In this document: positions 1 to 64,000 of the stretch, piece by piece | How the letters are laid out: each line of letters begins with the position of its first letter | How positions within the stretch are numbered: the first letter of the stretch is position 1 | NCBI GenBank assembly: GCA_016931155.1 | Contig: JAFGFJ010000001.1 | Coordinates: forward strand, 7,050-71,049 | Direction of reading: 5' to 3' | Source of the DNA: Candidatus Dojkabacteria bacterium | Lineage (GTDB): Bacteria; Patescibacteriota; Dojkabacteria; B142; JAFGFJ01 | Length of the DNA: 64,000 nucleotides | The notes under the pieces: generated by a model | Database searches by the model: none | What the model was told of the DNA's origin: nothing | What the model saw: the letters and a program-made list of their open reading frames with translations, nothing else | Translations under genes and position numbers: made by a program

Positions 1-920
1 AATCTTCTTGCTTTTGTTGCCATTTCAAGAATATTAATTCCGGGAGTATCATCAATAAAAAGTCCAGATTCAGATAAAACTCCCATTGCATCTGCAAGTC
101 TGCCAAATACTTCTTCAGGAAGTCTACCGGTACGAAGATCCCACAAATTTGCATTGACCTGCATGGCAAGAAGGCGATCCATTAGCTGTACATTCGACAT
201 TTCGAGAGAGAACACTCCTACATTCTTCTTCTCCCTGGTAGCAATATGCCTGGCAAAATCAAGAGCTAAAGCACTTTTTCCAACTGACGGACGAGCAGCA
301 AGTATTATCAAGTCCGATCTCTGGAAACCTCCCAAAAGATTGTCCAACAATGAAAACCCTGTTTTAAGACCGCGGATTTTACTATCATCCTGGTCTACCT
401 CTACCGCCCTTTCATAAGCTTCTTCAAGAAGTTTTGAAATGTGAGTAAAGTCCCTTTCTATGCTTTCTTCAGAGATCTGATAGAGATCACGCTCAACCTG
501 GTTAAGTATATCTTCGAGTTTTTTATCTTCTTTAAACGCAAGCTCATTTACCTGTCCGCTTAATGTAATCATTCTTCTCCTGATACTGTTATCTTTGACT
601 ATATGTGCATATTCTTCAATATGTGATGATGTCGGGACTCCTGCAACAAGATCCGAGAGATAGCCAGCCCCACCTACTTGCTTCAATTTGTTATTTTTCT
701 TTAAGAAATTTGAAACTGTAAGAACATCAATTGCTTTTTGAGATTGAAATAGCTCCATCATTGCAGAGTATATTTCAGTATTATTTGGATTGTAAAAATG
801 CTCCGGTCTAAGAAACTCAGCTACCTTAATGATTGCCTCCTCATCCATAAGAAGAGCCCCTAAGACTGATTTCTCAGCTTCGAGATCCTGCGGCGGAAGT
901 TTATAAGTAGTTGCCATCAT
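1..920 (-). CDS. dnaB: Replicative DNA helicase DnaB, N-terminal ~306 aa; the 3' end of the gene runs past the window start. The ORF track missed it because there is no stop codon inside the window.
   Basis: Manual minus-strand translation: MMATTYKLPPQDLEAEKSVLGALLMDEEAI... GFSLLDNLLGGFQRSDLIILAARPSVGKSALALDF... LFIDDTPGINILEMATKARRL. This is the DnaB N-terminal domain plus the Walker A region, and it stays open to position 1. Confidence 0.8.
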   Translation of the reverse strand, partial: MMATTYKLPPQDLEAEKSVLGALLMDEEAIIKVAEFLRPEHFYNPNNTEIYSAMMELFQSQKAIDVLTVSNFLKKNNKLKQVGGAGYLSDLVAGVPTSSHIEEYAHIVKDNSIRRRMITLSGQVNELAFKEDKKLEDILNQVERDLYQISEESIERDFTHISKLLEEAYERAVEVDQDDSKIRGLKTGFSLLDNLLGGFQRSDLIILAARPSVGKSALALDFARHIATREKKNVGVFSLEMSNVQLMDRLLAMQVNANLWDLRTGRLPEEVFGRLADAMGVLSESGLFIDDTPGINILEMATKARR

Positions 921-1079
921 TGAAAATATTTCAAAAATACGACTATATTTAGAAATTTAACTCAACATATCACACCCCACCTGCTGATCCTAAACAGGTT
1001 TAACTAAACTCAGAGTTGATCATGGACAATTGGTTAGCAACAATTCTACACTCCAAACCCTCTTAACTCAATAATTATT

Positions 1080-2678
1080 TCAAAAGCTGGTATATTCCCA
1101 TACCCTCTCAAGAATCCTCACATAAAGAGGATCCTCTTCAAAAACAGGAGTCGGTTGCCACCAAACACAACCCTGGTTCTCAGGAATTCTGTCTACCTCT
1201 TCATATGTGATTTCCCCGGCAACAACCCTGTCTGCAAGATTATTACTACTTTGATGATATCCACATGTTTTATGTGGAATCATTCTCATATCTAACAGCC
1301 TTCCTTTATACAGTGTAAAATTTACTATAATGCCCTCTCGTGTTGGATCGGTATGAGTCTGATCGAAAATAAGATTACCAAGACTGTACCAGACAGGTAT
1401 AGATTCCCCATCAGAGTTTTCCATTACCTCAACATTTTGCACCCAGTGAGGGTGGCTTCCCAGAACAAGGTCTGCTCCTGCAAGCACAAATTCCTTTGCC
1501 ATCTCCCGCTGGTGTGTTGTTGCATAGTTTTTGTATTCAATCCCCCAGCTCATAAAAACAACCACAAAATCTGATTCACTTTTTGCCTCCTCTATATCCT
1601 TCATAATTTTTTCTCTGTCAATCGTAAGCGAACCATTAGATTCTCTTTTTGAATAACTGTTTATTCCCTGATATTCCTCACCAGCCCAGTAAAAATATGC
1701 GACATCGTCTGCACCAAGAAATGCAAACTTAATTCCATTTGCTTCAACAATTGTATGTGAACTGGCAAATTCGATGTTGTCTCCTGTCCCAAAATTTTTT
1801 ATACCTGCCTCATCCAGCAATCTTTTTGTATTTGCATACCCCTTTGATCCTGCATCTCCTGCGTGATTCCCTGCAAGTGAAAGAACATCAAAGCCAACGT
1901 TTTTGAATGCTGGTATGACTTTTTCATCACTTACAAAAGTTGTGCAACCCGTGCATGGGACAGGATCACCCAGATAAGAATTTTCCAACATTGCTAATGC
2001 AAGGTCAGCATCTTGAATATAGGGTCTAATCCTCTCAAACAGAAATTCTGCATTATCCGTTCTATTCAACCAAAGCCTGTCAACAGCTCTTGCCAGAATC
2101 ATTTCTCCTCCTGTAGAAAGTGTTGTAATTTGGTCTTTAGCAAAAGCCTTCGTATCTGCCAGTTCCCCTTCTTTATCTTTACTGGTAAGTACTTCTGTTT
2201 TTAAGGGATAATCCTCGAGACTTACCATTTTATCGAAGAGGTGGACACCCTCAACTGCCAGAGATTTCAATCTGATATCTTTTTCGAATGGGTAAACAAT
2301 TAGTATCGCATCTTTAGAAAGCGACGAAAAAGTATTAAAGTCGGGTTTTATTTTGGATGTCTCAGTAAGTTCTAATAAATCTTTTATCCTGCCAATCTCA
2401 TCCTCTGAGATATTCTCTGAGAAATATATTTCTCTGGTCTTGAGTTCGTCCAAAGTTACTGAATTACCAACGGTTTTGAAATGAGTCTGCGGAATGTAGT
2501 AATTGGTTAAATAGTACGCGTCTTTATCTACATCCGCATCAGAAATCTTCCCTCCCTCGTACTTAGGATAAAAAAAGTAAAAAAAGACCGGAAATGTAAG
2601 TAAAACCAACAGAATCAGCCAGCAAGGTGGTCTTTTTCTCTTCACCGGATCATAAGTTACAGCCACTTTAGAAATCAT
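1080..2678 (-). CDS. CapA/PgsA-family metallophosphatase (poly-gamma-glutamate capsule synthesis family) with an N-terminal TM anchor and a ~200-aa N-terminal extension
   Basis: C-terminal half shows the CapA (PGA_cap) signature (LSLAGNHAGD, SWGIEY, LAGADLVLGSHPHWVQ, YSLGNLIFDQ). An N-terminal hydrophobic segment is present. Confidence 0.65.
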   Translation of the reverse strand: MISKVAVTYDPVKRKRPPCWLILLVLLTFPVFFYFFYPKYEGGKISDADVDKDAYYLTNYYIPQTHFKTVGNSVTLDELKTREIYFSENISEDEIGRIKDLLELTETSKIKPDFNTFSSLSKDAILIVYPFEKDIRLKSLAVEGVHLFDKMVSLEDYPLKTEVLTSKDKEGELADTKAFAKDQITTLSTGGEMILARAVDRLWLNRTDNAEFLFERIRPYIQDADLALAMLENSYLGDPVPCTGCTTFVSDEKVIPAFKNVGFDVLSLAGNHAGDAGSKGYANTKRLLDEAGIKNFGTGDNIEFASSHTIVEANGIKFAFLGADDVAYFYWAGEEYQGINSYSKRESNGSLTIDREKIMKDIEEAKSESDFVVVFMSWGIEYKNYATTHQREMAKEFVLAGADLVLGSHPHWVQNVEVMENSDGESIPVWYSLGNLIFDQTHTDPTREGIIVNFTLYKGRLLDMRMIPHKTCGYHQSSNNLADRVVAGEITYEEVDRIPENQGCVWWQPTPVFEEDPLYVRILERVWEYTSF

Positions 2679-2767
2679 AGTCCTCAGAAATTAAAAATCT
2701 ATGAGTATAGCACGTAGATTTATGCTTATATTTACGAGCAGCAATCAGGCAAATAGTCTGGCGGGCT

Positions 2768-3328
2768 TTACTTCGAGAGAAAAACAAACCTCATAGGAAT
2801 TTCCTCACCAAGAAAATCTTCTTCTTTTACTTTGAGTTTTGATTCTTTCTCAAAATCCGCATGCCCTAGACCTAATACAAATTTTTTCACTCCTTCTTCT
2901 TCTTCCCCCAAAGGAACAACAATATAGGGATCAACCAAATTGACCATCTTTTTTGCAAAATCTGCATTCCTTACAGAAAGAAAAAGGATATCAATAACCC
3001 CCATTTCGTCACGAATAGACTCAGGCAAACTTTCTACACTCTCTCCAATAAAACAAACGTTCACATTATCGATATTTATTTCAAAAATATCGGCTTTTTG
3101 TTTGTCTATACCTACCCCTGTCTGGTAAGCACTTACAAGTACATCACTTCTTTCATATTCTCCGGGAGAAAAAACCTGAAAAATCCCTCCATTAGAGACC
3201 TTTTCTCCACCAACAACAAAACTCGTACCATCCTTTATCGTCCTACCTGTCTCTTTTGGATTAACAAGAACCTTGGCGTTTTTACCCGCAAGAACAACCG
3301 AAAAAGATTCTACTAATTGAACTTCCAT
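2768..3328 (-). CDS. Hypothetical protein, possibly an MBL-fold/UlaG-like hydrolase C-terminal-like domain
   Basis: Only weak pattern similarity to MBL-fold hydrolases (DILFLSVRNADFAKKMVNLVDPYIVVPL). 186-aa ORF in a gene-dense minus-strand block. Confidence 0.35.
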   Translation of the reverse strand: MEVQLVESFSVVLAGKNAKVLVNPKETGRTIKDGTSFVVGGEKVSNGGIFQVFSPGEYERSDVLVSAYQTGVGIDKQKADIFEINIDNVNVCFIGESVESLPESIRDEMGVIDILFLSVRNADFAKKMVNLVDPYIVVPLGEEEEGVKKFVLGLGHADFEKESKLKVKEEDFLGEEIPMRFVFLSK

Positions 3329-3664
3329 AGCAATGTGTCAAAAAATTAATAAGTGAACATAATCAATCTTAGCTTTTATTTGAAAGTTTCTCAAGGGGAA
3401 TTTATGAAGAATGCTATACACCCACCTAAATCAAATAATCCCGAAGTTATCCACAACTCGATGTTTTTAGTTGCACGGGAAATGCTTTAATACTTTAAAG
3501 TGTTTTATATATTAAATTACGTAACATTGTTTTCCTGCTGTGGAGGAATTTTTGTGCGCACAACGACCTGTTTAAAAACCACACAAGGGATGACACCAAA
3601 CACATATACTCACAAGTTCCAACAGACCTGTGTATAGAATAGGAGATACAAATACCAAATATAT

Positions 3665-4267
3665 TTATTGAGAGAATTGACCCGGCTGGAAGAAAAACCT
3701 CAAAATACCAAAAGTAATGACAATACCGACCAATGCCCCGATTATTACCTGAGAGACAGTATGCTTTTTTTCATAAACTCTTGACCACCCCACAAGGAGA
3801 ACCAGCACAAAAAGAAGTGAGTATGGCCATCCCGAAAAATATGCCATTATCGTAACCATAACGGCATTGGTAGAGGTATGAATACTAAGAAGCCAGAACT
3901 TATTAACTAGAGCAACCAAAGCCCCTGGAGCTATAAGCAAGAGCATAAATTTAGCCAAGTTATATTGTCCTCCAAACAACGAAACGCCAATTAATAGAAG
4001 ATCACAAAACAGGAACATCAACAGTATTAGTATTCTCTTCTTCCTGTCCCTTGTGTCCGGATCCTCTATTATCCTTAACTGCATGAAAGCTATAAAAACA
4101 GTGAAAGGAACAACCAGAAGGAGGAAAAAAGACATAACTTCCAGACTTCTACTCCCGGAAAATAGCTCTTTTGCTTCAAAAAGCAGATAGGCTACCATAT
4201 ACATCACCCAGCTAACTGGACTCAAGATGGAGCCTACTATTATCGCAAAAGTTTTGACAAATCTCAT
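3665..4267 (-). CDS. Polytopic membrane protein with weak PAP2-like features
   Basis: About 6 hydrophobic helices. The C-terminus has SRvyekkHtvsQ, which resembles PAP2 motif 3 (SRx5Hx3D) with D replaced by Q. Confidence 0.3.
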   Translation of the reverse strand: MRFVKTFAIIVGSILSPVSWVMYMVAYLLFEAKELFSGSRSLEVMSFFLLLVVPFTVFIAFMQLRIIEDPDTRDRKKRILILLMFLFCDLLLIGVSLFGGQYNLAKFMLLLIAPGALVALVNKFWLLSIHTSTNAVMVTIMAYFSGWPYSLLFVLVLLVGWSRVYEKKHTVSQVIIGALVGIVITFGILRFFFQPGQFSQ

Positions 4268-4578
4268 AATACAGTCAACTTATATGACCCGGGACTATAA
4301 TAATTCGGGAACCCGGTTAGTTTAACTAGTTTTCCATTTTTACTGTCAATCATCCCTATTTGATACTTTATTATAACAATAAAATCTCCTGAGGATAATT
4401 GCATCCACTCAACAGGATACTGCCCTCTATAGCCAAACCAGGAGATTAAAGTAGTCTTTGTATTTTCTTTTGTATTAATAAGCCGGAGCTTATTTATGCC
4501 AACAACTGATTCCTTTATTTCCAATCTATAATTCTCATTTATTTCCTGAGGTTTAATAGTATTAGTACTGACTACCAC
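4264..4578 (-). CDS. Hypothetical protein
   Basis: 104-aa ORF that overlaps the downstream gene start by 4 nt (operon-like). No recognisable motif. Confidence 0.35.
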   Translation of the reverse strand: MVVSTNTIKPQEINENYRLEIKESVVGINKLRLINTKENTKTTLISWFGYRGQYPVEWMQLSSGDFIVIIKYQIGMIDSKNGKLVKLTGFPNYYSPGSYKLTVL

Positions 4579-4739
4579 ACTAAATCTCTCGTTCTGATCA
4601 AAGAACGAATAAATCGGATATAGATATATATTAATAAAACTGTCAGAAAAGATCCTGAATAGTATGCTACCTCTGGAAATGCTGACCGGGTAATTATTAT
4701 GCTGGTATTCACCACAGGATTCTGTCCTTCCACATTCTT

Positions 4740-5045
4740 TCAGATAAGTATAATGAAAAAAATTTGAAATTCTCTGTTTTTTATCATTTTTATTAAGAAA
4801 TTAACTAAATTAAGCAAAAAGCCTTGATGAATACTTTCAATTTCAGTAGATATATCATTAACATTACCAAAATCCTTAAAAGCAACATTAATTGCTTCTT
4901 TTTCTGTTTTTCCAAGCAAGATAAGCTCCGTAGCCTTTTCAAAAATATGTGAGCCTAGTTCTTCTCTAAACATACATTTTGAATTTTTATCCAAAGACAA
5001 GCTCACCAACTTTGTATTTATCAGATCCTGGAGATTATTTTTCAT
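4740..5045 (-). CDS. Hypothetical protein; its start overlaps the PadR gene stop
   Basis: 101-aa ORF co-oriented with padR and overlapping it by 11 nt. Confidence 0.35.
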   Translation of the reverse strand: MKNNLQDLINTKLVSLSLDKNSKCMFREELGSHIFEKATELILLGKTEKEAINVAFKDFGNVNDISTEIESIHQGFLLNLVNFLIKMIKNREFQIFFIILI

Positions 5046-5388
5046 TAAGAATAAAGCTTTTTGTGTTAAAAAATAGTTTGTCTATTAGAGTGCTAAATTT
5101 CTTCCATTCCTCCCTTGCCTCCTTTATTTTCCTTTTTCCTTTTTCAGTGATGTGATAGTACTTTCTTTTTGGAAGGTTTTCCTGCTCAATCCAATAACTT
5201 TCAAGCATTCTTCCTCTTTCCAATTTGTGCAAAATTGGATAGATCGTCCCTTCACCCAGCTTCAGCGAATTATCACTAAGCTGTTTAATTTGTTTGATAA
5301 TCTGGTAACCATATTTGTCCCCACTATTCAAAGAGGTAAGTATCATTGTATTTGTGGTTCCCTTTAGTAATTCTTTTGAGTAATTCAT
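5035..5388 (-). CDS. PadR-family transcriptional regulator
   Basis: Winged-HTH PadR signature: YGYQIIKQI...EGTIYPILHKLERGRMLESYW...KRKYYHITEKGK. Confidence 0.75.
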   Translation of the reverse strand: MNYSKELLKGTTNTMILTSLNSGDKYGYQIIKQIKQLSDNSLKLGEGTIYPILHKLERGRMLESYWIEQENLPKRKYYHITEKGKRKIKEAREEWKKFSTLIDKLFFNTKSFILNEK

Positions 5389-5409
5389 AATTTTAAATTA
5401 ATATATCAT

Positions 5410-5432
5410 ATTACGATGTAGTATATCGTAAT
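5410..5432. promoter_or_regulatory. Perfect 8-bp inverted repeat ATTACGAT-N7-ATCGTAAT, 22 nt upstream of the padR start. Candidate PadR autoregulatory operator.
   Basis: Seen in sequence: attacgatgtagtatatcgtaat. Confidence 0.35.
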
Positions 5433-5615
5433 ACAACCTATATAAAATGTCAAGTGAGGGTGAGAAACTACTGACAATTTGCTGGGTATCGGAATCAAAT
5501 AAGGCAACTACCCCTGCCTGATCATACTTTCGGTGTCATTTATGACCTGGCAACTTGTCCTCCAGACCTCCTTGTCAATCTTACCAACTATGCTATAATC
5601 ATCTCGTTAAAATCG

Positions 5616-5936
5616 ATGAAAACAGACGTTCACCCAAAATATAATAGTGAAGTTACAGTTACCTGCAGTTGCGGGAATACTTTCAAGACAGGCTCTACGG
5701 TAGAGAGTATCAAGGTTGAGCTTTGCTACAACTGTCACCCTTTCTATACAGGAAAACAAAGGATTGTTGACACAGAGAATCTTGTAAAGAAATTCGAAGA
5801 AAAGGCAAAGAGTGCACAAAAGGAAAAATCCGCTTTAAAGAAAGAGAAATTACAGAAAAGAAGAAAATCAAAAGTTACAGAGATCAAAGCTGGCGAAGCA
5901 CTTACTCTGAAAGATATGCTTAAGCAATATAAATAG
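5616..5936 (+). CDS. rpmE: 50S ribosomal protein L31 with a Lys-rich C-terminal extension
   Basis: [52 protein letters not shown] matches the L31 consensus including the CxxG...CxxCHPFY zinc ribbon. Confidence 0.85.
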
Positions 5937-6001
5937 TCTACTCCATTTTCATTTTTCACCTTTCCTTTCAGAGGATTTGAGTTTATGATTTTGTATCCCA
6001 A

Positions 6002-7048
6002 ATGATAAATATAGAAAAGTTAAAAAAAGAACAGGATGACCTGGCAAGAAAGATTCAGGATCCAAGTCTGAGTAAGGAACCTGGGGCATTCAAACGTGTT
6101 TCGACAAGGCTTTCTGAACTGGAAGAGATAATTAACACTTACAACGAAATCAAAGATCTTCAAAATCAGATAGAAGAAGCTCAGGAACTAATAAAATCAA
6201 GCGACGAAGATATGAAAAAGCTCGCCCAGGATGAATTGAAAGTACTAAATGAAAAAATTAAGACACTCAATTCAAAAATTGAAGAACTTACCATTGAGAA
6301 AGATCCGAATGATTACAGAAATGTACTTATTGAAATACGTGCCGGAACAGGAGGAGATGAAGCTGCACTTTTTGCAGAGAACCTCTACCGGATGTACCTG
6401 AAATACGCAGAAAGAATGGGGTGGAAAGTTGAAGAATACAGCAGTAGCAGAACAGGCAACGGCGGTTATAAAGAAGTCATTGCCCTTTTCTCAGGGGATA
6501 ATGCTTACGGAGAATTAAAACTGGAAAGCGGTGTACATAGAGTCCAGAGGGTTCCAGTAACCGAAAGTTCCGGACGAATTCATACCTCTACAGCCTCAGT
6601 AGTAGTCCTTCCAGAAATAGAAGATCTTGAGGTTGAGGTCAAAGACGAGGATTTAAAAATAGATGTTTTCCGTGCAGGAGGACCCGGAGGACAAAGTGTA
6701 AATACAACTGATTCAGCAGTAAGGATAACCCACCTTCCGTCAGGTCTCGTAGTTAGCGTTCAAGATGAAAAATCCCAGCTTAAGAACAAAGCCAAAGCAA
6801 TAAAGATATTGAAAAGCAGACTTTACGACATGAAACTTGCAGAAGAGGAGAAAAGAGAGTCCGAAAAAAGAAAGAATGCAATGAAGGGTGGAGACCGCTC
6901 GGCAAAAATACGCACTTACAATTTTCCACAAAGCAGGATCACAGACCACAGGATAAAGAAGAGCTGGCACAACATGCAGTCTATACTCGGAGGCGATCTC
7001 GAGGAAATAATTAAAACGACTGGAAGAGAATTAAATACGCAAAAGTGA
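6002..7048 (+). CDS. prfA: Peptide chain release factor 1
   Basis: GGQ motif ([26 protein letters not shown]). RF1-type [17 protein letters not shown] tripeptide-anticodon region. The gene ends with TGA. Confidence 0.85.
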
Positions 7049-7902
7049 CGAAAAGAAGAAACAAAAAAATATCAGAAATGGAACTGGAAATACTTACTTC
7101 CTTTATTCTTGGAAAACCAAAAGAGTTTTCGATCGCAAATCCGGATTTTGTACTTTCAAAGTTAGAAAAAAAGAAGTTGAGTGAACTAATAAAAAGACGC
7201 TTGAGTCAGGAACCTCTTGCCTATATCCTCGGAAAAAAAGAATTTTTCGGTCTTGATTTCAAAGTCAACAAAAATGTTCTAATCCCGCGACCCGAAACCG
7301 AACACCTTGTCGAAGAAGCAGTAAAAGCGATCATAGGAATCAGAGACAATCAGCCGGATAGAGTCATAAAAATACACGAACTTGCAACTGGATCAGGTGC
7401 TATCATAGTCAGTCTGGCACACGAACTCGTTAGTAGAAGATATGAGAAGAATTTGGAATTCGAGGCAAGCGATATTTCAGAAGAAGCAATGAAAGTTGCA
7501 AGAGAAAATGCAAAAAAACTTCTCAAGGAAAATAACCACATTTTATTCCGTCAAATAGATATTCTCAAAACAGAAATCAATATATCTGCAGATATATTGA
7601 TTTCAAACCCGCCCTACATACCTTCTACAAAGATTGCCCAACTCGACAAAACCATACGAAATTTCGAGCCCTGGCTGGCTCTGGACGGAGGTAATGATGG
7701 ACTTGAATACTACCATGCAATATTCGGTCACATTCAAAGAACAAGACCAGGGATAGTCCTGCTTGAGATCGAAAGCACCAATACGGAAAAGATAAGAAAG
7801 ACGGCAAAAGATACTCTCAAGAATTATTCGGTAGACACAATAAAAGACCTGGCTGGAAAAGATAGAATATTAAAACTTAATTACCTCCCCTTTCCCCAAT
7901 AG
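7045..7902 (+). CDS. prmC: Release factor glutamine N5-methyltransferase PrmC/HemK
   Basis: NPPY motif ([13 protein letters not shown]), SAM-binding GSGAI motif, prfA-prmC gene order. GTG start overlaps the prfA stop. Confidence 0.8.
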
Positions 7903-9094
7903 TCACTTCTAATTCACTTGTTGCCCCATTTCTAAGAATTGTAAGTTTTGCTTTCGCTCCGATTTCTTGTTCCTGAATATATATTGTCAGAGATTTACCC
8001 TCAAAAGTCCCGCTATTGAAGGCAACAATTACATCCCCGGAAAGAATTCCTGCTGCTTCTGCAGGTCCATCTGTAACGACACTACTAACTGAAGCCCCAA
8101 TAACGGACTCCCCGTTTATAAAAACCAGTTTATTTGTGTACGCTACTCCAATAAATGGAACCCTCAGCCTGCCAAACTCATTGAGCTCCTGAATTTTCTT
8201 TTTTACTCTGTTAATTGGAAGAGCAAAAGACAGATTATCCGCACCTGCAACTCGTGCAAAACTCACTCCAATCACTTCAGAAGAAGAATTCAAAAGTGGC
8301 CCGCCTGAATTACCAGGATTAATTGCTGCATCAGTTTGGATAACATCCTCATAGACACTGTTTGGACCAAATCCGAATCCCGAACCAACTTTTACCTCTC
8401 TGTGAAGACCACTTATTATTCCTGAAGTCACAGTACCTTCAAGGCTTCCCAAAGGATTTCCAATTGCAATAACTGTCTGCCCAGGTTTCAGCTTGTCAGA
8501 ATCCCCCAGTGCAATAAAAGGAAAGTCCCCACCTTCTATTTCCATAAGAGCTATGTCATTCAGTACATCCCTGTATATATCTTTTACAACAATTGTTTCC
8601 TGTTTGTCCTTGAAGCTAACAAAGTACTCAGCAGTAACATCTGAAACAACATGCTGATTTGTTACTACAAGACCACTTGGGGAGACAACAAAACCGCTTC
8701 CAATAACTTGACTTTCTCCTCCCTTTTTTGCCCCTATTGCAACAACTGCCGGGCTCACTTTTTCAAACACATTACTTACAACTACCTCCTCCTCAGTCAC
8801 CTGCGGAGATCCCTGATCAGATCCTTCCTTTATTGGAAATCTATTGTCCTGTGTTTCTTCATCCGGCTTTATCTGCTCCAAATCAGCACAATTCAATACA
8901 TCATAAATATCCGAGCTGCTTGTGAAATTCGGACATACTTGCCTGCTTATATAACCAGTAAACCAAAGCAAGCCTGTAACGAGTAACAATACAAAAATAC
9001 AACCAAATGAAATGACGAAACAAGTCAGAATCAACTTCCAACTCCTTTTCTTTTTTACTTTAACTTTTGCTTTCTCGACCTCGGGTTCAGCCAT
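7877..9094 (-). CDS. HtrA/DegP-family (S1C) serine protease with a PDZ domain and N-terminal TM anchor
   Basis: Catalytic-triad context is present (TNQHVV..., DIALMEI, GNSGGPLLNSSSEVIGV). The C-terminal region is PDZ-like. Confidence 0.8.
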   Translation of the reverse strand: MAEPEVEKAKVKVKKKRSWKLILTCFVISFGCIFVLLLVTGLLWFTGYISRQVCPNFTSSSDIYDVLNCADLEQIKPDEETQDNRFPIKEGSDQGSPQVTEEEVVVSNVFEKVSPAVVAIGAKKGGESQVIGSGFVVSPSGLVVTNQHVVSDVTAEYFVSFKDKQETIVVKDIYRDVLNDIALMEIEGGDFPFIALGDSDKLKPGQTVIAIGNPLGSLEGTVTSGIISGLHREVKVGSGFGFGPNSVYEDVIQTDAAINPGNSGGPLLNSSSEVIGVSFARVAGADNLSFALPINRVKKKIQELNEFGRLRVPFIGVAYTNKLVFINGESVIGASVSSVVTDGPAEAAGILSGDVIVAFNSGTFEGKSLTIYIQEQEIGAKAKLTILRNGATSELEVTIGERGGN

Positions 9095-9108
9095 GATATT
9101 TATATAAT

Positions 9109-10362
9109 TTATTTGAGTAATTCTACCGCTTTTTCCAACTGCGGATCAAGCCCTTTATTGAATTCCTCTATTTTATACTCTATCTTGAAATCCGGTGTTA
9201 TTGGATCTTCCTGATTTATATTTCTTCCATTGGGAGTCAACCACCTTCTAAAAACAACATGCATGCTGGCTCCACCACTGAGATTAACAACCCTCTGCTC
9301 TACTCCTTTTCCCACCGTTTTTTCTCCTACCACCTTTGCTCTTCCATGATCCTGCAGAGCACCGGCAAATATTTCCGAGGCAGAAGCACTTCCTTTGTTG
9401 ACAAGTACAACAACAGGAATATTTCTCATCAGCCCGGTTCGTTCAACTTTGTGAGTATTTCTTCTGCCGTCCCTGTCTTCCTCGATAAGGATCACTTTAC
9501 CTTTATCAAGAAACTCACTCGATGCATATTTTGCTGAATCCACAAAGCCTCCCGGATTATTTCGAATATCAATTACTATGCCCCTTGGATTTTTTGAAAG
9601 AACATTTTGCATAGTAGCATCCCACTGCTGGTTAAAAGCAGAAACAGTTTCTTCGGTAAACTTAATTATCTTTATCTTGACAATTCCATCCCCAAGATCC
9701 TCATAGGTTACATTATCGAGATCTATTTTCTCTCGTACGATATCCAATTTTTGCTCCTCTTGTTTCGATACCTTGAAAATTGCCAATTTCACTGTCGTGC
9801 CAGCCTCTCCTCTGATCTTTGCTGCTACATGAGTAGCACTTTTATTCCTCATATCCTCACCGTCTACCTCAAGTATCACATCACCAGGTTCAAGCCCTGC
9901 CTTTCTGGCAGGATAACCATCTATGGGAGATTCAATTACAGTATGTTCACCATTGTACCTGAGTGTTGTACCAATTCCCTCAAATGCACTGGCATTACCA
10001 TTTTGATATTCTGCTGTCTCTTCTTTGGTAAGAAAAAAAGTATAGGGATCTCCAAGTGAATCAACAAGACCTTTTACAGTCCCATTCAAAAGGTCTTCAC
10101 CACTTAGGTCTTTCTTTATGTAAATTGATTCAAGCTGATCCCAAGCATCCCATAAGATATTTATGTTGACCTCATTTGCTTTATTGTAAAAATCTCCTGT
10201 CAGTTTATAATCGACCCCTTCTTCTTTTTGTTTTTTTATCTCAACCTTCCCGACAAAAACTCCCGAAAGAAATACGGTTATTCCTATTAATAAAAAGAGA
10301 AGAAATCTCATCGGATTCATCTCCCGTCTGTCCAACTCAGTTTTTTTATTACTATGGTTCAT
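9109..10362 (-). CDS. ctpA: Carboxyl-terminal processing (S41 tail-specific) protease
   Basis: PDZ domain followed by the S41 signature GIVIDIRNNPGGFVDSA and the downstream catalytic K region. Confidence 0.8.
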   Translation of the reverse strand: MNHSNKKTELDRREMNPMRFLLFLLIGITVFLSGVFVGKVEIKKQKEEGVDYKLTGDFYNKANEVNINILWDAWDQLESIYIKKDLSGEDLLNGTVKGLVDSLGDPYTFFLTKEETAEYQNGNASAFEGIGTTLRYNGEHTVIESPIDGYPARKAGLEPGDVILEVDGEDMRNKSATHVAAKIRGEAGTTVKLAIFKVSKQEEQKLDIVREKIDLDNVTYEDLGDGIVKIKIIKFTEETVSAFNQQWDATMQNVLSKNPRGIVIDIRNNPGGFVDSAKYASSEFLDKGKVILIEEDRDGRRNTHKVERTGLMRNIPVVVLVNKGSASASEIFAGALQDHGRAKVVGEKTVGKGVEQRVVNLSGGASMHVVFRRWLTPNGRNINQEDPITPDFKIEYKIEEFNKGLDPQLEKAVELLK

Positions 10363-10364
10363 CT

Positions 10365-12488
10365 TCAGTCCAGATTATACAGAGAGACTAATTCTACCTT
10401 ACCATCACCAAACTCCACAAGCACATCCCTATCCTTTATGCTCAATATTTTTCCAATCTTGCCCCAACTAGAAAGGCTCCTTACCACCACCTCCTTGTTT
10501 GCCCTGAAACTGCTGGTCTGTGACAATGAAACCCCCTTGATCGAAAACTTATTTTCTCCTCCAAAATATATTTTTACTGCTTTTTCTTCAACATCAAGGC
10601 GGGCAACATGCCCTTCAAATCGGGATATTCTTTTTTTGAAATCTTTCCCCATCCTGAATTTGCCATAACCCATAAGTACCCCTATCGCAAAATCCAGATT
10701 TGTCTTAACCAGAAAATCCTCAAGTTTCCCTATATTTTTATAATGAATTGACTCAAAGACTATACCTTTTAGACCAAGCTGAAGTAGCTGTCTGAGGTTA
10801 TACAAACTGAGTTCATCTTCCTCGAAAAACAAAATTTTATTTGTCAGATCCTTTTCTTCATAATCAAAAACAAGCTCCCCCTCAACACTTTTCCCGACGG
10901 TATCAAAGAGATTAGTACGAAATTCTCCTGTCTCATAAAGCACTCCTTTTCCAGGTACTACCTTCAAAATTGTACCCGAAACCTCGGCAGTTCCTTCTAC
11001 ATTCTTTGTCAACACATCAAGTTCAATAAAGCCGTTTTCCACATTCCCAAGTAACACCTTCCCGTAGTTCGGACTTTTCAGTTGCCTTTCTTTATTTCCA
11101 AAAAATCCCTCTTTTTCTGCAAGCAACTGTCCTTTTTCAACAAGTTGACCATCAATAACCACAACATGTTCATGAAAATCTTCAAATATATCCAAAGGCG
11201 AGACCAAATCTAGTACCTGTCTTTCAATTTTATTCTTGTAAATACCAATTTTCTGTCCCTTCTTAACCTCAGATTTCTGGGGAACAGACAAGGTAAATGA
11301 TTTATTGGTCTTCTGCTCAAATATACTTTTTCCAGAGTATAAAATGTTCGAAATATCCAGATCTACAACTTTTCTCCTTTCGTCTTGTTTTTCAACTTTC
11401 ATTCCTCTTTCCCAATCATTGAATTGATCTATCAATTGATCTTTTGATGATTGCGCAACACCCAACAGATCGCTATATTCAATTTCCCTTGTGTCAACAA
11501 ATAGCAAATTGCCCCTCAGATCGATTCTAGCTTTTTCATCATTTTTGATACTGGAAACCTCAAGATACTCCTTGTCATATATTTCAATTACCCTTATTTT
11601 GTTTTTTTCTATCACCAAATCGCTGGGAACCCCTTCTATTGGAATTAAACTGTGTTTGTAATCCTGAAGTTCTGTCGGGATGAAAATATAGCTTGCCGCT
11701 TCAGCCGTTTCCTCAATATACTCAAGACTTTCTGAATTAAAATAATTAAAAATATCTATAATAAACTCATATCTTTTACTAAGACCCAAAGCACTTCCAA
11801 GTAATGATACTAGATAAATATAATTACCCCATACAAAAGGAAATTCTCCAGTTAAAATAATATCAGAGACGGCTTTTCTCCAGTTTACTTCTTTTTCATC
11901 TATCCTTTCCGTTAACACTTCAAAGATCAAACCATATAACAAGGTCTCCACCTGATAATTACTGTACGAAGCTACAGGAAATGCTTTTTGAAAGTTCAAT
12001 AATTTCACCTCATCTATTCCATAGAAATCAAGAAATCCCTTGATTTTCGTGAATTTTGAAAGAGACTGATAAGTCATTTCTATTGACTCAACAAACCCCT
12101 TCTCACCCCCAAGAATAATATCTATACGATCAACATCCCAGTTAATTATCAGTCTGCTTTCTGTAAGAATTGATTCCAGCTCAGCTTCTTGTACAGAAGT
12201 ACACAAATCCTGAATGACACCCGGCACAAACTTGCCTGAAAGAGTCACACACTCTACATCTTTGTTGAAACATATTGTCTTTGGATTTGATTTTTTACTG
12301 AGAATATTTACCTTGGAAGCTTCTTCCAGAGACCTAATCATGAAATACATAATCTCGCCAGACTGAGAGTCATCCGCCAGAAAAGGAATCCTTGATACCG
12401 TTGAGAAAACAGGCTCGAAGTCTTTCATCGAGAGCATAGTCAGCCCTATAAACTGACTGGCATAGTTTATATGAAGGAGCAGCTTCAT
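10365..12488 (-). CDS. Large hypothetical protein (707 aa) of unknown function
   Basis: Long uninterrupted ORF between ctpA and rpsR with no TM segments. The C-terminal ~250 aa look like a beta-rich barrel-like region. No motif could be assigned by eye. Confidence 0.5.
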   Translation of the reverse strand: MKLLLHINYASQFIGLTMLSMKDFEPVFSTVSRIPFLADDSQSGEIMYFMIRSLEEASKVNILSKKSNPKTICFNKDVECVTLSGKFVPGVIQDLCTSVQEAELESILTESRLIINWDVDRIDIILGGEKGFVESIEMTYQSLSKFTKIKGFLDFYGIDEVKLLNFQKAFPVASYSNYQVETLLYGLIFEVLTERIDEKEVNWRKAVSDIILTGEFPFVWGNYIYLVSLLGSALGLSKRYEFIIDIFNYFNSESLEYIEETAEAASYIFIPTELQDYKHSLIPIEGVPSDLVIEKNKIRVIEIYDKEYLEVSSIKNDEKARIDLRGNLLFVDTREIEYSDLLGVAQSSKDQLIDQFNDWERGMKVEKQDERRKVVDLDISNILYSGKSIFEQKTNKSFTLSVPQKSEVKKGQKIGIYKNKIERQVLDLVSPLDIFEDFHEHVVVIDGQLVEKGQLLAEKEGFFGNKERQLKSPNYGKVLLGNVENGFIELDVLTKNVEGTAEVSGTILKVVPGKGVLYETGEFRTNLFDTVGKSVEGELVFDYEEKDLTNKILFFEEDELSLYNLRQLLQLGLKGIVFESIHYKNIGKLEDFLVKTNLDFAIGVLMGYGKFRMGKDFKKRISRFEGHVARLDVEEKAVKIYFGGENKFSIKGVSLSQTSSFRANKEVVVRSLSSWGKIGKILSIKDRDVLVEFGDGKVELVSLYNLD

Positions 12489-12495
12489 CTTTTTC

Positions 12496-12732
12496 TTATG
12501 TATACTGAGCGAAAGGCAATAATGCTATATACCTCGCCCTCTTTATTTCCCTGGTAAGTTTTTTTTGACAGGAAGAACATACTCCTGTTCTACTCGATGG
12601 CAAAATTCTTCCCCTTGTCGTGACAAATTTCTTAATTTTGTAAACATCTTTGTATGAGATGATCTCTCCGCATAGCGGACAGGATGAATACTGTGGGATT
12701 ATTTTTATTTTTTTCTTTCTCTTTTTATTCAT
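12496..12732 (-). CDS. rpsR: 30S ribosomal protein S18
   Basis: CPLCGEIISYKDVYKIKKFVTTRGRILPSSRTGVCSSCQKKLTREIKRARYIALLP matches the S18 consensus. Lies in the rpsF-ssb-rpsR arrangement. Confidence 0.85.
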   Translation of the reverse strand: MNKKRKKKIKIIPQYSSCPLCGEIISYKDVYKIKKFVTTRGRILPSSRTGVCSSCQKKLTREIKRARYIALLPFAQYT

Positions 12733-12838
12733 TGTTTTTAGTTTTTACCCTTTTTATCGAATTTTTTATAGCTCGTCTGGTCGAGATGGATACTTCCGTC
12801 TTCAAGACAGACTAAAAACCCAACCAAACGTTTATAGT

Positions 12839-13369
12839 TTAAAACAATTCTTCAGCCTCCCTGCTTATATCCTCATCCTCTGCTCCTTCCTTTTTTCCCT
12901 TCCTCTCCGGTTTCTCTTTATTATCTTCTTTTTCTTTTTTGTCTTCGACTTCTTCCAAAACTACCTCCTGATCCACCCTCACAGAATTATTTCTGTCCTT
13001 TGCCCCTTCAATCCCAACAGGATCCCTCCCTTTCTTATCAAGAAGTTTCAGATCATCTATCTTAACTTCTGTTCTGAAGTGTCTTACTCCATTCTCATCG
13101 TCCCATGTTCTTGTTCGTAATTCTCCTTCAACATAAACCAGCATTCCTGTTGAAAGAATTTGTGCAGTAATCTCTGCAAGCTTATTCCATGCTACAACAT
13201 TATGAAATTCTGTTCTCTCCTGAATATTGTTGTCAGCATCTTTCCAGGTAGAGTTTGTAGCAATACCAAATGTTGAAACAACCCCGCCATTTGGGGTCTC
13301 TTTTAGTGATGGATCCCTTGTTATGTTTCCTATCAACATCACCTTATTTAACGATCTTGAGGTTGACAT
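12839..13369 (-). CDS. ssb: Single-stranded DNA-binding protein
   Basis: OB-fold consensus (VMLIGNITRDPSLKETPNGGVVSTFGIATN...TEFHNVVAWNKLAE...YVEGELRTRTW) with an acidic C-terminal tail. Confidence 0.85.
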   Translation of the reverse strand: MSTSRSLNKVMLIGNITRDPSLKETPNGGVVSTFGIATNSTWKDADNNIQERTEFHNVVAWNKLAEITAQILSTGMLVYVEGELRTRTWDDENGVRHFRTEVKIDDLKLLDKKGRDPVGIEGAKDRNNSVRVDQEVVLEEVEDKKEKEDNKEKPERKGKKEGAEDEDISREAEELF

Positions 13370-13403
13370 TTATAATAATTAAGAAATAAATTAAAACCCT
13401 AAA

Positions 13404-13685
13404 TCAATCTAACTTGATAGTCATATAGCGCAAAATATCCCCCATAAGCTTAAGCTCCCTTTGGAAATCTATAATTTTATCCGGAGTTAACTCAATATTG
13501 TAGAGGATATAATATCCTTCTTCGTGTTTCTTTATGGGATATGCCAGGTGCTTCTTTCCCCAAACATCTTTACTTACTACTTTTCCCTTCTGGGATTCGA
13601 CGTAGTCTTCAACTTTTTTCAAAACCTTAGTCTTCAAATCCTCTGGCAAGAGTGGCTTCAAAACCAAAACTAATTCATACTTCAT
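13404..13685 (-). CDS. rpsF: 30S ribosomal protein S6
   Basis: MKYELVLVLKP...HLAYPIKKHEEGYYILYNIE matches the S6 consensus. First gene of rpsF-ssb-rpsR. Confidence 0.8.
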   Translation of the reverse strand: MKYELVLVLKPLLPEDLKTKVLKKVEDYVESQKGKVVSKDVWGKKHLAYPIKKHEEGYYILYNIELTPDKIIDFQRELKLMGDILRYMTIKLD

Positions 13686-13889
13686 ATTTATATAAAATCA
13701 ATTTATATGGATCCTTTCAAATCGGGATCCCGACCAAGTCGGGAATAAACTGAAATGGAAGTGCTTGAGAATAATAACATAATTTTCCACTTTGTAAATA
13801 TTTCCCGGAAACAATCTCAAAATATTTTTCTGCATTGATTGGAAACAAATAATAACCCAAAGAGTGCTCCGAAGCTAAAATCACTATAA

Positions 13890-14606
13890 CTATTGGGCGT
13901 TTTTTCTAAGATTGTACCCATACTTGAGCACACAAAAGCCGAGCAGTGTTAAAACCAAACCAGCAGCAATTCTGTCCTCGGATTTTCCAATAACAGCTGT
14001 TCGAGGTAGCTCTCCAGATGCAGGAATAGGAGAGGATGTTGGAGCTGGACTGCCTGTCGGACTCGGTGATGGCGATGGTGACGGTGACGGCGATGGTGAT
14101 GGCGATGGTGACGGCGATGCACCCGGCTTCACCGTAACACTAGCCGTAGCACTACAGGTTGCATTGGTACTTCCCGGAGTAGTTATGCTCAAGCTATAGG
14201 TACCAGATAGTTCCGCTTTCACCACTTGACCAAGACAATTGTACCCACCCCCCGTTGCATCGCAAGAAAGAACGGTTGATCCATTTGGAGAAGCCACAAC
14301 ATAACGACAATCTGTACACGGTGTATCGGTACTATTTCTAAACCCTCCCACTCTGAATGTCTCTCCTTGGTTTACAGTAAGATTTGGCTGCCACGGACAT
14401 TGCTGCCATGGCTCACACTGAACCCTTGCCTGAGTTGAATTATATGGGCAATCTCCTGCTGCTTTTCCCTCTTCAGGTGTTGTTGGAGCTTTCTGAGTTA
14501 GCCTCCAGGCAATAAAAACCGCTGCTATTCCAAGTGCCAATGCGATAGACACGAGAATAATAAAATAGGTTTTACGCTGTTTTTCTGTTTCTGCTATAGT
14601 TGCCAT
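13890..14606 (-). CDS. Cys-rich surface protein with N-terminal signal anchor, (SP)10 linker, and an LPRTA motif followed by a hydrophobic segment and basic tail (sortase-signal-like C-terminus)
   Basis: N-terminal TM (FIILVSIALALGIAAVFIAW). 10 Cys in the middle domain. SPSPSPSPSPSPSPSPSPSP repeat. C-terminus ...ELPRTAVIGKSEDRIAAGLVLTLLGFCVLKYGYNLRKNAQ. The DNA is visibly GC-richer than its flanks. Confidence 0.6.
   Translation of the reverse strand: MATIAETEKQRKTYFIILVSIALALGIAAVFIAWRLTQKAPTTPEEGKAAGDCPYNSTQARVQCEPWQQCPWQPNLTVNQGETFRVGGFRNSTDTPCTDCRYVVASPNGSTVLSCDATGGGYNCLGQVVKAELSGTYSLSITTPGSTNATCSATASVTVKPGASPSPSPSPSPSPSPSPSPSPTGSPAPTSSPIPASGELPRTAVIGKSEDRIAAGLVLTLLGFCVLKYGYNLRKNAQ
14040..14112. 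repeat. Hexanucleotide tandem repeat (GGTGAT/GGCGAT/GGTGAC)x~12 that encodes the (Ser-Pro)n linker on the minus strand
   Basis: Seen directly: ggtgatggcgatggtgacggtgacggcgatggtgatggcgatggtgacggcgatgc. Confidence 0.8.
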
Positions 14607-14818
14607 AGAGAATTGTATAAAACAAAATTAACATCAATAGATGGTCTTAGCAACCATAAAAGTAAGACCAGTATACTTCCAATATCACTTGCACCTCTAC
14701 ACATCTTGTATCGCATCACTTCTCAGTAAAATGGAATACACATATTGATTTTATTCAAAATCAATCCCCAATTGAAACAAAAAAACAAAGGTTAAGACTT
14801 AGGATTCAATTGTCAGCT

Positions 14819-15895
14819 TCAAACCCCATGCTTGAAGAGCATAACATCACCATCTTTAACAATATATTCTTTTCCTTCAAGCCTCACTTTCCCCTTTTCC
14901 CTGGCTCCTTCCCATCCGCTAAAATCCACAAAGTCTCCATAGCTGACAACATCAGCCGCAATAAATTTTTGCTCAAAGTCAGTATGTATTACTCCCGCCG
15001 CCTGTGGCACTTTCGCTCCTGCAGTTATTGTCCACGCTCTCACTTCCATTGGCCCAGCAGTAAAGAATGAAATAAGACCAAGCATTTTATAAGAAAGCTG
15101 AGTAAGTTTCTCAAAGCCTGATCTTTCAAGACCCAGACCTTCGAGATATTCTTTTTTTTCTTCATCTGAAAGATCAGTGAGTTCTGATTCCATTTTGACA
15201 TCCAGAAATAAGAGTTCACCTTGAAGTTTGGTCAAAAGCTTTTTCATATCTTCGGATTCGTGTTTATTTACCGATTGATTAATGAGATAAATCAAAGGTT
15301 TATCCGTAAGCAGAAATAATTCCTTCCTGAATTTTTTTATTTCCTCTTCTGTACCTTCATATTTAAAATTAAACGCAAGTTTTCCTTCGGCAAGATGATC
15401 AAGCAGACCTTTTGAAAATTCTTTTGTTTTTTCATCCACTTCTCTATCCCTCTCAACTTGTCCCCATTTTCTTTCTACTGCTTCCAAATCTTTGAGTACA
15501 AGTTCCGTTTCCAGGATATCAATATCTGCAAGGGGGTCAACACGATTCTCAACATGAGTGACATCACTTGACTCAAATGCTCTAACAACTTGAACAATAG
15601 CATCTACTTCCCTGATATGAGAAAGAAACTTATTTCCAAGTCCTTCACCTTTGTGTGCCCCCTTCACTAGGCCTGCTATATCAACAAACTTGATAACCGC
15701 AGGAACTTTCTTTTCCGGCTTTACTATTTCTTCAAGTTTGTCGAGACGATCGTCATGAACAGCTACAACACCAACGTTCGGCTCAATCGTATTGAACGGA
15801 TAATTCTCGGCCGGAACCTTGTTTTTTGTAAGGGCATTGAAAAGAGTTGATTTCCCTACGTTTGGAAGTCCAACAATGCCGATTGAAAGAGACAT
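14819..15895 (-). CDS. ychF: Ribosome-binding ATPase YchF (Obg-family GTPase)
   Basis: G1 motif GIVGLPNVGKSTLFNALT, YchF helical insertion, and a C-terminal TGS domain. Confidence 0.85.
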   Translation of the reverse strand: MSLSIGIVGLPNVGKSTLFNALTKNKVPAENYPFNTIEPNVGVVAVHDDRLDKLEEIVKPEKKVPAVIKFVDIAGLVKGAHKGEGLGNKFLSHIREVDAIVQVVRAFESSDVTHVENRVDPLADIDILETELVLKDLEAVERKWGQVERDREVDEKTKEFSKGLLDHLAEGKLAFNFKYEGTEEEIKKFRKELFLLTDKPLIYLINQSVNKHESEDMKKLLTKLQGELLFLDVKMESELTDLSDEEKKEYLEGLGLERSGFEKLTQLSYKMLGLISFFTAGPMEVRAWTITAGAKVPQAAGVIHTDFEQKFIAADVVSYGDFVDFSGWEGAREKGKVRLEGKEYIVKDGDVMLFKHGV

Positions 15896-15945
15896 AAATC
15901 AGAACATAAACTAATTCTTTTTTTCTTGACTGCTGGTCAAGCTTT

Positions 15946-16695
15946 CTACAAACACTCCTTGTCTTCCGAAAGCTCTAAAAGAATATCAGGGGGTTCCACT
16001 CCTAAAGCGTGGTAAAGAGCATTAATCGCATAACCACCAACGGACTGGAGATATTTAAGATACTCTATCGACTTTTCAGGAGCATTAGGTATCATCTCAA
16101 GATCTATACGTATCGGATTATCAACCTCCATCTCAGCCTCCATCTCATCTGGATCCGATAAAACCCTCATAGCATCTTCACGTGACTCAAATCCAAGATG
16201 CAGTAGTACTTTTGCGTTACAACTCTTATCTAAAAGAGTTACCTCTCGACAACCATCTTCATCGTATTTCAGATTTGCCTCAAAGCCTTTTCTCTTAAGC
16301 TCCTCAAGGATAGTTTCTGCTTTTGCGGGTATCTGCCATTGCACTTCACTGTTTTTTTCCTCAGGAGAAAAATAAAAAAAGAATGTAACTTTCCCCCATT
16401 CTCCACTTTCTAGAGAGTAGGCAGCTTTCAACTCGACCAAAATCTGATTTAAAACACTATCATAAACGTCTACCAACCATATCTTAGTTCCAGGAAACAG
16501 CCGTCGCGATTCCCCCCTAAGACACTGCTCTATCTGTTCAGAACCTTCCACAAGAAGTTGATCATGAGTTGAGTCACCACAGTGTGAAGACCATTTTTTG
16601 AGCCAGTCGGCAATCCATCGGGGGTTGGGAATAGATAAACGAAATCCAGTTGCTCCCGGGTCACTCTCGTTTGTAGATCTATATTCATCTTTCAT
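15946..16695 (-). CDS. Hypothetical protein
   Basis: 249-aa ORF with coding-like composition and no recognisable motif. Confidence 0.4.
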   Translation of the reverse strand: MKDEYRSTNESDPGATGFRLSIPNPRWIADWLKKWSSHCGDSTHDQLLVEGSEQIEQCLRGESRRLFPGTKIWLVDVYDSVLNQILVELKAAYSLESGEWGKVTFFFYFSPEEKNSEVQWQIPAKAETILEELKRKGFEANLKYDEDGCREVTLLDKSCNAKVLLHLGFESREDAMRVLSDPDEMEAEMEVDNPIRIDLEMIPNAPEKSIEYLKYLQSVGGYAINALYHALGVEPPDILLELSEDKECL

Positions 16696-16796
16696 CTTGT
16701 ATATTACCTAAAAGCAAAGAATTATAGCGTAAATTTTGAAAAGTTACTTGAACACAACTGAGTTTCGTTCTATATTGTCTCATCCTAATTATTCTT

Positions 16797-17063
16797 ATGA
16801 AGATTCCTAAAAGATTTAAAAACCTTTTCTGGGACATCCATACACAAAGTCTGGACTACTCTGATCACAAAAATTTTGTGATCTCCAGAATTCTCGAAAA
16901 GGGAAATTTTGATGTTATCAGATGGCTATTTAAGTGTTACTCAATAAGTGAGATACTCCATACAATAAATACATCTACAAATCTCTCCCGGTCAACAATA
17001 TGCCTCTGGAAAATGGTATTATTGCCTCATGGGCAAGCTCTACAAGGAAGTTCTGAGGTCTGA
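16797..17063 (+). CDS. Small hypothetical protein immediately upstream of, and overlapping, the AbiEii-like gene. Possible cognate antitoxin-like partner or a fragment.
   Basis: 88-aa ORF overlapping the next gene by 35 nt. This arrangement is typical of TA-like pairs. No motif was identified. Confidence 0.3.
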   Translation: MKIPKRFKNLFWDIHTQSLDYSDHKNFVISRILEKGNFDVIRWLFKCYSISEILHTINTSTNLSRSTICLWKMVLLPHGQALQGSSEV

Positions 17064-17661
17064 TAGCTTTCAACTGCTCCAGAACATTAGTCAAAACAAG
17101 TCTCTTAATACATTTTTCCTTGCCGGAGGAACTTCTCTTGCTCTACAGATCGGACATAGAATTTCAGATGATCTGGATTTTTTTACAAAAAGCGAGTTCA
17201 AAAGTAATTTATTGAGCGAAATTCAGGGGAAATATGAAGTAATCACACTTCATGACAATTCGATAGAGATTATTCAAAGCAATACGAAAGTATCATTTCT
17301 CTTTTTTGCATTTCCATTATACAAAAAGCTTAAAAAGGCAGGAAATATCAGGCTGGCAGATCCGATTGATATTGGGCTGATGAAGCTTCTGGCTCTCCAG
17401 GGCAGAACAACAAAAAAAGATATAGTCGATTTGTATTTCATTGACAAGGAAATAATCCAGCTTGAGAAACTTCTGAAGCTATTCGAATCTCATTTTCCTA
17501 AAGAAAGTTTCAACAGCTACTCAAGCATCAAGGAATTATTTAACCTTGAAGAACTCGCAGCAGAACCCATGCCAAAAATGATAAAAAAAGTAAAGTGGGA
17601 GGAAGCTCTGGAAAAAGTGTTAGGAGAAGTTTCAAGATTTGTCAGGCAAACTGTCGACTAA
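17029..17661 (+). CDS. Nucleotidyltransferase of the AbiEii/DUF1814 (type IV TA / abortive infection) family; shorter than typical
   Basis: FFLAGGTSLALQIGHRISDDLDFFT matches the AbiEii N-terminal GGTAL...R.SeDlDF signature from memory. It is 210 aa versus the usual ~280-300. Confidence 0.45.
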   Translation: MGKLYKEVLRSDSFQLLQNISQNKSLNTFFLAGGTSLALQIGHRISDDLDFFTKSEFKSNLLSEIQGKYEVITLHDNSIEIIQSNTKVSFLFFAFPLYKKLKKAGNIRLADPIDIGLMKLLALQGRTTKKDIVDLYFIDKEIIQLEKLLKLFESHFPKESFNSYSSIKELFNLEELAAEPMPKMIKKVKWEEALEKVLGEVSRFVRQTVD

Positions 17662-17902
17662 CTTGGGTTGAAATAAAAGCTGACCAACTTGACAATTTTG
17701 CGAAATATATACTAAGTATGTTTCATACAATATCTTTCGCAAATTATGAAAACAAAAAGATTACAAAAACTTATTTCTTTTCCTAAACCTCTTTATGAAA
17801 TTATGGGAAAAAAGCCAACAAATATGGTATGCTTTTCCCTGAATATATTCGATACGTTACATTGAAACACATTCAAGAAGAAGAAAAAATTCTTGATAAA
17901 TC

Positions 17903-18640
17903 CTAATATAAAACATCAAACCCATTTGATTTTATATCCCCATTTAACATCCCAATCACTGCCATACCTATATGATATCCCAGATTTACAGGCACTGCAT
18001 TACCAATCTGTCTATATTGAGAAGCGACAGATCCTTCGAACTTCCAGTCATCTGGAAAGGTTTGAATCCTTGCATATTCTCTTATAGTCAACGGGCGTGT
18101 TTCTATCGGATGACATCTTTCCGTCTGCTTTTGTGCAGGACTCGTTGTAAGTGTCAAAGAGGGTTCATCCCAACTTAACCTACGAGCCATCCCTGTTCTT
18201 CCGCCGGTATGAAAAAAGCTGGCACCCATATATTCTCTCTGTAGCTCTTTGGGTAGATCCCTCCAATAACCTCCAGGAGGTATAAGTTTCATGATTTTAG
18301 CTTTTGACTTAGGATAACTATAGCCCTCCGATATCGGGACACCTTCCAAAGCCTCTCTCAAACTAACAATATAATTCCTTTCCCTGGGAAAAAGAATTGA
18401 AAGATTTAACCCTTTTTTAACACCTATTATTATCAGCCTTTCTCTTTTTTGTGGAGTATCTAGATACTGCGAACGCAACACTTTGTACTTTACCATATAC
18501 CCTATTTCATTAAGAGCACTTAGCATTGTCTCCAATGTTTTACCTTTATCATGTTTCAATAGACCTCTAACGTTCTCACCTATGACAATCTTTGGACTTA
18601 TTTCATTAAATTCTCTAGCACTTGACAGAATTAGACCTAC
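17903..18640 (-). pseudogene. DNA (cytosine-5)-methyltransferase, N-terminally truncated. Motifs VI-X and the TRD are present; motifs I-IV, including the catalytic PCQ, are absent.
   Basis: The in-frame translation upstream of the annotated TTG start gives ...REFNEISPKIVIGENVRGLLKHDKG (motif VI ENV). Further motifs follow: TPQKRERLIIIG (motif VIII), TIREYARIQTFPDDWKF (IX), QYRQIGNAVPVNLGYHIG (X). Only ~210 nt remain between the frame's upstream stop and the neighbouring gene. That leaves no room for the ~130-aa SAM-binding/catalytic N-terminal half. Confidence 0.7.
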
Positions 18641-18811
18641 TTATTGAAAAACATACAAAATGCCGCCTATAAATTGGGAAAAAGCACAGTATAAGAATGA
18701 GACTCTATAAACTTCGCCCATAAGTTTATGATCGTTGATACTAAATAATAATCAGTAGAAGTCATTTTTTGTAAAGAGTGACTCCACTGATCAACATACG
18801 GAGAAATAGTG

Positions 18812-20338
18812 TTAACCGAATTCAAATATCCCATTCGCTTCCCTTTCCAGAAGTTTCTTTGCAAGGTTCATTCTTCCTGCCGACGTTGCATATAGCGTAA
18901 TCAGTTTTTCACCTTCTGCAACAGTGTCCCCTGTCACTTTGTGAAAATACATCCCGGCATTTTTTATCCTTGGATTTCCGAGAGCATGACCAACCTCAAA
19001 AATCTTTTTATTACTCATATGTTTGATCTCACCTCCTTGATAAGATATATAGTGATGAACAATTTCACCAAGCTCGATTTTATCCGAACTGACAGTTGCA
19101 TCCCCTCCCTGATTCCCGATTATCTCCTTCAACTTTTTCAATGCCTGTCCGGAAGTAATAATTTCTTTTGCCATATCAAAACCCTTCCCGACCGGAGCTT
19201 TTTCCGTAAGCTCAATCAATTTTCCTGCCATTTCAAGTGCATCCAGCTCCAGTGTTTTTGATTTTTCAGGATGATTTTCCAAAACTCTCAGGAATTCAAT
19301 ACATTCAAGAGCAGGACCCACTGCTTTGCCGTCTATTCCTGTAATATCCCTTTTGTGAACAGACAGATGAATCCCGAATTTGGCACAAACTCTTTCAAAA
19401 GTTTCTTTCACTTTTTGAAATTCTTCTTCTTTTATCTTCGCACCGGACCCTACCGGCACATCAAAAACCACATGTGTCACTCCCTGAGCAATTTTTTTTG
19501 CAACAATACTTGAGACAAATTTATCAATAGATTCCATCCCAAGAGGCTTCTGAACCTTGATAATTTCATCATCAGCAGGAGCAAGATCAAGACCTCCTCC
19601 CCACACCATAAAAGCATTACTTTTAAAAATCATCGACTCCAGAGCTATCTTATCAAATGTCATCGGCATAAGTACTTCAAGCATATCTGTCGTAGCGCTG
19701 GAGGTTGTTATGGCACGTGTTGAAGTATTTGGTACTTTCATCCCTTCAATTGAAGCAACAATTGAGACAATGATAGGAGTAATTCCTTTCCCTGCAACCC
19801 CTCCAATTGAGTGTTTGTCTGCAACAATCCCGTCAAACGCAAGTCTTTCTCCTGTTTCAGCAAGAGCTTTTGTCATGTACTCGATTTCTTCAGTATCAAA
19901 ACCAGGACTATACCCCGCGGCGGCAAAATAGGTTGTGAGAGTACTCCCAAGCCTTCCATTTGCAATATCACGCATGATTTTGAAGAAGTCTTCATATTTA
20001 AGCTTTTCTCCTAACAATTTTCTTCTTATACTCTCTACAGCATCTGAATTGGAAATAAAATCAACCTTTATTACTTCATTCTCTTTTAGATTGTACTTTG
20101 ACCAAATATCTTCATATAAACCAATTCGACCTGCTTCAACAATCGAACTTGTAACGTCCGCAATGACAATAACTCCATCTCCATATGAATCCCAGCGAAC
20201 TTCAAGAGCATCTCCAGGGTTTATCCCGTATTCTTTGGCATCCGAATCGTTAACAATAACAACGAATTCAGATCCGCTTGAAATATCAAGTTTTTTTGCT
20301 GAAAGGAAATGCGACATTTTATTCTCAAACCTAACCAA
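18812..20338 (-). CDS. deoA: AMP phosphorylase / archaeal-type thymidine phosphorylase family
   Basis: N-terminal AMP-phosphorylase-type extension. Glycosyltransferase family 3 core with KHSIGGVAGKGITP, equivalent to the DKHSTGGVGD motif. Adjacent to RbcL-like and R15P isomerase genes. Confidence 0.75.
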   Translation of the reverse strand: MVRFENKMSHFLSAKKLDISSGSEFVVIVNDSDAKEYGINPGDALEVRWDSYGDGVIVIADVTSSIVEAGRIGLYEDIWSKYNLKENEVIKVDFISNSDAVESIRRKLLGEKLKYEDFFKIMRDIANGRLGSTLTTYFAAAGYSPGFDTEEIEYMTKALAETGERLAFDGIVADKHSIGGVAGKGITPIIVSIVASIEGMKVPNTSTRAITTSSATTDMLEVLMPMTFDKIALESMIFKSNAFMVWGGGLDLAPADDEIIKVQKPLGMESIDKFVSSIVAKKIAQGVTHVVFDVPVGSGAKIKEEEFQKVKETFERVCAKFGIHLSVHKRDITGIDGKAVGPALECIEFLRVLENHPEKSKTLELDALEMAGKLIELTEKAPVGKGFDMAKEIITSGQALKKLKEIIGNQGGDATVSSDKIELGEIVHHYISYQGGEIKHMSNKKIFEVGHALGNPRIKNAGMYFHKVTGDTVAEGEKLITLYATSAGRMNLAKKLLEREANGIFEFG

Positions 20339-20372
20339 TTGTAAGAATTCTTCTCAAAAAATTCCAAATAAT

Positions 20373-21749
20373 TTATATCTCTCCTCTAGGCTCCATAATA
20401 CTCACAGAATGAATTTGCTCCTTTTTCTTTTCTATCTCTGTTTTTTTTGTTTTCACCAAAGCATATACGTTCGTATAGGGATTTTCATGCTCAAAAGCAT
20501 TTTCACCGAAAACACCCCACTTATCAAGAGCCGCTTTCAGTTCCACGCTTTCTTTTGATATTTCACGTAAGGTTTTACCATTAACAACTCCCTCTATTGC
20601 TTTTCTGACTGTTCTAGCTCCAGATTCCGCACCCATAGGATGAGCAAGTACCCCTCCTCCCATATTTATCACTTGATCTTTGCCGAGTAATTCAAATAAT
20701 TTTTCTATATGTCCTGGATGAAGCCCACCAGAACTCACCGGCATAATAGAATTCAGCTTGTGCCAGGAATCTCTTAAAAAATAATTAACATCCAAAACAC
20801 TTTCTTTTTCTTCCTTTTTCTTCCCCACCGAAGTTGGAATATGAAGGAAGTCAATACCAGCAAGTCTTGAGATCTTTGCCATAACCATGAGTGATAGACC
20901 ATTGTAGTTTCCTGTTGATAATCGGTGACCGTGAATAATAAGATCAAGATTTTGATCTCGCATAAACTGCACACCACTCATTCCTACAGACAATAGATCC
21001 ACCATAACTGCAATCCCTCCCATCTCTTGTACAAATTTTGCCCTTGCGTACATCTCAGAAATCCTTGCTGTCACATTAGGAATATACATTTTCTTCTCAC
21101 CTGTAACCTTCTCAACTTCCCGAAGAGCTTGCATAACAAGATTAACCCTTTCATAAAAAGGGCATATATCCTGGTCTGTCAGGTTTTCGTCATCTCGAAC
21201 AATATCTGCCCCTCCCGCCCAGGCTTCGTATGCCAGTTTTGCAAAAGACTGAAGAGATAACCCCACCTTTGGCTTTATTACGACAGAAACCAAGGGTCTG
21301 TCATAAATCCTAAGTTTATCTCTTATCCCAATAAGACCAAAAGCAGGTCCTTTGTTTGCCATTACATAATCCTGAGGAAACTCTACCTCCATTACCTTCA
21401 AATCGTCTATTACACTTAGTGATGAGAGGTTGCCAGAGATTATACTCAGAAGCTGAGGCATATTATCTGTTTCAAAAAGACCAAGTGGATAAGCAATCTT
21501 TACGGTTCCCTTCTTTTCTCCATCCTCAAGAACCGATAAGACTTTTGCTGCATATTTTGCAACAATATCTTTACTGAGATCGGGAATATCAATCCATGTT
21601 CCAACCGAGGACTCGATTGCCATAGCTTTTGATGCATCGGAAAGTGCAGCATTAGATTCAACCCTGAAAGTAACTAAAACATAGTTTTCCGAGTCAATCT
21701 CTTCCCCAGAAGCAAGATAAGAGAATTTCTGGTTATAACTCATGGGCAA
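20373..21749 (-). CDS. rbcL: RuBisCO large-subunit homolog (form III / II-III-like) with Arg replacing the carbamylated active-site Lys (RDDE instead of KDDE)
   Basis: Collinear with RbcL: SIISGNLSS (N123 region), VVIKPKVGLS (K175/K177), AWAGGADIVRDDENL (aligns to GGLDFTKDDEN), IIHGHRLS (H294/R295), RLAGIDFLHIPTSVGKKKEE (H327/loop-6 K), PVSSGGLHPGHI (S379-G381), MGGGVLAHPMG (G403/G404). The Arg codon CGA was checked directly in the DNA. Confidence 0.8.
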   Translation of the reverse strand: MPMSYNQKFSYLASGEEIDSENYVLVTFRVESNAALSDASKAMAIESSVGTWIDIPDLSKDIVAKYAAKVLSVLEDGEKKGTVKIAYPLGLFETDNMPQLLSIISGNLSSLSVIDDLKVMEVEFPQDYVMANKGPAFGLIGIRDKLRIYDRPLVSVVIKPKVGLSLQSFAKLAYEAWAGGADIVRDDENLTDQDICPFYERVNLVMQALREVEKVTGEKKMYIPNVTARISEMYARAKFVQEMGGIAVMVDLLSVGMSGVQFMRDQNLDLIIHGHRLSTGNYNGLSLMVMAKISRLAGIDFLHIPTSVGKKKEEKESVLDVNYFLRDSWHKLNSIMPVSSGGLHPGHIEKLFELLGKDQVINMGGGVLAHPMGAESGARTVRKAIEGVVNGKTLREISKESVELKAALDKWGVFGENAFEHENPYTNVYALVKTKKTEIEKKKEQIHSVSIMEPRGEI

Positions 21750-22058
21750 TTTTTGTATTGAAAACCTAAAACATACTACAACTAATACTCATGGAGGTAA
21801 AGACCATCCAGTAATAACAAAGAAGAGGGCTCCTAACTTTTCTTTATGAAAAGTAACTGGAACCCTCTCAGCAAAAGGCGGTAAACAATAGCAAACATAA
21901 ACTAATGAATTTGTAAAAGCTTGTCAAGAGATTTAATAAATATTTTGTACAGAAGTGTTGGATAAATTTCTTCAATTGGAAAACTGCTCTTTTTTCCTCA
22001 ATTTGTTACGAAGCTTACTAGCAGTTGCAATCAACTCTGCTAATAACTAGCCAAAAGC

Positions 22059-22991
22059 TTATTGATTCAACCAAGGATAAAGCTCCAACGCCTTATCCTT
22101 AACCTCACTACTGGTTATAACTCCAGCCTCAGTGATATACCCGGTAACAAATTCAGGTCTTATCAGATCAAAAGCCGGGTTAATTATTTTTAGTTCCATC
22201 GGAGCATCTTCCCAGACTTCCTTTGATGGTCTCATCTCAATCTCAGGAAATTTTATATCCTTTTTCAGATTTAATTTAAGGAGAGTAGTTGCAACATAAA
22301 ACTTGTCTTTCCCTGCCTTCGCAGACAGTGCCATTGAATATGTTCCAATTTTATTGATAAAGCTCCCATCCGAAAGAAGCTCATCATTACCAACCAGTAC
22401 ACACTCAACAGGCAGATACCTGTCATCTTCAATAAAGGAAGGTGCAGCAGAATCCACAATTTGAAACACTTTGGCATTGGCGTTGGACAGTTTTTTTGCA
22501 GTAATCCTTCCCTGAAAGAGAGGTCTGGTTTCAGTTGATACAACACTTAACTTGGGATTCCTTTTTGAAAGCTCAATTAGTATTTTTGTAGAAGTAGACG
22601 AATGGCAGTGTGTAAGTATGACATCAAAATTTTTCAGTTCTTCGACTCCTGCTTTAAAAATTTCTTCTTTTGATTTATTAATTAGCTCAACATATTCCTC
22701 AATCGCCAAACTTATTGCCTCCTTTGCTTCTACCAAATCTTCAAAGTTCTTTATTTTCCCAAGAATGTATCTAACTCCATTTCCTGCAAGCGGTTCATTT
22801 TCCCTGGCTTCACTCAGTTCGATTCCTGTTTTCTCTATCTCCTCAAGAAAAGAACTGACAGAATCAGCAGTTGATTCGTTTGCAGTAATCTTAATACCGC
22901 CAAGGGTTGCAAGAGCAACATTGGTTGCACCCTGTATCTCAATATTCTTAATCTTCGCTTTGATTTCTTTTATTTGATTCAAATAACTCAT
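22059..22991 (-). CDS. Ribose-1,5-bisphosphate isomerase (eIF-2B alpha/beta/delta-like family)
   Basis: eIF2B-like fold signatures (GATNVALATL..., ILTHCHSSTSTKIL, VLVGNDELLSDGSFINKIGTYSMALSAKAGKDKFYVA). Clusters with the RbcL-like and AMP phosphorylase genes. Confidence 0.7.
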   Translation of the reverse strand: MSYLNQIKEIKAKIKNIEIQGATNVALATLGGIKITANESTADSVSSFLEEIEKTGIELSEARENEPLAGNGVRYILGKIKNFEDLVEAKEAISLAIEEYVELINKSKEEIFKAGVEELKNFDVILTHCHSSTSTKILIELSKRNPKLSVVSTETRPLFQGRITAKKLSNANAKVFQIVDSAAPSFIEDDRYLPVECVLVGNDELLSDGSFINKIGTYSMALSAKAGKDKFYVATTLLKLNLKKDIKFPEIEMRPSKEVWEDAPMELKIINPAFDLIRPEFVTGYITEAGVITSSEVKDKALELYPWLNQ

Positions 22992-23000
22992 TTCAATAGA

Positions 23001-24395
23001 CTAAAGCTCTATAGATTGTTTCCACTCAGGTATTACTCCCTCTATTTGCTTTTTTGCAAGCTCCTCTTTAAAAACTTCACTTCTCTCCAGCTCTGCATGT
23101 AACAAAAATACCTTCCTCAATCTATCCTTATCTAACCTGCCCACAAAGTCAAGTAGATCACCATTATCTCCATGAGCTGAAAAACCAAAAAAAGTATTTA
23201 TCTTGGCTTTTACTCTTGTGACCTTGTCATCTATCAAAACCTTTTTTGCTCCTTCCGTTAGTTCTCTTCCGAGCGTTTGCTCTGCCTGGTATCCAACAAA
23301 GCACACAGAGTTTTTTGCATCACTCAATCCTTTTTTAAAATGAGAAAGAATTCTTCCTCCATTAGCCATTCCGCTACCAGCAATTATTACACTTGGTTCT
23401 TTTTTCCAAATTCCCAGCGATTGTTTATATGATCTTATAGTTTTTAACCCAGGAAAACTGAACGGACTATCACCCAAGGCAAACGACTGCTGAACCATCT
23501 TACTTAAGGCCAATTTACTGTCTGTGTATATCTGTGTAGCACCTATTGCAAGCGGACTGTCCAAAAAAACTTGAACATTGTCTCCGATCAATCTTTTCTG
23601 TTTAGCCGTTTTGATAATATACAGCAACTCTTGCGTTCTTTCGACTGCAAACGAAGGGATCATAACATTACCGTTCCTTTGTAGTGTCAAATTTATTGCA
23701 TCAATTAGTTCCCTCTCTGTCAGCCTCCTGTCCTCATGATACTTACCCCCGTAGAGTGATTCCATAACAACATAATCGACCGATAGTGATTTATTTAAAT
23801 CAAAATGAGCAACAAGTTCCTGACCCCTGTGACCAATATCCCCCGAAAAAAGAATTCTTAAATTATCCACCTCTACAACAATACTTGCTGCACCTAAAAT
23901 ATGACCTGCATTTATAAAGGTTGCCTTTATCCCTTCTCTAATCTCTATTTCCTTGTCCAGTTCAACTGTTCTAAAGGAGTTAATAGCAGAAAGGGCATCC
24001 CTGGTATCATAAAGAAGATTTCCAGACATTTGGCTTTTCTTCATCCTCAATACTCTCCTTCTAAACTCATCTCGCTGGTTATTCTCCTGAATTTTCGCCG
24101 CATCAAGCAAAAGAAGCTCAGCCAAATGACTTGTCGGTACTGTCATATATACTTCCCCCCGAAAACCTTCTCTGAAAAGCTTGGGTATAAGTCCTGAATG
24201 GTCAATATGTGTATGAGTCAAAAGAAGAAAATCTATCTGCCTTGGATCAAATTTAAATTTTTCAAAGTTTCTATCCTCCACGTCAGGTCCCTGAAACATT
24301 CCACAGTCAACTAAAAACTTATTCCTGTCAGTCTCAACAAGAAAACACGAACCTGTAACTGTTTCTGCCGCTCCAAGAAATGATAGTTTTGTCAT
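23001..24395 (-). CDS. Beta-CASP family MBL-fold ribonuclease (RNase J / CPSF-like). The likely true start is MTKLSFLGAAE at 24395; the annotated ORF extends to 24491.
   Basis: MBL motif LLTHTHIDHSG with downstream beta-CASP motifs, and the RNA-metabolising MBL C-terminal region. Confidence 0.7.
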   Translation of the reverse strand: MTKLSFLGAAETVTGSCFLVETDRNKFLVDCGMFQGPDVEDRNFEKFKFDPRQIDFLLLTHTHIDHSGLIPKLFREGFRGEVYMTVPTSHLAELLLLDAAKIQENNQRDEFRRRVLRMKKSQMSGNLLYDTRDALSAINSFRTVELDKEIEIREGIKATFINAGHILGAASIVVEVDNLRILFSGDIGHRGQELVAHFDLNKSLSVDYVVMESLYGGKYHEDRRLTERELIDAINLTLQRNGNVMIPSFAVERTQELLYIIKTAKQKRLIGDNVQVFLDSPLAIGATQIYTDSKLALSKMVQQSFALGDSPFSFPGLKTIRSYKQSLGIWKKEPSVIIAGSGMANGGRILSHFKKGLSDAKNSVCFVGYQAEQTLGRELTEGAKKVLIDDKVTRVKAKINTFFGFSAHGDNGDLLDFVGRLDKDRLRKVFLLHAELERSEVFKEELAKKQIEGVIPEWKQSIEL

Positions 24396-24492
24396 GATAT
24401 ATATTTCCAAAAAAAATAATCGTACAAACTTACAAAGACCTGCGATTATAGCACTTAGTAATAGATGCAGATAGTCCGAAGTAGTTCGCAAT

Positions 24493-26037
24493 CTATTCCA
24501 GATACTTTTGTCTCACTATTTCTGTTAAAACAGCTTTTTTGTTTTTTACCGGCTCCTCAATTACTATTTCCAATAAATAATTCAGAATTTCCCCCATCCC
24601 TGGCCCTGATTCAATCCCTAGCTTACGCAAATCCTCTCCATTAATATCAAGATCTGTTATTTTAATCGCCATTTCTTTCTCTCGCACCTCCGCAATCCTG
24701 TTTTCAAGAGCCTCAATCTCCCCTGGATGAAAACTGGATTTTGGGTTTGCTCCTGCATCAGCAATTCTCAATTTTATCAGATCTTCAATGGCTTCCTCTC
24801 CCCCGGCGTTCCTTATGAACCTTCTAATTGCAGCATCAGTCCAGCCCTCCTTAAAACTTTTACTCCTTCTGGATTTCATAATTCTTTCATTTTGTGCCTC
24901 AAGATTTCCTACTACCTTTCCTTCTTTTTCTATTTCAACTGGATTTTTTCTTGCATTGATTATTTCCTCTTCTAATCTCCAATCAGCAGAAGGATAATAA
25001 AACATATGCCACCTAACAAGGCGAAAATTGCGTTCAATTTCATCTCTGGAAAACTTCAATCTTGAAAGAATTTGTCTGGTCATTTCTGCTCCAACAACAT
25101 CATGACCGTAAAAGTGAACCTCTTCCCCATCCTTAGTCATTGTTCTTGACTTTCCTATATCATGAAGAAGAGCAGCTATCTTTACCGAATCTTGGGCTAA
25201 ATCATAAGCCTTTAAGGAATGATCAAAAAGATCATCAGCATGGTATTCGGGCTGAACAATTCCTATACAGTCAAGAAGCTCAGGAAGAAAAATTTCCAGA
25301 AGACCTGTATCCTTCATGAGTCTCAGTCCCGTAGAAGGTTTTGAAGATCCCATTGTCATTTTGATAAATTCATCTCTTATTCTTTCCATAGACACTTTTT
25401 CAGCAACACTAAGCGTATTTTTTATCGCCTCAAATGTTTTTTCCTCTATTGTAAATTCGAGCAAACTTGCAAGCCTGCAGGCTCTGAAAGCTCTTAGCCC
25501 GTCTTCAGTAAATCTTTCAACAGGGTCACCCACTGCTTTAATTATTTTCTTTCTCAGATCCTTGAGACCAAGAAACAAATCAACAATCTGCTGATCTTCA
25601 TCTTTTTTGTCAAGGTTCACCGCAAGAGCATTGATTGTAAAATCTCTTCTACTTAAATCCTCCTGTATCGAACTGGTAAACTTAACTTTTGAAGGCCATC
25701 TGCCGCCTGTATAGTCCTCTTCACTCCTATAAGTTGTTACTTCAATATCAAAAGTTTCTCCCTTTTTGTCTTTTGATAGAACAATCACTGTTCCAAACCT
25801 TGCATTTGTTGAAATTGACTTGGGAAAGATTCTTTCAATTTCGTCAGGTTTTGCATTTGTTGCAATATCATAATCAGAAGGCACTCGACCAATGATCAGA
25901 TCCCTCAGACTTCCTCCAACAAGATAAGCCTCAAAACCATGCCTGATAAGCTCATCAGAGACGACAAAAACATAAGAAGGTATTTTTTTAATAATAGATT
26001 CTATTTCTGGTTCCATTCGATTTTTATAATTATGCAA
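24493..26037 (-). CDS. cca: CCA-adding tRNA nucleotidyltransferase with an HD domain
   Basis: Pol-beta NTase head (LVGGSLRDLIIGRVPSDYDIATNAKPDEI), HD motif (LLHDIGK), and a C-terminal extension. Confidence 0.8.
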   Translation of the reverse strand: MHNYKNRMEPEIESIIKKIPSYVFVVSDELIRHGFEAYLVGGSLRDLIIGRVPSDYDIATNAKPDEIERIFPKSISTNARFGTVIVLSKDKKGETFDIEVTTYRSEEDYTGGRWPSKVKFTSSIQEDLSRRDFTINALAVNLDKKDEDQQIVDLFLGLKDLRKKIIKAVGDPVERFTEDGLRAFRACRLASLLEFTIEEKTFEAIKNTLSVAEKVSMERIRDEFIKMTMGSSKPSTGLRLMKDTGLLEIFLPELLDCIGIVQPEYHADDLFDHSLKAYDLAQDSVKIAALLHDIGKSRTMTKDGEEVHFYGHDVVGAEMTRQILSRLKFSRDEIERNFRLVRWHMFYYPSADWRLEEEIINARKNPVEIEKEGKVVGNLEAQNERIMKSRRSKSFKEGWTDAAIRRFIRNAGGEEAIEDLIKLRIADAGANPKSSFHPGEIEALENRIAEVREKEMAIKITDLDINGEDLRKLGIESGPGMGEILNYLLEIVIEEPVKNKKAVLTEIVRQKYLE

Positions 26038-27481
26038 TCACACGCCATTCTGTTCCGTCTTTTTGGTCTTCAATCTCAACATGATATTTCTTTCCAAGCA
26101 CCTTTCGTATCTGGTCAGCCTCTTCCCACCCCTTGTTGCCTCTATATTTTTCTCTTTCATCCACGAGCCTTTCAATTTCTTTTCTATTCTTCTTTAAAAA
26201 TTCAGAAATGTTCTCTGCTTCCTCTTTAAGCCCTAAACCAAAAACCTTGTCAAAATCAAAAATCAATGCTAATTTAGCACTCTCAAGAAGATCTGCTTTC
26301 ACTACTTCCCACAAAACCCCAAGTGCCCGGGGAATATTGAAATCATCCTCCAGTGCCTCGATATATTTCTTCCTATATTCCACTTCAACCTTTCCTTCCT
26401 TGAAATTTTCCAGCCATGATCCCAATTGTGTCTTCAACTTTTGATAAGCAATTCTTGCCCCATCCAATGCCTCCCATGTAAAATTCTGTTTGCTCCTGTA
26501 GTGTGCCTGCAGAAAGAGATACCGCATATCAAGCGGACTGTATCCTTTTTCAATTATTTGTTTCAATGTGTAGCTTGTACCTTCAGATTTTGCCATTTTT
26601 TTACCATTAACCAGAAGATGTTCATTATGTAACCAGTGTTTGACATATTTCTTGCCAGTAACTGCCTCACTTTGTGCTATCTCGTTAGTGTGATGGATTG
26701 AAATATGCTCAACCCCTCCCATATGAATGTCCAGTGTTTCACCAAGATTTTGAAGCGCCATTGTAGAACATTCAATATGCCATCCAGGAAAACCTTCCCC
26801 ATTCTTTACTTCTGGAGATGTAAAAGGAGACGACCAATACTGAAGGGCATTTTTGTGAACTCCTGTTCTAAAAAACCAAAGTACAAAATCAGCTGGATTC
26901 TTCTTGTCCGGATCAGTAATATCTCCTATTCCAGCACCAGCTTTATCTTTCTCCAAATCTCTACCGGACAGATCCGTATAATTTTTGAACCTGGAGATAT
27001 CAAAGTAAACCGCCTTAGATGTAACATACGCAAAACCCCTATCAATAAGCAACTTTACCATTTCTATCATTCCATCAATATAATCAGTCGCTCTTGCCTT
27101 AACCGTCGGTTCAAGAATGTTGAGAAGTTTTGTATCTCTATCAAATTCTGCGATATACTTTTCGGCAATTATCTGCGGAGTGAGATTTTCTCTCTTCGCG
27201 GCCTTCTCCATTCTGTCTTCTCCAGTATCAGCATCCCCGATATTATCACCTGTAAGATGACCAAAATCAGTATAATTTCGAACATGCCTCACCTCATATC
27301 CCAGATAAGACAAGCTCCTCCTTATAAGGTCTCCCATCAGCATTCCCCGCATATTCCCAATATGCTGTGTCCAATATACCGTAGGTCCACAGTGATAAAA
27401 AGAAATCTTCCCCTTATTAAGAGGTTCAAATTCTTCAAGTTTTCTTCCTAACGTATTAAAGACCTTTAGCATAATAATCAA
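26030..27481 (-). CDS. cysS: Cysteinyl-tRNA synthetase
   Basis: HIGN motif (YHCGPTVYWTQHIGNMRG), KMAKSEG (KMSKS-like), and class I fold collinearity. Confidence 0.85.
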   Translation of the reverse strand: MIIMLKVFNTLGRKLEEFEPLNKGKISFYHCGPTVYWTQHIGNMRGMLMGDLIRRSLSYLGYEVRHVRNYTDFGHLTGDNIGDADTGEDRMEKAAKRENLTPQIIAEKYIAEFDRDTKLLNILEPTVKARATDYIDGMIEMVKLLIDRGFAYVTSKAVYFDISRFKNYTDLSGRDLEKDKAGAGIGDITDPDKKNPADFVLWFFRTGVHKNALQYWSSPFTSPEVKNGEGFPGWHIECSTMALQNLGETLDIHMGGVEHISIHHTNEIAQSEAVTGKKYVKHWLHNEHLLVNGKKMAKSEGTSYTLKQIIEKGYSPLDMRYLFLQAHYRSKQNFTWEALDGARIAYQKLKTQLGSWLENFKEGKVEVEYRKKYIEALEDDFNIPRALGVLWEVVKADLLESAKLALIFDFDKVFGLGLKEEAENISEFLKKNRKEIERLVDEREKYRGNKGWEEADQIRKVLGKKYHVEIEDQKDGTEWRVIA

Positions 27482-27639
27482 ATAATAGCTATTATAGCAG
27501 TGATTTAGAGCAAAGAATATTTAGAGACCGAAAGAGTGATCAATGGTGATTCAGCTACAACAGCAAGATATTTTTGAAGAAAAAGAACACATCATATCAA
27601 CACCATTCTACAGGACACAGAACCTTTGATCAAATCACT

Positions 27640-27790
27640 ACTCTATCGCCCCTGTATCGTCCTATGTATCATTCCGTATGGCCTGTGTCATTCTATATCG
27701 CTGTATATCATTGTCTATGATTCTGTGTTGTTCTGTGTCATTCTGTACATCCTGTGTCATTCTCTAGTGTTAGTATCATTAGCCAAGAAC
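27640..27790. repeat. Degenerate pyrimidine-rich tandem repeats (core ~CTGTGTCATTCT, plus variants) in the cysS upstream / galU downstream intergenic region
   Basis: Seen in sequence. cctgtgtcattct occurs twice and tctgtgtcattct once. Degenerate copies include cctgtatcgt, cctatgtatcattc, ctgtatatcattg and tctatgattctgtg. Confidence 0.6.
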
Positions 27791-27823
27791 TACCACGTCT
27801 TACTGACAGGGACTCCAGCCAGA

Positions 27824-28735
27824 TTAGACAATACTGTCACTGGAAAATCTCATCTGTGCACGAATATAACTTGCAGGATCGCCGGTAGTAAACCATTCCC
27901 CTTTTAGTTCCTTGAAAAGTACTTTTCCATTTTCCGCCAACTCATCATTTGCATCCTGCAACCATAGCTCTCCATCCTTTCCAGTAGCTTCCGGTTTCAA
28001 ATATTCAAAAATCCTGGGTGTAAGCACCATCCGGCCGTAAGAGACAAGGTCACTGGGAGCATTATTCTTTTCTGGTTTCTCAATTATTCTCTCAGCCTGG
28101 TTTGTTGTCCCTTCTTTTATTTTCACCGATCCGTATTTGACCACTTCTTCCATAGACATTTTTTGAACACCTAAGGCACCATCACATTCATTTTCCTCGA
28201 AAAATTCTACCAACTGCTTAATTGCTGGCTGTTCTCCATAGAAAAGATCGTCACCCCACAGAAGAGCAAATGGGCTATCTTCAAGAAGCGATTTAGCACT
28301 AAGCACAGGACTTCCATTACCGTAAGACAGTTTTGTGTCCTGATAAATAAATACAAAGTTTGCCATATCATGAATCCGGATAATTTTTCTCAGGATTTCT
28401 TCCTTACCATTCTGCCTAAGGTAATCCTCCAACCCCTCATCTTCGTTGAAATGTTCAATGATTGACTCACTCCCGGCTCTTATGACGATAATAATATCTT
28501 CAATTCCAGCCCCAACACACTCTTCAGCTAAATGCTGAATAATCGGTTTATCCGCAATAGGAAGCATTTCCTTAGGAATTGCTTTTGTTGCAGGCAAAAA
28601 TCTCGTTCCTCTCCCTGCAGCAGTTATTACAGCTTTAGTAACTTTTTTCTTGTTTATTTCACCCAAATAATATTTAAAATATGGATGAACACTCTCAGGA
28701 TAGCAAAATTTCTGATAGGAAGGAAGAAAAGACAC
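27824..28735 (-). CDS. galU: UTP-glucose-1-phosphate uridylyltransferase (sugar nucleotidyltransferase)
   Basis: VITAAGRGTRFLPATKAIPKEMLPIADKPIIQH, i.e. the G-x-G-T-R-x-LPxTK motif. Confidence 0.8.
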   Translation of the reverse strand: MSFLPSYQKFCYPESVHPYFKYYLGEINKKKVTKAVITAAGRGTRFLPATKAIPKEMLPIADKPIIQHLAEECVGAGIEDIIIVIRAGSESIIEHFNEDEGLEDYLRQNGKEEILRKIIRIHDMANFVFIYQDTKLSYGNGSPVLSAKSLLEDSPFALLWGDDLFYGEQPAIKQLVEFFEENECDGALGVQKMSMEEVVKYGSVKIKEGTTNQAERIIEKPEKNNAPSDLVSYGRMVLTPRIFEYLKPEATGKDGELWLQDANDELAENGKVLFKELKGEWFTTGDPASYIRAQMRFSSDSIV

Positions 28736-28869
28736 TCATGATTGTATATGTACTTGCATTCCTGCCATAATTTTTCTATTGTTTTTCCTATCGCTATTGT
28801 TTTTGTTTTAATTTTTGCTATAGTGTTCAGACAAAGAATTCTACAAATATATTACTTATCACCATCACA

Positions 28870-29298
28870 ATGGATCTAGGTCTAGAGGGACAATATAGAG
28901 AAGCAGATACACAGCAACGCAACTTTGGCAATGTAGAGGACCAGGAAGAATTTACGATAATTAACCCAAAAGATGTTCTTTCTTTTTTAGAGAAGTCAGT
29001 TGGGGAAATTTTAAGAGGAAGAAAGGTCACAGCGGTAAAAGAACCTGTTACAGGAAAAATTGTGAACAAATTTACTCCCTGGATTCCTGTCAGGATTGAG
29101 AATGTAATGAGATCGAGCGTAGGTGTCACGTGGGAAAAAAATGGAGCTAAGGAATGGGGACTTACTGATTCATCTATTCCTAACAGGAGCACTTTTCCTC
29201 CTCAATATTCAATGGCTGGATATTTTTGGTACGAGTTTGGGACAGGAGAAGGTTTAGACGGAACAGGGGATTTTCTTCCGATAAATTCCAGACTCTAA
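28870..29298 (+). CDS. Hypothetical protein; lone plus-strand gene inside a long minus-strand block
   Basis: 142-aa ORF with protein-like composition (FTPWIPVRIENVMRSSVGVTWEKNGAKEWGL...). It was preferred over the overlapping 121-aa antisense ORF at 28827-29192. Confidence 0.4.
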   Translation: MDLGLEGQYREADTQQRNFGNVEDQEEFTIINPKDVLSFLEKSVGEILRGRKVTAVKEPVTGKIVNKFTPWIPVRIENVMRSSVGVTWEKNGAKEWGLTDSSIPNRSTFPPQYSMAGYFWYEFGTGEGLDGTGDFLPINSRL

Positions 29299-29373
29299 TA
29301 GCACAGATACTATAGAAATTCGAAGAACTCGATATTCCGGAGAGATTTTTGAAGCCTTCTTACATTTAATCTA

Positions 29374-30000
29374 CTATAGCTCAGTCCTTCCCTCGATCGC
29401 TCTTCTCAGTGTAGTATAATCTGCATATTCCAGATCAGCTCCCGTAGGTAGACCTCTGGCAAGACGGGTAATTTTTACTCTCTCCAGCACCCTATTTTTA
29501 ATTTCCTCATAGATGTACATTGCTGTTGCCTCTCCTTCAAGATTTGGATTTGTTGCAATAATAATTTCAACACAATCCTGCATACCCTCTATCCGTTTTA
29601 TAAGCTCAGATATTCTAAGATCCTCCGGACCAACTGAGTTGACAGGAGAAATCACGCCACCAAGAACATGAAAAACACCCCCGAACCCTCCTTCCTCCTT
29701 TATCCCAACCCTATCAAAAGCCACAACATCAAGTGGTTCCTCGACCACCATTAGAAGATTTTGATTTCTTCCGGGATCAGAGCAAATCGAACATGGAGAA
29801 TTTTCTGTAAAGTTATAACAAATCTCACAGGATTTGACCTTGTTTTTTACATCAAGAATCAGAGCAGAAAGCCTTTCTGCACTTTCCCTGGAAGCACGAA
29901 GATAGTGATAAGCCATGCGAGCAGCCGACTTTGGTCCAACACCAGGAAGTTTTTCGAACTCCTCGATTAATTTCTGAACAACTTGAGGAAGAGCTGACAT
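29374..30000 (-). CDS. recR: Recombination protein RecR
   Basis: HhH (KLPGVGPKSAARMAYHYL), C4 zinc finger (CEICYNFTENSPCSICSD), Toprim domain. Confidence 0.85.
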   Translation of the reverse strand: MSALPQVVQKLIEEFEKLPGVGPKSAARMAYHYLRASRESAERLSALILDVKNKVKSCEICYNFTENSPCSICSDPGRNQNLLMVVEEPLDVVAFDRVGIKEEGGFGGVFHVLGGVISPVNSVGPEDLRISELIKRIEGMQDCVEIIIATNPNLEGEATAMYIYEEIKNRVLERVKITRLARGLPTGADLEYADYTTLRRAIEGRTEL

Positions 30001-30018
30001 TGTTTCTTAGTATCCAAA

Positions 30019-30324
30019 TTAACTTCCCAGCATGCCTTTTAGTTTGTCTATATCCATATCCTTCGTCATTTCCTTTCTTAATAACTTCTGAGCTTCCTCC
30101 ATCGCTTGCTTTATCTCCTTTTCAAGATCCTTTTTTCTGTCCAGACTCATCAGATCATCAGAAATATTGATTTCCAAAATCTCTTGAGTCCCATCAATTA
30201 TTATTTCCACGTGTTCATCCTTTGAAAGACCAGAAATTTTTTTCTCTTTCATTTTTTTCTGCATTTCTTTCGCCTCTTTTTGAAGCTTATACAACTCCTT
30301 TATTTTTGAGAAAGCACCTGCCAT
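30019..30324 (-). CDS. ybaB: Nucleoid-associated protein YbaB/EbfC
   Basis: ~100-aa coiled protein in the dnaX-ybaB-recR position; conserved family pattern. Confidence 0.8.
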   Translation of the reverse strand: MAGAFSKIKELYKLQKEAKEMQKKMKEKKISGLSKDEHVEIIIDGTQEILEINISDDLMSLDRKKDLEKEIKQAMEEAQKLLRKEMTKDMDIDKLKGMLGS

Positions 30325-30374
30325 GATAATAGATCTAAAAAATAAAATTATAGTCCCGGGATTTTGAGACTCAT

Positions 30375-32003
30375 TTATTGTTCTTCAAGCATATCACCAA
30401 AAACTTCTTCTACCAAGTCTGCATTATCAGTATCTTTTTCTTCTTCAGCTATTTCAGACCTCAACCCTTCTTCTATTATACACGAAGGAACGAGGGAGAC
30501 ATTTATTAGTGCCTTAAACACTTCCGAAATTACTTTTCTGCTTGCATGTTCTTCTATTCTCGATTTATGAAATTTGAAAGGAACCTTAAGAATAATTTTG
30601 TCCCCCTTAATTTCAGAGGGCTCTGCCTTTAAAAGAAATGCCTGGAGATGGTTATTATGAGGCTTAATTTCTTCAAGAAATTTATCCCACATTTTTTTGA
30701 TCTTTTTAATTTCAGCAACAGGGTGTTCATCGCTCTTTCCTTCGCTTATGCTCTCACTCTGTTCTTGCTCTTGTTCTTGTTCTTGTTTACTAACAGTTAT
30801 ATTTTTATCCTTTTCCTTTTTCCTGCTCGTTTCTTCTGTTACTGAGGAATTCTTTTTGATAGAAAACTCCTCTATGGCTGCCTTCTTCTCAGTAGTATTG
30901 ATTCTAAATGGAGCTTTTCCCTCACCTTTTTGTATACCCGGATTATCCTTTTTGTACCCACAGATATCAACAATAGCAAGTTCAAGCGGAAGAATTTGTA
31001 TTGTTGCGGCCTTCATTTGAACAGCACATTCAGAAAGGATTCTTATCATTTTGACCAAATCTTTGAGATCAAAATCTATGCCGATAGCATTTTTCTTTGA
31101 TTCAATTTTGTTATGAATAAGTACCCTTCCAAATTCAAGCAATTGTTTCAAAAATTGAATGAGGCTCAAACCCTGACTATTTATCTCGTAAAGAACTGAA
31201 AATGCTGAATCCAAATCACATAAAACTAGAGATTTCATCATACTTTGTACTGCTCTTTCGTCAGTTAGACCCAAAATTTGCCTTACTTCATCAAGAGTTA
31301 TACTCCGATTCTTCAATGATTCAGCAGATCTAATTACTTTTTCAAGAATAGTCTCAGCATCCCGAAAACTTCCTCCCCCACCATTAATTATAATATCAAC
31401 TGCACCTTCATCCATTTTTACTCCCTCCTTTTTCAGAATAAGTTGAATCCTCTTTTTTAAATCTTCATCATTTGCAAGTTTAAAATCAAACCTTTGCGTT
31501 CTTGAAATAATAGTAAGCGGAATTTTATGCGGTTCAGTTGTTGCAAGGATAAAGACTGCATGCTGTGGAGGCTCCTCTAGAGTCTTTAGAAGAGCATTAA
31601 ATGCCTCAGTAGTGAGCATGTGAGTCTCATCAATAATATATACTTTGTTCCTTCCTTCTGCAGGTGCAAAATTGACCCTTTCTTTAAGCTCTCGGATTTC
31701 ATCAATTCCTCTGTTTGATGCGGCATCAATCTCAAATATATCGAGGAATCTCCCTTCGTTTACTGCTTTGCAAACAGTGCACTTATTACATGGCTCACCA
31801 TCTTTTAGATTGAGACAATTTAAGGCTTTAGCAACTATTCGGGCAGTACTGGTCTTTCCCGTTCCTCTCGCCCCAGAAAAAAGATATGCATGAGAGTGCT
31901 TTCCGTCTTTCAAGGCCTTCTTGAGTACTTTGGAAATCCAATCCTGTCCTACTATCTCGTCGAATCGTCCTGGTCTATACTTTTGATAAAGAGTAATTGG
32001 CAT
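30375..32003 (-). CDS. dnaX: DNA polymerase III subunit gamma/tau
   Basis: YRPGRFDEIVGQD..., Walker A GARGTGKTSTARI, zinc module CLNLKDGEPCNKCTVC, SRC/arginine finger region. Contains a (QE)n low-complexity linker. Confidence 0.85.
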   Translation of the reverse strand: MPITLYQKYRPGRFDEIVGQDWISKVLKKALKDGKHSHAYLFSGARGTGKTSTARIVAKALNCLNLKDGEPCNKCTVCKAVNEGRFLDIFEIDAASNRGIDEIRELKERVNFAPAEGRNKVYIIDETHMLTTEAFNALLKTLEEPPQHAVFILATTEPHKIPLTIISRTQRFDFKLANDEDLKKRIQLILKKEGVKMDEGAVDIIINGGGGSFRDAETILEKVIRSAESLKNRSITLDEVRQILGLTDERAVQSMMKSLVLCDLDSAFSVLYEINSQGLSLIQFLKQLLEFGRVLIHNKIESKKNAIGIDFDLKDLVKMIRILSECAVQMKAATIQILPLELAIVDICGYKKDNPGIQKGEGKAPFRINTTEKKAAIEEFSIKKNSSVTEETSRKKEKDKNITVSKQEQEQEQEQSESISEGKSDEHPVAEIKKIKKMWDKFLEEIKPHNNHLQAFLLKAEPSEIKGDKIILKVPFKFHKSRIEEHASRKVISEVFKALINVSLVPSCIIEEGLRSEIAEEEKDTDNADLVEEVFGDMLEEQ

Positions 32004-32326
32004 CTGAAACTATGTGAAGATAATGGATCGACTAATCATAACTCAAAAGAACCGACAAAAAAAGTAAAGAAAAGAATTATGAATCAATTAGAGACATAAC
32101 AGCGTAATCTGCCACACTGTTTAGAAATTCTACCCTTCGGAGAAATTGACCAAACAACTAATATCCACCCCTATTCTCTTCAAAATATTTTTCAGAATTC
32201 GAAGAATCATTTGATATCGAACACTACCATATAATACAAAACTTCCTGGATTATTGGCACTCAAAACCCTCAGAACCTCTAAAAATCTCTTCTAAAGGTT
32301 CCCTGTCACATTTATATTCCGAATAA

Positions 32327-32560
32327 CTAGGATTTATCTGCATATCTTGTAATTTTACTCCTCCTTTCTCTAGTTGCAGTTCTTCTTCTTCTTTTGGTTT
32401 TCTCCCAGATTTTTCTGTTCTCGTGCTTCAGTTGTGTTGGCTTTACATGGTATCTATTTTTCTGAAGCTCAACAGGAATATTCTCTCTATTTGCCTCACG
32501 CCATAGCATCTTCAAAGCCTGATCAATTGGCATATCATCTGTTACGATTACTGACATCAA
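32327..32560 (-). CDS. rpsU: 30S ribosomal protein S21
   Basis: 77-aa basic protein MMSVIVTDDMPIDQALKMLWREANRENIPVELQKNRYHVKPTQLKHENRK. It follows the S21 pattern, a small basic protein with an Arg/Lys-rich tail. Confidence 0.65.
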   Translation of the reverse strand: MMSVIVTDDMPIDQALKMLWREANRENIPVELQKNRYHVKPTQLKHENRKIWEKTKRRRRTATRERRSKITRYADKS

Positions 32561-32687
32561 AAAACACCTCCTATAGTTTTAATAAAATACTAGGTTAGGA
32601 TTATAACACACAGAGAGCTACAATTTACTACATTCAAAGAGCTCAGCTTACTGCACTTAAAGGGTCAAATTCAATACTTAATACTTA

Positions 32688-34265
32688 TTAGCTTACAAGA
32701 CCCCTTACCAGCTCGAGTATCCTCGGAATCCACTCAAGCATAATAATATCTTTCAGGATGATCACAATACTTAAAATTATAATAAACAGAAAAGACAGTT
32801 TTGAGATTATCTCTTCACTTCCAATAGGAATTCTTTTCCCCCTGATTTTTTCAAGCGCCAAAAACATAAGATGACCACCGTCAAAAAGCGGGATCGGCAG
32901 AATATTCATAAAGGCAAGGGCAATACTTACCAATCCAGTAAGGTTGAGAAGATCGGAGAAATTATTTGCTCTCACAAGATTGTTAACTTCATTTGCAACA
33001 ACGACAATACTTCCTACCCCGCTGGCTACCGGTTCTACACTTCCCTGAACAAACGAATCTCTTACCAGCACACCCAGCACCTTAATTTGATAGCCAAGAA
33101 TATTTATGGAATGGAAAAATCCTGACAGAAGCTTCGAATCCGAGTAGTCAAGATGGTAAAACTCGAGATAAATGGTTTCATTTTGTGACAGCACAGCTCC
33201 AATGACCGGATCATCCTCTTTCACTTTTTGTAGAAGTTCCATTTCCACAATTTCTATTTCCCCCTCCTCATTAAGAATTTTTAAAGAAACTGTTTCCCCT
33301 TGATAAGCCTCCAGCAACTTAATAAAATTTTCTACAGAACCTGTTTCTTCGTCATTAATCTCGAAAATAATATTCCCCTTTACTAACCCCGCCTCATGTG
33401 CAGGGAAATTCTCGCTCACTCCTGCTATCCTGATTTTTCCCTGAACTTCCTCATCCAGATTTGTATCAAACTCTGAGGTGTTTAGAGTAATAGTCTTATC
33501 AACAAAATTTCCCCCCTCATCAATTAGAGTATATTTTACCTCTTCCCCCTCATTCTCTTTAAGAAAATTTGAGAATTGCTCTCTACTTTGAACAAGTTCA
33601 CCATCTATTTTCCAGACTAGAGTTCTCTCCACTCCGGCTTCCTTTAGCTCTTTAGTATAAGCGTCAACAATAATAGGCCTTTCGTCCACTCTTTGTTTTG
33701 ACCCCCAGAAATCATAGTCTGTTCTCTTGCTTATCTCAGTCGTAAAACCACCAAGAGAAAAATAAAGAAGAAAAATAAGTATTGCAAGAAGAAAATTCAT
33801 CGTTACACCAGCAACAAGAACAAACGCCCTTTTGAAAACAGACTTGTTTAAAAAGCTATCTTTACTTGTCAACAGGGCAATTCTTTCCTTACCAATTTTT
33901 ATCAATTCCTTTTTTTCAGAGTCCTTGAGTTCAGCCAGTCCCCATATTTTTTTAGACAGTTCTTCCCTGTCAGTAATCTTATAAAGATCGTACTCCTTCC
34001 ATACATTTACAAGTTTTCCATCAGCTTGGATATCATTACCTGGCAATTCACCATAAATCTTTACATATCCTCCAAGAGGGATAAGATTTATTTTATACTC
34101 AGTTCCCCTTATTTTCTTTCCTAGAAGCCTTGGACCAAAACCAAAAGCGAACTCTTCGACTTTTGCTCCAATCAGCTTGGCAGCAACAAAATGTCCAAGC
34201 TCATGAATAAAAACGAGAAGACCAAGAATAATAATTAGGACAAATAACGACAAGATTAAATGCAT
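32688..34265 (-). CDS. rseP: RIP (site-2) zinc metalloprotease RseP, M50 family, with PDZ domains
   Basis: HELGHFVAAKL (HExxH in TM1), internal PDZ-like regions, C-terminal LDG-containing TM. Confidence 0.8.
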   Translation of the reverse strand: MHLILSLFVLIIILGLLVFIHELGHFVAAKLIGAKVEEFAFGFGPRLLGKKIRGTEYKINLIPLGGYVKIYGELPGNDIQADGKLVNVWKEYDLYKITDREELSKKIWGLAELKDSEKKELIKIGKERIALLTSKDSFLNKSVFKRAFVLVAGVTMNFLLAILIFLLYFSLGGFTTEISKRTDYDFWGSKQRVDERPIIVDAYTKELKEAGVERTLVWKIDGELVQSREQFSNFLKENEGEEVKYTLIDEGGNFVDKTITLNTSEFDTNLDEEVQGKIRIAGVSENFPAHEAGLVKGNIIFEINDEETGSVENFIKLLEAYQGETVSLKILNEEGEIEIVEMELLQKVKEDDPVIGAVLSQNETIYLEFYHLDYSDSKLLSGFFHSINILGYQIKVLGVLVRDSFVQGSVEPVASGVGSIVVVANEVNNLVRANNFSDLLNLTGLVSIALAFMNILPIPLFDGGHLMFLALEKIRGKRIPIGSEEIISKLSFLFIIILSIVIILKDIIMLEWIPRILELVRGLVS

Positions 34266-34274
34266 ATTTGTATA

Positions 34275-34814
34275 TTATACAGTCATAAGTTCAGTTTCCT
34301 TCTTTTTTCCGGTCTCTTCAATTTCCGAGTTTACACTATCAATCATTGTTTGTAATTCTTTCTCTTTTCCCTTTTTCTCATCTTCACTAAACCCCTGCTC
34401 ATCAATCCAATCAAGAACTTCCTTTCGAATCACTCTTACAGCAATTCGAGAATCTTCAAGCTTGTCTTTCATTACTTTAACATACTCAGTCCTTCTCTCT
34501 TCACTAAGAGGAGGAAAAGAAACTCTCACAAGATCTCCATCAACACTAACCCCAAATCCCATCTCAGATGTTTTAAGAGTCTTCTCAACTTCATTGATAA
34601 GAGTTTTATCCCAAACATTTACCGTAAGAAGTCCAGCGTCAACAACATTTATATTGGCCACCTGATTAAGTGGCATCTTCTGTCCATATGCATCCACAGT
34701 CATTCCTTCTATTATTTGCGGATTTGCCCTGCCGGTTCTTATTGCGGCAAGCTCCTTGGTGAGATGATCTAAAGCACCGGAAAGCCTGGTTTGAGCCTCA
34801 CTTAGAAGAATCAT
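34275..34814 (-). CDS. frr: Ribosome recycling factor
   Basis: RRF consensus (AIRTGRANPQIIEGMTVDAYGQKMPLNQVANI...). tsf-frr adjacency, with no pyrH in between. Confidence 0.85.
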   Translation of the reverse strand: MILLSEAQTRLSGALDHLTKELAAIRTGRANPQIIEGMTVDAYGQKMPLNQVANINVVDAGLLTVNVWDKTLINEVEKTLKTSEMGFGVSVDGDLVRVSFPPLSEERRTEYVKVMKDKLEDSRIAVRVIRKEVLDWIDEQGFSEDEKKGKEKELQTMIDSVNSEIEETGKKKETELMTV

Positions 34815-34844
34815 ATTGGTTATAATAAAAGGTAACTTGCTCTA

Positions 34845-35474
34845 TTATATTTCATCTATCCCACAAGCACCAGATACCTGTGCAATTTCAAACCTGGCAA
34901 ATCTTGCTATCCGGACATTCTCTCCAATCTTTGCAAGTGCCTCTGCAAGAAGGTCACCCACTTTTTTCTTTTCGTCTCTAACATATGGCTGTTCCAACAA
35001 AACATTTTCTGTATAGAACTTTTGAAGTTTACCCTCAATTATTTTCTCAACTACTTCTTTTGGTTTCCCCTCCAATTGATCTTTGCTCTCCTTGGTAATG
35101 AATTCCTTTTCCTTATCGAGAACTGCCTGAGGAATATCCTCAATAGTTATGTATAAAGGTTTTGAGGCAGCGATATGGAGTGCAACATCCTTACTTAGTT
35201 GCCGGAAATCTTCCGACCTTGAGGCAAAGTCTGTTTCTGAGCTCATTTCAATCAAGACTCCAATTTGACCATCACCATGAATATAAGCAGCAACAACTCC
35301 ATTTTCTGTTGCCCTGCCTGCTCTTGCTGCTCCTTTCGCAAGTCCTCTTTCCCTGAGTATTTCAATCGCCTTTTCTTCATTGCCTTTTGCCTCCTCCAGA
35401 GCAGACTTCACGGCGCCGACACCAACACCTGTCCTTTTCCTTAGACTTTTTATTTGATCTAAAGTAATTGCCAT
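34845..35474 (-). CDS. tsf: Elongation factor Ts (short form)
   Basis: UBA-like N-terminus LRKRTGVGVGAVKSALEEAKGNEEKAIEILRERG plus the dimerisation/core region. Confidence 0.85.
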   Translation of the reverse strand: MAITLDQIKSLRKRTGVGVGAVKSALEEAKGNEEKAIEILRERGLAKGAARAGRATENGVVAAYIHGDGQIGVLIEMSSETDFASRSEDFRQLSKDVALHIAASKPLYITIEDIPQAVLDKEKEFITKESKDQLEGKPKEVVEKIIEGKLQKFYTENVLLEQPYVRDEKKKVGDLLAEALAKIGENVRIARFARFEIAQVSGACGIDEI

Positions 35475-35500
35475 ATCGAATTTGTTAATAAATTAATCTT

Positions 35501-36562
35501 TTAGTCGGTCTTTTTGACCGTGTCTTTAACCGCTGCTTCTTTCTCCTCTTCAGCCTCTTCTTCAGCCTTTCGTTCATCAGACTTTCTTTTTATCTTGACC
35601 TCAGTAACATTATAATCTCTTACATCATGTTTTACGCCTTTCCCTTCATTTCCTTCTATGACTGCATCAGCAAAGCATTTTGCAAAAAGACCAATAGAAG
35701 CAAGTGCGTCGTCATTCCCTGGAACAGGATAGTCAACAACCTCAGGGTTACTATTTGTATCGACAATAGAAACAACAGGTATACCAAGCCTTCTAGTCTC
35801 GGTCAGAGCAACCTTTTCAAAATTTGAATCAACTATAACTACGGCTCGCGGAAGCTGTTGCATTGTTTTTATCCCGCCATATAGTCTATTCAACCTTTCC
35901 CAGCCTTTTTTCATCCTTGAAACTTCATATTTAGTCTTTCCCTCAACCCCTGATTCAAACTGATTTTCAATGTCAAGAAGCTTTTTAAGACTTTTTTTAA
36001 TAAGTTCAAAGTTTGTCAGAAGTCCTCCGGGCCACCTATTTACAATGAAGTGCGCTCCTGCTCTCATTGCTTCACTCTGGATAATATCAACTGCCTGTCT
36101 CTTCGTTCCAACAAATAAAATATCGCCTTCCTTTGAGGCCTGTGTTAGAAAATTTAATGCCTTCTCAAGAAGCTCAAGAGTTTTATTTACATCAATAATA
36201 TGAATATCCCACCTTTTGGAATAAATATAGTCCTCCATTTTCGGATTAAGTCTCTTCGCTTTATGTCCAAATTGAACACCCGCTTTAAGCAATTCCTGAA
36301 TTTCAGGAAGTTTTGCTATAAGACTTGTCTCTTTTTGTTCAACTTTTTCAATTGTTTTCCCGGTTTGAGAGACAGCCCCAATTTTTGAAGTATCTTTTTT
36401 TGTAGAAACTTTCTTCTCAGGAGATTTTGGTGTCTTCTTTGCTTCAGCAACAGACTTTTTGACTGTTTTCTTGGTCACTGAAGCCTTAGTCACAGTAGTT
36501 ACTTTCTTCTCTGCCTTTTTTGGCGGAGATTTTTTTACGGACGACTTTTTCTTTGTTGTCAT
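35501..36562 (-). CDS. rpsB: 30S ribosomal protein S2 with a ~95-aa Lys/Thr-rich N-terminal extension
   Basis: Core S2 consensus (LLKAGVQFGHKAKRLNPKMEDYIYSKRWDIHIIDVNKT...). The N-terminus MTTKKKSSVKKSPPKKAEKK... is low-complexity and basic. Confidence 0.85.
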   Translation of the reverse strand: MTTKKKSSVKKSPPKKAEKKVTTVTKASVTKKTVKKSVAEAKKTPKSPEKKVSTKKDTSKIGAVSQTGKTIEKVEQKETSLIAKLPEIQELLKAGVQFGHKAKRLNPKMEDYIYSKRWDIHIIDVNKTLELLEKALNFLTQASKEGDILFVGTKRQAVDIIQSEAMRAGAHFIVNRWPGGLLTNFELIKKSLKKLLDIENQFESGVEGKTKYEVSRMKKGWERLNRLYGGIKTMQQLPRAVVIVDSNFEKVALTETRRLGIPVVSIVDTNSNPEVVDYPVPGNDDALASIGLFAKCFADAVIEGNEGKGVKHDVRDYNVTEVKIKRKSDERKAEEEAEEEKEAAVKDTVKKTD

Positions 36563-36724
36563 GTTTTTCCTTTATTAAATTAAATTGTGCGCTTTCCGCA
36601 CTTCTTCCCACTCAAGACCTGAAAAACCAGGAAGGAAACAGTATGAGAGGTGCTTATTTAAACCGGCTAATGATAACAGAAATACCGGAAACTATGCAAA
36701 TCACCTTTGTATGAAGAATAAGGG

Positions 36725-37165
36725 TCATGGCTCAAAGAGATCAGAACGTGACCTGCTCACCTCCTGATTGTAATTAACAGGCTGAATGAGCGATTTCTGA
36801 GTCTTCAGGATCATCGCATTTAAGACGCTTTTCAAATCCCGTGCCTCAGAATTTGAGAGGTTTTCAATGACAAACAAAGTCGCCATTGTATTCCTCCTTC
36901 GGACAGTTATTTTTGACCCGGAAAATCCCTGATTGACAATGATATCACCCAAATCCATCGTTGGGTAAGTCTCCTGATGTTCCCAGAATCCAAATTTTGA
37001 TTTCTTGATTATTGATATTCTGCTCGGATAAATCCTTATAGTAATGGATTCTGTCCAAAAAGGTTTGGAGATATTTACAACATAAAGTGGAGATCTTGAC
37101 GCTTCTGAAAAATCCTCGTCATTTATTATCAAACTCTTTTGAATAAAATTGCTTGCATTTTGCAC
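36725..37165 (-). CDS. Hypothetical protein
   Basis: 146-aa ORF with no assignable motif. Confidence 0.35.
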   Translation of the reverse strand: MQNASNFIQKSLIINDEDFSEASRSPLYVVNISKPFWTESITIRIYPSRISIIKKSKFGFWEHQETYPTMDLGDIIVNQGFSGSKITVRRRNTMATLFVIENLSNSEARDLKSVLNAMILKTQKSLIQPVNYNQEVSRSRSDLFEP

Positions 37166-37234
37166 CTCTTGTTACCTTTGATAATAAGAACGTTCGATAA
37201 TTGAAAATATAACGGGTTTTCTTACGGATTTATC

Positions 37235-39442
37235 TTATTTCTTTTTTATATATCTGCATTTGGGATACCCGCTGCAACTTATAAAGATCTTTCCCCATTT
37301 ACCTTTTCTTTCAACAAGATTATGGCCAGACTCAGGACATTTTTCTTTTAGCAGAAGCATTGCCGTTTCCTTTACATTCGGATAATCCGGATGAGCCCAG
37401 AACTGACCGAACCTGCCAGTTTTTAGAATCATTGTTTTACCATCACTTCCTTTTGGGGCTGACTCGTACTTCTCTATGAATTCCGAAGATTCCTCATTTT
37501 TGCTGCCATCGTCTCCAAAACTCTTCATGCCCTTACAATTTGGAAAGTCTGTACAGCTCAAGAATTTACCAAAACGACCAAGTTTTATCTTCATAGGTTT
37601 CCCACAAACCGGGCATTTCTCATCTGACTTTCCGAGATTGGTGTAGTCTTCCCTGTCTATTGTTTTCTCCTTTTGCTTTAACTCCTTTTCAAAAGGCAAA
37701 TAGAAATCCGATATTATTTTGACCCACTCTTTTTGACCGTTTGCAACACTGTCAAGATCATCCTCCATATCTGCAGTAAAACCAAAATCAACAATTCTGG
37801 AAAAATTTTCAACAAGCAAATCATTGACTGCCATAGCTACATCAAGAGGAAATAGGTACCTGCCATCCTTTCCAATATACCCCCTGTCCTGAATCGTACT
37901 CATAATAGGAGCATAAGTTGATGGTCTGCCTATCCCGTGTTTCTCAAGTTCCTTAATCAGTGTTGCTTCAGTAAACCTTGCGGGTGGCTTTGTATAATGC
38001 TGAATCCCACGAAGCTTTTCCAGGAATAATACTTCTCCAGTTTTTATTTCAGGAAGAATGTTTTCATTTACCATCTCTGGATAAACTTTAAGGAATCCGG
38101 GGAAAATTATTCTTTGTCCACTTGCCCTATAGAGATAATCGTCAATCCGGTTTTCAAGAGTGGTATTCTTGAGCCTGGCTTCAGACATCTGAGAAGAGAT
38201 TGCTTTTTTCCAGATAAGGTCGTATAGACGCTTTTCGTCATTATTTGAGCCAGCAGAAGTATTATTAAAATGTGTCGGCCTTATCGCCTCATGTGCCTCC
38301 TGTGCAACTTTGCTTCTAGTTTTATAATGTCTCCCATGTTCCGGCACATATTCTTTTCCAAAGCGACTTGTTATTTCACTCCTCGCATTTTTTATTGCAG
38401 ACTCAGACAAATTCGTTGAATCTGTTCTCATATAGGTAATATGGCCTGCCTCATAAAGCTTTTGTGCTATCTGCATGGTTTTTTTCGCACTAAAACCCAT
38501 CCTGTTTGAAGCCGCTTGTTGTAATGTGCTTGTTGTAAAGGGTGGAGAAGGATATTTTTTGGTATCCTTACTCACAACACTGGTTATTTCCCATTTTTTA
38601 TTACTGGAGTCTTCAACTACCTTTTCTACTTCACTTTTGTTCCCAAGCTTTGGTTTCTTTGAATTTACCTGTGCAAGCTCAAACCTGATAAAACCAGACC
38701 CTGACACGGAACTTTCTGCAGTCTCCTCCTTTTCCTCTTTCTTTTCCTTACCTTCTTCAGTAGTTCTTTTCTGATTTTTCTCGCTTAAAACATAGTCAAT
38801 CTCGATCCCTTTACTCGTTTCTTCATCAGATAAATACGCCTCAACTGACCAATACTCGTTTGCTTCAAATTTTTCTCGTTCTCTTTCTCTATCGACAACA
38901 AGCCTGACCGCAGCAGATTGTACTCTACCGGCAGAAAGACCATATCTAATCTTTTTCCACAAAAGCGGAGAAAGTTTATAGCCTACAAGCCTGTCAAGTA
39001 CTCTCCTTGCCTGCTGAGCATTAACAAGACTCATGTCAATAGATCCTGCATTACTCATTGCTTCAAGGATTGCTTCTTTCGTAATTTCATGGAAAACAAT
39101 TCGCTTCAAATTTTTACTTTTACTTATTACCTCCCCCTGATCATTTATCACTCCAAGCTCACGTGCAATATGCCAACCAATCGCCTCCCCTTCTCTATCA
39201 GGGTCAACAGCAAGTACAAGCGTATCTGCATCTTTTAATTCTTTTTTGAGTGCGGAAATTATTTTATTTTTTCCCTTTGCAATAGTGTATGTTGGTTCGA
39301 AATTATTCTCTGTATCAACTGCAAGTTCCTTCGTCGGAAGATCAACCACATGACCCATGGAGGCTCTAACCTTATACTCTTGTCCCAAATATTTCTCAAT
39401 TGTTTTTGCCTTTGCAGGCGATTCAACAACTACTAAATTCAT
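37235..39442 (-). CDS. topA: DNA topoisomerase I. The likely start is MNLVVVESPAKA at 39442; the annotated ORF extends to 39493.
   Basis: Toprim start (VVVESPAKAKTIEKYLG), the active-site Tyr region, and C-terminal C4 zinc ribbons (CPVCGKPM..., CPESGHNL...). Confidence 0.85.
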   Translation of the reverse strand: MNLVVVESPAKAKTIEKYLGQEYKVRASMGHVVDLPTKELAVDTENNFEPTYTIAKGKNKIISALKKELKDADTLVLAVDPDREGEAIGWHIARELGVINDQGEVISKSKNLKRIVFHEITKEAILEAMSNAGSIDMSLVNAQQARRVLDRLVGYKLSPLLWKKIRYGLSAGRVQSAAVRLVVDREREREKFEANEYWSVEAYLSDEETSKGIEIDYVLSEKNQKRTTEEGKEKKEEKEETAESSVSGSGFIRFELAQVNSKKPKLGNKSEVEKVVEDSSNKKWEITSVVSKDTKKYPSPPFTTSTLQQAASNRMGFSAKKTMQIAQKLYEAGHITYMRTDSTNLSESAIKNARSEITSRFGKEYVPEHGRHYKTRSKVAQEAHEAIRPTHFNNTSAGSNNDEKRLYDLIWKKAISSQMSEARLKNTTLENRIDDYLYRASGQRIIFPGFLKVYPEMVNENILPEIKTGEVLFLEKLRGIQHYTKPPARFTEATLIKELEKHGIGRPSTYAPIMSTIQDRGYIGKDGRYLFPLDVAMAVNDLLVENFSRIVDFGFTADMEDDLDSVANGQKEWVKIISDFYLPFEKELKQKEKTIDREDYTNLGKSDEKCPVCGKPMKIKLGRFGKFLSCTDFPNCKGMKSFGDDGSKNEESSEFIEKYESAPKGSDGKTMILKTGRFGQFWAHPDYPNVKETAMLLLKEKCPESGHNLVERKGKWGKIFISCSGYPKCRYIKKK

Positions 39443-39461
39443 TCTTAAAAAAATATTCGTA

Positions 39462-40571
39462 TTAAACCGTCCTCCAGGAACCCTTTTCATCACAATAAAT
39501 CATTCCTTTGACTTCAAGCTCTGAAAGTGCAGCATTTATTCCGCCAATACTATAACCTAATTTGTCAAATAGTTGGTCACTTGCCACTGGTGTTTCTGCC
39601 AGCACAGTTAGTATTTCGTTTTGAAGTTCAGAAATTTCATTTCCCTGTTTTTTTGATCGATCAAGAGATTCTGAGAACCCATTATTCACATAATTACTTT
39701 GCAAAATCTCTACAAGTACATCATCGATATTTTGAACAAGCTTTGCTTTCCCTTCACTTATTAAATTGTTACAACCTTCACCATTCTTGTGGTCAATTGG
39801 CCAGGGAAGAGCAAACACCTCTCTGTTTTGATCTATAGCTGAGTGGGCAGTAATAAGTGCTCCACTTTTTCTTGGTGCTTCAATCACAAGGGTTCCTAAA
39901 GAAAGTCCTGATACTATCCTATTCCTCCTCGGAAAATTCCAGGGTTCGATATTGATCCCGGGAGGATATTCCGAGATAACAAGTCCATTTTCTAAAATCT
40001 TTCTATAAGTACTTCTATTTGCCACCGGATAAGGTTTATCTGCCGAACCTCCCAGTACGGCAATAGTGTAACCCCCGGCATCAATAGCACCTTCATGTAC
40101 ACATTTATCTATCCCAAATGCCATACCACTTGCTACTGAAAATCCAAAGCCCACCAGATCCATCGCAAACTTTCTACTAAATACTTCCCCCTGTTTGCTT
40201 GCATTTCTTGTTCCAACAATGCTGATGCATTTTTTTAATTTATCCTGATCATACTTTCCCTTATAGTACAAAACAGGCGGAACATCATAAATTTGCTCCA
40301 GCAGGAAAGGATAATCCTCTTCCCCATATACTAAAAATTGCGTACCAGAATCTTTCAGATTCCGGAAAATCCTATTCGTATCAATACCGTCACGAGCCCT
40401 TAATATAGCTGTTCCAAATTTTTGTCCAACTTTAACAAGAACCTGTTCAGAAGAAAGCTTTTCAAGAAGCTCAAATGCAGAGACACTCCTTAGAAGCTGT
40501 TGAAAACTAACAGCTCCAATCCCTTTTACATAACTCAAAATTAGTCTGCTATTTTTCTCCTCTGCTGTCAT
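39462..40571 (-). CDS. dprA: DNA processing protein DprA (Smf)
   Basis: Rossmann-like DprA core (IVGTRNASKQGEVFSRKFAMDLVGFGFSVASGMAFGIDKCVHEGA...) and a C-terminal winged-helix region. Confidence 0.8.
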   Translation of the reverse strand: MTAEEKNSRLILSYVKGIGAVSFQQLLRSVSAFELLEKLSSEQVLVKVGQKFGTAILRARDGIDTNRIFRNLKDSGTQFLVYGEEDYPFLLEQIYDVPPVLYYKGKYDQDKLKKCISIVGTRNASKQGEVFSRKFAMDLVGFGFSVASGMAFGIDKCVHEGAIDAGGYTIAVLGGSADKPYPVANRSTYRKILENGLVISEYPPGINIEPWNFPRRNRIVSGLSLGTLVIEAPRKSGALITAHSAIDQNREVFALPWPIDHKNGEGCNNLISEGKAKLVQNIDDVLVEILQSNYVNNGFSESLDRSKKQGNEISELQNEILTVLAETPVASDQLFDKLGYSIGGINAALSELEVKGMIYCDEKGSWRTV

Positions 40572-40598
40572 AGGGGTTAAATACTTTTACATTATGAG

Positions 40599-42515
40599 CT
40601 AAAAACTATTTGCATTAGTGACAGGCAGTCCAGCAAAATCAGAGTAAAGACAATTTATAAAATCTTTGATTACAGGCACACTTTTATAGCCTCTTCCTCC
40701 AAGTGTTATATGAACAACAAAATTGTATTCTTTCCCTCCGTACTCAAAGCCTCCAATAACCCACGAATGTGCACCTTTTAATGGTTTTCCATCTATATAT
40801 TCTGTAGCATCGGCAGAACCTGTTTTTGCATAAGGATTCCCAGGTGTTCCCTTTAGTATCCATGCACTTCCCTGCGCCGCATTAACAGCTTTATACATAC
40901 CGTCTTTTATCAAAGCAAAATTCCCATCATCAACTTGTATCTCTCTAACAACTTCACCTTCGTATGTCCGAATAGTTGTTCCTTCTTGGTTTTTTACCTC
41001 ATGAACAAGTTTCGGTTTGTAAATTTTCCCTCCCGTCGCAACAGCTTCAGCAACTTGAAGCATCTGTATAGGTGTTGTTGTAACGAGACCCTGCCCAATT
41101 GCTGTATTGCAAATATCGCCCAACAACCATTCCCTGTCGTGGACTTTTATCATAAGTTCGGGTGTAGCCATACTGCCCGCCTGTTCGCCAATCATACCAA
41201 GATCCGTTTTATGTCCGATTCCAAATTGATCCGCATAATTCATCAATGTCCTTATTCCACCAGCCTTTTCAGTTAGTTGTAATCCCGTATTACAAAAAAA
41301 TACATTACTTGATTTGCCAATTGCCTGAGACACATTCATCTTGCCTAAATACACTCTATCTGCCTCACAGAATTTAATGTTTCCAGGTAACGTCATACAT
41401 CCCTCAGAAGAAATAGTTGTGTTTTTATTGATCACACCTTCCTGCAAAGCAGTAGCGGCAAGAATCGGCTTGAAGGTTGAGCCAGGAGGTAGCTGTAAAG
41501 CAATCGCTTTGTTGACCAAGGGAGTTTTATTATCTGTTATCAAACTATTGAAAGTAGCATTATCGATACCCTTTGAAAAGAGATTGTTGTCGAAGCTCGG
41601 ATAGCTAATCATAGATTTAATATTTCCCGTACCCACCTCCATTATAATTGCCGCCCCTCCGTAGCCATCGAGATCTTCAACATATTTACCAAGCGAATTG
41701 AACAAGGCTTCCTGCCAGCGTGAATCTATTGTCAAAACGATATTATCACCAGCCTTTGCACTTTCCGGTATGTATACATTTTCAGACTCAAAACGCACAT
41801 CTTTCTCGACAATTTCAACACCATCCATCCCTCTCAAAACCTCATCATACATCTCTTCAATACCAATTTTTCCTATCTGAGAATTTGAATCGAAACCTCT
41901 TTCTGCTACATCCTTTGGACCGGCATCACCAACATACCCAATCACATGTGAAAAAGCTTCTCCTCCTTCATATTGCCTGAGTGCATCTTCTTCAAGATAA
42001 ACACCTGAAAGACTCCCTATTTGAGGTTGAATAGAAAGAAAATCATTATTAGTAAGACCCGATTTTATTGTAACCCTGGTAAGACCAGGAATTTTGCCCT
42101 TTTCATTATAAGCTTTACCTTTATATGTATCAAAAAGAACTTCCTTGTCGACAGAAAGAATTTCTGAAATTTTTGAAATAGTGTCCTCTTCTTTTTCTAC
42201 AGCAATCTCAACCGGATTCAGGTAGAGAGTAAAAGCAGGAATATTCACCACCAGTCTTTGCCCATTTGAATCAAAAATCAATCCGCGGGGAGCCCTTATC
42301 GGCACAGAAGAACGACTTATGGTATTTGCATGTAGAAGATTTTTGTCTCCGTTCACAATCTGAAGACCAAAGAGTTGCCAAAACAAAAATCCAAGAAGAA
42401 CTACAAGGAAAACATAAAGATAGACAAGTCTCCACTTACTCAACTTGATTTCATCCTGAGGCAATATTCCATCCTCAAAATTCAGTTTGTGAAAAGTTTT
42501 CCCCATTTTTACCAA
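40599..42515 (-). CDS. mrdA: Penicillin-binding protein 2 (class B transpeptidase)
   Basis: N-terminal TM. SxxK (STFKP), SxN (SSN) and KTG (AKTGSA) motifs. Sits downstream of mreBCD. Confidence 0.8.
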   Translation of the reverse strand: MVKMGKTFHKLNFEDGILPQDEIKLSKWRLVYLYVFLVVLLGFLFWQLFGLQIVNGDKNLLHANTISRSSVPIRAPRGLIFDSNGQRLVVNIPAFTLYLNPVEIAVEKEEDTISKISEILSVDKEVLFDTYKGKAYNEKGKIPGLTRVTIKSGLTNNDFLSIQPQIGSLSGVYLEEDALRQYEGGEAFSHVIGYVGDAGPKDVAERGFDSNSQIGKIGIEEMYDEVLRGMDGVEIVEKDVRFESENVYIPESAKAGDNIVLTIDSRWQEALFNSLGKYVEDLDGYGGAAIIMEVGTGNIKSMISYPSFDNNLFSKGIDNATFNSLITDNKTPLVNKAIALQLPPGSTFKPILAATALQEGVINKNTTISSEGCMTLPGNIKFCEADRVYLGKMNVSQAIGKSSNVFFCNTGLQLTEKAGGIRTLMNYADQFGIGHKTDLGMIGEQAGSMATPELMIKVHDREWLLGDICNTAIGQGLVTTTPIQMLQVAEAVATGGKIYKPKLVHEVKNQEGTTIRTYEGEVVREIQVDDGNFALIKDGMYKAVNAAQGSAWILKGTPGNPYAKTGSADATEYIDGKPLKGAHSWVIGGFEYGGKEYNFVVHITLGGRGYKSVPVIKDFINCLYSDFAGLPVTNANSF

Positions 42516-42516
42516 A

Positions 42517-42999
42517 CTATCTATAGAGCGAAGTCTTTTTCACCAAGGAAGAACTCGCAATGATCCAGACAATAGAAAATAAAATTATATTTGCAGCTAT
42601 TGTATAGATCAAAGATGAATGCGAAAAACTCCCGATAGCATTATCTTTGAAAATTATTAAAAAATAATTAAAAAGCAATGTAAAGACCAAATGAACAAGA
42701 GCTCCAAAAAATCTCCTTCCTTCTGATTGAAGATCAAAAATGGAGTTTATTAAAACAACAATAAGCAAACCTGCAAAACAAGCTAGTTCTTTGGTTCCAA
42801 TCCAATCTCCACCCAGAAGATCAATAATAATTCCTGAAACAAAAGTAAGAACAATTGCTTCAGTTTGTCCAAAGAGCCAAAAAATAATCACAGCCGCAAT
42901 AAACAGATAGTTTATATACCCAAAAGGAGAAACACTTCCTACAGTTGCTTCAAAAAAAGCAAGAATGAGTCCGAAAATAACTAGGTAGAAGTATTTCAT
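42517..42999 (-). CDS. mreD: Rod shape-determining protein MreD
   Basis: 160-aa polytopic membrane protein directly downstream of mreC. Confidence 0.65.
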   Translation of the reverse strand: MKYFYLVIFGLILAFFEATVGSVSPFGYINYLFIAAVIIFWLFGQTEAIVLTFVSGIIIDLLGGDWIGTKELACFAGLLIVVLINSIFDLQSEGRRFFGALVHLVFTLLFNYFLIIFKDNAIGSFSHSSLIYTIAANIILFSIVWIIASSSLVKKTSLYR

Positions 43000-43811
43000 T
43001 ATTGATCTTTCTTAATTCTTAAGACAAATACATATCTTAGTTCTCTGAAATCTATTGCATTCTCAAGCACAGCTGTTTTCTTTGTCTCCGCCTGTACTTC
43101 CCTTATTTCACTCACCCTGCCAACAAATAGACCCGATGGGTATTTACTGTTTGTCCCAAGGGTTATGAAAGACTCGCCGTTTTCCAGTTTGTCTGTCTGG
43201 AGAATATTGTTCACAACAACCCTCCCACCAAATTCCCCAGTCATAATCCCCCTTGTCTGGTTTGTTTGAGAAATGACAGAAATACTCGCCTCAGGGGAAG
43301 TAATCAATAAAATATCACTTGTATAATTATTTGCTTTTACTACCTCTCCGAGAGCAGAATTATTCAAAACAAGGATATCTCCTTCACTGACACCATCTGA
43401 CAAGCCTCTATTAATCCTCGCCCTGCCCTCCTCCTTTGGATCAAGAAAAATAATCTCTCCGGCAACAAGTTCAAAATCCTGAGAAAATGTTGTTCCAAGT
43501 TGATCTTCAAGTACTTTTATTCTCTCCCCGTATATTTTTAGTCTTGTGTTTTCTTCCTCAAGCAACCCAACTTTTATTAGAAGATCATCCCTTTCTTTTT
43601 TTATAGAATAGACATTTCCAAACACTCCAACTGTCTGATTAAAATTATCTACTCCTGACTTTATGTCAGCTCTGATATTCCTGGTAAGCTCATCCGTAAG
43701 TGAGTATATTGGAGAGAAAACCCCTATCAGACTTAAAAGAACAAGAAAGAAGCTGACAACAGTTAATATCGATATTTTAACAACAGATAAAAAGCCGACA
43801 CTTTTACGCAT
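42999..43811 (-). CDS. mreC: Rod shape-determining protein MreC
   Basis: N-terminal TM, coiled coil, and C-terminal beta domains (GLFVGRVSEI), in the mreB-mreC-mreD order. Confidence 0.75.
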   Translation of the reverse strand: MRKSVGFLSVVKISILTVVSFFLVLLSLIGVFSPIYSLTDELTRNIRADIKSGVDNFNQTVGVFGNVYSIKKERDDLLIKVGLLEEENTRLKIYGERIKVLEDQLGTTFSQDFELVAGEIIFLDPKEEGRARINRGLSDGVSEGDILVLNNSALGEVVKANNYTSDILLITSPEASISVISQTNQTRGIMTGEFGGRVVVNNILQTDKLENGESFITLGTNSKYPSGLFVGRVSEIREVQAETKKTAVLENAIDFRELRYVFVLRIKKDQ

Positions 43812-43823
43812 ATGAAATTATAA

Positions 43824-44879
43824 TCATATAAACTCATCTCCTGTAAGTTTTACTTTCTCGAGGAGAGCAATCTCATCAAGTAAAAGCTCTGTCCCCCTTA
43901 CAACAGCTGTTACAGGATCTTCAGCAATAATCACTGGAGTATCAAGTCTGCTCTCTAAGTACTTATCTATTCCCCGTATCAATGCCCCGCCTCCTACAAC
44001 CGTTATCCCTCTTTCAAGAAGGTCAGAAAGGATTTCGGGTGGGGTCTGCTCTATCGCATCCTTTACAGCCTCAGCGATCTTATCCAGAACCCTCATCATC
44101 GCTTCCCTCATTTCTATACTTGTAACCTTTACGATTTTTGGAAGACCAGTCATAAGATCCCTTCCTTTCATATCTATATCCATCTCTTCCTTCATCGGAT
44201 AAGCAGACCCAATAGCAATCTTTATATCTTCAGCCGATCTGTCACCAATAAGCAGGTTGTATTTATGCCTTGCGTAATTAACTATCTCCTGATCCATTTC
44301 ATCTCCTGCTATTCTCACCGTATTATCAACAACTATGCCCCCTAACGAAATGACTGCTATATCTGTCGTTCCGCCTCCAATATCAATTATCATACTACCT
44401 GACGCATCTTCTATTGGTAGCCTTACCCCGATAGCAGCAGCCATTGGTTCTTCTATTATATAAGCTTTTCTTGCCCCTGCAGAAAGTGCTGCGTCCGCTA
44501 CTGCTCTCCCCTCCACTTCCGTAATAGATGAAGGCACTCCCATAACTACTCTCGGCTTTGGAAGCTTAAATAACTTCGGGTACTCATCATGAACCCTCCT
44601 GATAAAGTAGCGAATCATTGCCTCTGTGGTATCGAAATCGGAAATTACTCCATCACGGAGAGGTCTCACTGCAACAATATTTGAGGGAGTTCTTCCTATC
44701 ATTCTACGTGCCTCAGTCCCTACTGCCAGCACCTGCTTAGTATTTTTGTTGAGTGCCACAACAGAAGGCTCATTGAATACTAACCCCAGTCCTTTTATAG
44801 AAACAAGCGTGCTGGTAGTACCGAGATCCATCCCGATATCATGCGTAACCATGCCCCATATCGAATCCATTAAACTCAT
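43824..44879 (-). CDS. mreB: Rod shape-determining actin homolog MreB
   Basis: Actin-fold phosphate motifs (GMDLGTTSTL, IIDIGGGTTDIAV, VVGGGALIRG) and the MreB consensus. Confidence 0.85.
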   Translation of the reverse strand: MSLMDSIWGMVTHDIGMDLGTTSTLVSIKGLGLVFNEPSVVALNKNTKQVLAVGTEARRMIGRTPSNIVAVRPLRDGVISDFDTTEAMIRYFIRRVHDEYPKLFKLPKPRVVMGVPSSITEVEGRAVADAALSAGARKAYIIEEPMAAAIGVRLPIEDASGSMIIDIGGGTTDIAVISLGGIVVDNTVRIAGDEMDQEIVNYARHKYNLLIGDRSAEDIKIAIGSAYPMKEEMDIDMKGRDLMTGLPKIVKVTSIEMREAMMRVLDKIAEAVKDAIEQTPPEILSDLLERGITVVGGGALIRGIDKYLESRLDTPVIIAEDPVTAVVRGTELLLDEIALLEKVKLTGDEFI

Positions 44880-45049
44880 TAGGAAAAAGTTGTAATTCGC
44901 TCGATTTTAACACGAAGAAGATATATTTAGAAATTTTACCCGGCTACCGTCCCCTATCTAAGTCAATTATCTGCTTGTTTTTAAGGTTTGACAACAAGTG
45001 CCTTAGTCTTTAACTTAGTCCTCAACTTGAACTTTTACTTAGTTTTTAA

Positions 45050-45460
45050 CTAAAACTTTGTCTTTCTTTTTGCCTTTGTTTTTTCCCTTACTTTAGCTTT
45101 TCTCTGAGTTTCGACCGCAACTCCGGCTTCGTTTTTTGATTTAATTTCACCTTTTCCTTCTCTTTTTCCAGGCTTTGTCTTTGAAACTTGTTCTTTTATT
45201 TTGCCCGCAGATTTTTCTGCAGGAATTACTTGAGCAGGCTCCTCATTTCTGAGCCTTTTGTAACATTTCATGCAAATGACCTCTTTGTAAATCCGCCCGC
45301 CTTCATCAATAGTGATCTTCCTGAGATTTGGTTTCCATGTTCGAAGAGTTCTCTGAGCTTTGAATCTCCAGGCTCCTCCTCCCCCGCTACTACCCCTTCT
45401 GTGCTTGCGATTTCCACCGGTAGCAATTGATTTTTGACAAATGAAACAAACCTTAGTCAT
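45050..45460 (-). CDS. rpmB: 50S ribosomal protein L28 with a Lys-rich C-terminal extension
   Basis: MTKVCFICQKSIATGGNRKHRRGSSGGGGAWRFKAQRTLRTWKPNLRKITIDEGGRIYKEVICMKCYKRL follows the L28 pattern (C..C...G.N..H......R.F.PNL). Confidence 0.65.
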   Translation of the reverse strand: MTKVCFICQKSIATGGNRKHRRGSSGGGGAWRFKAQRTLRTWKPNLRKITIDEGGRIYKEVICMKCYKRLRNEEPAQVIPAEKSAGKIKEQVSKTKPGKREGKGEIKSKNEAGVAVETQRKAKVREKTKAKRKTKF

Positions 45461-45546
45461 TGGAATTTAAAAACTTCATAAAGACTTGTCGATATTATAC
45501 CAAAAAATAGGAATTGGCAAGGAATTTTGACTCGATAACACCTTAT

Positions 45547-45623
45547 CTGGAGCTGAGGGCGAGAGTCGAACTCGCGACCTACGGTTTACAAAACCGTTGC
45601 TCTGACCAACTGAGCTACCTCAG
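45547..45623 (-). tRNA. tRNA-Thr (anticodon UGU), CCA encoded
   Basis: Manual cloverleaf: acceptor GCTGAGG/CCTCAGC, D-arm GCTC..GAGC, anticodon stem ACGGT/ACCGT, loop TTTGTAA, T-arm GCGAG-TTCGACT-CTCGC, TCCA tail. Confidence 0.8.
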
Positions 45624-45651
45624 CAGCTATCCAGATTATGTTACTATAAAA

Positions 45652-45738
45652 ATGGTGCAAGGAGAGGGATTCGAACCCCCGAAGTCTCGCGACGCCAGAT
45701 TTACAGTCTGGTGCATTTGACCACTCTGCCATCCTTGC
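45652..45738 (-). tRNA. tRNA-Tyr (anticodon GUA) with a long variable arm, CCA encoded
   Basis: Manual fold: anticodon stem CCAGA/TCTGG, loop CTGTAAA, long variable arm CGTCGCGAGACTTCGG, T-loop TTCGAAT. Confidence 0.75.
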
Positions 45739-45825
45739 ACTACGCCTCCTAGATTATATCATTGTACCCCGACGAGTCAGAATCATAATCTTGTTTTTGC
45801 TCGACCTGCTCACAGACAAAACTAA

Positions 45826-45902
45826 TGGAGCTGAGAGTGAGATTCGAACTCACGACCTTTCCCTTACCATGGGAATGCTCTAACCAACTGAGCTACCTCA
45901 GC
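45826..45902 (-). tRNA. tRNA-Thr (anticodon GGU), CCA encoded
   Basis: Manual fold: acceptor GCTGAGG, anticodon stem TTCCC/GGGAA, loop ATGGTAA, T-arm GTGAG-TTCGAAT-CTCAC. Confidence 0.75.
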
Positions 45903-46305
45903 ACAACCAAGTCCAGCTTTTGGAGAGCGCCCACAATTATACCCTATTTAAAGGCTTTGGAAAAAGACAGAGAAAATACGTTTCGATGATATCCATTTTT
46001 CATCTGACACTAGAATAAAGTGCAATAAAATACCCTCCCTTTACCGCGCTAAACAAGGTTACTGAGAAACCTCTCAGCTCAGGTGGGTGATCTCAACCCC
46101 GCCCGCTAGAGCGAAATGCTTTTGATCTCCCTTGTAAACTTTGTAGGTTCAATTATCCTCGTTCACTTACGAATAACGGAGGGCAGTATAGTATACCAAA
46201 TCCTGGCCTTTACTTCGAGCTTTTTAAGAATAGGATAAAGGCAAGCCCCAAGAGTAATTTTGATGGGAATGATCAATTTATTTCAGAATTTGATATACTC
46301 GGGGG

Positions 46306-46923
46306 ATGAAAACTCACATAGCGTTTGATTTCGACGACACAATAACTGCTTCTTACCTTCACAACCAAGACATCTTAGTTGATAACCTAAAAGCCCATTT
46401 CCCAAACATAGATGATAGTCTCATCAGAGACATTCACTACTCAAACAGAGGCCTTCCCATGTTTGAGTTATTTAAAATAATAAGGAAAAAGTTAAATATT
46501 GAATTTGATCAGAAAGAAATTTTTGACGACAATCTTAGACTCCATTCAGAAAGAATTAAACAAGTAAGGGTATTCCCGGGATTTCCGGGCTTTTTAAAAA
46601 GCCTAAAAGCTAATAAAAAGAAAATATACATCGTTTCAAATAGAGACAAAAGTACAATAATTCCTGTATTAAAAAACTATAAAATAGATTCTTACTTCGA
46701 AGAAGTAATCTCCTGTATAGACGAAGGTTTTGAGAAGCCGGATCCCACAACTCTGCTAAATTTAATAAAAAAAGAGGAAAAAACAAAAAAGGATTTCTTG
46801 TATATTGGGGACTCAAAAACCGACGCCGAGTTCGCAACCAGGGCAAATGTTGATTTTATAATAATCGATCACTATCTGAATTTAGAGAAGTTTTATCAAA
46901 GAATCGTTGGTTTATTTATCTAG
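46306..46923 (+). CDS. HAD-superfamily hydrolase
   Basis: Motif I FDFDDTI (DxDxT), downstream motifs (VSNRD..., GDSKTD), and a typical Rossmannoid HAD layout. Confidence 0.7.
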   Translation: MKTHIAFDFDDTITASYLHNQDILVDNLKAHFPNIDDSLIRDIHYSNRGLPMFELFKIIRKKLNIEFDQKEIFDDNLRLHSERIKQVRVFPGFPGFLKSLKANKKKIYIVSNRDKSTIIPVLKNYKIDSYFEEVISCIDEGFEKPDPTTLLNLIKKEEKTKKDFLYIGDSKTDAEFATRANVDFIIIDHYLNLEKFYQRIVGLFI

Positions 46924-46935
46924 CGGAGAAAGAAT

Positions 46936-47385
46936 TTATTTACTTGAAGTGCCAGGAACTGCCCCTTCCGGGAATTCACCGTTTTCTTTATACCACAGGA
47001 AGTCCACTCTCCAGTCAAGATTTTTCTCCCAGTCGGGATGCTCGGCTCTCACCGATTCTGGAACGCTCCATATGTTTCTTGTACCGTCAAAACCTCTCCA
47101 CTCCAGTGCCACCCATTCTGTCTTTTTGTAATATGTATAAAGTTCTCCTCTCCTATTCTGCATAGACAAATCTGCCCCTTTATATGAAACAATTTCATCC
47201 CGTTTACCGTCCAAACCGCTTGAAAGCGGGGCAGTCAACCACGTTCCCTCTTTTTCAACTTCAATTCCGCTTATCAATTTACCGACGAATACTGCCACAG
47301 CAACCATGCCTGCTGCCTTAAGAAGAGCCCTTACTGAAACCTTTTTGTCTTCTCCCTTATTTTCCGTCTCTGGTATTTGACTCAT
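46936..47385 (-). CDS. Hypothetical membrane-anchored protein
   Basis: 149-aa ORF with one N-terminal TM (AAGMVAVAVFVGKLISGI) and a Trp-rich C-terminal domain. Confidence 0.4.
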   Translation of the reverse strand: MSQIPETENKGEDKKVSVRALLKAAGMVAVAVFVGKLISGIEVEKEGTWLTAPLSSGLDGKRDEIVSYKGADLSMQNRRGELYTYYKKTEWVALEWRGFDGTRNIWSVPESVRAEHPDWEKNLDWRVDFLWYKENGEFPEGAVPGTSSK

Positions 47386-47477
47386 AGTTTATTCTATCTT
47401 ACTTATTATACAAAGTACTGTCAAATTGGTGCCGCAAAGTCAATTCATATATAATCTAGTAATTTTTACTTTATGTT

Positions 47478-48203
47478 ATGCAAATCGAAGGCCGAAACCC
47501 TGTTCTTGAAAGCCTACTCTCAAAAAGAGAGTTCAGCTTTTTAAAAATTCAAAAGGGAATAAAGATTGACGTTAAACTCAAGCGCATCCTGGATCTTGCC
47601 AGATCAAAAAGGATAAGAATCGAAGAAATGGATCGCAAGAAATTAGATAAAATGAGCGAAACAGGTTCTCATCAAGGAGTTATCGGGATAGTAAGAGAAA
47701 GAAAAACAAAAACATTTAGTGAGCTTATTAAATTGATCGACGAAAGAAAAGAGACACCTTTTCTGGTTTACGTTCGTGAAGCTCTTTATGAATTCAATCT
47801 TGGGGCAGTAATCAGAACTGCAGAATGTGCAGGTATGCAGGGAGTTATTGTGCCACCAAATCGGGATATTACTCCACAAATTGTCAGAGCCTCCATGGGA
47901 GCAAGTGAGCATATCCAAATCGTCAAGGGAAGTCTTTTTCAGATTATAAAGGAAGCAAAAGAATATGCTATAAGGGTTATCGGTATTGAACTTAGTGGAG
48001 AAAAAAATGTTTACGAAGCCGATTTAACTGGTCCGATTTTATTCGTTGTGGGCGGGGAAGATAAAAGCCTGAGCACAGAGGTAGGAAAAAAAGTTGACGA
48101 AGTAGTAAAAATTCCGATGAGAGGAAAAGTAAATTCACTAAATATGAGCGTAGCAGCGGCAGTTGTAATTTATGAGAAATTAAGGCAGGAAATATCTAGC
48201 TGA
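47478..48203 (+). CDS. rlmB: SpoU/TrmH-family RNA 2'-O-methyltransferase (RlmB-like)
   Basis: N-terminal L30e-like substrate-binding domain. SPOUT motifs (GSHQGVIG, NLGAVIRTAECAGMQGVIV, LFVVGGEDKSLS, NSLNMSVAAAVVIYE). Confidence 0.75.
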   Translation: MQIEGRNPVLESLLSKREFSFLKIQKGIKIDVKLKRILDLARSKRIRIEEMDRKKLDKMSETGSHQGVIGIVRERKTKTFSELIKLIDERKETPFLVYVREALYEFNLGAVIRTAECAGMQGVIVPPNRDITPQIVRASMGASEHIQIVKGSLFQIIKEAKEYAIRVIGIELSGEKNVYEADLTGPILFVVGGEDKSLSTEVGKKVDEVVKIPMRGKVNSLNMSVAAAVVIYEKLRQEISS

Positions 48204-48429
48204 ACTAGCTTACAGAACAATAGACTTACCACTACACCTTTCTCTAATCTAATAATAAGGTAACTCATTTCAGCCTGATGATTCCAAAAATGTTTTATAA
48301 AATACTTTACTATCTCAATCCGAATCTATATAATTAACTCTCTTTATTTTTCCCGCAAAGTTTTTACTAATTATTTAAGTAGCCTTTGCAGGTCTCAATA
48401 AGGTAGAATCAGGCAGTTAAAGTAACGAA

Positions 48430-48600
48430 ATGGCAAAAAAAGGAAATAGAATAATAATTTCACTTAAGTGCAGTGTTTGTAATTCAAAAAATTACACTGT
48501 TACAAAAAACAGAATAAATACTCAGGAAAAACTTGAGCTGAAGAAGTTCTGCCCGCACTGTAAAAAAGCGACAGCACATAATGAAACCAAAATAGTATAA
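48430..48600 (+). CDS. rpmG: 50S ribosomal protein L33 (56 aa; below the ORF-track cutoff)
   Basis: Manual translation: [56 protein letters not shown]. Has the C4 zinc ribbon and sits in the conserved position before tRNA-Trp/secE/nusG. Confidence 0.85.
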
Positions 48601-48808
48601 AGGCAGGTAGGATCGGGGTTATTGGGGTCAGGCGAGAACAAAAATATGTTGCTGACAGGATGTTTTTGAGAGTCATAGTGTTAATGCTTAATGAGCAATT
48701 AACGAGACAAACGAAGGGATGTCAAGATCATGCGAATTAGTCTCGATGAGTCTGTAAATCGAGATCAGCAGATACTCAATCAATAGGATTGAGGATCGAA
48801 GACATTGG

Positions 48809-48880
48809 AGGGCCATAGTGTTAATGGTAGCACAACGGTCTCCAAAACCGTTAGTAGAGGTTCAAATCCTCTTGGCCCTG
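48809..48880 (+). tRNA. tRNA-Trp (anticodon CCA); no encoded 3' CCA
   Basis: Manual fold: acceptor AGGGCCA/TGGCCCT, anticodon stem ACGGT/ACCGT, loop CTCCAAA, T-loop TTCAAAT. The anticodon is CCA rather than UCA, so there is no UGA suppression. Confidence 0.8.
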
Positions 48881-49003
48881 TTCTGATTAAAGTCTGGATT
48901 TTGCCAGCGAAATAGCAAAACCATTAATAGAATAAGTTCCAGCAAATTAGAAAGTGCTGAAATTTAATATTTTTTGATATAATTAATTTTTCTTGATAAG
49001 ATC

Positions 49004-49321
49004 ATGAATGTTCAAGAATTGTTACAGAACGCAGGGGTAAGAATTGGAGCATGGGTAATAGGAGTTCTTCTTGCATTTAATCTCCTTTTGATCCTTATAA
49101 ACGTTATTTTTAGAAAAAATAAGGACGGGATTTTTGGAATACAGAATGCAGCAAAGGAATATGCCAAAAGCGTACTTGGAGAGCTAAAACTTGTTGAATG
49201 GCTCGGCAGGAAGGATACAGTCAGGTACACCGTAATTGTTGTGGTTGCTTCTATTATTCTCGGAGGGTTCATTGCTCTTCTTGACTATTTGTTCTTTAAA
49301 CTTAGAGCATTCATAATATAG
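49004..49321 (+). CDS. secE: Preprotein translocase subunit SecE (two-TM form)
   Basis: C-terminal region AKEYAKSVLGELKLVEWLGRKDTVRYTVIVVVASIILGGFIALLD matches the SecE consensus. Immediately upstream of nusG. Confidence 0.75.
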   Translation: MNVQELLQNAGVRIGAWVIGVLLAFNLLLILINVIFRKNKDGIFGIQNAAKEYAKSVLGELKLVEWLGRKDTVRYTVIVVVASIILGGFIALLDYLFFKLRAFII

Positions 49322-49336
49322 ATCTAAGAATCAATT

Positions 49337-50092
49337 TTGATGGCAGACAATAATAAACCGAAAAAGAATCCTGTTGGAAAACAAAAGACAAAGAGTGAGG
49401 ATGTTGTTATAAGCGAGAATGCGAATATGAAAGAAATACCTGAGAATCCAACTGGAAAAACAATCAAACAAAAAGCTAAAGCCAGAGCTGAAGCCGAGAA
49501 AATGAGTAAAGAAGTAGAAAAAACAGAGACTGCTGAGAAAAAAGAAAAGAAGCCAAAAAAAACGAATCCAGATGCAAAATGGTACGTTTTAAATACATAT
49601 TCAGGACACGAAAAGAAGGTTGCACAGCTCATTGATCAACGAGTTAAAGCAAATGAACTTGAGAATAAAATTCTGGAAGTAATGGTTCCCACCCAGGAGA
49701 AAATCCTTGTAAGCGAAGGAAAGAAAAAGACACTTGAGGAAAAAATATTTCCCGGGTATGTCCTTGTTCAAATGGTAATGAATGATGACACATGGTATCT
49801 AATCCGAAATACCGAAGGGGTTACTGGGTTTGTTGGAACACAGCGAAAACCAACCCCCCTTACTGAAGAAGAGGTAAAAGGAATTCTGGCGTTCTCTGAG
49901 CTTCAGCAGCCATCATTTCAGGCATCATTTGCCGTTGACGACCCTGTTAAAGTTACTGACGGTCCATTCAAAGATTTTGTCGGTACTATTTCTGAAATAA
50001 ATGAAGATAAAGGACAGGTCAAAGTTCTTCTTTCAGTATTTGGAAGAGAAACTCCTGTTGTTCTAGACTTTCTACAAGTTTCTAAATTATAA
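49337..50092 (+). CDS. nusG: Transcription termination/antitermination factor NusG with a ~70-aa Lys/Glu-rich N-terminal extension
   Basis: NGN domain (KWYVLNTYSGHEKKVAQLI...FPGYVLVQM), KOW domain (VKVTDGPFKDFVGTISEINEDKGQVKVLLSVFGRETPV). Confidence 0.85.
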   Translation: MMADNNKPKKNPVGKQKTKSEDVVISENANMKEIPENPTGKTIKQKAKARAEAEKMSKEVEKTETAEKKEKKPKKTNPDAKWYVLNTYSGHEKKVAQLIDQRVKANELENKILEVMVPTQEKILVSEGKKKTLEEKIFPGYVLVQMVMNDDTWYLIRNTEGVTGFVGTQRKPTPLTEEEVKGILAFSELQQPSFQASFAVDDPVKVTDGPFKDFVGTISEINEDKGQVKVLLSVFGRETPVVLDFLQVSKL

Positions 50093-50101
50093 GATTATAA
50101 A

Positions 50102-50527
50102 ATGGCAAAACCAATAAAAGCAAAAATTAAATTACAGATAGAAGGAGGAAAAGCAGTCCCAGGGCAAAAGCTTGGCCCTACACTTGGACAGCACGGCGTT
50201 CCTATAGGTGACTTTGTAAACAGATTCAATGAAATGACAAAGGATAAAATGGGAACAATTATCCCATGTATTCTTACTGTTTATGAGGACAGAACCTTTT
50301 CCATTGAGCTTAAAAGCCCTCCTGCAGCCAACCTCATTGCAAAGGCAATAGGGTTGAAAAAAGGCTCAGATACACCAAACAAAAAGAAAGTCGGGAAAAT
50401 CTCAAGAAAACAACTTGAGGAAATTGCAAAAGTGAAAATGGCCGACCTGAATACCAACAATCTTGATTCTGCCACTAAGATTATTGAAGGAACAGCAGTC
50501 AGTATGGGACTCGAAATTAATGATTAA
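50102..50527 (+). CDS. rplK: 50S ribosomal protein L11
   Basis: L11 consensus (KIKLQIEGGKAVPGQKLGPTLGQHGV...); conserved position. Confidence 0.85.
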   Translation: MAKPIKAKIKLQIEGGKAVPGQKLGPTLGQHGVPIGDFVNRFNEMTKDKMGTIIPCILTVYEDRTFSIELKSPPAANLIAKAIGLKKGSDTPNKKKVGKISRKQLEEIAKVKMADLNTNNLDSATKIIEGTAVSMGLEIND

Positions 50528-50536
50528 AAAAATACC

Positions 50537-51226
50537 ATGAAAAGAGGTAAAAAATACAACGAAGTAACGAAAAGTTTTGATAAAACAAAGAAGTATTCTT
50601 TGGACGAAGCATCAAAACTTCTTCCAGGACTTTCAATAAGCAAATTTGAAGGATCTATCGAGATCCATCTCACAATTGACGCCAAAAGCAAGAAGAAGGA
50701 ATGTACTGTAAGAGGAAGTATCACTCTACCACATCAAACTGGTGCTTCAAAAAAGGTTGCTGTAATTGCCGAATCGAAAGATCAGAAGAAAGCAACAGAT
50801 GCTGGAGCGGACAAAGTCGGGCTTGATGACTTGATCAAGGAAATAGAAGGCGGAAAAATTGATTTTGACGTCTTAATTGCAACTCCAGAAGTCATGCCGA
50901 GAATTGCATCTCTTGGACGAGTACTCGGACCAAAAGGCCTTCTTCCAAATCCAAAAAACCAAACAGTAACTACCGATATTGAAAGAGTTGTGAAAAGTTA
51001 TAAAGCAGGAAAGCTGGATTTCAAAATGGATGAAGCGTTTGGGATTCACGCAAAAATCGGAAGAACTAGGATGACCCCTGAGCAGATAAAAGATAATTTA
51101 TCCTCATTTTTAAAAGCTGTTTTAAATGAGGCAAAAATCATTTCCCCTACCCCATTTAAGTCTGTAGTAGTGAGTCCAAGCATGGGACCAGGAGTGAAAA
51201 TAGAAACAAAGGAATTTACTTTATAG
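50537..51226 (+). CDS. rplA: 50S ribosomal protein L1
   Basis: L1 consensus (KFEGSIEIHLTIDAKSKKK..., VAVIAESKDQKKATDAGAD, GPKGLLPNPKN). Confidence 0.85.
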   Translation: MKRGKKYNEVTKSFDKTKKYSLDEASKLLPGLSISKFEGSIEIHLTIDAKSKKKECTVRGSITLPHQTGASKKVAVIAESKDQKKATDAGADKVGLDDLIKEIEGGKIDFDVLIATPEVMPRIASLGRVLGPKGLLPNPKNQTVTTDIERVVKSYKAGKLDFKMDEAFGIHAKIGRTRMTPEQIKDNLSSFLKAVLNEAKIISPTPFKSVVVSPSMGPGVKIETKEFTL

Positions 51227-51278
51227 AAGTAGTTTCAGTGAACTGGTTCAGAATACCTCAAAATATCCATTCAACTCA

Positions 51279-51893
51279 CTATGGTTCTATATCTAGTAGA
51301 TTTTCAAGAAGAGACAATTGCTCAGCCAGTGAACTACTATACTTTTCCTCAATTGATTTACTCAACACTTTACAAAGCTCCTCAGCCGATACTTCTCTGT
51401 AAAAACAGTATTCTTCTTTTACACGCATAGAAGGAATATATGCATAACTCATATTTCCTTTTTCATCCCTAAGTTCTAACATAGCTGAATTGTATTGAGG
51501 TTCCTGCCCAGTGAGGCGTGAGGCTAAATCAGTCAAGTAAAGCCTGGGATGCTCCCCAATATCTCTCCCACTCCCATTTGTATCTTCTCTTGTTATTTGT
51601 ATTTCGATTAGCCCAGGTAAACCATCATTGAGATACAAACTGATAAATGCACCTGGAAAAGAGGCAGAAACAGGTTTACATTTTTTAACCGTATGATTTC
51701 TGATACTTATTGCATTAATTTCTAATCCTCCAGAGACTTGATATGAATCTGGATCTAAATCTGGTTCTGAACTATTGTTTTCTCCGAAAAAGCAAGCACT
51801 TATCACCACAGGAGGTTTAAAATATTTTGTTGTTATACCAAAATCATCTATTGTTCTATAACCTTCTTTTGTGCCATTTATTTGATCCTTCAT
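51279..51893 (-). CDS. Hypothetical protein encoded antisense between rplA and rplJ
   Basis: 204-aa ORF with protein-like composition. It occupies the position where an rplJ leader/promoter normally lies. No motif was identified. Confidence 0.4.
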   Translation of the reverse strand: MKDQINGTKEGYRTIDDFGITTKYFKPPVVISACFFGENNSSEPDLDPDSYQVSGGLEINAISIRNHTVKKCKPVSASFPGAFISLYLNDGLPGLIEIQITREDTNGSGRDIGEHPRLYLTDLASRLTGQEPQYNSAMLELRDEKGNMSYAYIPSMRVKEEYCFYREVSAEELCKVLSKSIEEKYSSSLAEQLSLLENLLDIEP

Positions 51894-52172
51894 AATATCT
51901 CGCTAATAATTTTTCAAAATAATAGAAAAATAAACAACCATATTTTTAATTACCAGTGGGTAAAAATTCCTTTGTCACTGAGTGTGGAGAGGATGTTATA
52001 AAAAACAACACCAATTTGTCAACTGTTTTTGACTTTTCCCTCCTCTTGTATTACAATCATCCAGTCAAAGACAACGAGTGCAATTTGAGTCGGATAGATT
52101 CTGCTCAAGAGCTTAATATCTCGTCGAGACCAAGCAAAATTAAACTCTGAATTCGTTCTTAGTTTTTTATAG

Positions 52173-52199
52173 CCGTCTCGAGACGGTTTTTTCTTTTTT
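52173..52199 (+). terminator. Intrinsic-terminator-like hairpin (CCGTCTCGAGACGG) plus T-tract, 28 nt upstream of the rplJ start. Candidate L10-leader attenuator.
   Basis: Seen in sequence: agccgtctcgagacggttttttctttttt. Confidence 0.55.
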
Positions 52200-52227
52200 A
52201 AAGAACCAATTTTTTTAGCGAAATAAA

Positions 52228-52752
52228 ATGGCAAAAACAAAAGATGAGAAAAAACAGAGCGTGGCAGAATATAGAGACAGACTCAGGTTATCAAAGGCAG
52301 TATATTTGATCGAGCCGAAAGGTATAACACCAAATGAAGCAACAGAGCTTAAAAAAGCTTTGTTTAATCTTAATTCGCAGTTTAATGTTGTGAAAAATTC
52401 TCTTTTCAAACTTGCTTTGAAAGACGAAGGGATGGATCTAGATGAGGATCTTCTTGATGGACCAAACGCAGCAGTTTTTACCTCGGAACAAAGTTTAAGC
52501 GAAGCGGCAAAAATTATTTCTAAATTTATAAAAGATTCCGAAAAAGGAGAAATAAAAGGTGGGATATTGGACGGGAAATTTGTATCAAAAGATCAGGTCG
52601 AGGCTCTTGCCAATCTGCCTTCAAGAGAGCAGTTGCTCGCACAGGTAGTTGGAACAATGTACGCACCTGTTTCCGGTTTTGTAAATGTTCTTGCCGGAAA
52701 TATTAGAAGTATTCTTTATGTGCTCAATGCTGTAAAAGAGCAGAAAGCATAA
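52228..52752 (+). CDS. rplJ: 50S ribosomal protein L10
   Basis: L10 consensus and position upstream of rplL. Confidence 0.8.
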   Translation: MAKTKDEKKQSVAEYRDRLRLSKAVYLIEPKGITPNEATELKKALFNLNSQFNVVKNSLFKLALKDEGMDLDEDLLDGPNAAVFTSEQSLSEAAKIISKFIKDSEKGEIKGGILDGKFVSKDQVEALANLPSREQLLAQVVGTMYAPVSGFVNVLAGNIRSILYVLNAVKEQKA

Positions 52753-52798
52753 TTTGTCCCAATAAACCGGACAAAATTTTATTTATTATTTAATTAAA

Positions 52799-53272
52799 AT
52801 GTCAGACGAAGCAAAAAAGACCGAAGCCGCAGAAGCAAAGGCTGAAGCTAAAGCCGAGGCAAAGGAAGAAAAGAAAGACACAGTTGAGCTGAAAGGTGAT
52901 CAAAAAAAGATTGCCGAGATGATCGAAAAGATGTCTGTTCTTGAGCTTTCCGAGCTTGTAAAAGCTCTTGAAGATAAGTTTGGTGTTTCTGCAGCAGCAC
53001 CCGCAGCTATGATGGCTATGCCTGCAGCAGGAGGAGAGACAGAGAAGCCAGAAGAAGAAAAGACAATCTTTGATATTATTCTTCAAGAAGCTGGAAGCAA
53101 TATGATTGCAGTAATAAAAGCTGTCAAGAACGCAACCGGACTTGGACTTAAGGAGGCAAAGGATCTTGTAGAAGGAGCACCTAAACCTGTAAAGGAAGGA
53201 GCACCTAAGGAAGAAGCTGAAGCTCTAAAGAAAGAATTGGAAGAGGCTGGGGCAAAGGTAGAATTGAAATAA
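52799..53272 (+). CDS. rplL: 50S ribosomal protein L7/L12
   Basis: N-terminal dimerisation helix, Ala/Glu-rich hinge, and C-terminal domain ([21 protein letters not shown]...[10 protein letters not shown]). Confidence 0.9.
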
Positions 53273-53302
53273 GCCTACCAAGCAATAAGCTAAAAAACAG
53301 AA

Positions 53303-53336
53303 CCCTGATGTACAAAGCGTCAGGGTTTTTTGTTTC
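53303..53336 (+). terminator. Rho-independent terminator downstream of rplL
   Basis: aaccctgatgtacaaagcgtcagggttttttgtttctt: a 7-bp GC-containing stem plus a U-tract. Confidence 0.65.
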
Positions 53337-53388
53337 TTCTCTTGACTCCAAAATTAAACTATAATCTTTGAGAAATTAAATTACATCT

Positions 53389-54093
53389 ATGAAAGAAATC
53401 ACGTTGTTCCTTTTAGAAAACGGTGTTAGAGAGGAAACCTTGATACTGCTTTTGATGCTTCCGATTATAAGTACAGTTATAGGATTTGGCAGGCATTTCG
53501 TCGGGATAAGAACAATTGGAATATACACCGCAATCGTCCTGACTTATGCTTTCTATCTACTGGGCATCACTGAGACTAACGGACCAAGCAATATTCTTCT
53601 GGGAATGAGACTCGGAATCGGCATAACGGTTGCAGTATATGCCATTGCTTCCATTGGACAGCTAATGACAAAAAAAATCAGGCTTCATTATCAACCAAAG
53701 CTTGCAATTATTATCTCAATAATTGCAATACTTGCATTTATTGCTCTACTTCTTTTTGCAAAATTTGGACAAGTGACTATTACAAGAGTAAATGCTATAG
53801 CAATTATTTTAATAGTAACAACATCTGAACAGTTTATAAGCAGTTTTGTTAAGAAAAATTTTTCCTCTGCGGTGCTTTTAAGCTTTGAGACAATGATAGT
53901 TTCTCTGATTTGTTATTCTCTGATTTCATGGCCAAGCCTCCAAAATTTCATACTTACCTACCCTATCGTTGCTACTCTGGCAATCCCTTTCAATCTGATT
54001 ATAGGCAAATTCACAGGACTTAGACTTAAAGAACACCTGCGCTTCAGAGATTTACTAAATAATAATGAGCCTGGCAACGATTCTCAACAATAG
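53389..54093 (+). CDS. Seven-TM membrane protein, first gene of the ATP-grasp island. Resembles the 7TM module that accompanies RimK-related ligase systems.
   Basis: Seven hydrophobic helices are predicted by eye and there is no soluble domain. Its stop overlaps the start of the next gene by 29 nt. Confidence 0.55.
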   Translation: MKEITLFLLENGVREETLILLLMLPIISTVIGFGRHFVGIRTIGIYTAIVLTYAFYLLGITETNGPSNILLGMRLGIGITVAVYAIASIGQLMTKKIRLHYQPKLAIIISIIAILAFIALLLFAKFGQVTITRVNAIAIILIVTTSEQFISSFVKKNFSSAVLLSFETMIVSLICYSLISWPSLQNFILTYPIVATLAIPFNLIIGKFTGLRLKEHLRFRDLLNNNEPGNDSQQ

Positions 54094-55516
54094 AAAAAAA
54101 ATTCTCGGTCTAAACGAGAGGAACCTTAAGTATATCCGACCTTTCAATAAAAAAAAGGCTAAATTGATTGCGGATAATAAGCTCCTTACCAAGAAATATC
54201 TGGAGAAGGCAGGAATCCCTATTCCGAAACTTCTGGCAGTCATTAAAAATGAAGAAGAGCTTGAAAATTTCGATTGGGATTCACTGCCAAAAAGCTTTGT
54301 TGTAAAGCCTGTTATGGGACATGAAGGAGGCGGAATAGAAATTTTTTACAACAAAGATAACAAGGGAAGATGGATAAGGGCGGACAAAAGTAAAGTAAAT
54401 CTGTCGGAGCTTAAGGCATACATCTTTGACATTCTGGATGGGAAATACTCATTGCACAATACACCAGATATGGCCTTTTTCGAAGAAAGAGTAAAACTAC
54501 ATAAAAGATTTAGATACCACACCTACAAAGGAGCCCCGGATGTTCGCATAAATATCTTCAATAATATTCCTATCATGGCATATATCAGGTTTCCAACAAG
54601 AGAATCCCGGGGAAAAGCGAATATGGCAATGGGAGCAATTGGTACAGGAATAGATATGGCTAGCGGAGTTACCACCACTTCAGTTTACGGAAAAGGGAGT
54701 GGAGGAAGAGGAACACCGATTGAATGTGTACCTGGTACGAAAATCAGGCTTGCAGGACTTAAGATTCCTTATTGGAATAAAATGCTGCGTTATGCCATTG
54801 AAGTTCAAAAAATTACAAAACTGGGTTATGCCGCAGTCGACTTTCTTTTGGACAGGGATCTTGGACCACTTGTAGTTGAAATAAATGCCCGCCCGGGTCT
54901 TTCCGGGCAGATTGCAAATCAAGATGGACTTGCCTGGAGGCTCAAAAAAGTCGCAGGACTCAAAATAAAGACCGTAGAGAAAGGTGTGAGACTGGCAAAA
55001 GATCTTTTTGGAGGCGAAATTGAAGAGGAAATCGAAAGTATCTCGGGAAAAGAAGTAATAGGGATTTATGAGACCGTCATACTCATAGGAAAAGAAGGTA
55101 AAGAGCTCGAGAGAAAAGCAAAGATAGATACAGGAGCTGATAGTACTTCTATTGATATAGAACTGATAAAACAGCTTGGATATGAAGATCTGGTGAAAGA
55201 GATTGAGTCTAAAGCTATTCCAGATAATATGAATAGAGACGAAGGACTTGAGCTTGCCAGAAAACTTGAGGCAGATCTTTTGCCGAAATATCCAGAAATT
55301 GCTTATCTGGCATATATAAAGTCCAGTCATGGGACAAGTGTAAGACCGAGTATAAAGATTTCTTTAAGGCTGGGAGATACACAGTTTGAAACTACGGCAA
55401 CAATTTATGATAGAAGTAAATTAACCTACCCCGTAATCGTAGGGAGAAAGTCTCTTTCAAGGTTCTTGGTCGATCCAACAAAAACTCGACCCTTCAGCGG
55501 AGAACAAAAAAAATAA
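54065..55516 (+). CDS. ATP-grasp ligase (RimK-related / sugar-transfer-associated type) fused to a C-terminal retropepsin-like aspartic peptidase domain (DTGA)
   Basis: ATP-grasp motifs FVVKPVMGHEGGGIEIF, DVRINIF and AAVDFLLDRDLGPLVVEINARPGLSG. The C-terminal ~150 aa carry KIDTGADSTSIDIEL (a clan AA D-T-G-A active-site signature) and ...VIVGRKSL. Confidence 0.65.
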   Translation: MSLATILNNRKKILGLNERNLKYIRPFNKKKAKLIADNKLLTKKYLEKAGIPIPKLLAVIKNEEELENFDWDSLPKSFVVKPVMGHEGGGIEIFYNKDNKGRWIRADKSKVNLSELKAYIFDILDGKYSLHNTPDMAFFEERVKLHKRFRYHTYKGAPDVRINIFNNIPIMAYIRFPTRESRGKANMAMGAIGTGIDMASGVTTTSVYGKGSGGRGTPIECVPGTKIRLAGLKIPYWNKMLRYAIEVQKITKLGYAAVDFLLDRDLGPLVVEINARPGLSGQIANQDGLAWRLKKVAGLKIKTVEKGVRLAKDLFGGEIEEEIESISGKEVIGIYETVILIGKEGKELERKAKIDTGADSTSIDIELIKQLGYEDLVKEIESKAIPDNMNRDEGLELARKLEADLLPKYPEIAYLAYIKSSHGTSVRPSIKISLRLGDTQFETTATIYDRSKLTYPVIVGRKSLSRFLVDPTKTRPFSGEQKK

Positions 55517-55534
55517 TTTTTATAGAGATATAGG

Positions 55535-56443
55535 ATGGTTTCGAATTTATTGTTTATTACATCAACCCTAAAATACAATACATATACCGACAGACAGTTT
55601 TTGACTGAGGCAAAAAATCTGGGGTTAAATGTACTTGCCCTCAACCCAAACGCATTTTCTTATTCAGTGAATAGATCAAATAATTTCATAATATGGAACA
55701 AGGATAAAGAGTTTCATGTACCTCTAGATTCAATAGTCTACAGAAAGTCTATAAGTAAAGCTGGAGTTGGTTTAGAAGATATTCTAAAAAGGTATGGAGC
55801 AACTGGATTTGAAGAAAATCATACTAAGAAAAAAATCAAAGGTATGGAGAAATTTAGTGACTATGTAGCATATGCGGAGGATAATGTAAAAATTCCAAAC
55901 TCATATCTATTAACTAATAAGAATCAAACCACTTATGCAATAGATTATTTTGATGGAAAGTTTCCATTAATAGTGAAAAAAATATCTGGTACCCACGGTA
56001 TTGGAATATTTGTTGCAGAAAGCAAAAGGGCACTTTTACCAATTGTGGAATATCTATTGAATGAAGGAGAACAATCTCCAATAATCATTCAAGAATTCAT
56101 TGAAGCTTCAGAGGGGAAAGACATAAGAATTATTGTTTTGGATGGAAAAGTAGTCAGTGCAGTATTAAGAGATAATACGGGCAAAGACTTTAGATCAAAT
56201 ATTTATCAAGGAGCAAGTCCCAAGCTTATTGAACTCACCCCAGAACAGGAAAAGATAGCTATAAATGCCGCAAAGGCAGTAGGGTTAGAATTTGCCGGTG
56301 TAGATGTGCTTTATGCCAATGAAGGATACGCAATTACTGAGGTCAACTCGCCATGTGATTTTAGTTTTGTTGAACAGACAACAAAGGTTCCCGTAACAAA
56401 AATGCTGATCGAGTATTTAATTAACAAGGCTTCAAATAAATAA
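55535..56443 (+). CDS. rimK: RimK-family alpha-L-glutamate ligase-like ATP-grasp enzyme
   Basis: PLIVKKISGTHGIGIFV, DIRIIVLDGKVV and RSNIYQGASPKLIELTPEQEKIAINAAKAVGLEFAGVDVLYANEGYAITEVNSPCDF are collinear with the RimK C-terminal signature. Confidence 0.7.
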   Translation: MVSNLLFITSTLKYNTYTDRQFLTEAKNLGLNVLALNPNAFSYSVNRSNNFIIWNKDKEFHVPLDSIVYRKSISKAGVGLEDILKRYGATGFEENHTKKKIKGMEKFSDYVAYAEDNVKIPNSYLLTNKNQTTYAIDYFDGKFPLIVKKISGTHGIGIFVAESKRALLPIVEYLLNEGEQSPIIIQEFIEASEGKDIRIIVLDGKVVSAVLRDNTGKDFRSNIYQGASPKLIELTPEQEKIAINAAKAVGLEFAGVDVLYANEGYAITEVNSPCDFSFVEQTTKVPVTKMLIEYLINKASNK

Positions 56444-56466
56444 TTTACGTTGAGAATAATCACGAC

Positions 56467-57417
56467 ATGAAAATACTAGTGCTTTCTACAAGAAAATCTT
56501 CCTCATTCTCTAGCAAGCAAAATGAACTGCTTTATAGAAAATGGGCCGTATACGGTCAGTCCAAAGGCCATGTTATTGCTCTCTCAGGAATAGACTATTT
56601 TGATGAAGTTTCTTTTTCCAAAGCATTCAGTTGGGACAAAAACGGGAACAAAATAGAAGAAACAAATTTTGCTCCTGATGTTATTTATTTAAAAGTTGTG
56701 AGCAGTAAAATATTTGAGAATTACGGTAAACTAAGACTAATCACTTCAAAATTTCCTGCCGTAAATTCTTTGGATTTCGTAATAAGTCTCGAAAGCAAGG
56801 TAAATCAGAGCTTAATGTTTAAAGAATATTTGCCCGAGACTTTTATAGTTACCAATTCCCACCAAATTGAAGAGATATTAAATTCAAATGACAAAGACTA
56901 TTTGTTAAAACCTGATTTATCTACTGGAGGACAAAACATATTGTTCCTCAGAAAGAACAAATACCCTAGAGACATTAGCCATGCTTTTCTAGTCCAGGAA
57001 ATGATAGACAATACCAAAGGTACCCCAGGCATAACAGATGGAAGGCACGACATGCGCTTTATGTTTGTGGGTGGAGAGCTGAAATACGCATTGCTTCGAA
57101 AACCAAAGGGAGATTCATTTTTTGCAAATGCTGCAAAAGGGGGCTCAACTCAGATTCTTGATGCAAAAAAGATAGATAAAGACATCATGAAACTACCGCT
57201 TGAAGTAGCAAAAATAATTCTTTCAAAATGGGGAAAAGATAATATTTTTACAGTGGACGTGATTGTAGGTAAAGGCGAAAAGGTTTACCTTATGGAGGTA
57301 AATACGTTCCCTGGAATTTCCTATATTGACGAATATATGCAATTTACCATGTTCGACTCTTACTTTAATCTATTTTCAAAAATTATTGATTCATATGCAA
57401 ATAAAACCTCAAAGTGA
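56467..57417 (+). CDS. ATP-grasp domain protein (RimK/YheCD-like), third ligase paralog
   Basis: YLLKPDLSTGGQNILFL, FLVQEMID, HDMRFMFVGGELKYALLR, KVYLMEVNTFPGIS (the E-x-N Mg-binding motif). Confidence 0.6.
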   Translation: MKILVLSTRKSSSFSSKQNELLYRKWAVYGQSKGHVIALSGIDYFDEVSFSKAFSWDKNGNKIEETNFAPDVIYLKVVSSKIFENYGKLRLITSKFPAVNSLDFVISLESKVNQSLMFKEYLPETFIVTNSHQIEEILNSNDKDYLLKPDLSTGGQNILFLRKNKYPRDISHAFLVQEMIDNTKGTPGITDGRHDMRFMFVGGELKYALLRKPKGDSFFANAAKGGSTQILDAKKIDKDIMKLPLEVAKIILSKWGKDNIFTVDVIVGKGEKVYLMEVNTFPGISYIDEYMQFTMFDSYFNLFSKIIDSYANKTSK

Positions 57418-58396
57418 AAAATTCAATGCTGATCTTTATCTTTCTGCAGCAGAAGAGCTTGGACTAAAATCTGAAGTCCTAAATGAAAGAGTCGGCTTCT
57501 GCAGAATTTATACAGACAATAATGAGCTCTACATAAAGAACACAAGTCTCAGCTGTAATGATATGGTTGCAATGAGCTTTGCTATGGACAAAAATCTCTC
57601 CCTTGATATTCTAGGAAAAGCAGGAATACCTGTACCAAAACAAGAACTTTTCACAGCAGATGAAGAAGCTGAACCGGGAGACCCTATCAATAGAACTCCA
57701 ATACTCGAGTATGCCAAATCCCATTTCCCACTCGTGGTCAAACCACTGAAGGGGGCAGGAGGAAAAGGAGTTTTCATTGCAGTAAATTCACTTGATGAAG
57801 TAAATTTAGCACTCAATGAAATAGAAAGGCTAAAATACCAGGATGTACTTATTGAAAATTATGTCAAAGGTAAAGACTATCGCATACTAGTTGCCAACGG
57901 GAAAGTAGTTGATATTTTGGAGAGGATACAGGCTTTTGTAATAGGAAATGGGAAAAAGACAGTAAGCGAGTTGATAAAAGAAAAAAATAAAATTCGAGAA
58001 GCAATGAGAGTAAATCCTGTCAAAGTTGATGACAAACTACATAACCATTTGTCGAAACAGTCTAGGTCGGTATCAAATATACCGGCAGAAGGAGAAAAAG
58101 TAGTACTCAGACCAAATTGTAACTTTTCAGAAGGGGGAGAAACACACAGAATAGATATACAAATTATAAAGCAGGACGACATAGATATGTTTCTTAAGGT
58201 CGCAAAAGTAAGCCGGCTAGGACTTTGTGCAATAGATTATATTACCCCAGATATCACTAAATCTTATAAAGAGGTCCAGACAATAATAAATGAAATCAAC
58301 GGTAGTCCAAGCATGGACATACATTATTACGCAGATACGAAGGAAGATCTTCAGGTGATAAAGGATATTCTTATTTCTATTTTAAAGGTTAGCTGA
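57395..58396 (+). CDS. Standalone cyanophycin-synthetase-like ATP-grasp domain protein. The likely start is MQIKPQ at 57395; the annotated ORF starts at 57326 and overlaps the previous gene.
   Basis: Collinear with the CphA ATP-grasp domain: ILGKAGIPVPKQE, VVKPLKGAGGKGVFIAV, GKDYRILVANGKVVDILERIQAFVIGNGKKTVSELI, AEGEKVVLRPNCNFSEGGE, GLCAIDYI. There is no Mur-ligase-like C-terminal domain. Confidence 0.65.
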   Translation: MQIKPQSEKFNADLYLSAAEELGLKSEVLNERVGFCRIYTDNNELYIKNTSLSCNDMVAMSFAMDKNLSLDILGKAGIPVPKQELFTADEEAEPGDPINRTPILEYAKSHFPLVVKPLKGAGGKGVFIAVNSLDEVNLALNEIERLKYQDVLIENYVKGKDYRILVANGKVVDILERIQAFVIGNGKKTVSELIKEKNKIREAMRVNPVKVDDKLHNHLSKQSRSVSNIPAEGEKVVLRPNCNFSEGGETHRIDIQIIKQDDIDMFLKVAKVSRLGLCAIDYITPDITKSYKEVQTIINEINGSPSMDIHYYADTKEDLQVIKDILISILKVS

Positions 58397-60535
58397 TAAA
58401 TGCTCTGTAAGTGTTTTTAATATCTTAACTCTAACATCCTCTAAAATAATTTCACTTGGTCTCATCTCCGGTAGAACTGCTTTGGACCTATCAAAAAGTC
58501 CAACCTTGTTAAGCTCGGCAAGGGTTTGCAAACTAACTCCACCGATAGCCAATAAATCAGACATTCCTCTATTCGACAACTCTTCAGCAACAAGATTCTG
58601 TTCAATATATGCAAGGGGCTTACTATTGGTAGTATAAGAACTCCAGTTCCCAAATATCCCGGCTCCAGTAAATATTCTTCTAGTATGTTTTACTGCCTCT
58701 TTTACCCCTTCCATTTTTTTCTCTTCGGAAGGAGAAGCTATCCCTTCCATATAATTATCATAGAAGGCCTTTGCACAAGCTTTAAAACTTCTGCCTTTCG
58801 TTCTTTCTTGCACAGCCCTAAAAAGACCTTTACTAACTTTTGCCTCTTGCCCTAGGTATCTTTTCTTAGCTTCTCTTTCCCATGCTATTGCCCCTGCCTC
58901 AGCATTGACTGAACTCCTATCGGTTCCAATATTTTCTGTAATTGCTAAACCAATCCTTGCTTTATTCTCGTGTTGCAGGATATGCATAGTTTCATGATCA
59001 GAAATTGCTATTACTCCTGAAGGTGCAGTTGAGCCAAGTTTCCTAATCTCTCCAGAAGGAATAAAAATTGTCCCTTTTCTGCTATTAACAGAAATTATTG
59101 TTACCCTAGGACTAATAATAACCTGCCACTTGTTATCATCTGCTCTTCCATTCCTATCTGAACTATAGACTGAAGTTGCATCAGTTTCAGGGTCAATTTC
59201 AATAGTTTCATTGGAATCAGTGTTATATTGAGTTTGGGTACTGCTTAAAAGTTCATATCTTCTCAAAACCTTCTTCCAAAGTCCCTCTATTTCCGATGCA
59301 TTCATTTGTATATTTACAATTATTTCTCTCAATTTCGCTGCTGACTCATCACCATATCTCCGCACAAGACTCAGCAGTGACCCGTTCCCCAAAACTTCGG
59401 TCGGAATTAATTCTTTCAAGACAAAAACTTCCTTGGTTAGGTTAGACAACCCCTCAGGAGAAAGAGTATTAGAGAGTTCAGAGTATAAACTACTTGAGAA
59501 CTCACTAGTGTTTTCTCCATCACGGTGAGCAATAGCCAATAGAGTTTGATTCAACGGAGGAATTTCTGTTACCTGACTTGCAGATTTTTTCCTCTTAGAT
59601 AATTCTACAGCTTCATTACTTATTGGCCCATAATTCCCACTGGAAAGTGCCTCTCCTGCTCCTTCTTTAAATCTGTCTAACCGGGCAAGTTTTCTAAGAG
59701 TGGGTGTTTGAGTTTTTGTTTCATCTATGCCTATACCAAAAAAACCTTCTTTCATTACATCAAACAACTCTTGATCTCTCCACCCAGAAGCTTGTTGCTG
59801 TCTTTCAAAATTGATAAATAGTGGGTAAAGATTTGCTATCATTTCATTAGTCCTAAGTGCATGAATGTCTAACAAGGCAAGTTTCGCTTTTGATAAATCC
59901 GAACCATCTTTCTTCAATTCCGCTCTGTATATTTTGTGATAGCGCTTAAGAGCACGGAGCTTTTCAACTTTTTCTGCCAGATTCAATGGATTCTTTATTA
60001 CAACAATTTTGGTTGGATTTCTAATTGATCTTACATCTGAGAAACCACGCCTACGAAAGGCTTCAGTAAACTGATCACCCATGTATTTAGAACTGGCACC
60101 TGAGATTTTGTCTACAACTTGCGTTTCTACCTTTGAATAATCGAAAGAACTCAAAAAAGAAATTATCGCTTCCCGGTCATTAACTTCAGGATCCAATCCT
60201 AAATTATCAACTAAAAGTTTCCTTCCTTCATCTTTCAGAAAATAATCTACATAAAGTTCCACTAAATTTATCTTTATCTTCCATATATGCTCAAGTCCTT
60301 CTGCTGTTACTATCTCCACAACCTCACCCTGATCATTTCTTCTTTCAATCTGAAGTGTTTCTGACCTGGTTAAATTATCTTCAAAACTGAGTGCTTCTGC
60401 TCTTTGATCCGCTGACAACTGTATTTCAGGAGGTCCTGCAATAGCTTCCACATAGGCGCCTATCTTAACCCCTGCTCTTTCCGGAAAAGGGTACCTGGAA
60501 GATTCTGCGATGCCTGATTCTCTTTCCTGTGTCAT
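58382..60535 (-). CDS. Large (717 aa) putative zinc metallopeptidase with an HExxH motif, convergent on the ATP-grasp island and co-oriented with the upstream mreB paralog
   Basis: The motif ISDHETMHILQHEN (H-E-x-x-H) sits in the C-terminal third, followed by Glu-containing segments and a large alpha-helical N-terminal region. No other family could be assigned by eye. Confidence 0.45.
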   Translation of the reverse strand: MTQERESGIAESSRYPFPERAGVKIGAYVEAIAGPPEIQLSADQRAEALSFEDNLTRSETLQIERRNDQGEVVEIVTAEGLEHIWKIKINLVELYVDYFLKDEGRKLLVDNLGLDPEVNDREAIISFLSSFDYSKVETQVVDKISGASSKYMGDQFTEAFRRRGFSDVRSIRNPTKIVVIKNPLNLAEKVEKLRALKRYHKIYRAELKKDGSDLSKAKLALLDIHALRTNEMIANLYPLFINFERQQQASGWRDQELFDVMKEGFFGIGIDETKTQTPTLRKLARLDRFKEGAGEALSSGNYGPISNEAVELSKRKKSASQVTEIPPLNQTLLAIAHRDGENTSEFSSSLYSELSNTLSPEGLSNLTKEVFVLKELIPTEVLGNGSLLSLVRRYGDESAAKLREIIVNIQMNASEIEGLWKKVLRRYELLSSTQTQYNTDSNETIEIDPETDATSVYSSDRNGRADDNKWQVIISPRVTIISVNSRKGTIFIPSGEIRKLGSTAPSGVIAISDHETMHILQHENKARIGLAITENIGTDRSSVNAEAGAIAWEREAKKRYLGQEAKVSKGLFRAVQERTKGRSFKACAKAFYDNYMEGIASPSEEKKMEGVKEAVKHTRRIFTGAGIFGNWSSYTTNSKPLAYIEQNLVAEELSNRGMSDLLAIGGVSLQTLAELNKVGLFDRSKAVLPEMRPSEIILEDVRVKILKTLTEHLSANL

Positions 60536-60562
60536 AATATTTTTTAGAATTCTAAGAGGAAA

Positions 60563-61567
60563 CTAGCTCACCCTCAAACTCCTCTTTATAATTTCAAGAT
60601 TCTGTATTGCTTCGGCAATTCCTTTTATAACAGCATAAATCGGCTCATCGGCAACATAAACAGGAACACCCGTTGCCCTTGTAAATAGTTCATCCATCCC
60701 CCTTAACTGTGCAGTACCTCCTGTCAACACAATTCCACGATCGATAATATCTGAAGCAAGCTCTGGAGGAGTATCTTCAAGAACCTTTTTTATCGACCCG
60801 ATAATCTGATTGAGAGTAAGCTTTATGCCTTCGGCGATATCATTTGAATTGACAACAATTGAGGTTGGAAGCCCTGATGATGCATCACGTCCTTTCACCT
60901 CCATTTCAAGCGGCTTTTCCATATTCATAGCACTTCCTATCTGAATTTTTGCTTTCTCTGCCATTTGCTCACCTATCACAAGATTGAGTTTCTTCCTCAC
61001 CGTATTCATAATTGCCTCATTCACCGCATCCCCTGCAACACGCTTCGAATCAAATCTCACAATACCGTTCATAGAAATAACAGCAATTTCTGAAGTCCCT
61101 CCCCCCATATTTACTATCATGTTCCCGGAAGATGTGCTTATTGGCATTCTTGCTCCAATTGCCGCAGCGATCGACTCCGGGATAAGATAAACCCTGCCTG
61201 CCCCGGCTGAGGATACCGCTTCTATTACAGCTCTTTCCTCCACAGAAGTAACACCAGAAGGAACACTAATCATAACCTCGGGTTTGAAAAGCCTTGATCT
61301 TCCAATAGCTCTATCAAGAAAAGCCTTAAGAAGAGCCTCAGTGAGCTTATAACTTGCAATAACTCCTTGTCTCAAAGGTCTTCTCGCAACAATACCTGTA
61401 GGCACTTTCCCCAGCATTTCCCTCGCCTCCTTCCCAACTGCAAGAATTTTCTTTTCTTCGACAGAAACAGTTACAACAGTAGGCTCTTCGATAACAATTC
61501 CTTTACCCTCAACCCAGACAATTGAGTTTGCCGTACCAAGGTCAATTCCAATTTTTTTGCCCGCCAT
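60563..61567 (-). CDS. Second MreB/Mbl-like actin homolog
   Basis: IGIDLGTANSIVWV, VPSGVTSVEERAVIEA, MIVNMGGGTSEIAVIS, VLTGGTAQLRGMD. Full actin-fold phosphate and adenosine motifs; ~45% identical by eye to the mreB at 43824-44879. Confidence 0.8.
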   Translation of the reverse strand: MAGKKIGIDLGTANSIVWVEGKGIVIEEPTVVTVSVEEKKILAVGKEAREMLGKVPTGIVARRPLRQGVIASYKLTEALLKAFLDRAIGRSRLFKPEVMISVPSGVTSVEERAVIEAVSSAGAGRVYLIPESIAAAIGARMPISTSSGNMIVNMGGGTSEIAVISMNGIVRFDSKRVAGDAVNEAIMNTVRKKLNLVIGEQMAEKAKIQIGSAMNMEKPLEMEVKGRDASSGLPTSIVVNSNDIAEGIKLTLNQIIGSIKKVLEDTPPELASDIIDRGIVLTGGTAQLRGMDELFTRATGVPVYVADEPIYAVIKGIAEAIQNLEIIKRSLRVS

Positions 61568-61627
61568 AACTCGAATTAATAATTATTTTAATTTCTGATA
61601 TACTCTCACTACCGTATATTATCTAAC

Positions 61628-63094
61628 ATGAGCAAGTTTAGGACAATAGTAATTGTTGTGGGAGTAGTTTTGATTTTCACCCTCATCGCAGCTCTGTCAA
61701 TCATCATAGCACAAGGAGGAAAACTCACTCCGGATAGAGGTTTTGTTAAAACGGGAATCATCCGTATAACATCTAAACCTCAAGATGTGAAAGTATATGT
61801 AGATGGAGAAGAAAAGTCGCTCCAGGATAAACAGATTGGAGGACTTGAAGACAGAGAGTATCTCATAACAATCTCCAAGGAAGGTTATTCCACATGGGAA
61901 AGAACCGTCAAGGTCGAACCAGGGATTGTAATAGAAATCTTTGCACAACTTTTTCCCACTTCTCTAAATCTCACCGAAGTCACTAAAACAAATATCGATA
62001 AAGTTTTTTATTCTAAAGATGGACAGTACGCGGTTTACGTGGTCAAAGATTCTGAGATTGGCGGAGACCTGGGAATATGGAAGCTCCGTCTGTCCAAGCC
62101 GACAATTACCATCGTGGGAAACAATAAGCCGATAAAGCTCTCAAATATCACTAGTACAGTCAGAGAAATAGTGAATGCAGATTACGAAATTGAACTGTCA
62201 CCGGACAACCGATTTATTATGATACACAATACTGACACAAATGAGTATTTTATTCTTAATGCTGAACTTTATAACGAGCCAGAAGAAAGTCTCAACAAAG
62301 ATCTCGGTTTTGTGCCGGACAGGGTTGACTGGTTTACTGATTCTACATCGCTTGTTGTAGCAAGGGATAGTACACTTTTTGAATACAATCTTCGAGAGGA
62401 AACCTCCTCACTGATTTCGCTCACTCCAGGCAAGAGACCTGTTTACTCAGTAAACGAAAGTAGAATAATTTTATACAATCACAACAAAAAAACCTTTGAG
62501 TTTTACGATGGAGAAAAAAGCAAGAGCTTGATTGTAGAGAACATTCATTTGCCAGTTGATATTGAGCAGATTCAGGTTTCCGAACTCACTCCAAACCTGT
62601 TAATCTTCGAAACAAACAATACATTTTATTATCTGAACGTAGAGAAAAGCTTTATTAGTGAGATCGGAAAAGATCTGGAATTTGTAGAACTTTCAAGGAG
62701 CGGAAAATCTGCTCTTTTCCTGAAAGAAAAAACCTTGATAAGCTATGAAGTTCGAGAAATTATCAGTGAAAGAAGATTTGAGTCAAAAATTTTTGAAATC
62801 CTGAAGAATTTTGACAAGTCAGTCCAAAAAGCCCGGTGGAGCACTGACTCCGAACACATCGTCATTTCAGGAACAAGAGATAAACTCAAAACAATAGCAA
62901 TATTCGACAAGGAGGGAGAAAATATGAATGAGCTGATAGCAGATAAAAGATTCCAGAACGATTTCTTCAAAGTACCCGCCAATTCTTCTTCGTTGTTTCT
63001 TCTTCTAAATGATGAAGTCAAAGAAAATGGAGAGGATCACATTTTGAGAACAAACCTTTATGAGCTCGACCTTGAAAAACCCTCTGTGAAATAA
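61628..63094 (+). CDS. Membrane-anchored PEGA-domain protein with a C-terminal beta-propeller-like region
   Basis: N-terminal TM (IVIVVGVVLIFTLIAALSIIIA). PEGA-like segment (GIIRITSKPQDVKVYVDGEEKS...YLITISKEGYSTWERTVKVEPG). The rest is repetitive and beta-rich. Confidence 0.5.
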   Translation: MSKFRTIVIVVGVVLIFTLIAALSIIIAQGGKLTPDRGFVKTGIIRITSKPQDVKVYVDGEEKSLQDKQIGGLEDREYLITISKEGYSTWERTVKVEPGIVIEIFAQLFPTSLNLTEVTKTNIDKVFYSKDGQYAVYVVKDSEIGGDLGIWKLRLSKPTITIVGNNKPIKLSNITSTVREIVNADYEIELSPDNRFIMIHNTDTNEYFILNAELYNEPEESLNKDLGFVPDRVDWFTDSTSLVVARDSTLFEYNLREETSSLISLTPGKRPVYSVNESRIILYNHNKKTFEFYDGEKSKSLIVENIHLPVDIEQIQVSELTPNLLIFETNNTFYYLNVEKSFISEIGKDLEFVELSRSGKSALFLKEKTLISYEVREIISERRFESKIFEILKNFDKSVQKARWSTDSEHIVISGTRDKLKTIAIFDKEGENMNELIADKRFQNDFFKVPANSSSLFLLLNDEVKENGEDHILRTNLYELDLEKPSVK

Positions 63095-63261
63095 TAGATC
63101 AGAAGCAAAATATAGATATACTGATTAACCTCGTTTTTGTCCTCGAGAGGTCATTGAAAATCTACGGGCTTCACTCTTAGACTTAATTCTGTTATACCGA
63201 ATCAGAGAAGATCACACAGCAGAGGTAGAATTTATATAACCTGTCATTCAGCCTGGATGTG

Positions 63262-63334
63262 TGCGCTTGGCGGGACTTGAACCCACAACCTACACGTTAG
63301 GAGTGTGTTGCTCTATCCATTGAGCTACAAGCGC
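63262..63334 (-). tRNA. tRNA-Arg (anticodon CCU); no encoded CCA
   Basis: Manual fold: acceptor GCGCTTG/CAAGCGC, D-arm GCTC/GAGC, anticodon stem ACACA/CGTGT (4 of 5 bp), loop CTCCTAA, T-arm GTGGG-TTCAAGT-CCCGC. Confidence 0.65.
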
Positions 63335-63536
63335 ACACATCCAGGCTTGATTTTTTACAAGAAAAATCTGTACTAAACTGATATTCATTTACTTGTTCAA
63401 GATACCATAGACAAAACAGCTTTCCTCTCGATTGCAATAAAAAGTCCCAACAAAATTGACCAGCCTGGCTCAATTCTACCATGAAAACAGATCAATTTAG
63501 GAATATTGCGATCGAGTTTCTCAAACCGGAGATTTC

Positions 63537-64000
63537 TTATTTTATTCTGCCTATCTTTCCAGCAAAGCCCATGGCTTTATGATAATTAACACTATATTCA
63601 TCAAAAATTTCACTCTTTTCAAACCAAAGGGCAATCTCGAATTCAGCCTCCTCTGGAGTACCCGAAGCATGCACAAGGTTATAAAATGGTCGCATAAAAT
63701 CATTTGCCAAATCGGCATTGTCAGAGGAATAATCTCCTCTAATTGTACCTGGAAGTGCAACTGAGGGATTTGTCTCACCTACAAGTTTTCTTCCTATCTT
63801 AACAGCGCCAGGACCTTCAAAGATCATCGCAAGCACTGGTCCTGCAGTAAGATACTCAACATTCCACTGCTTAATCATTTTGCCTATTTCAATTGCCTTA
63901 TCAGTTCCGAGTCTTTCTTTTGGGTCAATACCCTTCTCTTTGTATTCAGCCAGTGTTCTGTTTCCAACTTTCTCAAGCCATTCTTTTGTCGCAGGATAGT
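63537..64000 (-). CDS. ndk: Nucleoside diphosphate kinase; the 5' end of the gene runs past the window end
   Basis: GPVLAMIFEGPGAVKIGRKLVGETNPSVALPGTIRGDY...NLVHASGTPEEAEFEIALWF matches the NDK core (NIIHGSD/EIALWF). The frame is still open at position 64000. Confidence 0.8.
   Translation of the reverse strand, partial: YPATKEWLEKVGNRTLAEYKEKGIDPKERLGTDKAIEIGKMIKQWNVEYLTAGPVLAMIFEGPGAVKIGRKLVGETNPSVALPGTIRGDYSSDNADLANDFMRPFYNLVHASGTPEEAEFEIALWFEKSEIFDEYSVNYHKAMGFAGKIGRIK

Follow-up and report, generated by a model that had tools for sequence, protein, structure and literature searches.

In RuBisCO the carbamylated lysine, Lys201, counts as the single residue that cannot be touched: Mg2+ binding and abstraction of the C3 proton both need it, and it is present in every carboxylase. 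Metabolic reconstructions of CPR bacteria routinely read an RbcL protein encoded beside an AMP phosphorylase and a ribose-1,5-bisphosphate (R15P) isomerase as evidence of a working CO2-incorporating salvage pathway. A stretch of Candidatus Dojkabacteria DNA of 64,000 nucleotides (hereafter the window) carries an rbcL homolog in this setting with arginine encoded at the place of Lys201, and so raises the question of what its product is kept for, if it is not a carboxylase.

The rbcL homolog and its locus

The rbcL homolog lies on the minus strand at 20373..21743 and encodes 456 amino acids from its likely ATG start at 21743; an in-frame TTG at 21749, two codons 5' of this ATG, gives a 458-aa version of the open reading frame (20373..21749, minus strand). 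The product (P0001) is a 100% match to NCBI MBN1915392.1 from Candidatus Dojkabacteria. It has the RuBisCO large-subunit fold of an N-terminal domain and a TIM-barrel catalytic domain (Pfam RuBisCO_large_N, PF02788, 85 bits; RuBisCO_large, PF00016, 222 bits), and an AlphaFold2 model built from an alignment (pLDDT 90.6) found its best PDB matches in form III RuBisCO, with TM 0.84-0.93; the alignment-based model was used because modelling from the single sequence gave an unusable pLDDT of 39.7. The C-terminal tail (residues 412-456; 20376..20510, minus strand) is predicted to be disordered. Its TNxYALVK motif is common to the canonical Dojkabacteria III-c proteins, and its last ~12 residues, which end in R-[DE]-[DE], are found only in the clade described below, R453 being invariant in all six clade members.

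Directly upstream of rbcL lies e2b2, encoding an eIF2B-family ribose-1,5-bisphosphate isomerase homolog (22059..22991, minus strand; Pfam IF-2B, 192 bits), and directly downstream a gene for a deoA-type AMP phosphorylase homolog (18812..20338, minus strand), whose start is probably an ATG at about 20317, as the independent gene call in L016 is of 501 aa. The three genes are adjacent and co-oriented, with the same order in all orthologous loci, and the larger cysS-CCA-bCASP-e2b2-rbcL-deoA locus is common to all of the Arg-bearing members and to the canonical Lys-bearing III-c genes. Across the Arg clade the e2b2 and DeoA proteins are 65-75% identical, and the e2b2 motifs THCHS and GNDxxxxDGxxxNKIGT, read by eye only, are present. 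The e2b2 product scored 177.8 bits with TIGR00511 (ribulose_e2b2), below the equivalog cut-off, where a canonical Lys-bearing genome scored 179.6 and ortholog L001 182.6; DeoA scored 413.7 bits with TIGR03327 (AMP_phos), also below the equivalog cut-off, vs 438.4 for the canonical-genome ortholog. Both scores are thus about level with those of canonical Lys-bearing Dojkabacteria. The first-pass annotation had described the AMP-phosphorylase/R15P-isomerase neighbourhood as intact, and both genes were indeed found, in synteny, in every member. The rest of the window holds housekeeping genes, and no second RuBisCO gene was found within its 64 kb.

A 90-aa truncated e2b2 beside the Lys-bearing sister P0004 was considered as a sign of pathway decay and rejected, being an inverted duplication at a contig end and thus an assembly artefact. 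Alignment of the window with L001, L002 and L003 also delimited a conserved intergenic element between e2b2 and rbcL (21815..21926, minus strand), in which a TTGACA box is followed by the block GCTATTGTTTACCGCCTTTTGCTGAGAGG and then by a terminator-like long hairpin with a U tract after it. The element is absent from canonical loci and gave no match to an Rfam family; a tie to the rbcL story is unproven.

Arginine in the column of the carbamylated lysine

The motif GGADIVRDDEN (21183..21215, minus strand), identified by alignments to PDB chains and 120 homologs, places Arg183, encoded by CGA at 21195-21197, in the column of the carbamylated Lys201, so that the GxDFxKDDE motif with its carbamylatable lysine is lacking, while Asp185 and Glu186 (D203/E204), the adjacent Mg ligands, remain in place. 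In HMMER alignments to the form III RuBisCOs 8dht, 2cwx and 6hun, 'ggadivRddenl' was set against 'ggmdyiKddenl', 'ggidllKdden' and 'ggidlvKdden', respectively, the motif and its surroundings being free of indels, and in a 120-sequence MAFFT alignment the column held K in 111 sequences, R in five, L in two, and Q and F in one each. The replacement of the catalytic lysine by a CGA-encoded arginine, on which the first-pass annotation had rested its case, was thereby upheld, with no shift of the motif by an indel against either the form III structures or the wider family. The same codon encodes R274, the equivalent of the universally conserved Arg295, which indicates that CGA reads as Arg in this gene, and the Logan contig of SRR13394437, produced by an independent assembler, is identical in DNA to the window. 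Sequencing or assembly error, misalignment or a reassigned CGA was accordingly rejected as an explanation with virtually no likelihood, nothing having been found in its favour.

Arginine was also found at this site in four orthologs of 78, 68, 54 and 52% identity at the same locus, so the substitution is not a strain-specific lesion, as it would have been had the close relatives all kept KDDE. Among these orthologs, which come from other samples, the arginine codons are CGT (twice), AGG and AGA, drawn from both the CGN and AGR families. The earlier statement that two substitutions separate the codon from AAA or AAG therefore holds for CGA and fails for the AGA and AGG of the orthologs, which are one step from lysine, so that the path ran from AAR to AGR to CGN.

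Laboratory mutants altered at the same residue (R. rubrum Lys191) are expected to lose carbamylation, Mg2+ binding and enolisation (PMC11839469, PMC8920986), and in a deep mutational scan of the R. rubrum enzyme all K191 substitutions made up the catalytically dead reference set (PMC11839469). Those mutants are single changes made in working enzymes, whereas the Dojkabacteria arginine occurs in nature, has persisted across a divergence that saturates synonymous sites and is accompanied by remodelled loops 5 and 6.

A single origin of arginine and continued selection

Neighbour-joining bootstrap values were 98 for the R3 group, 95 for the five Arg sequences together (R5) and 100 for R5 with the Lys-bearing sister P0004, showing that the arginine arose once, in the ancestor of the five-member clade, and was then kept through synonymous codon turnover. 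The Arg clade consists of five sequences only, each a singleton cluster. A scan of genome and metagenome contigs with the protein turned up nothing beyond form III genes of ~40% identity, with no more clade members among them, and a profile search with the six-member clade alignment gave no extra members, scores falling from 744 to 632 bits.

Within the clade pN was 0.12-0.33 vs a pS of 0.61-0.80 (dS is saturated, so dN/dS values are only rough), and stop codons were found in none of the six genes. Identity of rbcL was 11-14 points below the flanking-gene mean in six of six Arg-Arg pairs, whereas in four canonical pairs the difference between rbcL and flanking-gene identity ran from -6 to +9 points. 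Substitution patterns of this kind show that purifying selection persists on the rbcL homolog, though it evolves faster than the genes that flank it.

These data bear on the possibility that the gene is a functionless relic drifting to deletion, arginine being the commonest neutral replacement of lysine. The faster evolution, and the single nucleotide change by which lysine becomes arginine, are what such a relic would show; a pN far below pS despite saturated synonymous sites, and an arginine kept through four different codons, are not, and small CPR genomes would be expected to shed dead genes. We consider a relic improbable and return to it where further evidence bears on it.

The remainder of the active site

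Of 18 catalytic and RuBP-binding sites checked, 17 are kept in the protein (E60, T65, W66, N123, K175, K177, D203, E204, H294, R295, H327, K334, S379, G380, G381, G403 and G404). The sole exception is the RuBP-P5-binding His298, whose equivalent in the loop after beta-5, HGHRLSTG-----NYNGLS (20892..20933, minus strand), is Thr277, with five residues fewer after it than in the canonical HGHRAMHGAFTHSDRHGIS; H294 and R295 are kept in this loop. The first-pass annotation had held every other active-site residue to be conserved, which is right for these 17 sites and wrong for His298. H327 and loop 6, HIPTSVGKKKEE (20808..20843, minus strand), keep His301 (H327) and Lys308 (K334), with changes at the hinge (G329 to Pro303, M335 to Lys, G337 to Glu), where the glycines are invariant in carboxylases. 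Of the 93 positions at which 110 Lys-bearing relatives show at least 95% conservation, the protein differs at 16, the changes G329 to P and G337 to E among them.

The other catalytic and binding residues are identical (17 of 17) in the three closest members, at a three-way identity of 61% (0.61^17 = 2e-4), and this perfect retention argues against a relic. So does the distribution of the derived changes, which are fixed and clustered at the active site rather than scattered: S153, V155, R183, I193 and P303 are fixed in all five Arg members at positions invariant in the 110 Lys-bearing sequences, S153 and V155 lying beside K175/K177 and P303 beside H327, and the loss of H298 joins the same cluster. 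On the other side, further catalytic residues are progressively lost in relatives, as a relic would lose them. The Arg-clade members P0005 and P0014 have lost K334 too, plus either H327 or E60/T65/W66, in what looks, from their alignment, like progressive decay of the RuBP site. The order of changes seen here would be His298 and the loop-6 hinge, then Lys201, then Lys334.

The same residues weigh on whether the protein could still carboxylate RuBP by some other activation chemistry, for instance with only Asp185/Glu186 and the substrate to hold the metal, or with a bicarbonate bridged by the guanidinium. In favour of this are the intact, syntenic AMP-salvage operon, the retention of 17 of 18 canonical residues, including K334 and E60, the partner of the loop-6 lysine, and a modelled fold that is indistinguishable from form III. 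Against it, the carbamate is both Mg ligand and enolisation base in every characterised RuBisCO, and the R. rubrum scan counts all substitutions of K191 as dead; changes have occurred at the loop-6 hinge glycines and at His298; the protein scores under the form III equivalog and RbcL subfamily cut-offs (see below); and rbcL evolves faster than its flanking genes. Moreover, the close relatives that share the arginine have lost K334, H327 or E60, so the shared function of the clade does not need the carboxylation residues. An alternative activation that preserves carboxylation, one of two readings offered at first pass, found nothing to favour it and is, in our estimate, slightly less probable still than a relic. 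The second of those readings was a divergent enolase- or isomerase-type reaction, which is a putative one here; a general divergence away from carboxylation is consistent with what was observed, in that His298 is lost, the loop-6 hinges are altered, the form III score lies below threshold and evolution is faster.

Other lysine losses in Dojkabacteria

In other Dojkabacteria lineages, in the same operon, Lys201 is replaced by Leu, Phe or Gln, and Lys334 is lost. These replacements point to recurrent relaxation of the carboxylase constraint rather than to one special chemistry of arginine, and recurrent loss of the lysine would also suit a relic; the open reading frames, however, are full-length in all ten divergent lineages, which would not be expected of one. 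K175, K177, H294, D203 and E204 are strictly kept in all ten relatives deficient in Lys201 or Lys334.

In the RbcL tree the ten divergent sequences all fall together, at a bootstrap of only 70%, and a single ancestral loss of the lysine shared by the Arg and the Leu/Phe/Gln lineages was considered. It is disfavoured by the flanking genes: deoA and SSB of the Leu and Phe genomes are 0.72-0.79 identical to those of canonical genomes vs 0.55-0.63 to those of the Arg clade. As these genes place the Leu and Phe genomes with the canonical ones, the grouping in the RbcL tree is probably long-branch attraction and the losses independent.

Relation to RuBisCO forms and RuBisCO-like proteins

The protein descends from form III-c, as judged from its nearest relatives, the trees and positional orthology; the closest sequences, at 47-54% identity, are Dojkabacteria III-c proteins, some of them named 'Form III-c' by their depositors. 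It nevertheless scored 409.0 bits with the form III equivalog model TIGR03326 (rubisco_III), below the cut-off of 497.45, and 390.7 bits with the RbcL subfamily model NF003252, below the cut-off of 438, whereas the canonical Dojkabacteria III-c proteins P0006 and P0010 pass the form III cut-off with 537 and 515 bits. The MtnW and OiaX models of RuBisCO-like proteins (RLPs) gave 265 bits against a cut-off of 409 (NF007095), 217 against 514 (TIGR03332) and 189 against 700 (NF042437), all below the form III score.

In the sense that an RLP is an RbcL homolog without residues essential for carboxylation, the protein is one (K201R, loss of H298). It does not belong to form IV or to a characterised RLP subfamily (MtnW, OiaX), its best PDB and fold matches being form III, and the genes beside its own encode the R15P isomerase and AMP phosphorylase homologs, not enzymes of an established RLP pathway (methionine salvage, apiose or tetronate catabolism). 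With the form IV RLPs (the MtnW/YkrW DK-MTP-1-P enolase, the R. rubrum-type MTRu-1-P isomerase and OiaX/OiaC) it shares a RuBisCO fold that lacks a carboxylation-competent site, a scaffold likely used for enolisation-type chemistry on a ketose phosphate, and a parallel pathway logic in which a phosphorylase and an eIF2B-family isomerase precede a RuBisCO-family enzyme. The pattern of loss is reversed, however: characterised RLPs are known to preserve the carbamylated lysine along with the Mg ligands, their losses falling on residues of phosphate binding and of loop 6, whereas the rbcL homolog keeps the latter and loses the lysine. The gene context differs as well, being that of AMP salvage and not of methionine salvage or apiose.

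The protein resembles form III-c of CPR bacteria (Jaffe et al. 2019, PMC6389311) in fold, domain pair, chromosomal position, e2b2-rbcL-deoA order and the Dojkabacteria-type tail motif. It departs from canonical III-c in its Arg at Lys201, the loss of His298 with the 5-aa deletion, the replaced hinge glycines, the 16 changes at 93 conserved positions, the sub-cut-off HMM score and the faster evolution. III-c catalytic residues were described as conserved except in a minority with a changed Asp, a Lys201 change not being mentioned (PMC6389311). Also comparable are form III-like homologs with missing catalytic residues from Dojkabacteria (WS6), for which recombinant protein gave no detectable RuBP-dependent CO2 fixation and whose annotation as RuBisCO was called uncertain by the authors of that report, in its treatment of these proteins (Wrighton et al. 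2016, PMC5113843). They share with the rbcL homolog the phylum, the inferred AMP pathway setting and the missing catalytic residues; they differ in that they fall in the III-like clade, which carries an ~11-aa insertion, and outside III-c, and the account given of them describes neither an Arg-for-Lys clade nor evidence of selection (PMC5113843).

What the protein may do

The reading we favour, with somewhat better than even confidence, is that the rbcL homolog is a carboxylase-dead but selectively maintained positional ortholog of III-c, in effect a RuBisCO-like protein evolving in place in its operon. Its two parts are each held more firmly: judged on its residues, the protein is very probably not a carboxylase, and maintenance for some function is just as strongly indicated. 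The kept phosphate-site and acid/base residues (E60, T65, W66, N123, K175, K177, H294, R295, H327, K334, S379, G380/381 and G403/404) suggest that the ligand is still RuBP or a very similar pentulose bisphosphate, which the neighbouring enzymes would supply. Arg183 would be nearly isosteric with carbamyl-lysine, though positively charged, and probably forms a salt bridge with Asp185/Glu186, filling the place of the carbamate-Mg2+ unit with the net charge of the site the same either way; with the arginine in that place, activation by CO2 and Mg2+ would be impossible. The protein might then carry out a metal-independent, non-carboxylating step on the bisphosphate (enolisation, then epimerisation, isomerisation or beta-elimination), for which a carboxylate or K175 would serve as base, or it might simply bind the bisphosphate, and we put the chances of a catalytic and of a binding-only role at about even. 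Counting against a carboxylase-dead protein is the intactness of e2b2 and deoA in a context that is exactly that of a working carboxylase, which implies that production of RuBP would go on and would require a sink; the apparent decay of the RuBP site in P0005 and P0014 also counts against the favoured reading.

A more specific version of the catalytic role would have the guanidinium replace the carbamate-Mg2+ centre from within the protein, with no need of CO2 or metal, a functional innovation that enolises RuBP without activation to a non-carboxylation product, possibly xylulose-1,5-bisphosphate, a 3-keto isomer or a beta-elimination diketone. The Leu, Phe and Gln sisters could not mimic a cationic centre, so arginine may be no more than the most conservative replacement to come of a relaxed constraint, AAR to AGR being one step, and we regard this version as unlikely, though a serious candidate.

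About equally doubtful is a non-catalytic pseudoenzyme in which the arginine locks the equivalent of the decarbamylated E-form, so that RuBP is bound and not turned over, and which would serve as a RuBP-binding, buffering or regulatory subunit or as the partner of a RuBisCO encoded elsewhere in the genome. Tight RuBP binding is established for non-carbamylated plant RuBisCO, P0001-P0003 retain all of the phosphate-binding residues with the residue for chemistry gone, and the gene is under purifying selection, all of which count for such a role. Some Dojkabacteria are reported to carry two RuBisCO forms (PMC6389311), and a redundant copy could specialise; a second RuBisCO elsewhere in the genome could likewise make the Arg copy redundant. 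Against this, the acid/base and metal residues K175, K177, H294, D203 and E204, kept in 10 of 10 deficient relatives, would be superfluous for pure binding, the search within the 64-kb window found no second RuBisCO, and reduced CPR genomes rarely keep buffering proteins of 456 aa.

Implications for nucleotide salvage in CPR bacteria

An intact operon without the activating lysine thus occurs in one selectively maintained clade and in at least one further lineage of the same phylum, and, as far as the genes themselves indicate, the last step of the salvage-pathway prediction is probably wrong for these organisms. The canonical orthologs serve as controls, so that the order of the changes can be tested. 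Should the guanidinium act as a stand-in for the carbamate-Mg2+ centre, it would provide a new terminal step of AMP/nucleoside salvage in some CPR bacteria and a RuBisCO-like protein caught in the act of arising from a true RuBisCO. On the reading we favour, of a carboxylase-dead protein kept by selection, the clade would be one of the rare cases, and a young one, in which a RuBisCO-like protein can be seen to emerge from a true RuBisCO while the genomic context stays fixed.

Active site of the RbcL homolog

The rbcL homolog (ORF 20373..21749, minus strand, ATG at 21743) encodes a 456 aa protein, P0001, identical to NCBI MBN1915392.1 ('ribulose-bisphosphate carboxylase large subunit [Candidatus Dojkabacteria bacterium]'), and run SRR13394437, assembled independently by Logan, gave the same DNA with 0 differences across 5.4 kb. 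Both RuBisCO Pfam domains were found in P0001, and its AlphaFold2 model (pLDDT 90.6, from a 110-sequence alignment) matched the form III RuBisCO structures 2d69, 2cwx, 8dht and 3a12 with TM 0.84-0.93. In HMMER alignments, 'GGADIVRDDENL' of P0001 paired with 'GGxDxxKDDEN' of the solved form III enzymes, the motif and its surroundings being free of gaps, and the 120 best database hits aligned with MAFFT agreed (Lys201 column, spinach numbering: K 111, R 5, L 2, Q 1, F 1), placing the Lys to Arg replacement proposed in the first-pass annotation at the structurally equivalent column. The codon of this residue, Arg183, is CGA (21195-21197), as is that of the invariant Arg295 equivalent of the same gene. 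The accompanying proposal that every other active-site residue is conserved held for 17 other listed residues (spinach=P0001: E60=E44, T65=T49, W66=W50, N123=N105, K175=K157, K177=K159, D203=D185, E204=E186, H294=H273, R295=R274, H327=H301, K334=K308, S379=S338, G380/381=G339/340, G403/404=G363/364; against K201=R183) and broke down at His298, where canonical HGHRAMHGAFTHSDRHGIS reads HGHRLSTG-----NYNGLS in P0001, with Thr for His298 and 5 residues deleted.

When clusters at 50% identity from across the superfamily were sampled by 153 representatives, 35 were without Lys at this column, and only P0001 of these had all other sites intact. It was altered at 16 of the 93 positions showing at least 95% conservation in 110 Lys-bearing relatives, compared with 0-4 in canonical sequences. 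The changes were concentrated beside K175/K177 (equivalents of G171S and I173V), at both ends of loop 6 (G329P, M335K, G337E) and at GGGIHGHP, which became GGGVLAHP.

An Arg clade at the canonical locus

Arg was common to four orthologs, P0002 (78% identity to P0001, codon CGT), P0003 (68%, AGG), P0014 (54%, AGA) and P0005 (52%, CGT), so that both Arg codon families are in use, AGR codons being a single step away from Lys AAR. The first-pass annotation had suggested checking for such sharing and had allowed for a strain-specific inactivating mutation, with close orthologs all KDDE; the Arg clade of five shows that this is no such mutation. Trees, which were NJ only and held n=5 Arg sequences, gave bootstrap values of 95 for the five Arg proteins, 98 for the three closest and 100 for the Arg clade with its Lys-bearing sister, P0004. 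A profile built from these six sequences and searched against 5.8 billion clusters brought up no further clade members, and each known member was a singleton cluster.

Every clade member having enough flanking sequence lay in the locus cysS - CCA-adding enzyme - beta-CASP - e2b2 - rbcL - deoA (- ychF - S6 - SSB - S18), where e2b2 encodes an R15P-isomerase homolog and deoA an AMP-phosphorylase homolog. Canonical, Lys-bearing Dojkabacteria III-c genes occupied the identical position, and this common locus indicates that the Arg proteins are vertical descendants of canonical III-c RuBisCO, diverging in place. An apparent 90-aa IF-2B fragment at L005 (1-600) was rejected as an assembly artefact, the left end of that ENA contig being an inverted duplicate of the e2b2 3' half.

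Selection and rate

The six genes of the Arg clade and P0004 contained zero stop codons and zero frameshifts, with pairwise pN of 0.12-0.33 vs pS of 0.61-0.80 (nominal dN/dS 0.06-0.21, synonymous sites being saturated). The rbcL of the Arg clade evolves faster than neighbouring genes, as RbcL identity fell 11-14 points short of the flanking-gene mean (e2b2, deoA, beta-CASP, CCA and SSB) in 6/6 Arg-Arg genome pairs, compared with differences of -6 to +9 points in four canonical pairs. With the NCBIfam form III equivalog model, P0001 scored 409 bits and the divergent group 337-417, against a cut-off of 497 and 515-537 for canonical neighbours; e2b2 scored equally across genomes (178-183 bits) and deoA similarly (414 vs 438). 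P0001-P0003 agreed at every one of the 17 other catalytic and binding residues, at a three-way identity of only 61%, and the derived residues S153, V155, R183, I193 and P303, all at or adjoining the active site, were fixed in 5/5 Arg proteins at positions where 110 Lys-bearing sequences do not vary. This pattern is that of a site remodelled but still constrained, rather than of random decay. As purifying selection has kept the gene since the K to R event, P0001 very probably has a function, and that it is a functionless relic seems improbable.

Loss of catalytic residues in other lineages

The Lys-bearing sister P0004 was already without His298 and had Lys334 changed to Glu. Within the Arg clade, P0005 carried H327Q and K334R, and P0014 carried E60H and was without T65/W66 and K334, decay which shows that the RuBP site is not needed in full across the clade. 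In a further group of III-c positional orthologs from Dojkabacteria, the Lys201 column held Leu in P0063 and P0064, Phe in P0034 and Gln in P0031, with Lys334 mostly changed too; these lineages weaken any claim of Arg specifically as an innovation. The Leu and Phe proteins P0063 (L014) and P0034 (L015) lay at the same e2b2-rbcL-deoA locus, and deoA and SSB of these genomes had identities of 0.72-0.79 to canonical genomes vs 0.55-0.63 to the Arg clade, which indicates that Lys loss there was independent. All divergent sequences grouped together in the RbcL tree at a bootstrap of 70%, a weak grouping that is probably long-branch attraction. K175, K177, D203, R295, S379 and G380 were kept in 10/10 divergent proteins, and E204, H294 and H327 in nearly all. 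P0063 and the window organism come from one sequencing run, SRR13394437.

Other features of the locus and window

A conserved block between e2b2 and rbcL (window 21815-21926, minus strand; L001 ~9850-9960; L002 ~1050-1160) held, in order, a TTGACA box, GCTATTGTTTACCGCCTTTTGCTGAGAGG, a long hairpin of preserved pairing and varying stem sequence, and a U tract. The three closest Arg-clade loci carried it, and L003 carried part of it. It was absent from canonical locus L011 and from L014, L004 and L005, and had no Rfam match; it could be an e2b2 terminator, an rbcL-deoA leader/attenuator or a small RNA. The rbcL start (window 21741-21749, minus) had no Shine-Dalgarno-like sequence, and its CTGCCC(A)ATG was kept at L001, L002 and L005 and approximately at L004 and L014, though the proteins of these loci share only 45-57% identity and the remaining upstream region was not conserved; TGCCCATG had only one further occurrence within the window. 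RbcL residues 412-456 (window 20376-20510) form a C-terminal tail predicted to be disordered. A tail past the usual KWG end, with a TY(V/I)H(S/A)LV-type motif, occurs in Dojkabacteria III-c proteins including canonical ones, and in the Arg clade and P0004 is longer by ~12 residues, with terminus R-[DE]-[DE], Arg invariant.

The window is an ordinary CPR bacterial chromosome segment (GC about 38%) whose genes include RF1, PrmC, SSB, YchF, CysRS, CCA-adding enzyme, DnaX, RecR, topoisomerase I, DprA and a PBP, and two full-length MreB/Mbl paralogs on the minus strand (43824-44879, 441 bits to PF06723, and 60563-61567, 402 bits) about 16 kb apart. Relative to ortholog L001, where ychF directly follows deoA, it has a ~3-kb insertion (15946-18559) with an unknown 249-aa ORF (15946-16695, minus), an AbiEii-type toxin nucleotidyltransferase (17029-17661, plus) and a 218-aa C5 cytosine DNA methylase ORF (17903-18559, minus), whose match, confined to Pfam profile positions 116-321, probably reflects N-terminal truncation. 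A 238-aa ORF (13890-14606, minus) with no Pfam match looks like a cell-surface protein from its layout of N-terminal hydrophobic segment, Cys-rich middle, long (SP)n repeat and C-terminal hydrophobic segment; in L001 a PPC-domain protein is encoded close to the equivalent position. Three consecutive ATP-grasp genes (54065-57417, plus; ATPgrasp_ST fused to a Zn_protease domain, RimK-like, YheCD/GSH-S-like) suggest a peptide-ligase or modification cluster.

Predicted function

In the established RuBisCO mechanism, the Lys201 carbamate is the accepted base in C3 deprotonation. It is also a Mg2+ ligand, alongside D203 and E204 (PMC8920986), deep mutational scanning of the R. rubrum enzyme took every K191 substitution as a catalytically dead reference (PMC11839469), and recombinant WS6 (Dojkabacteria) homologs without catalytic residues had no detectable activity (PMC5113843). 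For these reasons P0001 is most likely not a carboxylase, and residual carboxylation through an unorthodox activation would be very surprising.

P0001 is RLP-like by behaviour, yet outside form IV, from which it differs in gene context and in a residue-loss pattern opposite to that known from characterised RLPs. By descent it belongs to form III-c (Jaffe et al. 2019, PMC6389311), yet it fails the functional definition of that form, whose catalytic residues are conserved except in a minority with a changed Asp (PMC6389311). The nearest precedent is that of Wrighton et al. (2016), where some WS6 III-like homologs were without catalytic residues and activity (PMC5113843); our literature search found no description of a Lys201 to Arg clade or of recurrent Lys201 loss within III-c.

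Because phosphate-site and acid/base residues are retained, we argue that P0001 probably still recognises RuBP, or a close analogue, made by the AMP-phosphorylase and R15P-isomerase homologs encoded next to it. It might merely bind this ligand as a pseudoenzyme in a permanent 'decarbamylated' form, a reading we consider unlikely but which would be more attractive if the genome has a second RuBisCO, a situation known from some Dojkabacteria (PMC6389311). Arg is nearly isosteric with carbamyl-lysine, yet cationic, with the net charge of {Arg+, Asp-, Glu-} equal to that of {carbamate-, Mg2+, Asp-, Glu-}. In a plausible, unproven scheme, the guanidinium would replace the carbamate-Mg2+ unit as the electrophile polarising the C2 carbonyl, with Lys175 or a carboxylate as base, the outcome being CO2-independent enolisation followed by epimerisation, isomerisation or beta-elimination.

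Follow-up and report, generated by a model that had tools for sequence, protein, structure and literature searches.

[quoted passage not shown] We know of no ligase of this type, now termed RloC, with a known product, acceptor or activity, the Pseudomonas enzyme included. In Pseudomonas aeruginosa, where the system has been named RloABC, loss of either RloB or RloC rescues the phenotype of a peptidase-null strain, which means that the peptidase removes a product of the ligase and the membrane protein (Lormand et al., 2025, PMC12239564). The mutants show cell-shape defects and sensitivity to cell-wall antibiotics, and the peptidases RloA and RimB cut runs of at least eight Glu residues using K46, D48, R114 and R137 (PMC12239564). 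In the Rim system, the synthesis of poly-alpha-Glu by RimK is stimulated by RimB, and an active RimB–RimK hybrid exists (Little et al., 2025, PMC11957791). The successive action of tandem peptide ligases is likewise an established principle (PMC4431377).

Here, we describe a related locus in a 64-kb stretch of Dojkabacteria DNA (the window), in which a 7TM protein and a ligase–retropepsin fusion are followed by three further ATP-grasp ligases. An initial annotation of the window had recognized its kinship to the three-gene system and had found no described equivalent of the whole arrangement. Both points stand: the known relative is RloABC, and we found no counterpart of the A–E arrangement described below in the literature.

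Organization of the locus

All six ORFs proposed for the region are present (A–F below), together with the flanking elements, in window coordinates:

53299–53329 (+), intrinsic terminator after rplL, 13-bp stem and T-run
53389–54093 (+), A, RloB-like 7TM membrane protein without a transglutaminase domain, 234 aa
54065–55516 (+), B, ATP-grasp/retropepsin fusion, 483 aa
54065–55057 (+), N-terminal part of B, RloC-like ATP-grasp amidoligase domain (ATPgrasp_ST/TIGR02291-like)
55058–55516 (+), C-terminal part of B, RloA/RimB-like retropepsin domain with K353-x-D355-T-G-A, R427 and D449-R450
55535–56443 (+), C, RimK-family alpha-L-glutamate-ligase-type ATP-grasp (TIGR00768 and PDB RimK matches)
56467–57417 (+), D, divergent orphan ATP-grasp ligase with weak YheCD, GshB and RimK similarity (Pfam matches above cutoffs)
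57395–58396 (+), E, stand-alone cyanophycin-synthetase G-domain-like ATP-grasp (TIGR02068, PDB 7wac)
58382–60535 (−), F, putative gluzincin metallopeptidase (HExxH-x27-E), 717 aa, its catalytic fold apparently MATCAP-like; convergent with A–E
60563–61567 (−), mreB2, second MreB paralogue and conserved right-hand border of a variable slot (PF06723, E 2e-120)
61628–63094 (+), PEGA-domain membrane protein, divergent from mreB2 and kept alongside it (PF08308, E 7e-10; synteny)

The terminator sets the rplJL unit apart from the ligase genes. The layout of A–E (53389–58396, + strand) supports the proposed single co-directional operon: the last 29 nt of A also belong to B, and gaps of 18 and 23 nt separate B from C and C from D. 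The D/E junction, first read as a gap of about 23 nt, is instead a 23-nt overlap, since the ATG of E at 57395 is backed by the N-termini of homologues. The convergent genes E and F share 15 nt at their ends. The four ligases B, C, D and E all pass Pfam ATP-grasp thresholds and keep the catalytic residues of the fold (the ATP-binding Lys, Arg and the D/E/N Mg ligands). mreB2 is, as initially noted, a second MreB paralogue; the first lies at 43824–44879.

The A–B pair

Protein A has seven hydrophobic blocks and matches the 7TM part of PF14402 (7TM_transglut) alone (profile positions 56–247; 50.7 bits against a cutoff of 25, E 2e-13), as well as the C-terminal 7TM region of the NCBIfam RloB model (positions 312–507). 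The transglutaminase domain is missing, as first noted, and all 46 homologues are similarly short (224–251 aa). The topology is predicted to be N-out/C-in. The conserved residues (R35, G39, H100, Y101, K104, K156 and G206–F219) lie in K/R-rich loops and in the tail, both predicted to be cytoplasmic.

The ligase domain of B scores 194.5 bits against ATPgrasp_ST (PF14397; cutoff 31.4) and 241.7 bits against TIGR02291, the latter under the equivalog cutoff of 314.2. It is 36.5% identical to the ligase of a canonical peptidase/7TM-TGase/ligase operon in Legionella, and its nearest structural neighbours are ArgX/LysX and RimK. Residues 332–474 match the Zn_protease/RimB-like model (37.7 bits; cutoff 27); the retropepsin fold is present, its DTGA is invariant across 14 homologues, and the four residues used by RloA and RimB appear to align with K353, D355, R427 and R450 of B. 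We take this peptidase to be cytoplasmic because it has no signal peptide and is joined to the C-terminus of a cytoplasmic ligase. In two relatives (L032 and L035), the retropepsin is replaced by a QEGLA/MATCAP peptidase, again fused to the ligase; this swap indicates that the pairing of ligase and peptidase is the unit under selection.

Judged by its sequence, A–B is a variant of the RloABC/TIGR02291 system, in which RloB has no transglutaminase domain and RloC is fused to an RloA/RimB-like peptidase. Both systems share the RloB-type 7TM domain and an RloA-type retropepsin, next to an ATP-grasp that in B is RloC-like (PF14397/TIGR02291-like), the retropepsin with K-x-DTGA and the poly-Glu-binding Arg residues, encoded side by side in one operon. 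Nevertheless, there are clear differences. RloB carries an extracytoplasmic, inactive transglutaminase domain that A lacks, and RloA is secreted by means of a signal peptide, whereas the present peptidase is fused and cytoplasmic; the Pseudomonas model, in which the product is exported and then cut extracellularly, may therefore not apply here. The gene order is B-like followed by a C+A-like fusion rather than A-B-C, between one and four additional amide ligases lie downstream, B falls under the NCBIfam equivalog cutoffs, and the host belongs to the Patescibacteria, whereas RloB has been reported as 96% proteobacterial. The Rim enzymes also couple a cytoplasmic ATP-grasp ligase physically to a retropepsin, there a Glu ligase and a poly-Glu cutter; however, they have no 7TM partner, and in the RimBK hybrid (PMC11957791) the peptidase is N-terminal to a RimK-type ligase, while in B the RloC/ATPgrasp_ST ligase comes first.

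Conservation and the variable slot

We compared 47 related loci, mostly from Dojkabacteria. A lies directly upstream of B in every locus with upstream sequence (46 of 46), and A–B loci span Dojkabacteria, Roizmanbacteria and Microgenomates. The order rplJ-rplL-A-B recurs in 33 of the 47, which identifies A–B as an inherited core, and 21 Dojkabacteria loci have a convergent mreB2, accompanied by its PEGA gene, after B. The locus had been described as an island inserted where rpoB would follow rplL; instead, rplL-A-B is the standard order, the edges of the A–F region show no repeats, tRNA or composition break, and C, D, E and F alone are variable. That A–B forms the heart of an Rlo/Rim-type ligase-plus-peptidase system in the candidate phyla (CPR) is, in our view, about as likely as not.

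The stretch from B to mreB2, which here contains C–F, is a hypervariable slot. Some relatives have nothing in it, and others carry different amide ligases (RimK-like, LAL-like, or a CphA-like pair split into G and M (Mur-ligase) genes); a MATCAP/QEGLA peptidase, glycosyltransferases (GT2), a Wzy_C O-antigen-ligase-like protein, a GNAT, Mur-ligase-fold enzymes or a methyltransferase may also be found there. In about half of the relatives the gene immediately after B is an additional ligase, which gives no support to the doubled ligase complement as a distinguishing trait. In 21 loci, a ligase gene of ATP-grasp or Mur type lies on the same strand within about 100 nt of B, and these include non-Dojkabacteria with different flanks (L036, L037, L039, L042, L045 and L048).

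About 12 relatives have A–B alone, which makes C, D and E dispensable and means that they could serve an unrelated pathway. They might sit in a permissive slot by chance, and their product might be either a cytoplasmic metabolite of two to four residues, for instance a compatible solute resembling glutathione or NAGGN, or a store akin to cyanophycin; F would then be an unrelated housekeeping metallopeptidase. The unrelated cargo of some genomes, such as the methyltransferase and glycosyltransferases, fits this proposal, as do the matches of E to the GshAB C-terminal domain (143 bits) and NAGGN synthetase (108 bits), the weak GshB matches of C and D, and the occurrence of F-family genes in unrelated contexts. 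Chance is nevertheless hard to accept given 21 loci in which the gene right after B encodes a ligase, since these come from several lineages whose neighbouring genes otherwise differ. The 18–23-nt spacing and the overlaps speak for a coupling to B in both transcription and translation. We regard this separation as improbable.

Ligases C, D and E

By its profile scores, C is a true member of the RimK family: it reaches 146.7 bits against Pfam RimK and 163.1 bits against TIGR00768, over the curated cutoff of 143.4, with the catalytic K/R/D-E-N present, and matches the PDB RimK entries 5zct/4iwx (E 4e-31). RimK proper (S6--L-glutamate ligase, PRK10446) was rejected for C at 121.3 bits against a cutoff of 331. 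The acceptor of RimK proper is S6 with a Glu-Glu C-terminus; the 64-kb window contains no rpsF and no ORF with an acidic tail, hence no acceptor candidate.

D matches ATPgrasp_YheCD at 44.4 bits (cutoff 26.8), GSH-S_ATP at 39.9 bits and RimK at 34.3 bits; no homologue was found in a k-mer search of 5.8 billion proteins, in the PDB or in the 47 related loci. E scores 48.6 bits against Pfam RimK and aligns with positions 168–467 of cyanophycin synthetase (TIGR02068; E 2e-55, 188 bits against a cutoff of 850) and with the CphA1 structure 7wac (E 3e-37). As initially described, E covers the whole G (ATP-grasp) domain of CphA1 (PDB 7wac, 7lg5) and lacks the Mur-ligase (M) half, as well as the N domain. 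The window has no M-like gene, whereas relatives hold a separate M-domain-like Mur-ligase gene in the slot, forming the split pair. E-like genes occur in loci L007, L013, L016, L020, L021, L028 and L055.

Graspetide (RiPP) macrocyclases of the MdnB/C type were also rejected: RiPP-maturase models reach 26–33 bits against cutoffs of 350–425, and the intergenic gaps of 18–23 nt are too short to contain the gene of a precursor peptide.

A role in the peptide chemistry of the envelope or cell wall was a further candidate. ATP-grasp ligases can act in this way: the enterococcal D-Asp ligase adds an amino acid to peptidoglycan precursors or cross-bridges. The ligases here might similarly load amino acids onto such precursors or onto a surface glycopolymer (e.g. 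teichuronopeptide), with A acting on a lipid-linked intermediate. The GT2, Wzy_C-like, GNAT and Mur-fold genes in the slot of relatives, the flanking mreB2 and PEGA-domain genes, the name of PF14397 ('sugar-transfer associated') and the antibiotic sensitivity of Rlo mutants (PMC12239564) all point in this direction. However, B–E score far under the Ddl and MurE family cutoffs; the operon contains no mur, fts or pbp genes, and the canonical mreBCD-PBP2 cluster is located elsewhere. The Mur-fold genes of relatives, moreover, match the CphA M domain about twice as well as MurE (253 against 124 bits). Cell-wall chemistry therefore seems unlikely to us.

The putative metallopeptidase F

F carries HETMH at residues 514–518, and its best fold match is MATCAP, the tubulin detyrosinase. 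MATCAP and bacterial QEGLA are gluzincin carboxypeptidases marked by HExx(x)H and, further downstream, an E-G-x-A motif that supplies a zinc ligand. Assignment to the MATCAP/QEGLA family by HMM (PF08014, TIGR02421) failed, with no match even at E 10; 1 of 30 members of the F family reaches E 0.004, hhalign gives a probability of 3% and Foldseek nothing significant. F thus differs from MATCAP/QEGLA in escaping the Pfam/NCBIfam models and in carrying some 450 additional residues on its N-terminal side. Its family comprises 363 representatives, and the five homologue contexts examined all lack an ATP-grasp gene, which speaks against the dedicated partner first proposed. A functional tie of F to the ligase operon is uncertain.

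The fold of F nevertheless bears on another explanation, in which the ligases put a hetero-peptide tail on a specific protein C-terminus and the retropepsin and F remove it. Candidate targets would be MreB2, a ribosomal protein (S6 or L7/L12) or the PEGA protein, by analogy to RimK/RimB on S6 and TTL/MATCAP on tubulin. Such tagging would fit the RimK-family membership of C, the fused QEGLA/MATCAP of L032 and L035, the rplJL and mreB2 synteny in Dojkabacteria, the cell-shape defects of Rlo mutants (PMC12239564) and the structural neighbours of the B ligase, all of which modify protein C-termini. This synteny is missing in the other CPR lineages that keep A–B (L033, L036–L048), however, and may reflect nothing more than inherited gene order; mreB2 lies in convergent orientation, outside the operon transcript, and no window protein has an acidic C-terminus. 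In addition, a cytoplasmic target leaves the 7TM partner unexplained, and the CphA-type G and M ligases of relatives point to free polymers. We consider reversible tagging rather unlikely.

A possible reaction scheme

The reading that we prefer, with a probability of about 0.5, is that a membrane-docked ligase set builds an acidic peptide which the peptidase trims. The RloC-like domain of B would activate a terminal carboxylate with ATP and extend the C-terminus of a peptide or protein by acidic residues, which are most likely Glu in alpha linkage. The conserved cytoplasmic loops and tail of A would dock B at the membrane, and A may hand the product to the envelope. C, D and E, as co-transcribed accessory ligases, would lengthen or diversify the chain; E, being of the CphA G-domain type, would extend it at the C-terminal carboxylate. 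The retropepsin, acting as a dimer, would cleave poly-acidic stretches and so trim or release the chain, and F may be an extra carboxypeptidase-type trimmer; the trimming role first suggested for the peptidase modules is thus plausible. The end product would be a strain-specific acidic oligo- or poly-amino-acid.

The analogy to MreB and the tubulin code is speculation. Adjacency to mreB2 is limited to Dojkabacteria; still, the best fold match of F is the tubulin detyrosinase, and two relatives have a MATCAP/QEGLA domain fused to the ligase. In its boldest form, which we think very improbable, a membrane-docked set of up to four different ATP-grasp ligases would furnish a cytoskeletal or ribosomal protein (e.g. 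the dedicated MreB2 paralogue or L7/L12) with a hetero-peptide tail, and interchangeable erasers, either retropepsin or MATCAP-like gluzincins, would remove it. If true, this Dojkabacteria 'tail code' would be a bacterial counterpart, and possibly an evolutionary source, of the eukaryotic TTL/TTLL–MATCAP tubulin cycle.

Organization of the ligase operon

The open reading frames (ORFs) of the initial annotation, labelled A to F here, were all found in the window, and their positions relative to the neighbouring genes are as follows.

Features of the ligase operon and its surroundings
53299-53329: strong terminator after rplL
53389-54093, + strand: A, 234 aa; similar to PF14402 '7TM_transglut' in the 7TM part alone (E 2e-13), and to NCBIfam RloB in its C-terminal 7TM region
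54065-55516, + strand: B, 483 aa; N-terminal ATPgrasp_ST/TIGR02291-like domain and C-terminal Zn_protease/RimB-like retropepsin domain
55535-56443, + strand: C, RimK-family ligase; TIGR00768 above cutoff
56467-57417, + strand: D, divergent ATP-grasp protein; three Pfam cutoffs passed
57395-58396, + strand: E, similar to the G (ATP-grasp) domain of cyanophycin synthetase
58382-60535, - strand: F, 717 aa; converges on E
60563-61567, - strand: MreB2, a second MreB paralogue
61628-63094, + strand: PEGA-domain protein

A and B overlap by 29 nt, gaps of 18 and 23 nt separate B from C and C from D, and E and F overlap convergently by 15 nt. The D/E junction, previously read as a gap, is actually an overlap of 23 nt; the ATG at 57395 agrees with the N-termini of homologues. 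The N-terminal part of B scores 194.5 bits against Pfam ATPgrasp_ST and 241.7 bits against NCBIfam TIGR02291, the latter under the equivalog cutoff of 314, and its residues 332-474 make up the retropepsin domain. C matches the E. coli and Pseudomonas RimK structures (E 4e-31), and E aligns with positions 168-467 of TIGR02068 (E 2e-55) and with PDB entry 7wac (E 3e-37). For D, no close homologue was detectable by k-mer search, by PDB search or among 47 related loci. When the four ATP-grasp domains were aligned with four relatives, the ATP-binding Lys, the Arg and the D/E/N metal ligands were invariant; thus, the ligase domains of B, C, D and E all look catalytically competent. Comparison with the respective families ruled out ordinary Ddl/MurE ligases, which the initial annotation had named among the findings that would refute it, and also a RiPP/graspetide reading.

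The hydropathy profile of A contains seven hydrophobic blocks, for which the positive-inside rule predicts an external N-terminus and an internal C-terminal tail. Its conserved residues (R35, G39, H100, Y101, K104 and K156, together with a GRFTGLRLxEYxRF-like C-terminal tail) all fall on segments predicted to be cytoplasmic, a distribution more in keeping with the docking of a partner from the cytoplasm than with a function outside the cell.

Conservation of the A-B core

For B, a fully identical protein (100%) is encoded in a Candidatus Dojkabacteria (WS6, Patescibacteria) MAG, and homologues with the same fusion architecture form more than 120 clusters at 56-75% identity. The window's proteins were mapped onto 47 related loci carrying B homologues, which came from a scan at one genome per species and represent Dojkabacteria, Roizmanbacteria and Microgenomates as well as several MAGs whose labels are evidently wrong. 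A lies directly 5' of B in every locus with upstream sequence (46/46), the gene order NusG-L11-L1-L10-L7/L12-A-B occurs in 33 of the 47, and a convergent MreB paralogue followed by a PEGA gene lies downstream in 21. In the non-Dojkabacteria lineages (L033 and L036-L048), A-B is retained, and rplL and mreB2 are not adjacent to it. This synteny identifies rplL-A-B as the ordinary gene order of Dojkabacteria, so the insertion into an rplL-rpoB junction that had been proposed for the window does not hold. A mobile island was likewise rejected; no tRNA, integrase or flanking repeat occurs at the edges, and composition shows no break there.

Some flanking genes have features of their own. A 204-aa ORF on the opposite strand between rplA and rplJ (51279-51893, - strand) has no Pfam or NCBIfam match and no counterpart in the 47 related loci, and is a genome-specific insertion within an otherwise conserved ribosomal-protein cluster. 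L7/L12 (52799-53272, + strand) has about 20 additional residues of low complexity in its N-terminal part ([15 protein letters not shown]), a stretch that is absent from most relatives and shorter in L013. Two tandem nucleoside-diphosphate-kinase genes lie 3' of the PEGA gene (window 63537-64000, - strand; L001:14704-15952) and are kept in the relatives L055 and L056. The first MreB paralogue (window 43824-44879, - strand; L056:1-3963) forms part of a canonical mreB-mreC-PBP2 cluster located upstream of the ribosomal genes, which makes MreB2 an additional paralogue; its partner is the PEGA protein.

A variable slot between B and mreB2

B and mreB2 lie 0 to about 5 kb apart. B directly abuts mreB2 in about 12 loci (for example L003, L005, L006, L010-L012, L014, L034 and L056), and a same-strand ligase gene follows within about 100 nt of B in 21; on clustering, 32 such ORFs share one ATP-grasp cluster with C and E. 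According to the annotation of representatives, the cargo of relatives comprises RimK-like ligases, CphA-G-like ligases and stand-alone Mur-ligase proteins resembling the CphA M domain. One of the latter (L013 7811-9079) matches TIGR02068 positions 481-861 (E 4e-75) with 253 bits versus 124 for MurE, and similar genes occur in L008, L017, L028 and L055. LAL-type ATP-grasp_4 ligases are found in L027 and L028, a methyltransferase in L023, GT2 with Wzy_C in L024, and GNAT, GT2 and a true MATCAP/QEGLA peptidase (PF08014, E 4e-27; TIGR02421, E 5e-26) in L022. Among the relatives with a long contig, the closest, L055 (B 63% identical), reads A-B-Mur-like-RimK-like-ATP-grasp-mreB2-PEGA. Counterparts of D and F are present in none of the 47 loci. 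Since the cargo differs in this way among relatives, C, D, E and F of the window are one state of a hypervariable slot on a conserved A-B core.

Several loci (L013:5960-9079, L055:2217-5419, L008, L017 and L028) carry a split cyanophycin-synthetase-like set, in which separate G-domain-like and M-domain-like (Mur-ligase) genes lie 3' of B, usually with a RimK-like gene; these sets suggest cyanophycin-like polymer synthesis in some Dojkabacteria. In L016:10638-11594 and L021:12062-13018, a DUF3541 protein (PF12060, E 2e-50) is flanked by the CphA-G-like and RimK-like ligases and so takes the position of D in the window. In L028 (WS6 OLB20), an E-like gene at 14063-15058 seemingly consists of three ORF fragments and is probably a decaying duplicate of the intact copy that adjoins it at 15061-16092.

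Replacement of the retropepsin domain

In a 14-sequence alignment of B, DTGA, K353, R427, D449-R450 and G460-R461 are invariant. RloA, the retropepsin of the Pseudomonas RloABC system, cleaves stretches of eight or more Glu by means of K46, D48, R114 and R137 (Lormand et al., PMC12239564), for which the apparent equivalents by alignment are K353-x-D355, R427 and R450 of B, all invariant. Two B homologues of 786-790 aa (L032:9968-12337 and L035:9986-12343) have lost the retropepsin domain; in both, a QEGLA/MATCAP domain (TIGR02421, E 1.5e-36, residues 461-781) comes after the RloC-like ATP-grasp part (TIGR02291, 252 bits). We know of no description of such a fusion. Of the evidence presented here, this exchange of domains argues most strongly that the ligase paired with a peptidase is the functional unit, and the fusions give the MATCAP family a concrete prokaryotic context.

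A QEGLA-motif gene also adjoins a gene annotated 'GshB' in Photobacterium damselae (A0J47_RS17020-17025); at low salinity, the QEGLA-motif gene was up 27-fold and rimK up 52-fold (PMC10308900). This hints that QEGLA/MATCAP-ligase pairs may respond to hypo-osmotic conditions, as Rlo does.

The convergent protein F

A k-mer search with F returned only F itself. It is nevertheless no orphan, since exhaustive HMMER searching gave 363 family representatives, typically of about 600 aa, in which H514, E515, H518, E546 and G548 are invariant and form an HExxH-x27-E gluzincin signature. The F sequence has no match in Pfam, NCBIfam or the PDB, and Foldseek gave none that was significant, the top ones being M32 carboxypeptidases (E 0.06). 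Comparison with Dojkabacteria QEGLA domains by hhalign aligned HExxH to HExxxH and EAGA to EEGLA with a probability of only 3%. F is best described as a putative distant MATCAP-like gluzincin. Its suggested role as a dedicated partner of the ligases was not borne out by five genomic contexts of F homologues, none of which has an ATP-grasp gene nearby; any link to the operon would be by position and analogy only.

Discussion

RimK attaches α-linked Glu to a C-terminal carboxylate, free poly-α-Glu being another of its products, and the G domain of CphA1 lengthens the polymer backbone at its C-terminus, consistent with the PDB structures matched by E. RimB trims Glu tails and stimulates RimK, and a RimB-RimK hybrid is active (PMC11957791). 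In Pseudomonas, the toxicity caused by loss of all RloA peptidases is relieved by deletion of rloB or rloC (PMC12239564), and where peptide ligases occur in tandem, they generally work one after another on a single product (PMC4431377). On the basis of these systems, we infer that B would add an acidic chain to a carboxylate acceptor and trim or release it with its own retropepsin domain, that C, D and E would lengthen this chain or make it more diverse, and that A would hold the machinery at the membrane. A search of the window for an acceptor found neither an acidic run nor an acidic C-terminal tail in any ORF, and L7/L12, which ends in Glu in L013 and L016 and in Lys in the window, L008 and L028, shows no consistent pattern with ligase cargo across these five loci. 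Three explanations rival the chain-building scheme: tail-tagging of proteins, peptide chemistry of the cell wall or of a glycopolymer, and a small-peptide pathway that is independent.

The name RloABC dates only from 2025, and the system has been considered essentially proteobacterial, with RloB reported to be 96% proteobacterial (PMC12239564). We confirmed the canonical operon on a Legionella plasmid, where a peptidase is followed by a 508-aa inactive-transglutaminase 7TM protein and then by a ligase. In contrast, the Dojkabacteria version lacks the transglutaminase domain, fuses ligase and peptidase in the order opposite to RimBK, keeps the peptidase cytoplasmic, has accessory ligases attached and can interchange the peptidase type. 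Literature searches found no description of a transglutaminase-less, ligase-peptidase-fused version in Patescibacteria. Its conservation across a whole class of these ultra-small bacteria implies that the minimal functional unit may be a 7TM protein, a ligase and a peptidase, and that the periplasmic modules may be dispensable.

That a tiny genome with little biosynthetic capacity retains four ATP-consuming ligases suggests that the product matters, probably in envelope or osmotic homeostasis. The Dojkabacteria variant offers comparative leverage on Rlo-type systems, whose product could be identified through the natural variation in slot and peptidase, namely the extra RimK-, CphA-G-, CphA-M- and LAL-type ligases and the swap of retropepsin for MATCAP/QEGLA.

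Follow-up and report, generated by a model that had tools for sequence, protein, structure and literature searches.

A single gene of Candidatus Dojkabacteria encodes two enzymes on one polypeptide chain, a peptide ligase and an aspartic protease of the retroviral type. The gene (54065..55516, forward strand) lies in a window of 64,000 nucleotides, i.e. the whole stretch of DNA that was analysed. It starts with ATG and codes for a protein of 483 aa, in which an RloC-type ATP-grasp ligase is followed by a retropepsin domain of the RloA/RimB type. The sequence-only reading had placed a ligase and a retropepsin on one chain at this position, and this was borne out by matches to PF14397 and PF05618, by profile comparison with the PDB and by Foldseek. 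The gene product is a fused version of the RloC/RloA and RimK/RimB pairs of polyglutamate writers and erasers. With a probability of roughly 0.6, we consider it a soluble cytoplasmic bifunctional enzyme, in which a putative glutamate-chain ligase and a dimeric trimming retropepsin work together with a 7TM membrane partner.

The retropepsin-like domain comprises residues 330–475 (55052..55489; genes and domains lie on the forward strand unless stated otherwise). It matches PF05618 over residues 332–474 with 37.7 bits (E 2.3e-9), exceeding the Pfam gathering score of 27. PF05618 is the Pfam family formerly named ‘Zn_protease’ and now ‘RimB-like’, which covers bacterial retropepsin-like peptidases of clan AA. 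When a profile of the C-terminal domain was compared with the PDB, the RloA structure 9g58 was retrieved with an E-value of 1.1e-10, followed by 9g59 and 2pma, while Ddi1 matched more weakly. An AlphaFold2 model of the domain reached a pLDDT of 91.5. Foldseek aligned this model with RloA (9g58; 5.9e-7), RloA2 and Lpg0085 (2pma), and then with HIV-1 protease and Ddi1, all with a probability of 1.00. TM-scores with these matches were 0.47–0.59, or 0.54–0.67 when normalised to the length of the target. Of the region for which a retropepsin fold had been anticipated (residues ~330–483), residues ~330–475 are indeed modelled in this fold. The domain contains no cysteine and carries a two-helix insert of ~40 residues (365–405) that is absent from the solved RloA structures.

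Residues expected in an active retropepsin are present. The active-site loop K353-I-D355-T-G-A358 (KIDTGA, residues 353–358; 55121..55138), evident from translation and conservation, presumably contributes D355 as the catalytic aspartate of the fusion protein. The supposed DTGA site also stands up to comparison of orthologues: D[TS]GA is found in all 120 homologues (56–75% identity) and at 80 of 84 genomic loci, of which 80 come from different species-level genomes, the remaining four loci having lost it. Within the retropepsin domain, K353, D355, G357, A358, R427, R450 and G460 are invariant in the homologue alignment. Upon alignment to 9g58 and 9g59, K353 takes the K-x-D position and is equivalent to RloA K46. 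R427, encoded together with the SSHG turn of a predicted flap hairpin (55322..55345; S420, H422 and G423 are likewise invariant), falls on the ‘ARP’ arginine of 9g58 and corresponds to RloA R114. The invariant R450 (D449-R450; 55409..55414), which belongs to a ‘DRS’ motif that aligns with 9g58 and 9g59, is the equivalent of RloA R137, and the R427–R450 spacing of 23 is the same as that of R114 and R137. In RloA, K46, R114 and R137 coordinate poly-Glu, and the R114A and R137A exchanges had the largest effects on activity in vitro and left the mutant unrescued in vivo (PMC12239564). VIVGRK (residues 457–462; 55433..55450) represents the hydrophobic-hydrophobic-Gly-Arg motif of retropepsins, with G460 invariant and R461 nearly so. 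Given the profiles, the fold, the conservation and the Gly-Arg motif, DTGA in this protein is far beyond a chance tetrapeptide.

The ATP-grasp ligase domain comprises residues 19–297 (54119..54955) and passes PF14397 with 194.5 bits against a cut-off of 31.4 (E 2.7e-57). The Pfam name of PF14397, ‘sugar-transfer associated’, hints at contexts of cell-surface polysaccharides and counts against our best explanation. Among NCBIfam models, the RloC-like TIGR02291 ranked first for the ligase (241.7 bits, E 9e-72, model positions 9–294 of 317), below its cut-off of 314.2; the fusion protein also missed the cut-off of 143.4 of the RimK model TIGR00768 (55.7 bits). In the alignment K81, the Gly-rich loop G85–G90, E140, E141, D259, E272, R276 and G278 are invariant and N274 nearly so, which we take to be the expected nucleotide/Mg2+ site of an ATP-grasp enzyme. 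As judged by Foldseek and the alignment, respectively, the ATP-grasp fold and these predicted nucleotide/Mg2+ residues are intact. Foldseek matched the ligase domain with ArgX, LysX, RimK and Ddl at E 4e-10 to 1e-8, ArgX/LysX and RimK being the nearest. ArgX/LysX and RimK are ligases that extend C-terminal Glu residues. A PDB sequence search with the ligase domain yielded a weak match to Ddl only, by which the structure of an RloC-type enzyme appears to be still unsolved.

Judged from its sequence, the retropepsin domain belongs to the RimB/RloA branch of PF05618. Its best NCBIfam match was RloA3 (E 1.4e-10). However, scores of 41.1, 29.3 and 29.3 bits were obtained with the RloA equivalogs NF052262, NF052263 and NF052264, the cut-offs of which are 210, 250 and 280, respectively, and the RimB equivalog NF052261 gave 22.3 bits against a cut-off of 200. 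Since the scores remain far under the cut-offs for RloC, RloA and RimB, the substrate specificity could differ from these enzymes. Of the three profiles suggested beforehand, PF05618 and PF14397 were matched above cut-off, whereas TIGR02281 was not among the NCBIfam matches at E-values up to 0.01.

The gene immediately upstream (53389..54093), which at its 3’ end shares 29 nt with the start of the fusion gene, encodes a 7TM membrane protein of 234 aa. It matches PF14402 (7TM_transglut, E 2.2e-13) and resembles the C-terminal 7TM half of RloB: the RloB model NF052267 is matched at positions 312–507 of 508 only, and neither Pfam nor NCBIfam detected a Transglut_core or other transglutaminase domain in the 234 residues. 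A hydropathy scan revealed several hydrophobic TM-like segments in this protein, and no TM-like or signal-like hydrophobic segment in the 483-aa fusion (19-residue maximum 1.07). The linkage of both genes is widespread. At 81 of 84 loci a 7TM homologue is located directly upstream of the fusion gene, ending at most ~360 nt and usually less than 100 nt before the fusion match, and in four relatives it overlaps or closely abuts the fusion gene. In the window, a terminator-like hairpin (53299..53329, forward strand) after rplL and a subsequent TATAAT box (53360–53365), both consensus matches only, suggest that the 7TM gene and the fusion gene may be transcribed as a unit of their own; in the promoter and terminator scan, the number of sites in the region was not above that in shuffled sequence. 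The Dojkabacteria module directly follows rplJ-rplL, a placement that is not kept in Moranbacteria.

Downstream, three more ATP-grasp ligases are encoded. The fusion gene is followed after 18 nt by the gene of a RimK-family alpha-L-glutamate ligase (55535..56443, 302 aa; PF08443, E 8.1e-43), which scores 163.1 bits with TIGR00768 and thus passes the cut-off of 143.4. The third ligase of 316 aa (56467..57417) is YheCD/glutathione-synthetase-like (PF14398, E 1.6e-11; PF02955, E 4e-10). The fourth (57395..58396) resembles the ATP-grasp part of cyanophycin synthetase (TIGR02068, E 3e-55, model positions 168–467) and starts either at TTG 57326 or at ATG 57395. The cluster converges with a gene on the reverse strand (58382..60535), the product of which has 717 aa and contains a divergent MATCAP/DUF1704-like HExxH metallopeptidase in its C-terminal half. 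This ORF had no match in Pfam at E-values up to 10 and retrieved only itself from 5.8 billion proteins, and the window gave no match to a simple HMM derived from 45 fused MATCAP domains. The MATCAP-like domain emerged only by profile–profile comparison upon inclusion of a homologue of 28% identity, which adjoins the same cluster in a Moranbacteria genome (L042). With this profile, hhalign aligned the protein with MATCAP domains that are fused to ATPgrasp_ST in relatives (probability 96.5%, E 8.7e-10), placing HETMH (58982–58996) on HExxH and AEAGA on EGLA. Other clusters contain zero to four further ATP-grasp ligases of varying subfamilies, cyanophycin-synthetase-like ones included; one relative’s cluster contains a Mur-ligase-domain protein, and in Dojkabacteria the clusters adjoin mreB and the gene of a PEGA-domain envelope protein. 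The window was also scanned for candidate acceptor proteins that end in an acidic tail or contain a Glu run encoded by the gene; none was found, the one EEEE run being located in an unrelated ORF.

Ligase–retropepsin fusions of this kind are common across the candidate phyla radiation (Patescibacteria), the group to which Dojkabacteria belong. More distant relatives have frequently lost the catalytic motif, i.e. 43 of 46 in the class of 740–830 aa and 22 of 45 among the proteins of 400–529 aa at the level of 50% clusters. Three sampled members of the long class have the architecture ATPgrasp_ST-X-MATCAP. Such ATPgrasp_ST-(retropepsin-like)-MATCAP proteins, which occur in uncultured bacteria and for which we know of no name, share with the fusion protein the ligase domain, an LFGGE-Glu-rich linker and the homologous middle domain. 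In most of them, which measure ~780–820 aa, the middle domain lacks DTGA and the chain instead includes a gluzincin peptidase (PF08014), while one member (P0144) carries ligase, DTGA retropepsin and MATCAP all on one chain. In contrast, the MATCAP-like protein of the window is encoded separately. When only the C-terminal domain was used as query against a large protein database, 16 short proteins or fragments were retrieved, which brought no standalone relatives into view.

The closest known system is the RloABC operon of P. aeruginosa and P. fluorescens (Lormand et al., mBio 2025, PMC12239564). In both cases, the PF05618 (RloA), PF14402 (RloB) and PF14397/TIGR02291 (RloC) families are linked in one operon, the DTGA motif and the K/R/R residues for binding of poly-Glu are conserved, and the RloA structures are the best structural matches of the protease. 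RloA cuts runs of at least 8 Glu, and a P. aeruginosa triple protease mutant is rescued by loss of rloB or rloC (PMC12239564). Nonetheless, there are clear differences. The protease of the window follows the ligase on one chain, while both are separate in RloABC, and it lacks the signal peptide and the disulfide cysteines of periplasmic RloA. As the domain follows 330 residues of a soluble ligase, it is predicted to be cytoplasmic, in agreement with cytosolic RimB and unlike RloA. Moreover, the inactive transglutaminase domain, periplasmic in RloB, is missing from the 7TM protein, the protease possesses the 40-residue helical insert, all Rlo equivalog cut-offs are missed, and the host belongs to the CPR and not to the gammaproteobacteria.

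The two activities are generally encoded by separate genes, as the sequence-only reading had stated, but a ligase–retropepsin fusion per se is already known and not novel. After purification, the hybrid protein RimBK of Desulfotalea psychrophila (DP2392) cleaved polyglutamylated RpsF (Little et al., JBC 2025, PMC11957791). Among rim-bearing genomes, 12% encode RimBK, which occurs mostly in Flavobacteriales and Rhodobacterales (PMC11957791). Like the protein of the window, it combines a PF05618 retropepsin and an ATP-grasp glutamate ligase on one cytoplasmic chain. However, RimB is N-terminal and RimK C-terminal in RimBK, whereas the ligase precedes the protease here; the ligase of RimBK is RimK (PF08443/TIGR00768) and not of the RloC type; and no 7TM partner has been reported for RimBK. 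On account of the reversed domain order, the different ATP-grasp family, the 7TM partner and the other hosts, the protein is a fusion independent of RimBK. Full-text literature searches with the family identifiers and with MATCAP/DUF1704 in combination with ATP-grasp returned no description of an RloC–RloA-type fusion; the comparative genomics of amidoligases by Iyer et al. from 2009 (PMC3268129) may already mention this architecture.

The RimA-RimB-RimK system of Pseudomonas, which acts on RpsF, resembles our proposal in that an ATP-grasp enzyme attaches alpha-Glu tails, which are taken off by a dimeric retropepsin endopeptidase that also modulates the ligase. Its components are separate proteins with ribosomal protein S6 as known target, in contrast to the fused chain of the window, but the rimB-rimK gene order is matched there, as the RimK-family gene directly follows the retropepsin-coding region. 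HIV-1 protease and the RVP domain of Ddi1 share the fold as well as the DTGA and Gly-Arg motifs, and the obligate homodimer with one Asp per chain that they form is also expected here. Their identity with the domain is just 12–17%, and they differ from it by the predicted basic Glu-binding channel, the helical insert and the attached ligase.

In our preferred reading, the N-terminal RloC-type ATP-grasp domain would join amino acids to a carboxylate acceptor at the expense of ATP, alpha-linked L-glutamate being the most likely one, and so produce an acidic oligopeptide or protein tail. The C-terminal retropepsin would pair with its counterpart on a second chain, which the linker between both domains, predicted to be disordered, would permit. 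The resulting two-aspartate active site would cut within poly-Glu chains and thereby limit or recycle the product of the ligase. The enzyme would have as its partner the RloB-like 7TM membrane protein, whose gene overlaps its own from upstream, and in this genome the MATCAP-like metallopeptidase and the neighbouring ATP-grasp ligases, including that of the RimK family, are probable further partners. Retention of D[TS]GA, of the poly-Glu-binding residues and of the ATP-grasp residues predicts that the retropepsin is active and not a relic. We infer glutamate specificity, dimer formation and coupling of writer and eraser; coupled synthesis and processing for length control, which had also been envisaged from the sequence, would follow by analogy with the homologues. 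It fits both homologous pairs: RimB, besides cutting poly-Glu tails, stimulates RimK (PMC11957791), while RloA cuts Glu runs and the triple protease mutant is rescued by loss of rloB or rloC. The protease activity of RimBK and the stimulation of RimK by RimB also provide a precedent for a working fusion. Against this reading count the helical insert and the low TM-scores of the retropepsin domain, the scores below the equivalog cut-offs and the negative outcome of the scan for acceptors in the window.

Several other explanations must be weighed against this reading. That two neighbouring genes were merely united by misassembly or a frameshift is conceivable for a gene from a metagenome-assembled genome, but has practically no chance of being true. 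The uninterrupted ORF of ~470 aa recurs in 120 protein clusters, which stem from numerous independent samples, and the intact fusion ORF is present in the best 80 species-level genomes scanned, complete chromosomes among them, which rules out an assembly artefact. The opposite strand of 54065..55516 is rich in stop codons, the start codon at 54065 is supported by the N-termini of 40 homologues that coincide there in the alignment, and an NCBI protein of Candidatus Dojkabacteria annotated as ‘ATP-dependent zinc protease’ is 100% identical. A more serious alternative is that the ligase makes something other than poly-alpha-glutamate, such as another amino-acid polymer or a peptide linked to the envelope or peptidoglycan, and that the retropepsin processes this product or a specific protein. 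The scores below the equivalog cut-offs, the flap with its own invariant SSHG motif, the changing complement of extra ligases, the Mur-ligase-domain protein of one relative and the vicinity of mreB and the PEGA-domain gene would all suit such a product. Yet the counterparts of K46, R114 and R137, with which RloA binds Glu side chains, are invariant, ArgX/LysX and RimK as the structurally closest ligases all have Glu carboxylates as substrates, and a bona fide RimK-family Glu ligase is encoded directly downstream, so that we regard a different product as unlikely. It is highly improbable that the retropepsin-like domain is no protease here and serves the ligase as a module for dimerisation or holding of substrate. 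As the loss of the motif in the distant relatives and at 4 of the 84 loci illustrates, the fold can persist without catalysis, and RimB too has a non-proteolytic role in stimulating RimK. However, all catalytic and substrate-binding residues are kept in this protein and in its 120 closest homologues, which is a signature of purifying selection on activity.

The linker itself raises another possibility. Its Glu-rich core GGEIEEEIE (residues 316–324; 55010..55036), predicted to be disordered from the model pLDDT, shows high conservation: G316, G317 and I319 do not vary in the alignment, and conservation reaches at least 90% at E318, E320 and E324. The idea that the linker derives from a natural C-terminal tail of unfused RloC-like ligases was rejected, as the C-termini of those ligases vary. 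Viral retropepsins are established to excise themselves from polyproteins, and a retropepsin dimer could likewise cut the GGEIEEEIE linker to release free protease and free ligase. The conservation of the linker, its predicted disorder and exposure (pLDDT <50 for residues 318–327) and its acidity, which suits the Glu-rich preference of RloA and RimB, speak for such autoprocessing. We nevertheless hold it to be very unlikely. Contiguous Glu residues are required for cleavage (~6 by RimB, 8 by RloA) and interrupting residues abolish or slow it, while the longest Glu run in the linker is 3 and interrupted by Ile. In addition, the linker is kept in relatives whose retropepsin-like domain lacks DTGA (e.g. 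P0137, P0139, P0158), by which its conservation is independent of an active protease, and RimBK was purified as a protease-active hybrid protein.

In Pseudomonas, the Rlo system, a description of which dates only from 2025, has effects on osmotic tolerance, biofilm formation and sensitivity to antibiotics. The covalent fusion of RloC and RloA types in nature is independent comparative evidence that ligase and protease act on the same molecule, and together with the 7TM gene it offers a compact two-gene module for reconstitution. Public names such as ‘ATP-dependent zinc protease’ and ‘ribosomal protein S6--L-glutamate ligase’ are misleading for these proteins. Because the fusion is paired with a 7TM protein lacking a periplasmic domain and is conserved across the best 80 species-level genomes of Patescibacteria scanned, the comparison suggests that Proteobacteria may have added the secreted protease and the transglutaminase domain at a later stage. 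Related proteins have lost the retropepsin domain or carry a MATCAP-type metallopeptidase in its place. A bolder and rather doubtful extension is that the 7TM protein, the fusion, the variable ATP-grasp ligases and the MATCAP-like peptidase form a Patescibacteria-wide membrane machine, which would write, trim and perhaps export an acidic peptide or the C-terminal tail of a protein, the Glu-rich linker acting as built-in pseudo-substrate or autoprocessing switch. If true, this machine would be a prokaryotic counterpart of the tubulin-tail code of TTL/TTLL ligases and MATCAP, and the fused cytoplasmic form would display the core logic of the Rlo system.

The ORF at 54065..55516 (+ strand) encodes 483 residues from an ATG that coincides with the N-termini of 40 aligned homologues, and the opposite strand is crowded with stops across this interval. 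NCBI holds an identical protein, annotated 'ATP-dependent zinc protease [Candidatus Dojkabacteria bacterium]'. The sequence-only reading had proposed an ATP-grasp ligase and a retropepsin-like DTGA peptidase domain on one chain, and this observation is confirmed. Residues 19-297 match ATPgrasp_ST (PF14397; E 2.7e-57, above the gathering score) and residues 332-474 match PF05618 (E 2.3e-9; 37.7 bits versus a cut-off of 27), as had been anticipated; TIGR02281, suggested alongside these families, found no match in the protein in an NCBIfam search. Among NCBIfam models, the N-terminal part scored best with the RloC-like TIGR02291 (E 9e-72) and the C-terminal part with RloA3, RloA2, RloA and RimB; none of these scores reached the equivalog cut-off. 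The profile of the C-terminal domain retrieved the solved structures of RloA (9g58, E 1.1e-10), RloA2 (9g59) and Lpg0085 (2pma), and more weakly Ddi1.

AlphaFold2 modelled both domains confidently (pLDDT 83.7 for the full-length protein, 91.5 for the C-terminal domain alone), with a disordered linker at residues 318-327. Foldseek placed the full-length model closest to ArgX/LysX and RimK, and the C-terminal domain closest to RloA, RloA2 and 2pma, followed by HIV-1 protease, Ddi1 and other retropepsins. Unlike RloA, the domain carries a two-helix insert (residues 365-405; 55157-55279) between the active-site strand and the predicted flap hairpin. The insert stretches the distance from the Asp to the Gly-Arg motif to about 105 residues. 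It is missing from a sister group of fused proteins (434-459 aa), whose spacing of about 69 residues is near that of canonical retropepsins.

The active-site motif lies within KIDTGA (residues 353-358; 55121-55138), and D[TS]GA is kept in all 120 best homologues (56-75% identity, 453-492 aa; DTGA in 117, DSGA in 3). Thus, both the predicted retropepsin fold and the conserved motif on which the earlier interpretation depended were found, and that interpretation, once corrected in some points, is supported. Across 40 aligned sequences, the residues presumed to form the ATP-grasp catalytic set (K81, the Gly loop, E140, E141, D259, E272, R276 and G278) are invariant, as are K353, D355, G357, A358, S420, H422, G423, R427, R450 and G460 in the protease domain. 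K46, R114 and R137 of RloA, located in its K-x-D, 'ARP' and 'DRS' motifs, align with K353, R427 and R450, and the two arginines are 23 residues apart in both proteins. In RloA these residues coordinate poly-Glu; R114A and R137A were the substitutions that affected activity most, and neither allowed rescue in vivo (PMC12239564). No signal or TM segment was detected anywhere in the fusion protein and the protease domain lacks cysteines; judged by its sequence, the protein should therefore be cytoplasmic, like RimB.

Directly upstream, overlapping the fusion gene by 29 nt, lies a 7TM protein gene (53389..54093, + strand; PF14402). Its product aligns with RloB over the C-terminal 7TM half alone and therefore lacks the transglutaminase domain. 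Three more ATP-grasp ligases follow the fusion gene on the same strand: a bona fide RimK-family member (TIGR00768, 163 bits versus a cut-off of 143), a YheCD/GSH-synthetase-like and a cyanophycin-synthetase-like protein. The listed TTG start of the fourth ligase ORF of the window (57326-57417 region) overlaps the preceding gene by 92 nt, and an in-frame ATG at 57395 is more likely. The L7/L12 protein (52799-53272, 157 aa) has an Ala/Glu/Lys-rich N-terminal extension of about 35 residues, the L7/L12 proteins of relatives being shorter (133-139 aa). Directly after rplL comes a terminator-like hairpin of 13 bp with a T-run (53299-53329), and a perfect TATAAT (53360-53365), with no properly spaced -35 box, precedes the 7TM start codon by 23 nt. 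Between rplA and rplJ, a 204-aa ORF without Pfam or NCBIfam match (51279-51893, - strand) forms an unusual break in the ribosomal protein block.

When one genome was scanned for each GTDB species, at least 587 genomes contained a relative. The best 80 of these all carry the full-length fusion and span Dojkabacteria, Moranbacteria/Moraniibacteriota, Paceibacterota, Minisyncoccota and other Patescibacteria, with some submitter labels looking unreliable; cluster look-ups added Jacksonbacteria and Kerfeldbacteria. Among 84 loci, D[TS]GA is kept in 80 and the 7TM gene is immediately upstream in 81, contig ends explaining two of the three exceptions. In Dojkabacteria (49337-53272 of the window and loci L001-L027), the 7TM-plus-fusion module always directly follows the nusG-rplK-rplA-rplJ-rplL block. 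The site after rplL is the usual place of rpoBC. Across the 84 loci this neighbourhood is specific to Dojkabacteria; the Moranbacteria module has other neighbours (RuvC, YebC). In four related Dojkabacteria loci, rplJ-rplL is followed by the 7TM gene, the fusion gene, 0-4 further ligases and a convergent, opposite-strand mreB. An ORF of roughly 480 aa follows mreB, with a PEGA match in two of these four; for this region of the window ORFs were listed, the PEGA matches coming from the relatives.

Lower-identity relatives diversify. Many of 780-820 aa combine ATPgrasp_ST and the linker seen here with a shortened middle domain and a MATCAP metallopeptidase (PF08014). In the 740-830 aa class, DTGA is lost in 43 of 46 proteins, and the three that were sampled are ATPgrasp_ST-X-MATCAP; among more distant relatives (proteins P0137-P0284; loci L033, L065, L072, L075) the middle domain often lacks DTGA, with variants such as DTSRR or DPGK. 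It looks as if a pseudo-protease was retained where a metallopeptidase became fused. P0144 is a ligase-retropepsin-MATCAP protein, P0164 adds a second ATP-grasp and P0141 YdjC, and in P0255 and P0267 a 7TM or transglutaminase-7TM unit is fused to the ligase. The window also encodes a 717-aa ORF (58382..60535, - strand; HETMH at 58982-58996) without Pfam match and without close relatives in a 5.8-billion-protein search. In a Moranbacteria genome, a homologue with 28% identity neighbours the same ligase cluster (locus L042, 5457-7346). Residues 469-685 in the C-terminal half of the 717-aa ORF align with ATPgrasp_ST-fused MATCAP/DUF1704 domains (hhalign, 96.5% probability, E 8.7e-10), HExxH falling on HExxH. 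The ORF is probably a divergent gluzincin peptidase of the system, and given this alignment and the homologue beside the same cluster, the locus probably has a second 'eraser', this one of the metallo type.

Two 2025 papers deal with this family. In the first, RimB is a retropepsin-like endopeptidase acting as a dimer: it strips poly-Glu tails put on ribosomal protein S6 by RimK, requires a stretch of about 6 Glu without interruption and also stimulates RimK (PMC11957791). The second describes the RloA proteins, secreted paralogues whose genes are found together with those of RloB (a transglutaminase-plus-7TM protein) and the ATP-grasp protein RloC; RloA cleaves runs of 8 or more Glu, and a triple protease mutant is rescued by deletion of rloB or rloC (PMC12239564). 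For the fusion protein we consider it most likely (probability about 60%) that in the cytoplasm the N-terminal domain would ligate acidic residues (probably alpha-Glu), while the retropepsin domains of two chains would pair to a two-Asp site trimming the ligated chains, with the 7TM protein as membrane partner. Ligation and proteolysis would then be coupled on one chain.

That the ligase makes some other product, or that the peptide is linked to the envelope, appears unlikely in view of the conserved positions that bind Glu in RloA. More doubtful still is a retroviral-style self-release at the Glu-rich linker GGEIEEEIE (55010-55036, residues 316-324). The linker (LFGGEIEEEIExISGK) equals the catalytic motifs in conservation, but it has only three contiguous Glu and is kept equally in relatives that lost DTGA, which weakens this explanation. 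The linker could serve as pseudo-substrate, docking motif or processing site. That the retropepsin-like domain is a non-catalytic scaffold, as its DTGA-less relatives might suggest, is improbable for a protein retaining D[TS]GA, and an assembly artefact is hardly conceivable for a fusion recurring at full length in the best 80 genomes.

A natural RimB-RimK hybrid, 'RimBK', has been purified and found active as a protease, and 12% of rim-bearing genomes encode it (PMC11957791); therefore, a ligase-retropepsin fusion is not new in principle. However, the domain order is reversed in the window protein, its ligase is of the RloC type rather than RimK, and it keeps a 7TM partner, none being reported for RimBK. 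Thus, the fusion arose independently, in the Rlo branch. We found no description of an RloC-type, ligase-first fusion in the searchable literature, although Iyer et al. 2009 may list it. The chief value of the fusion lies in the comparative evidence it offers on the Rlo mechanism and in its compactness as an experimental module.
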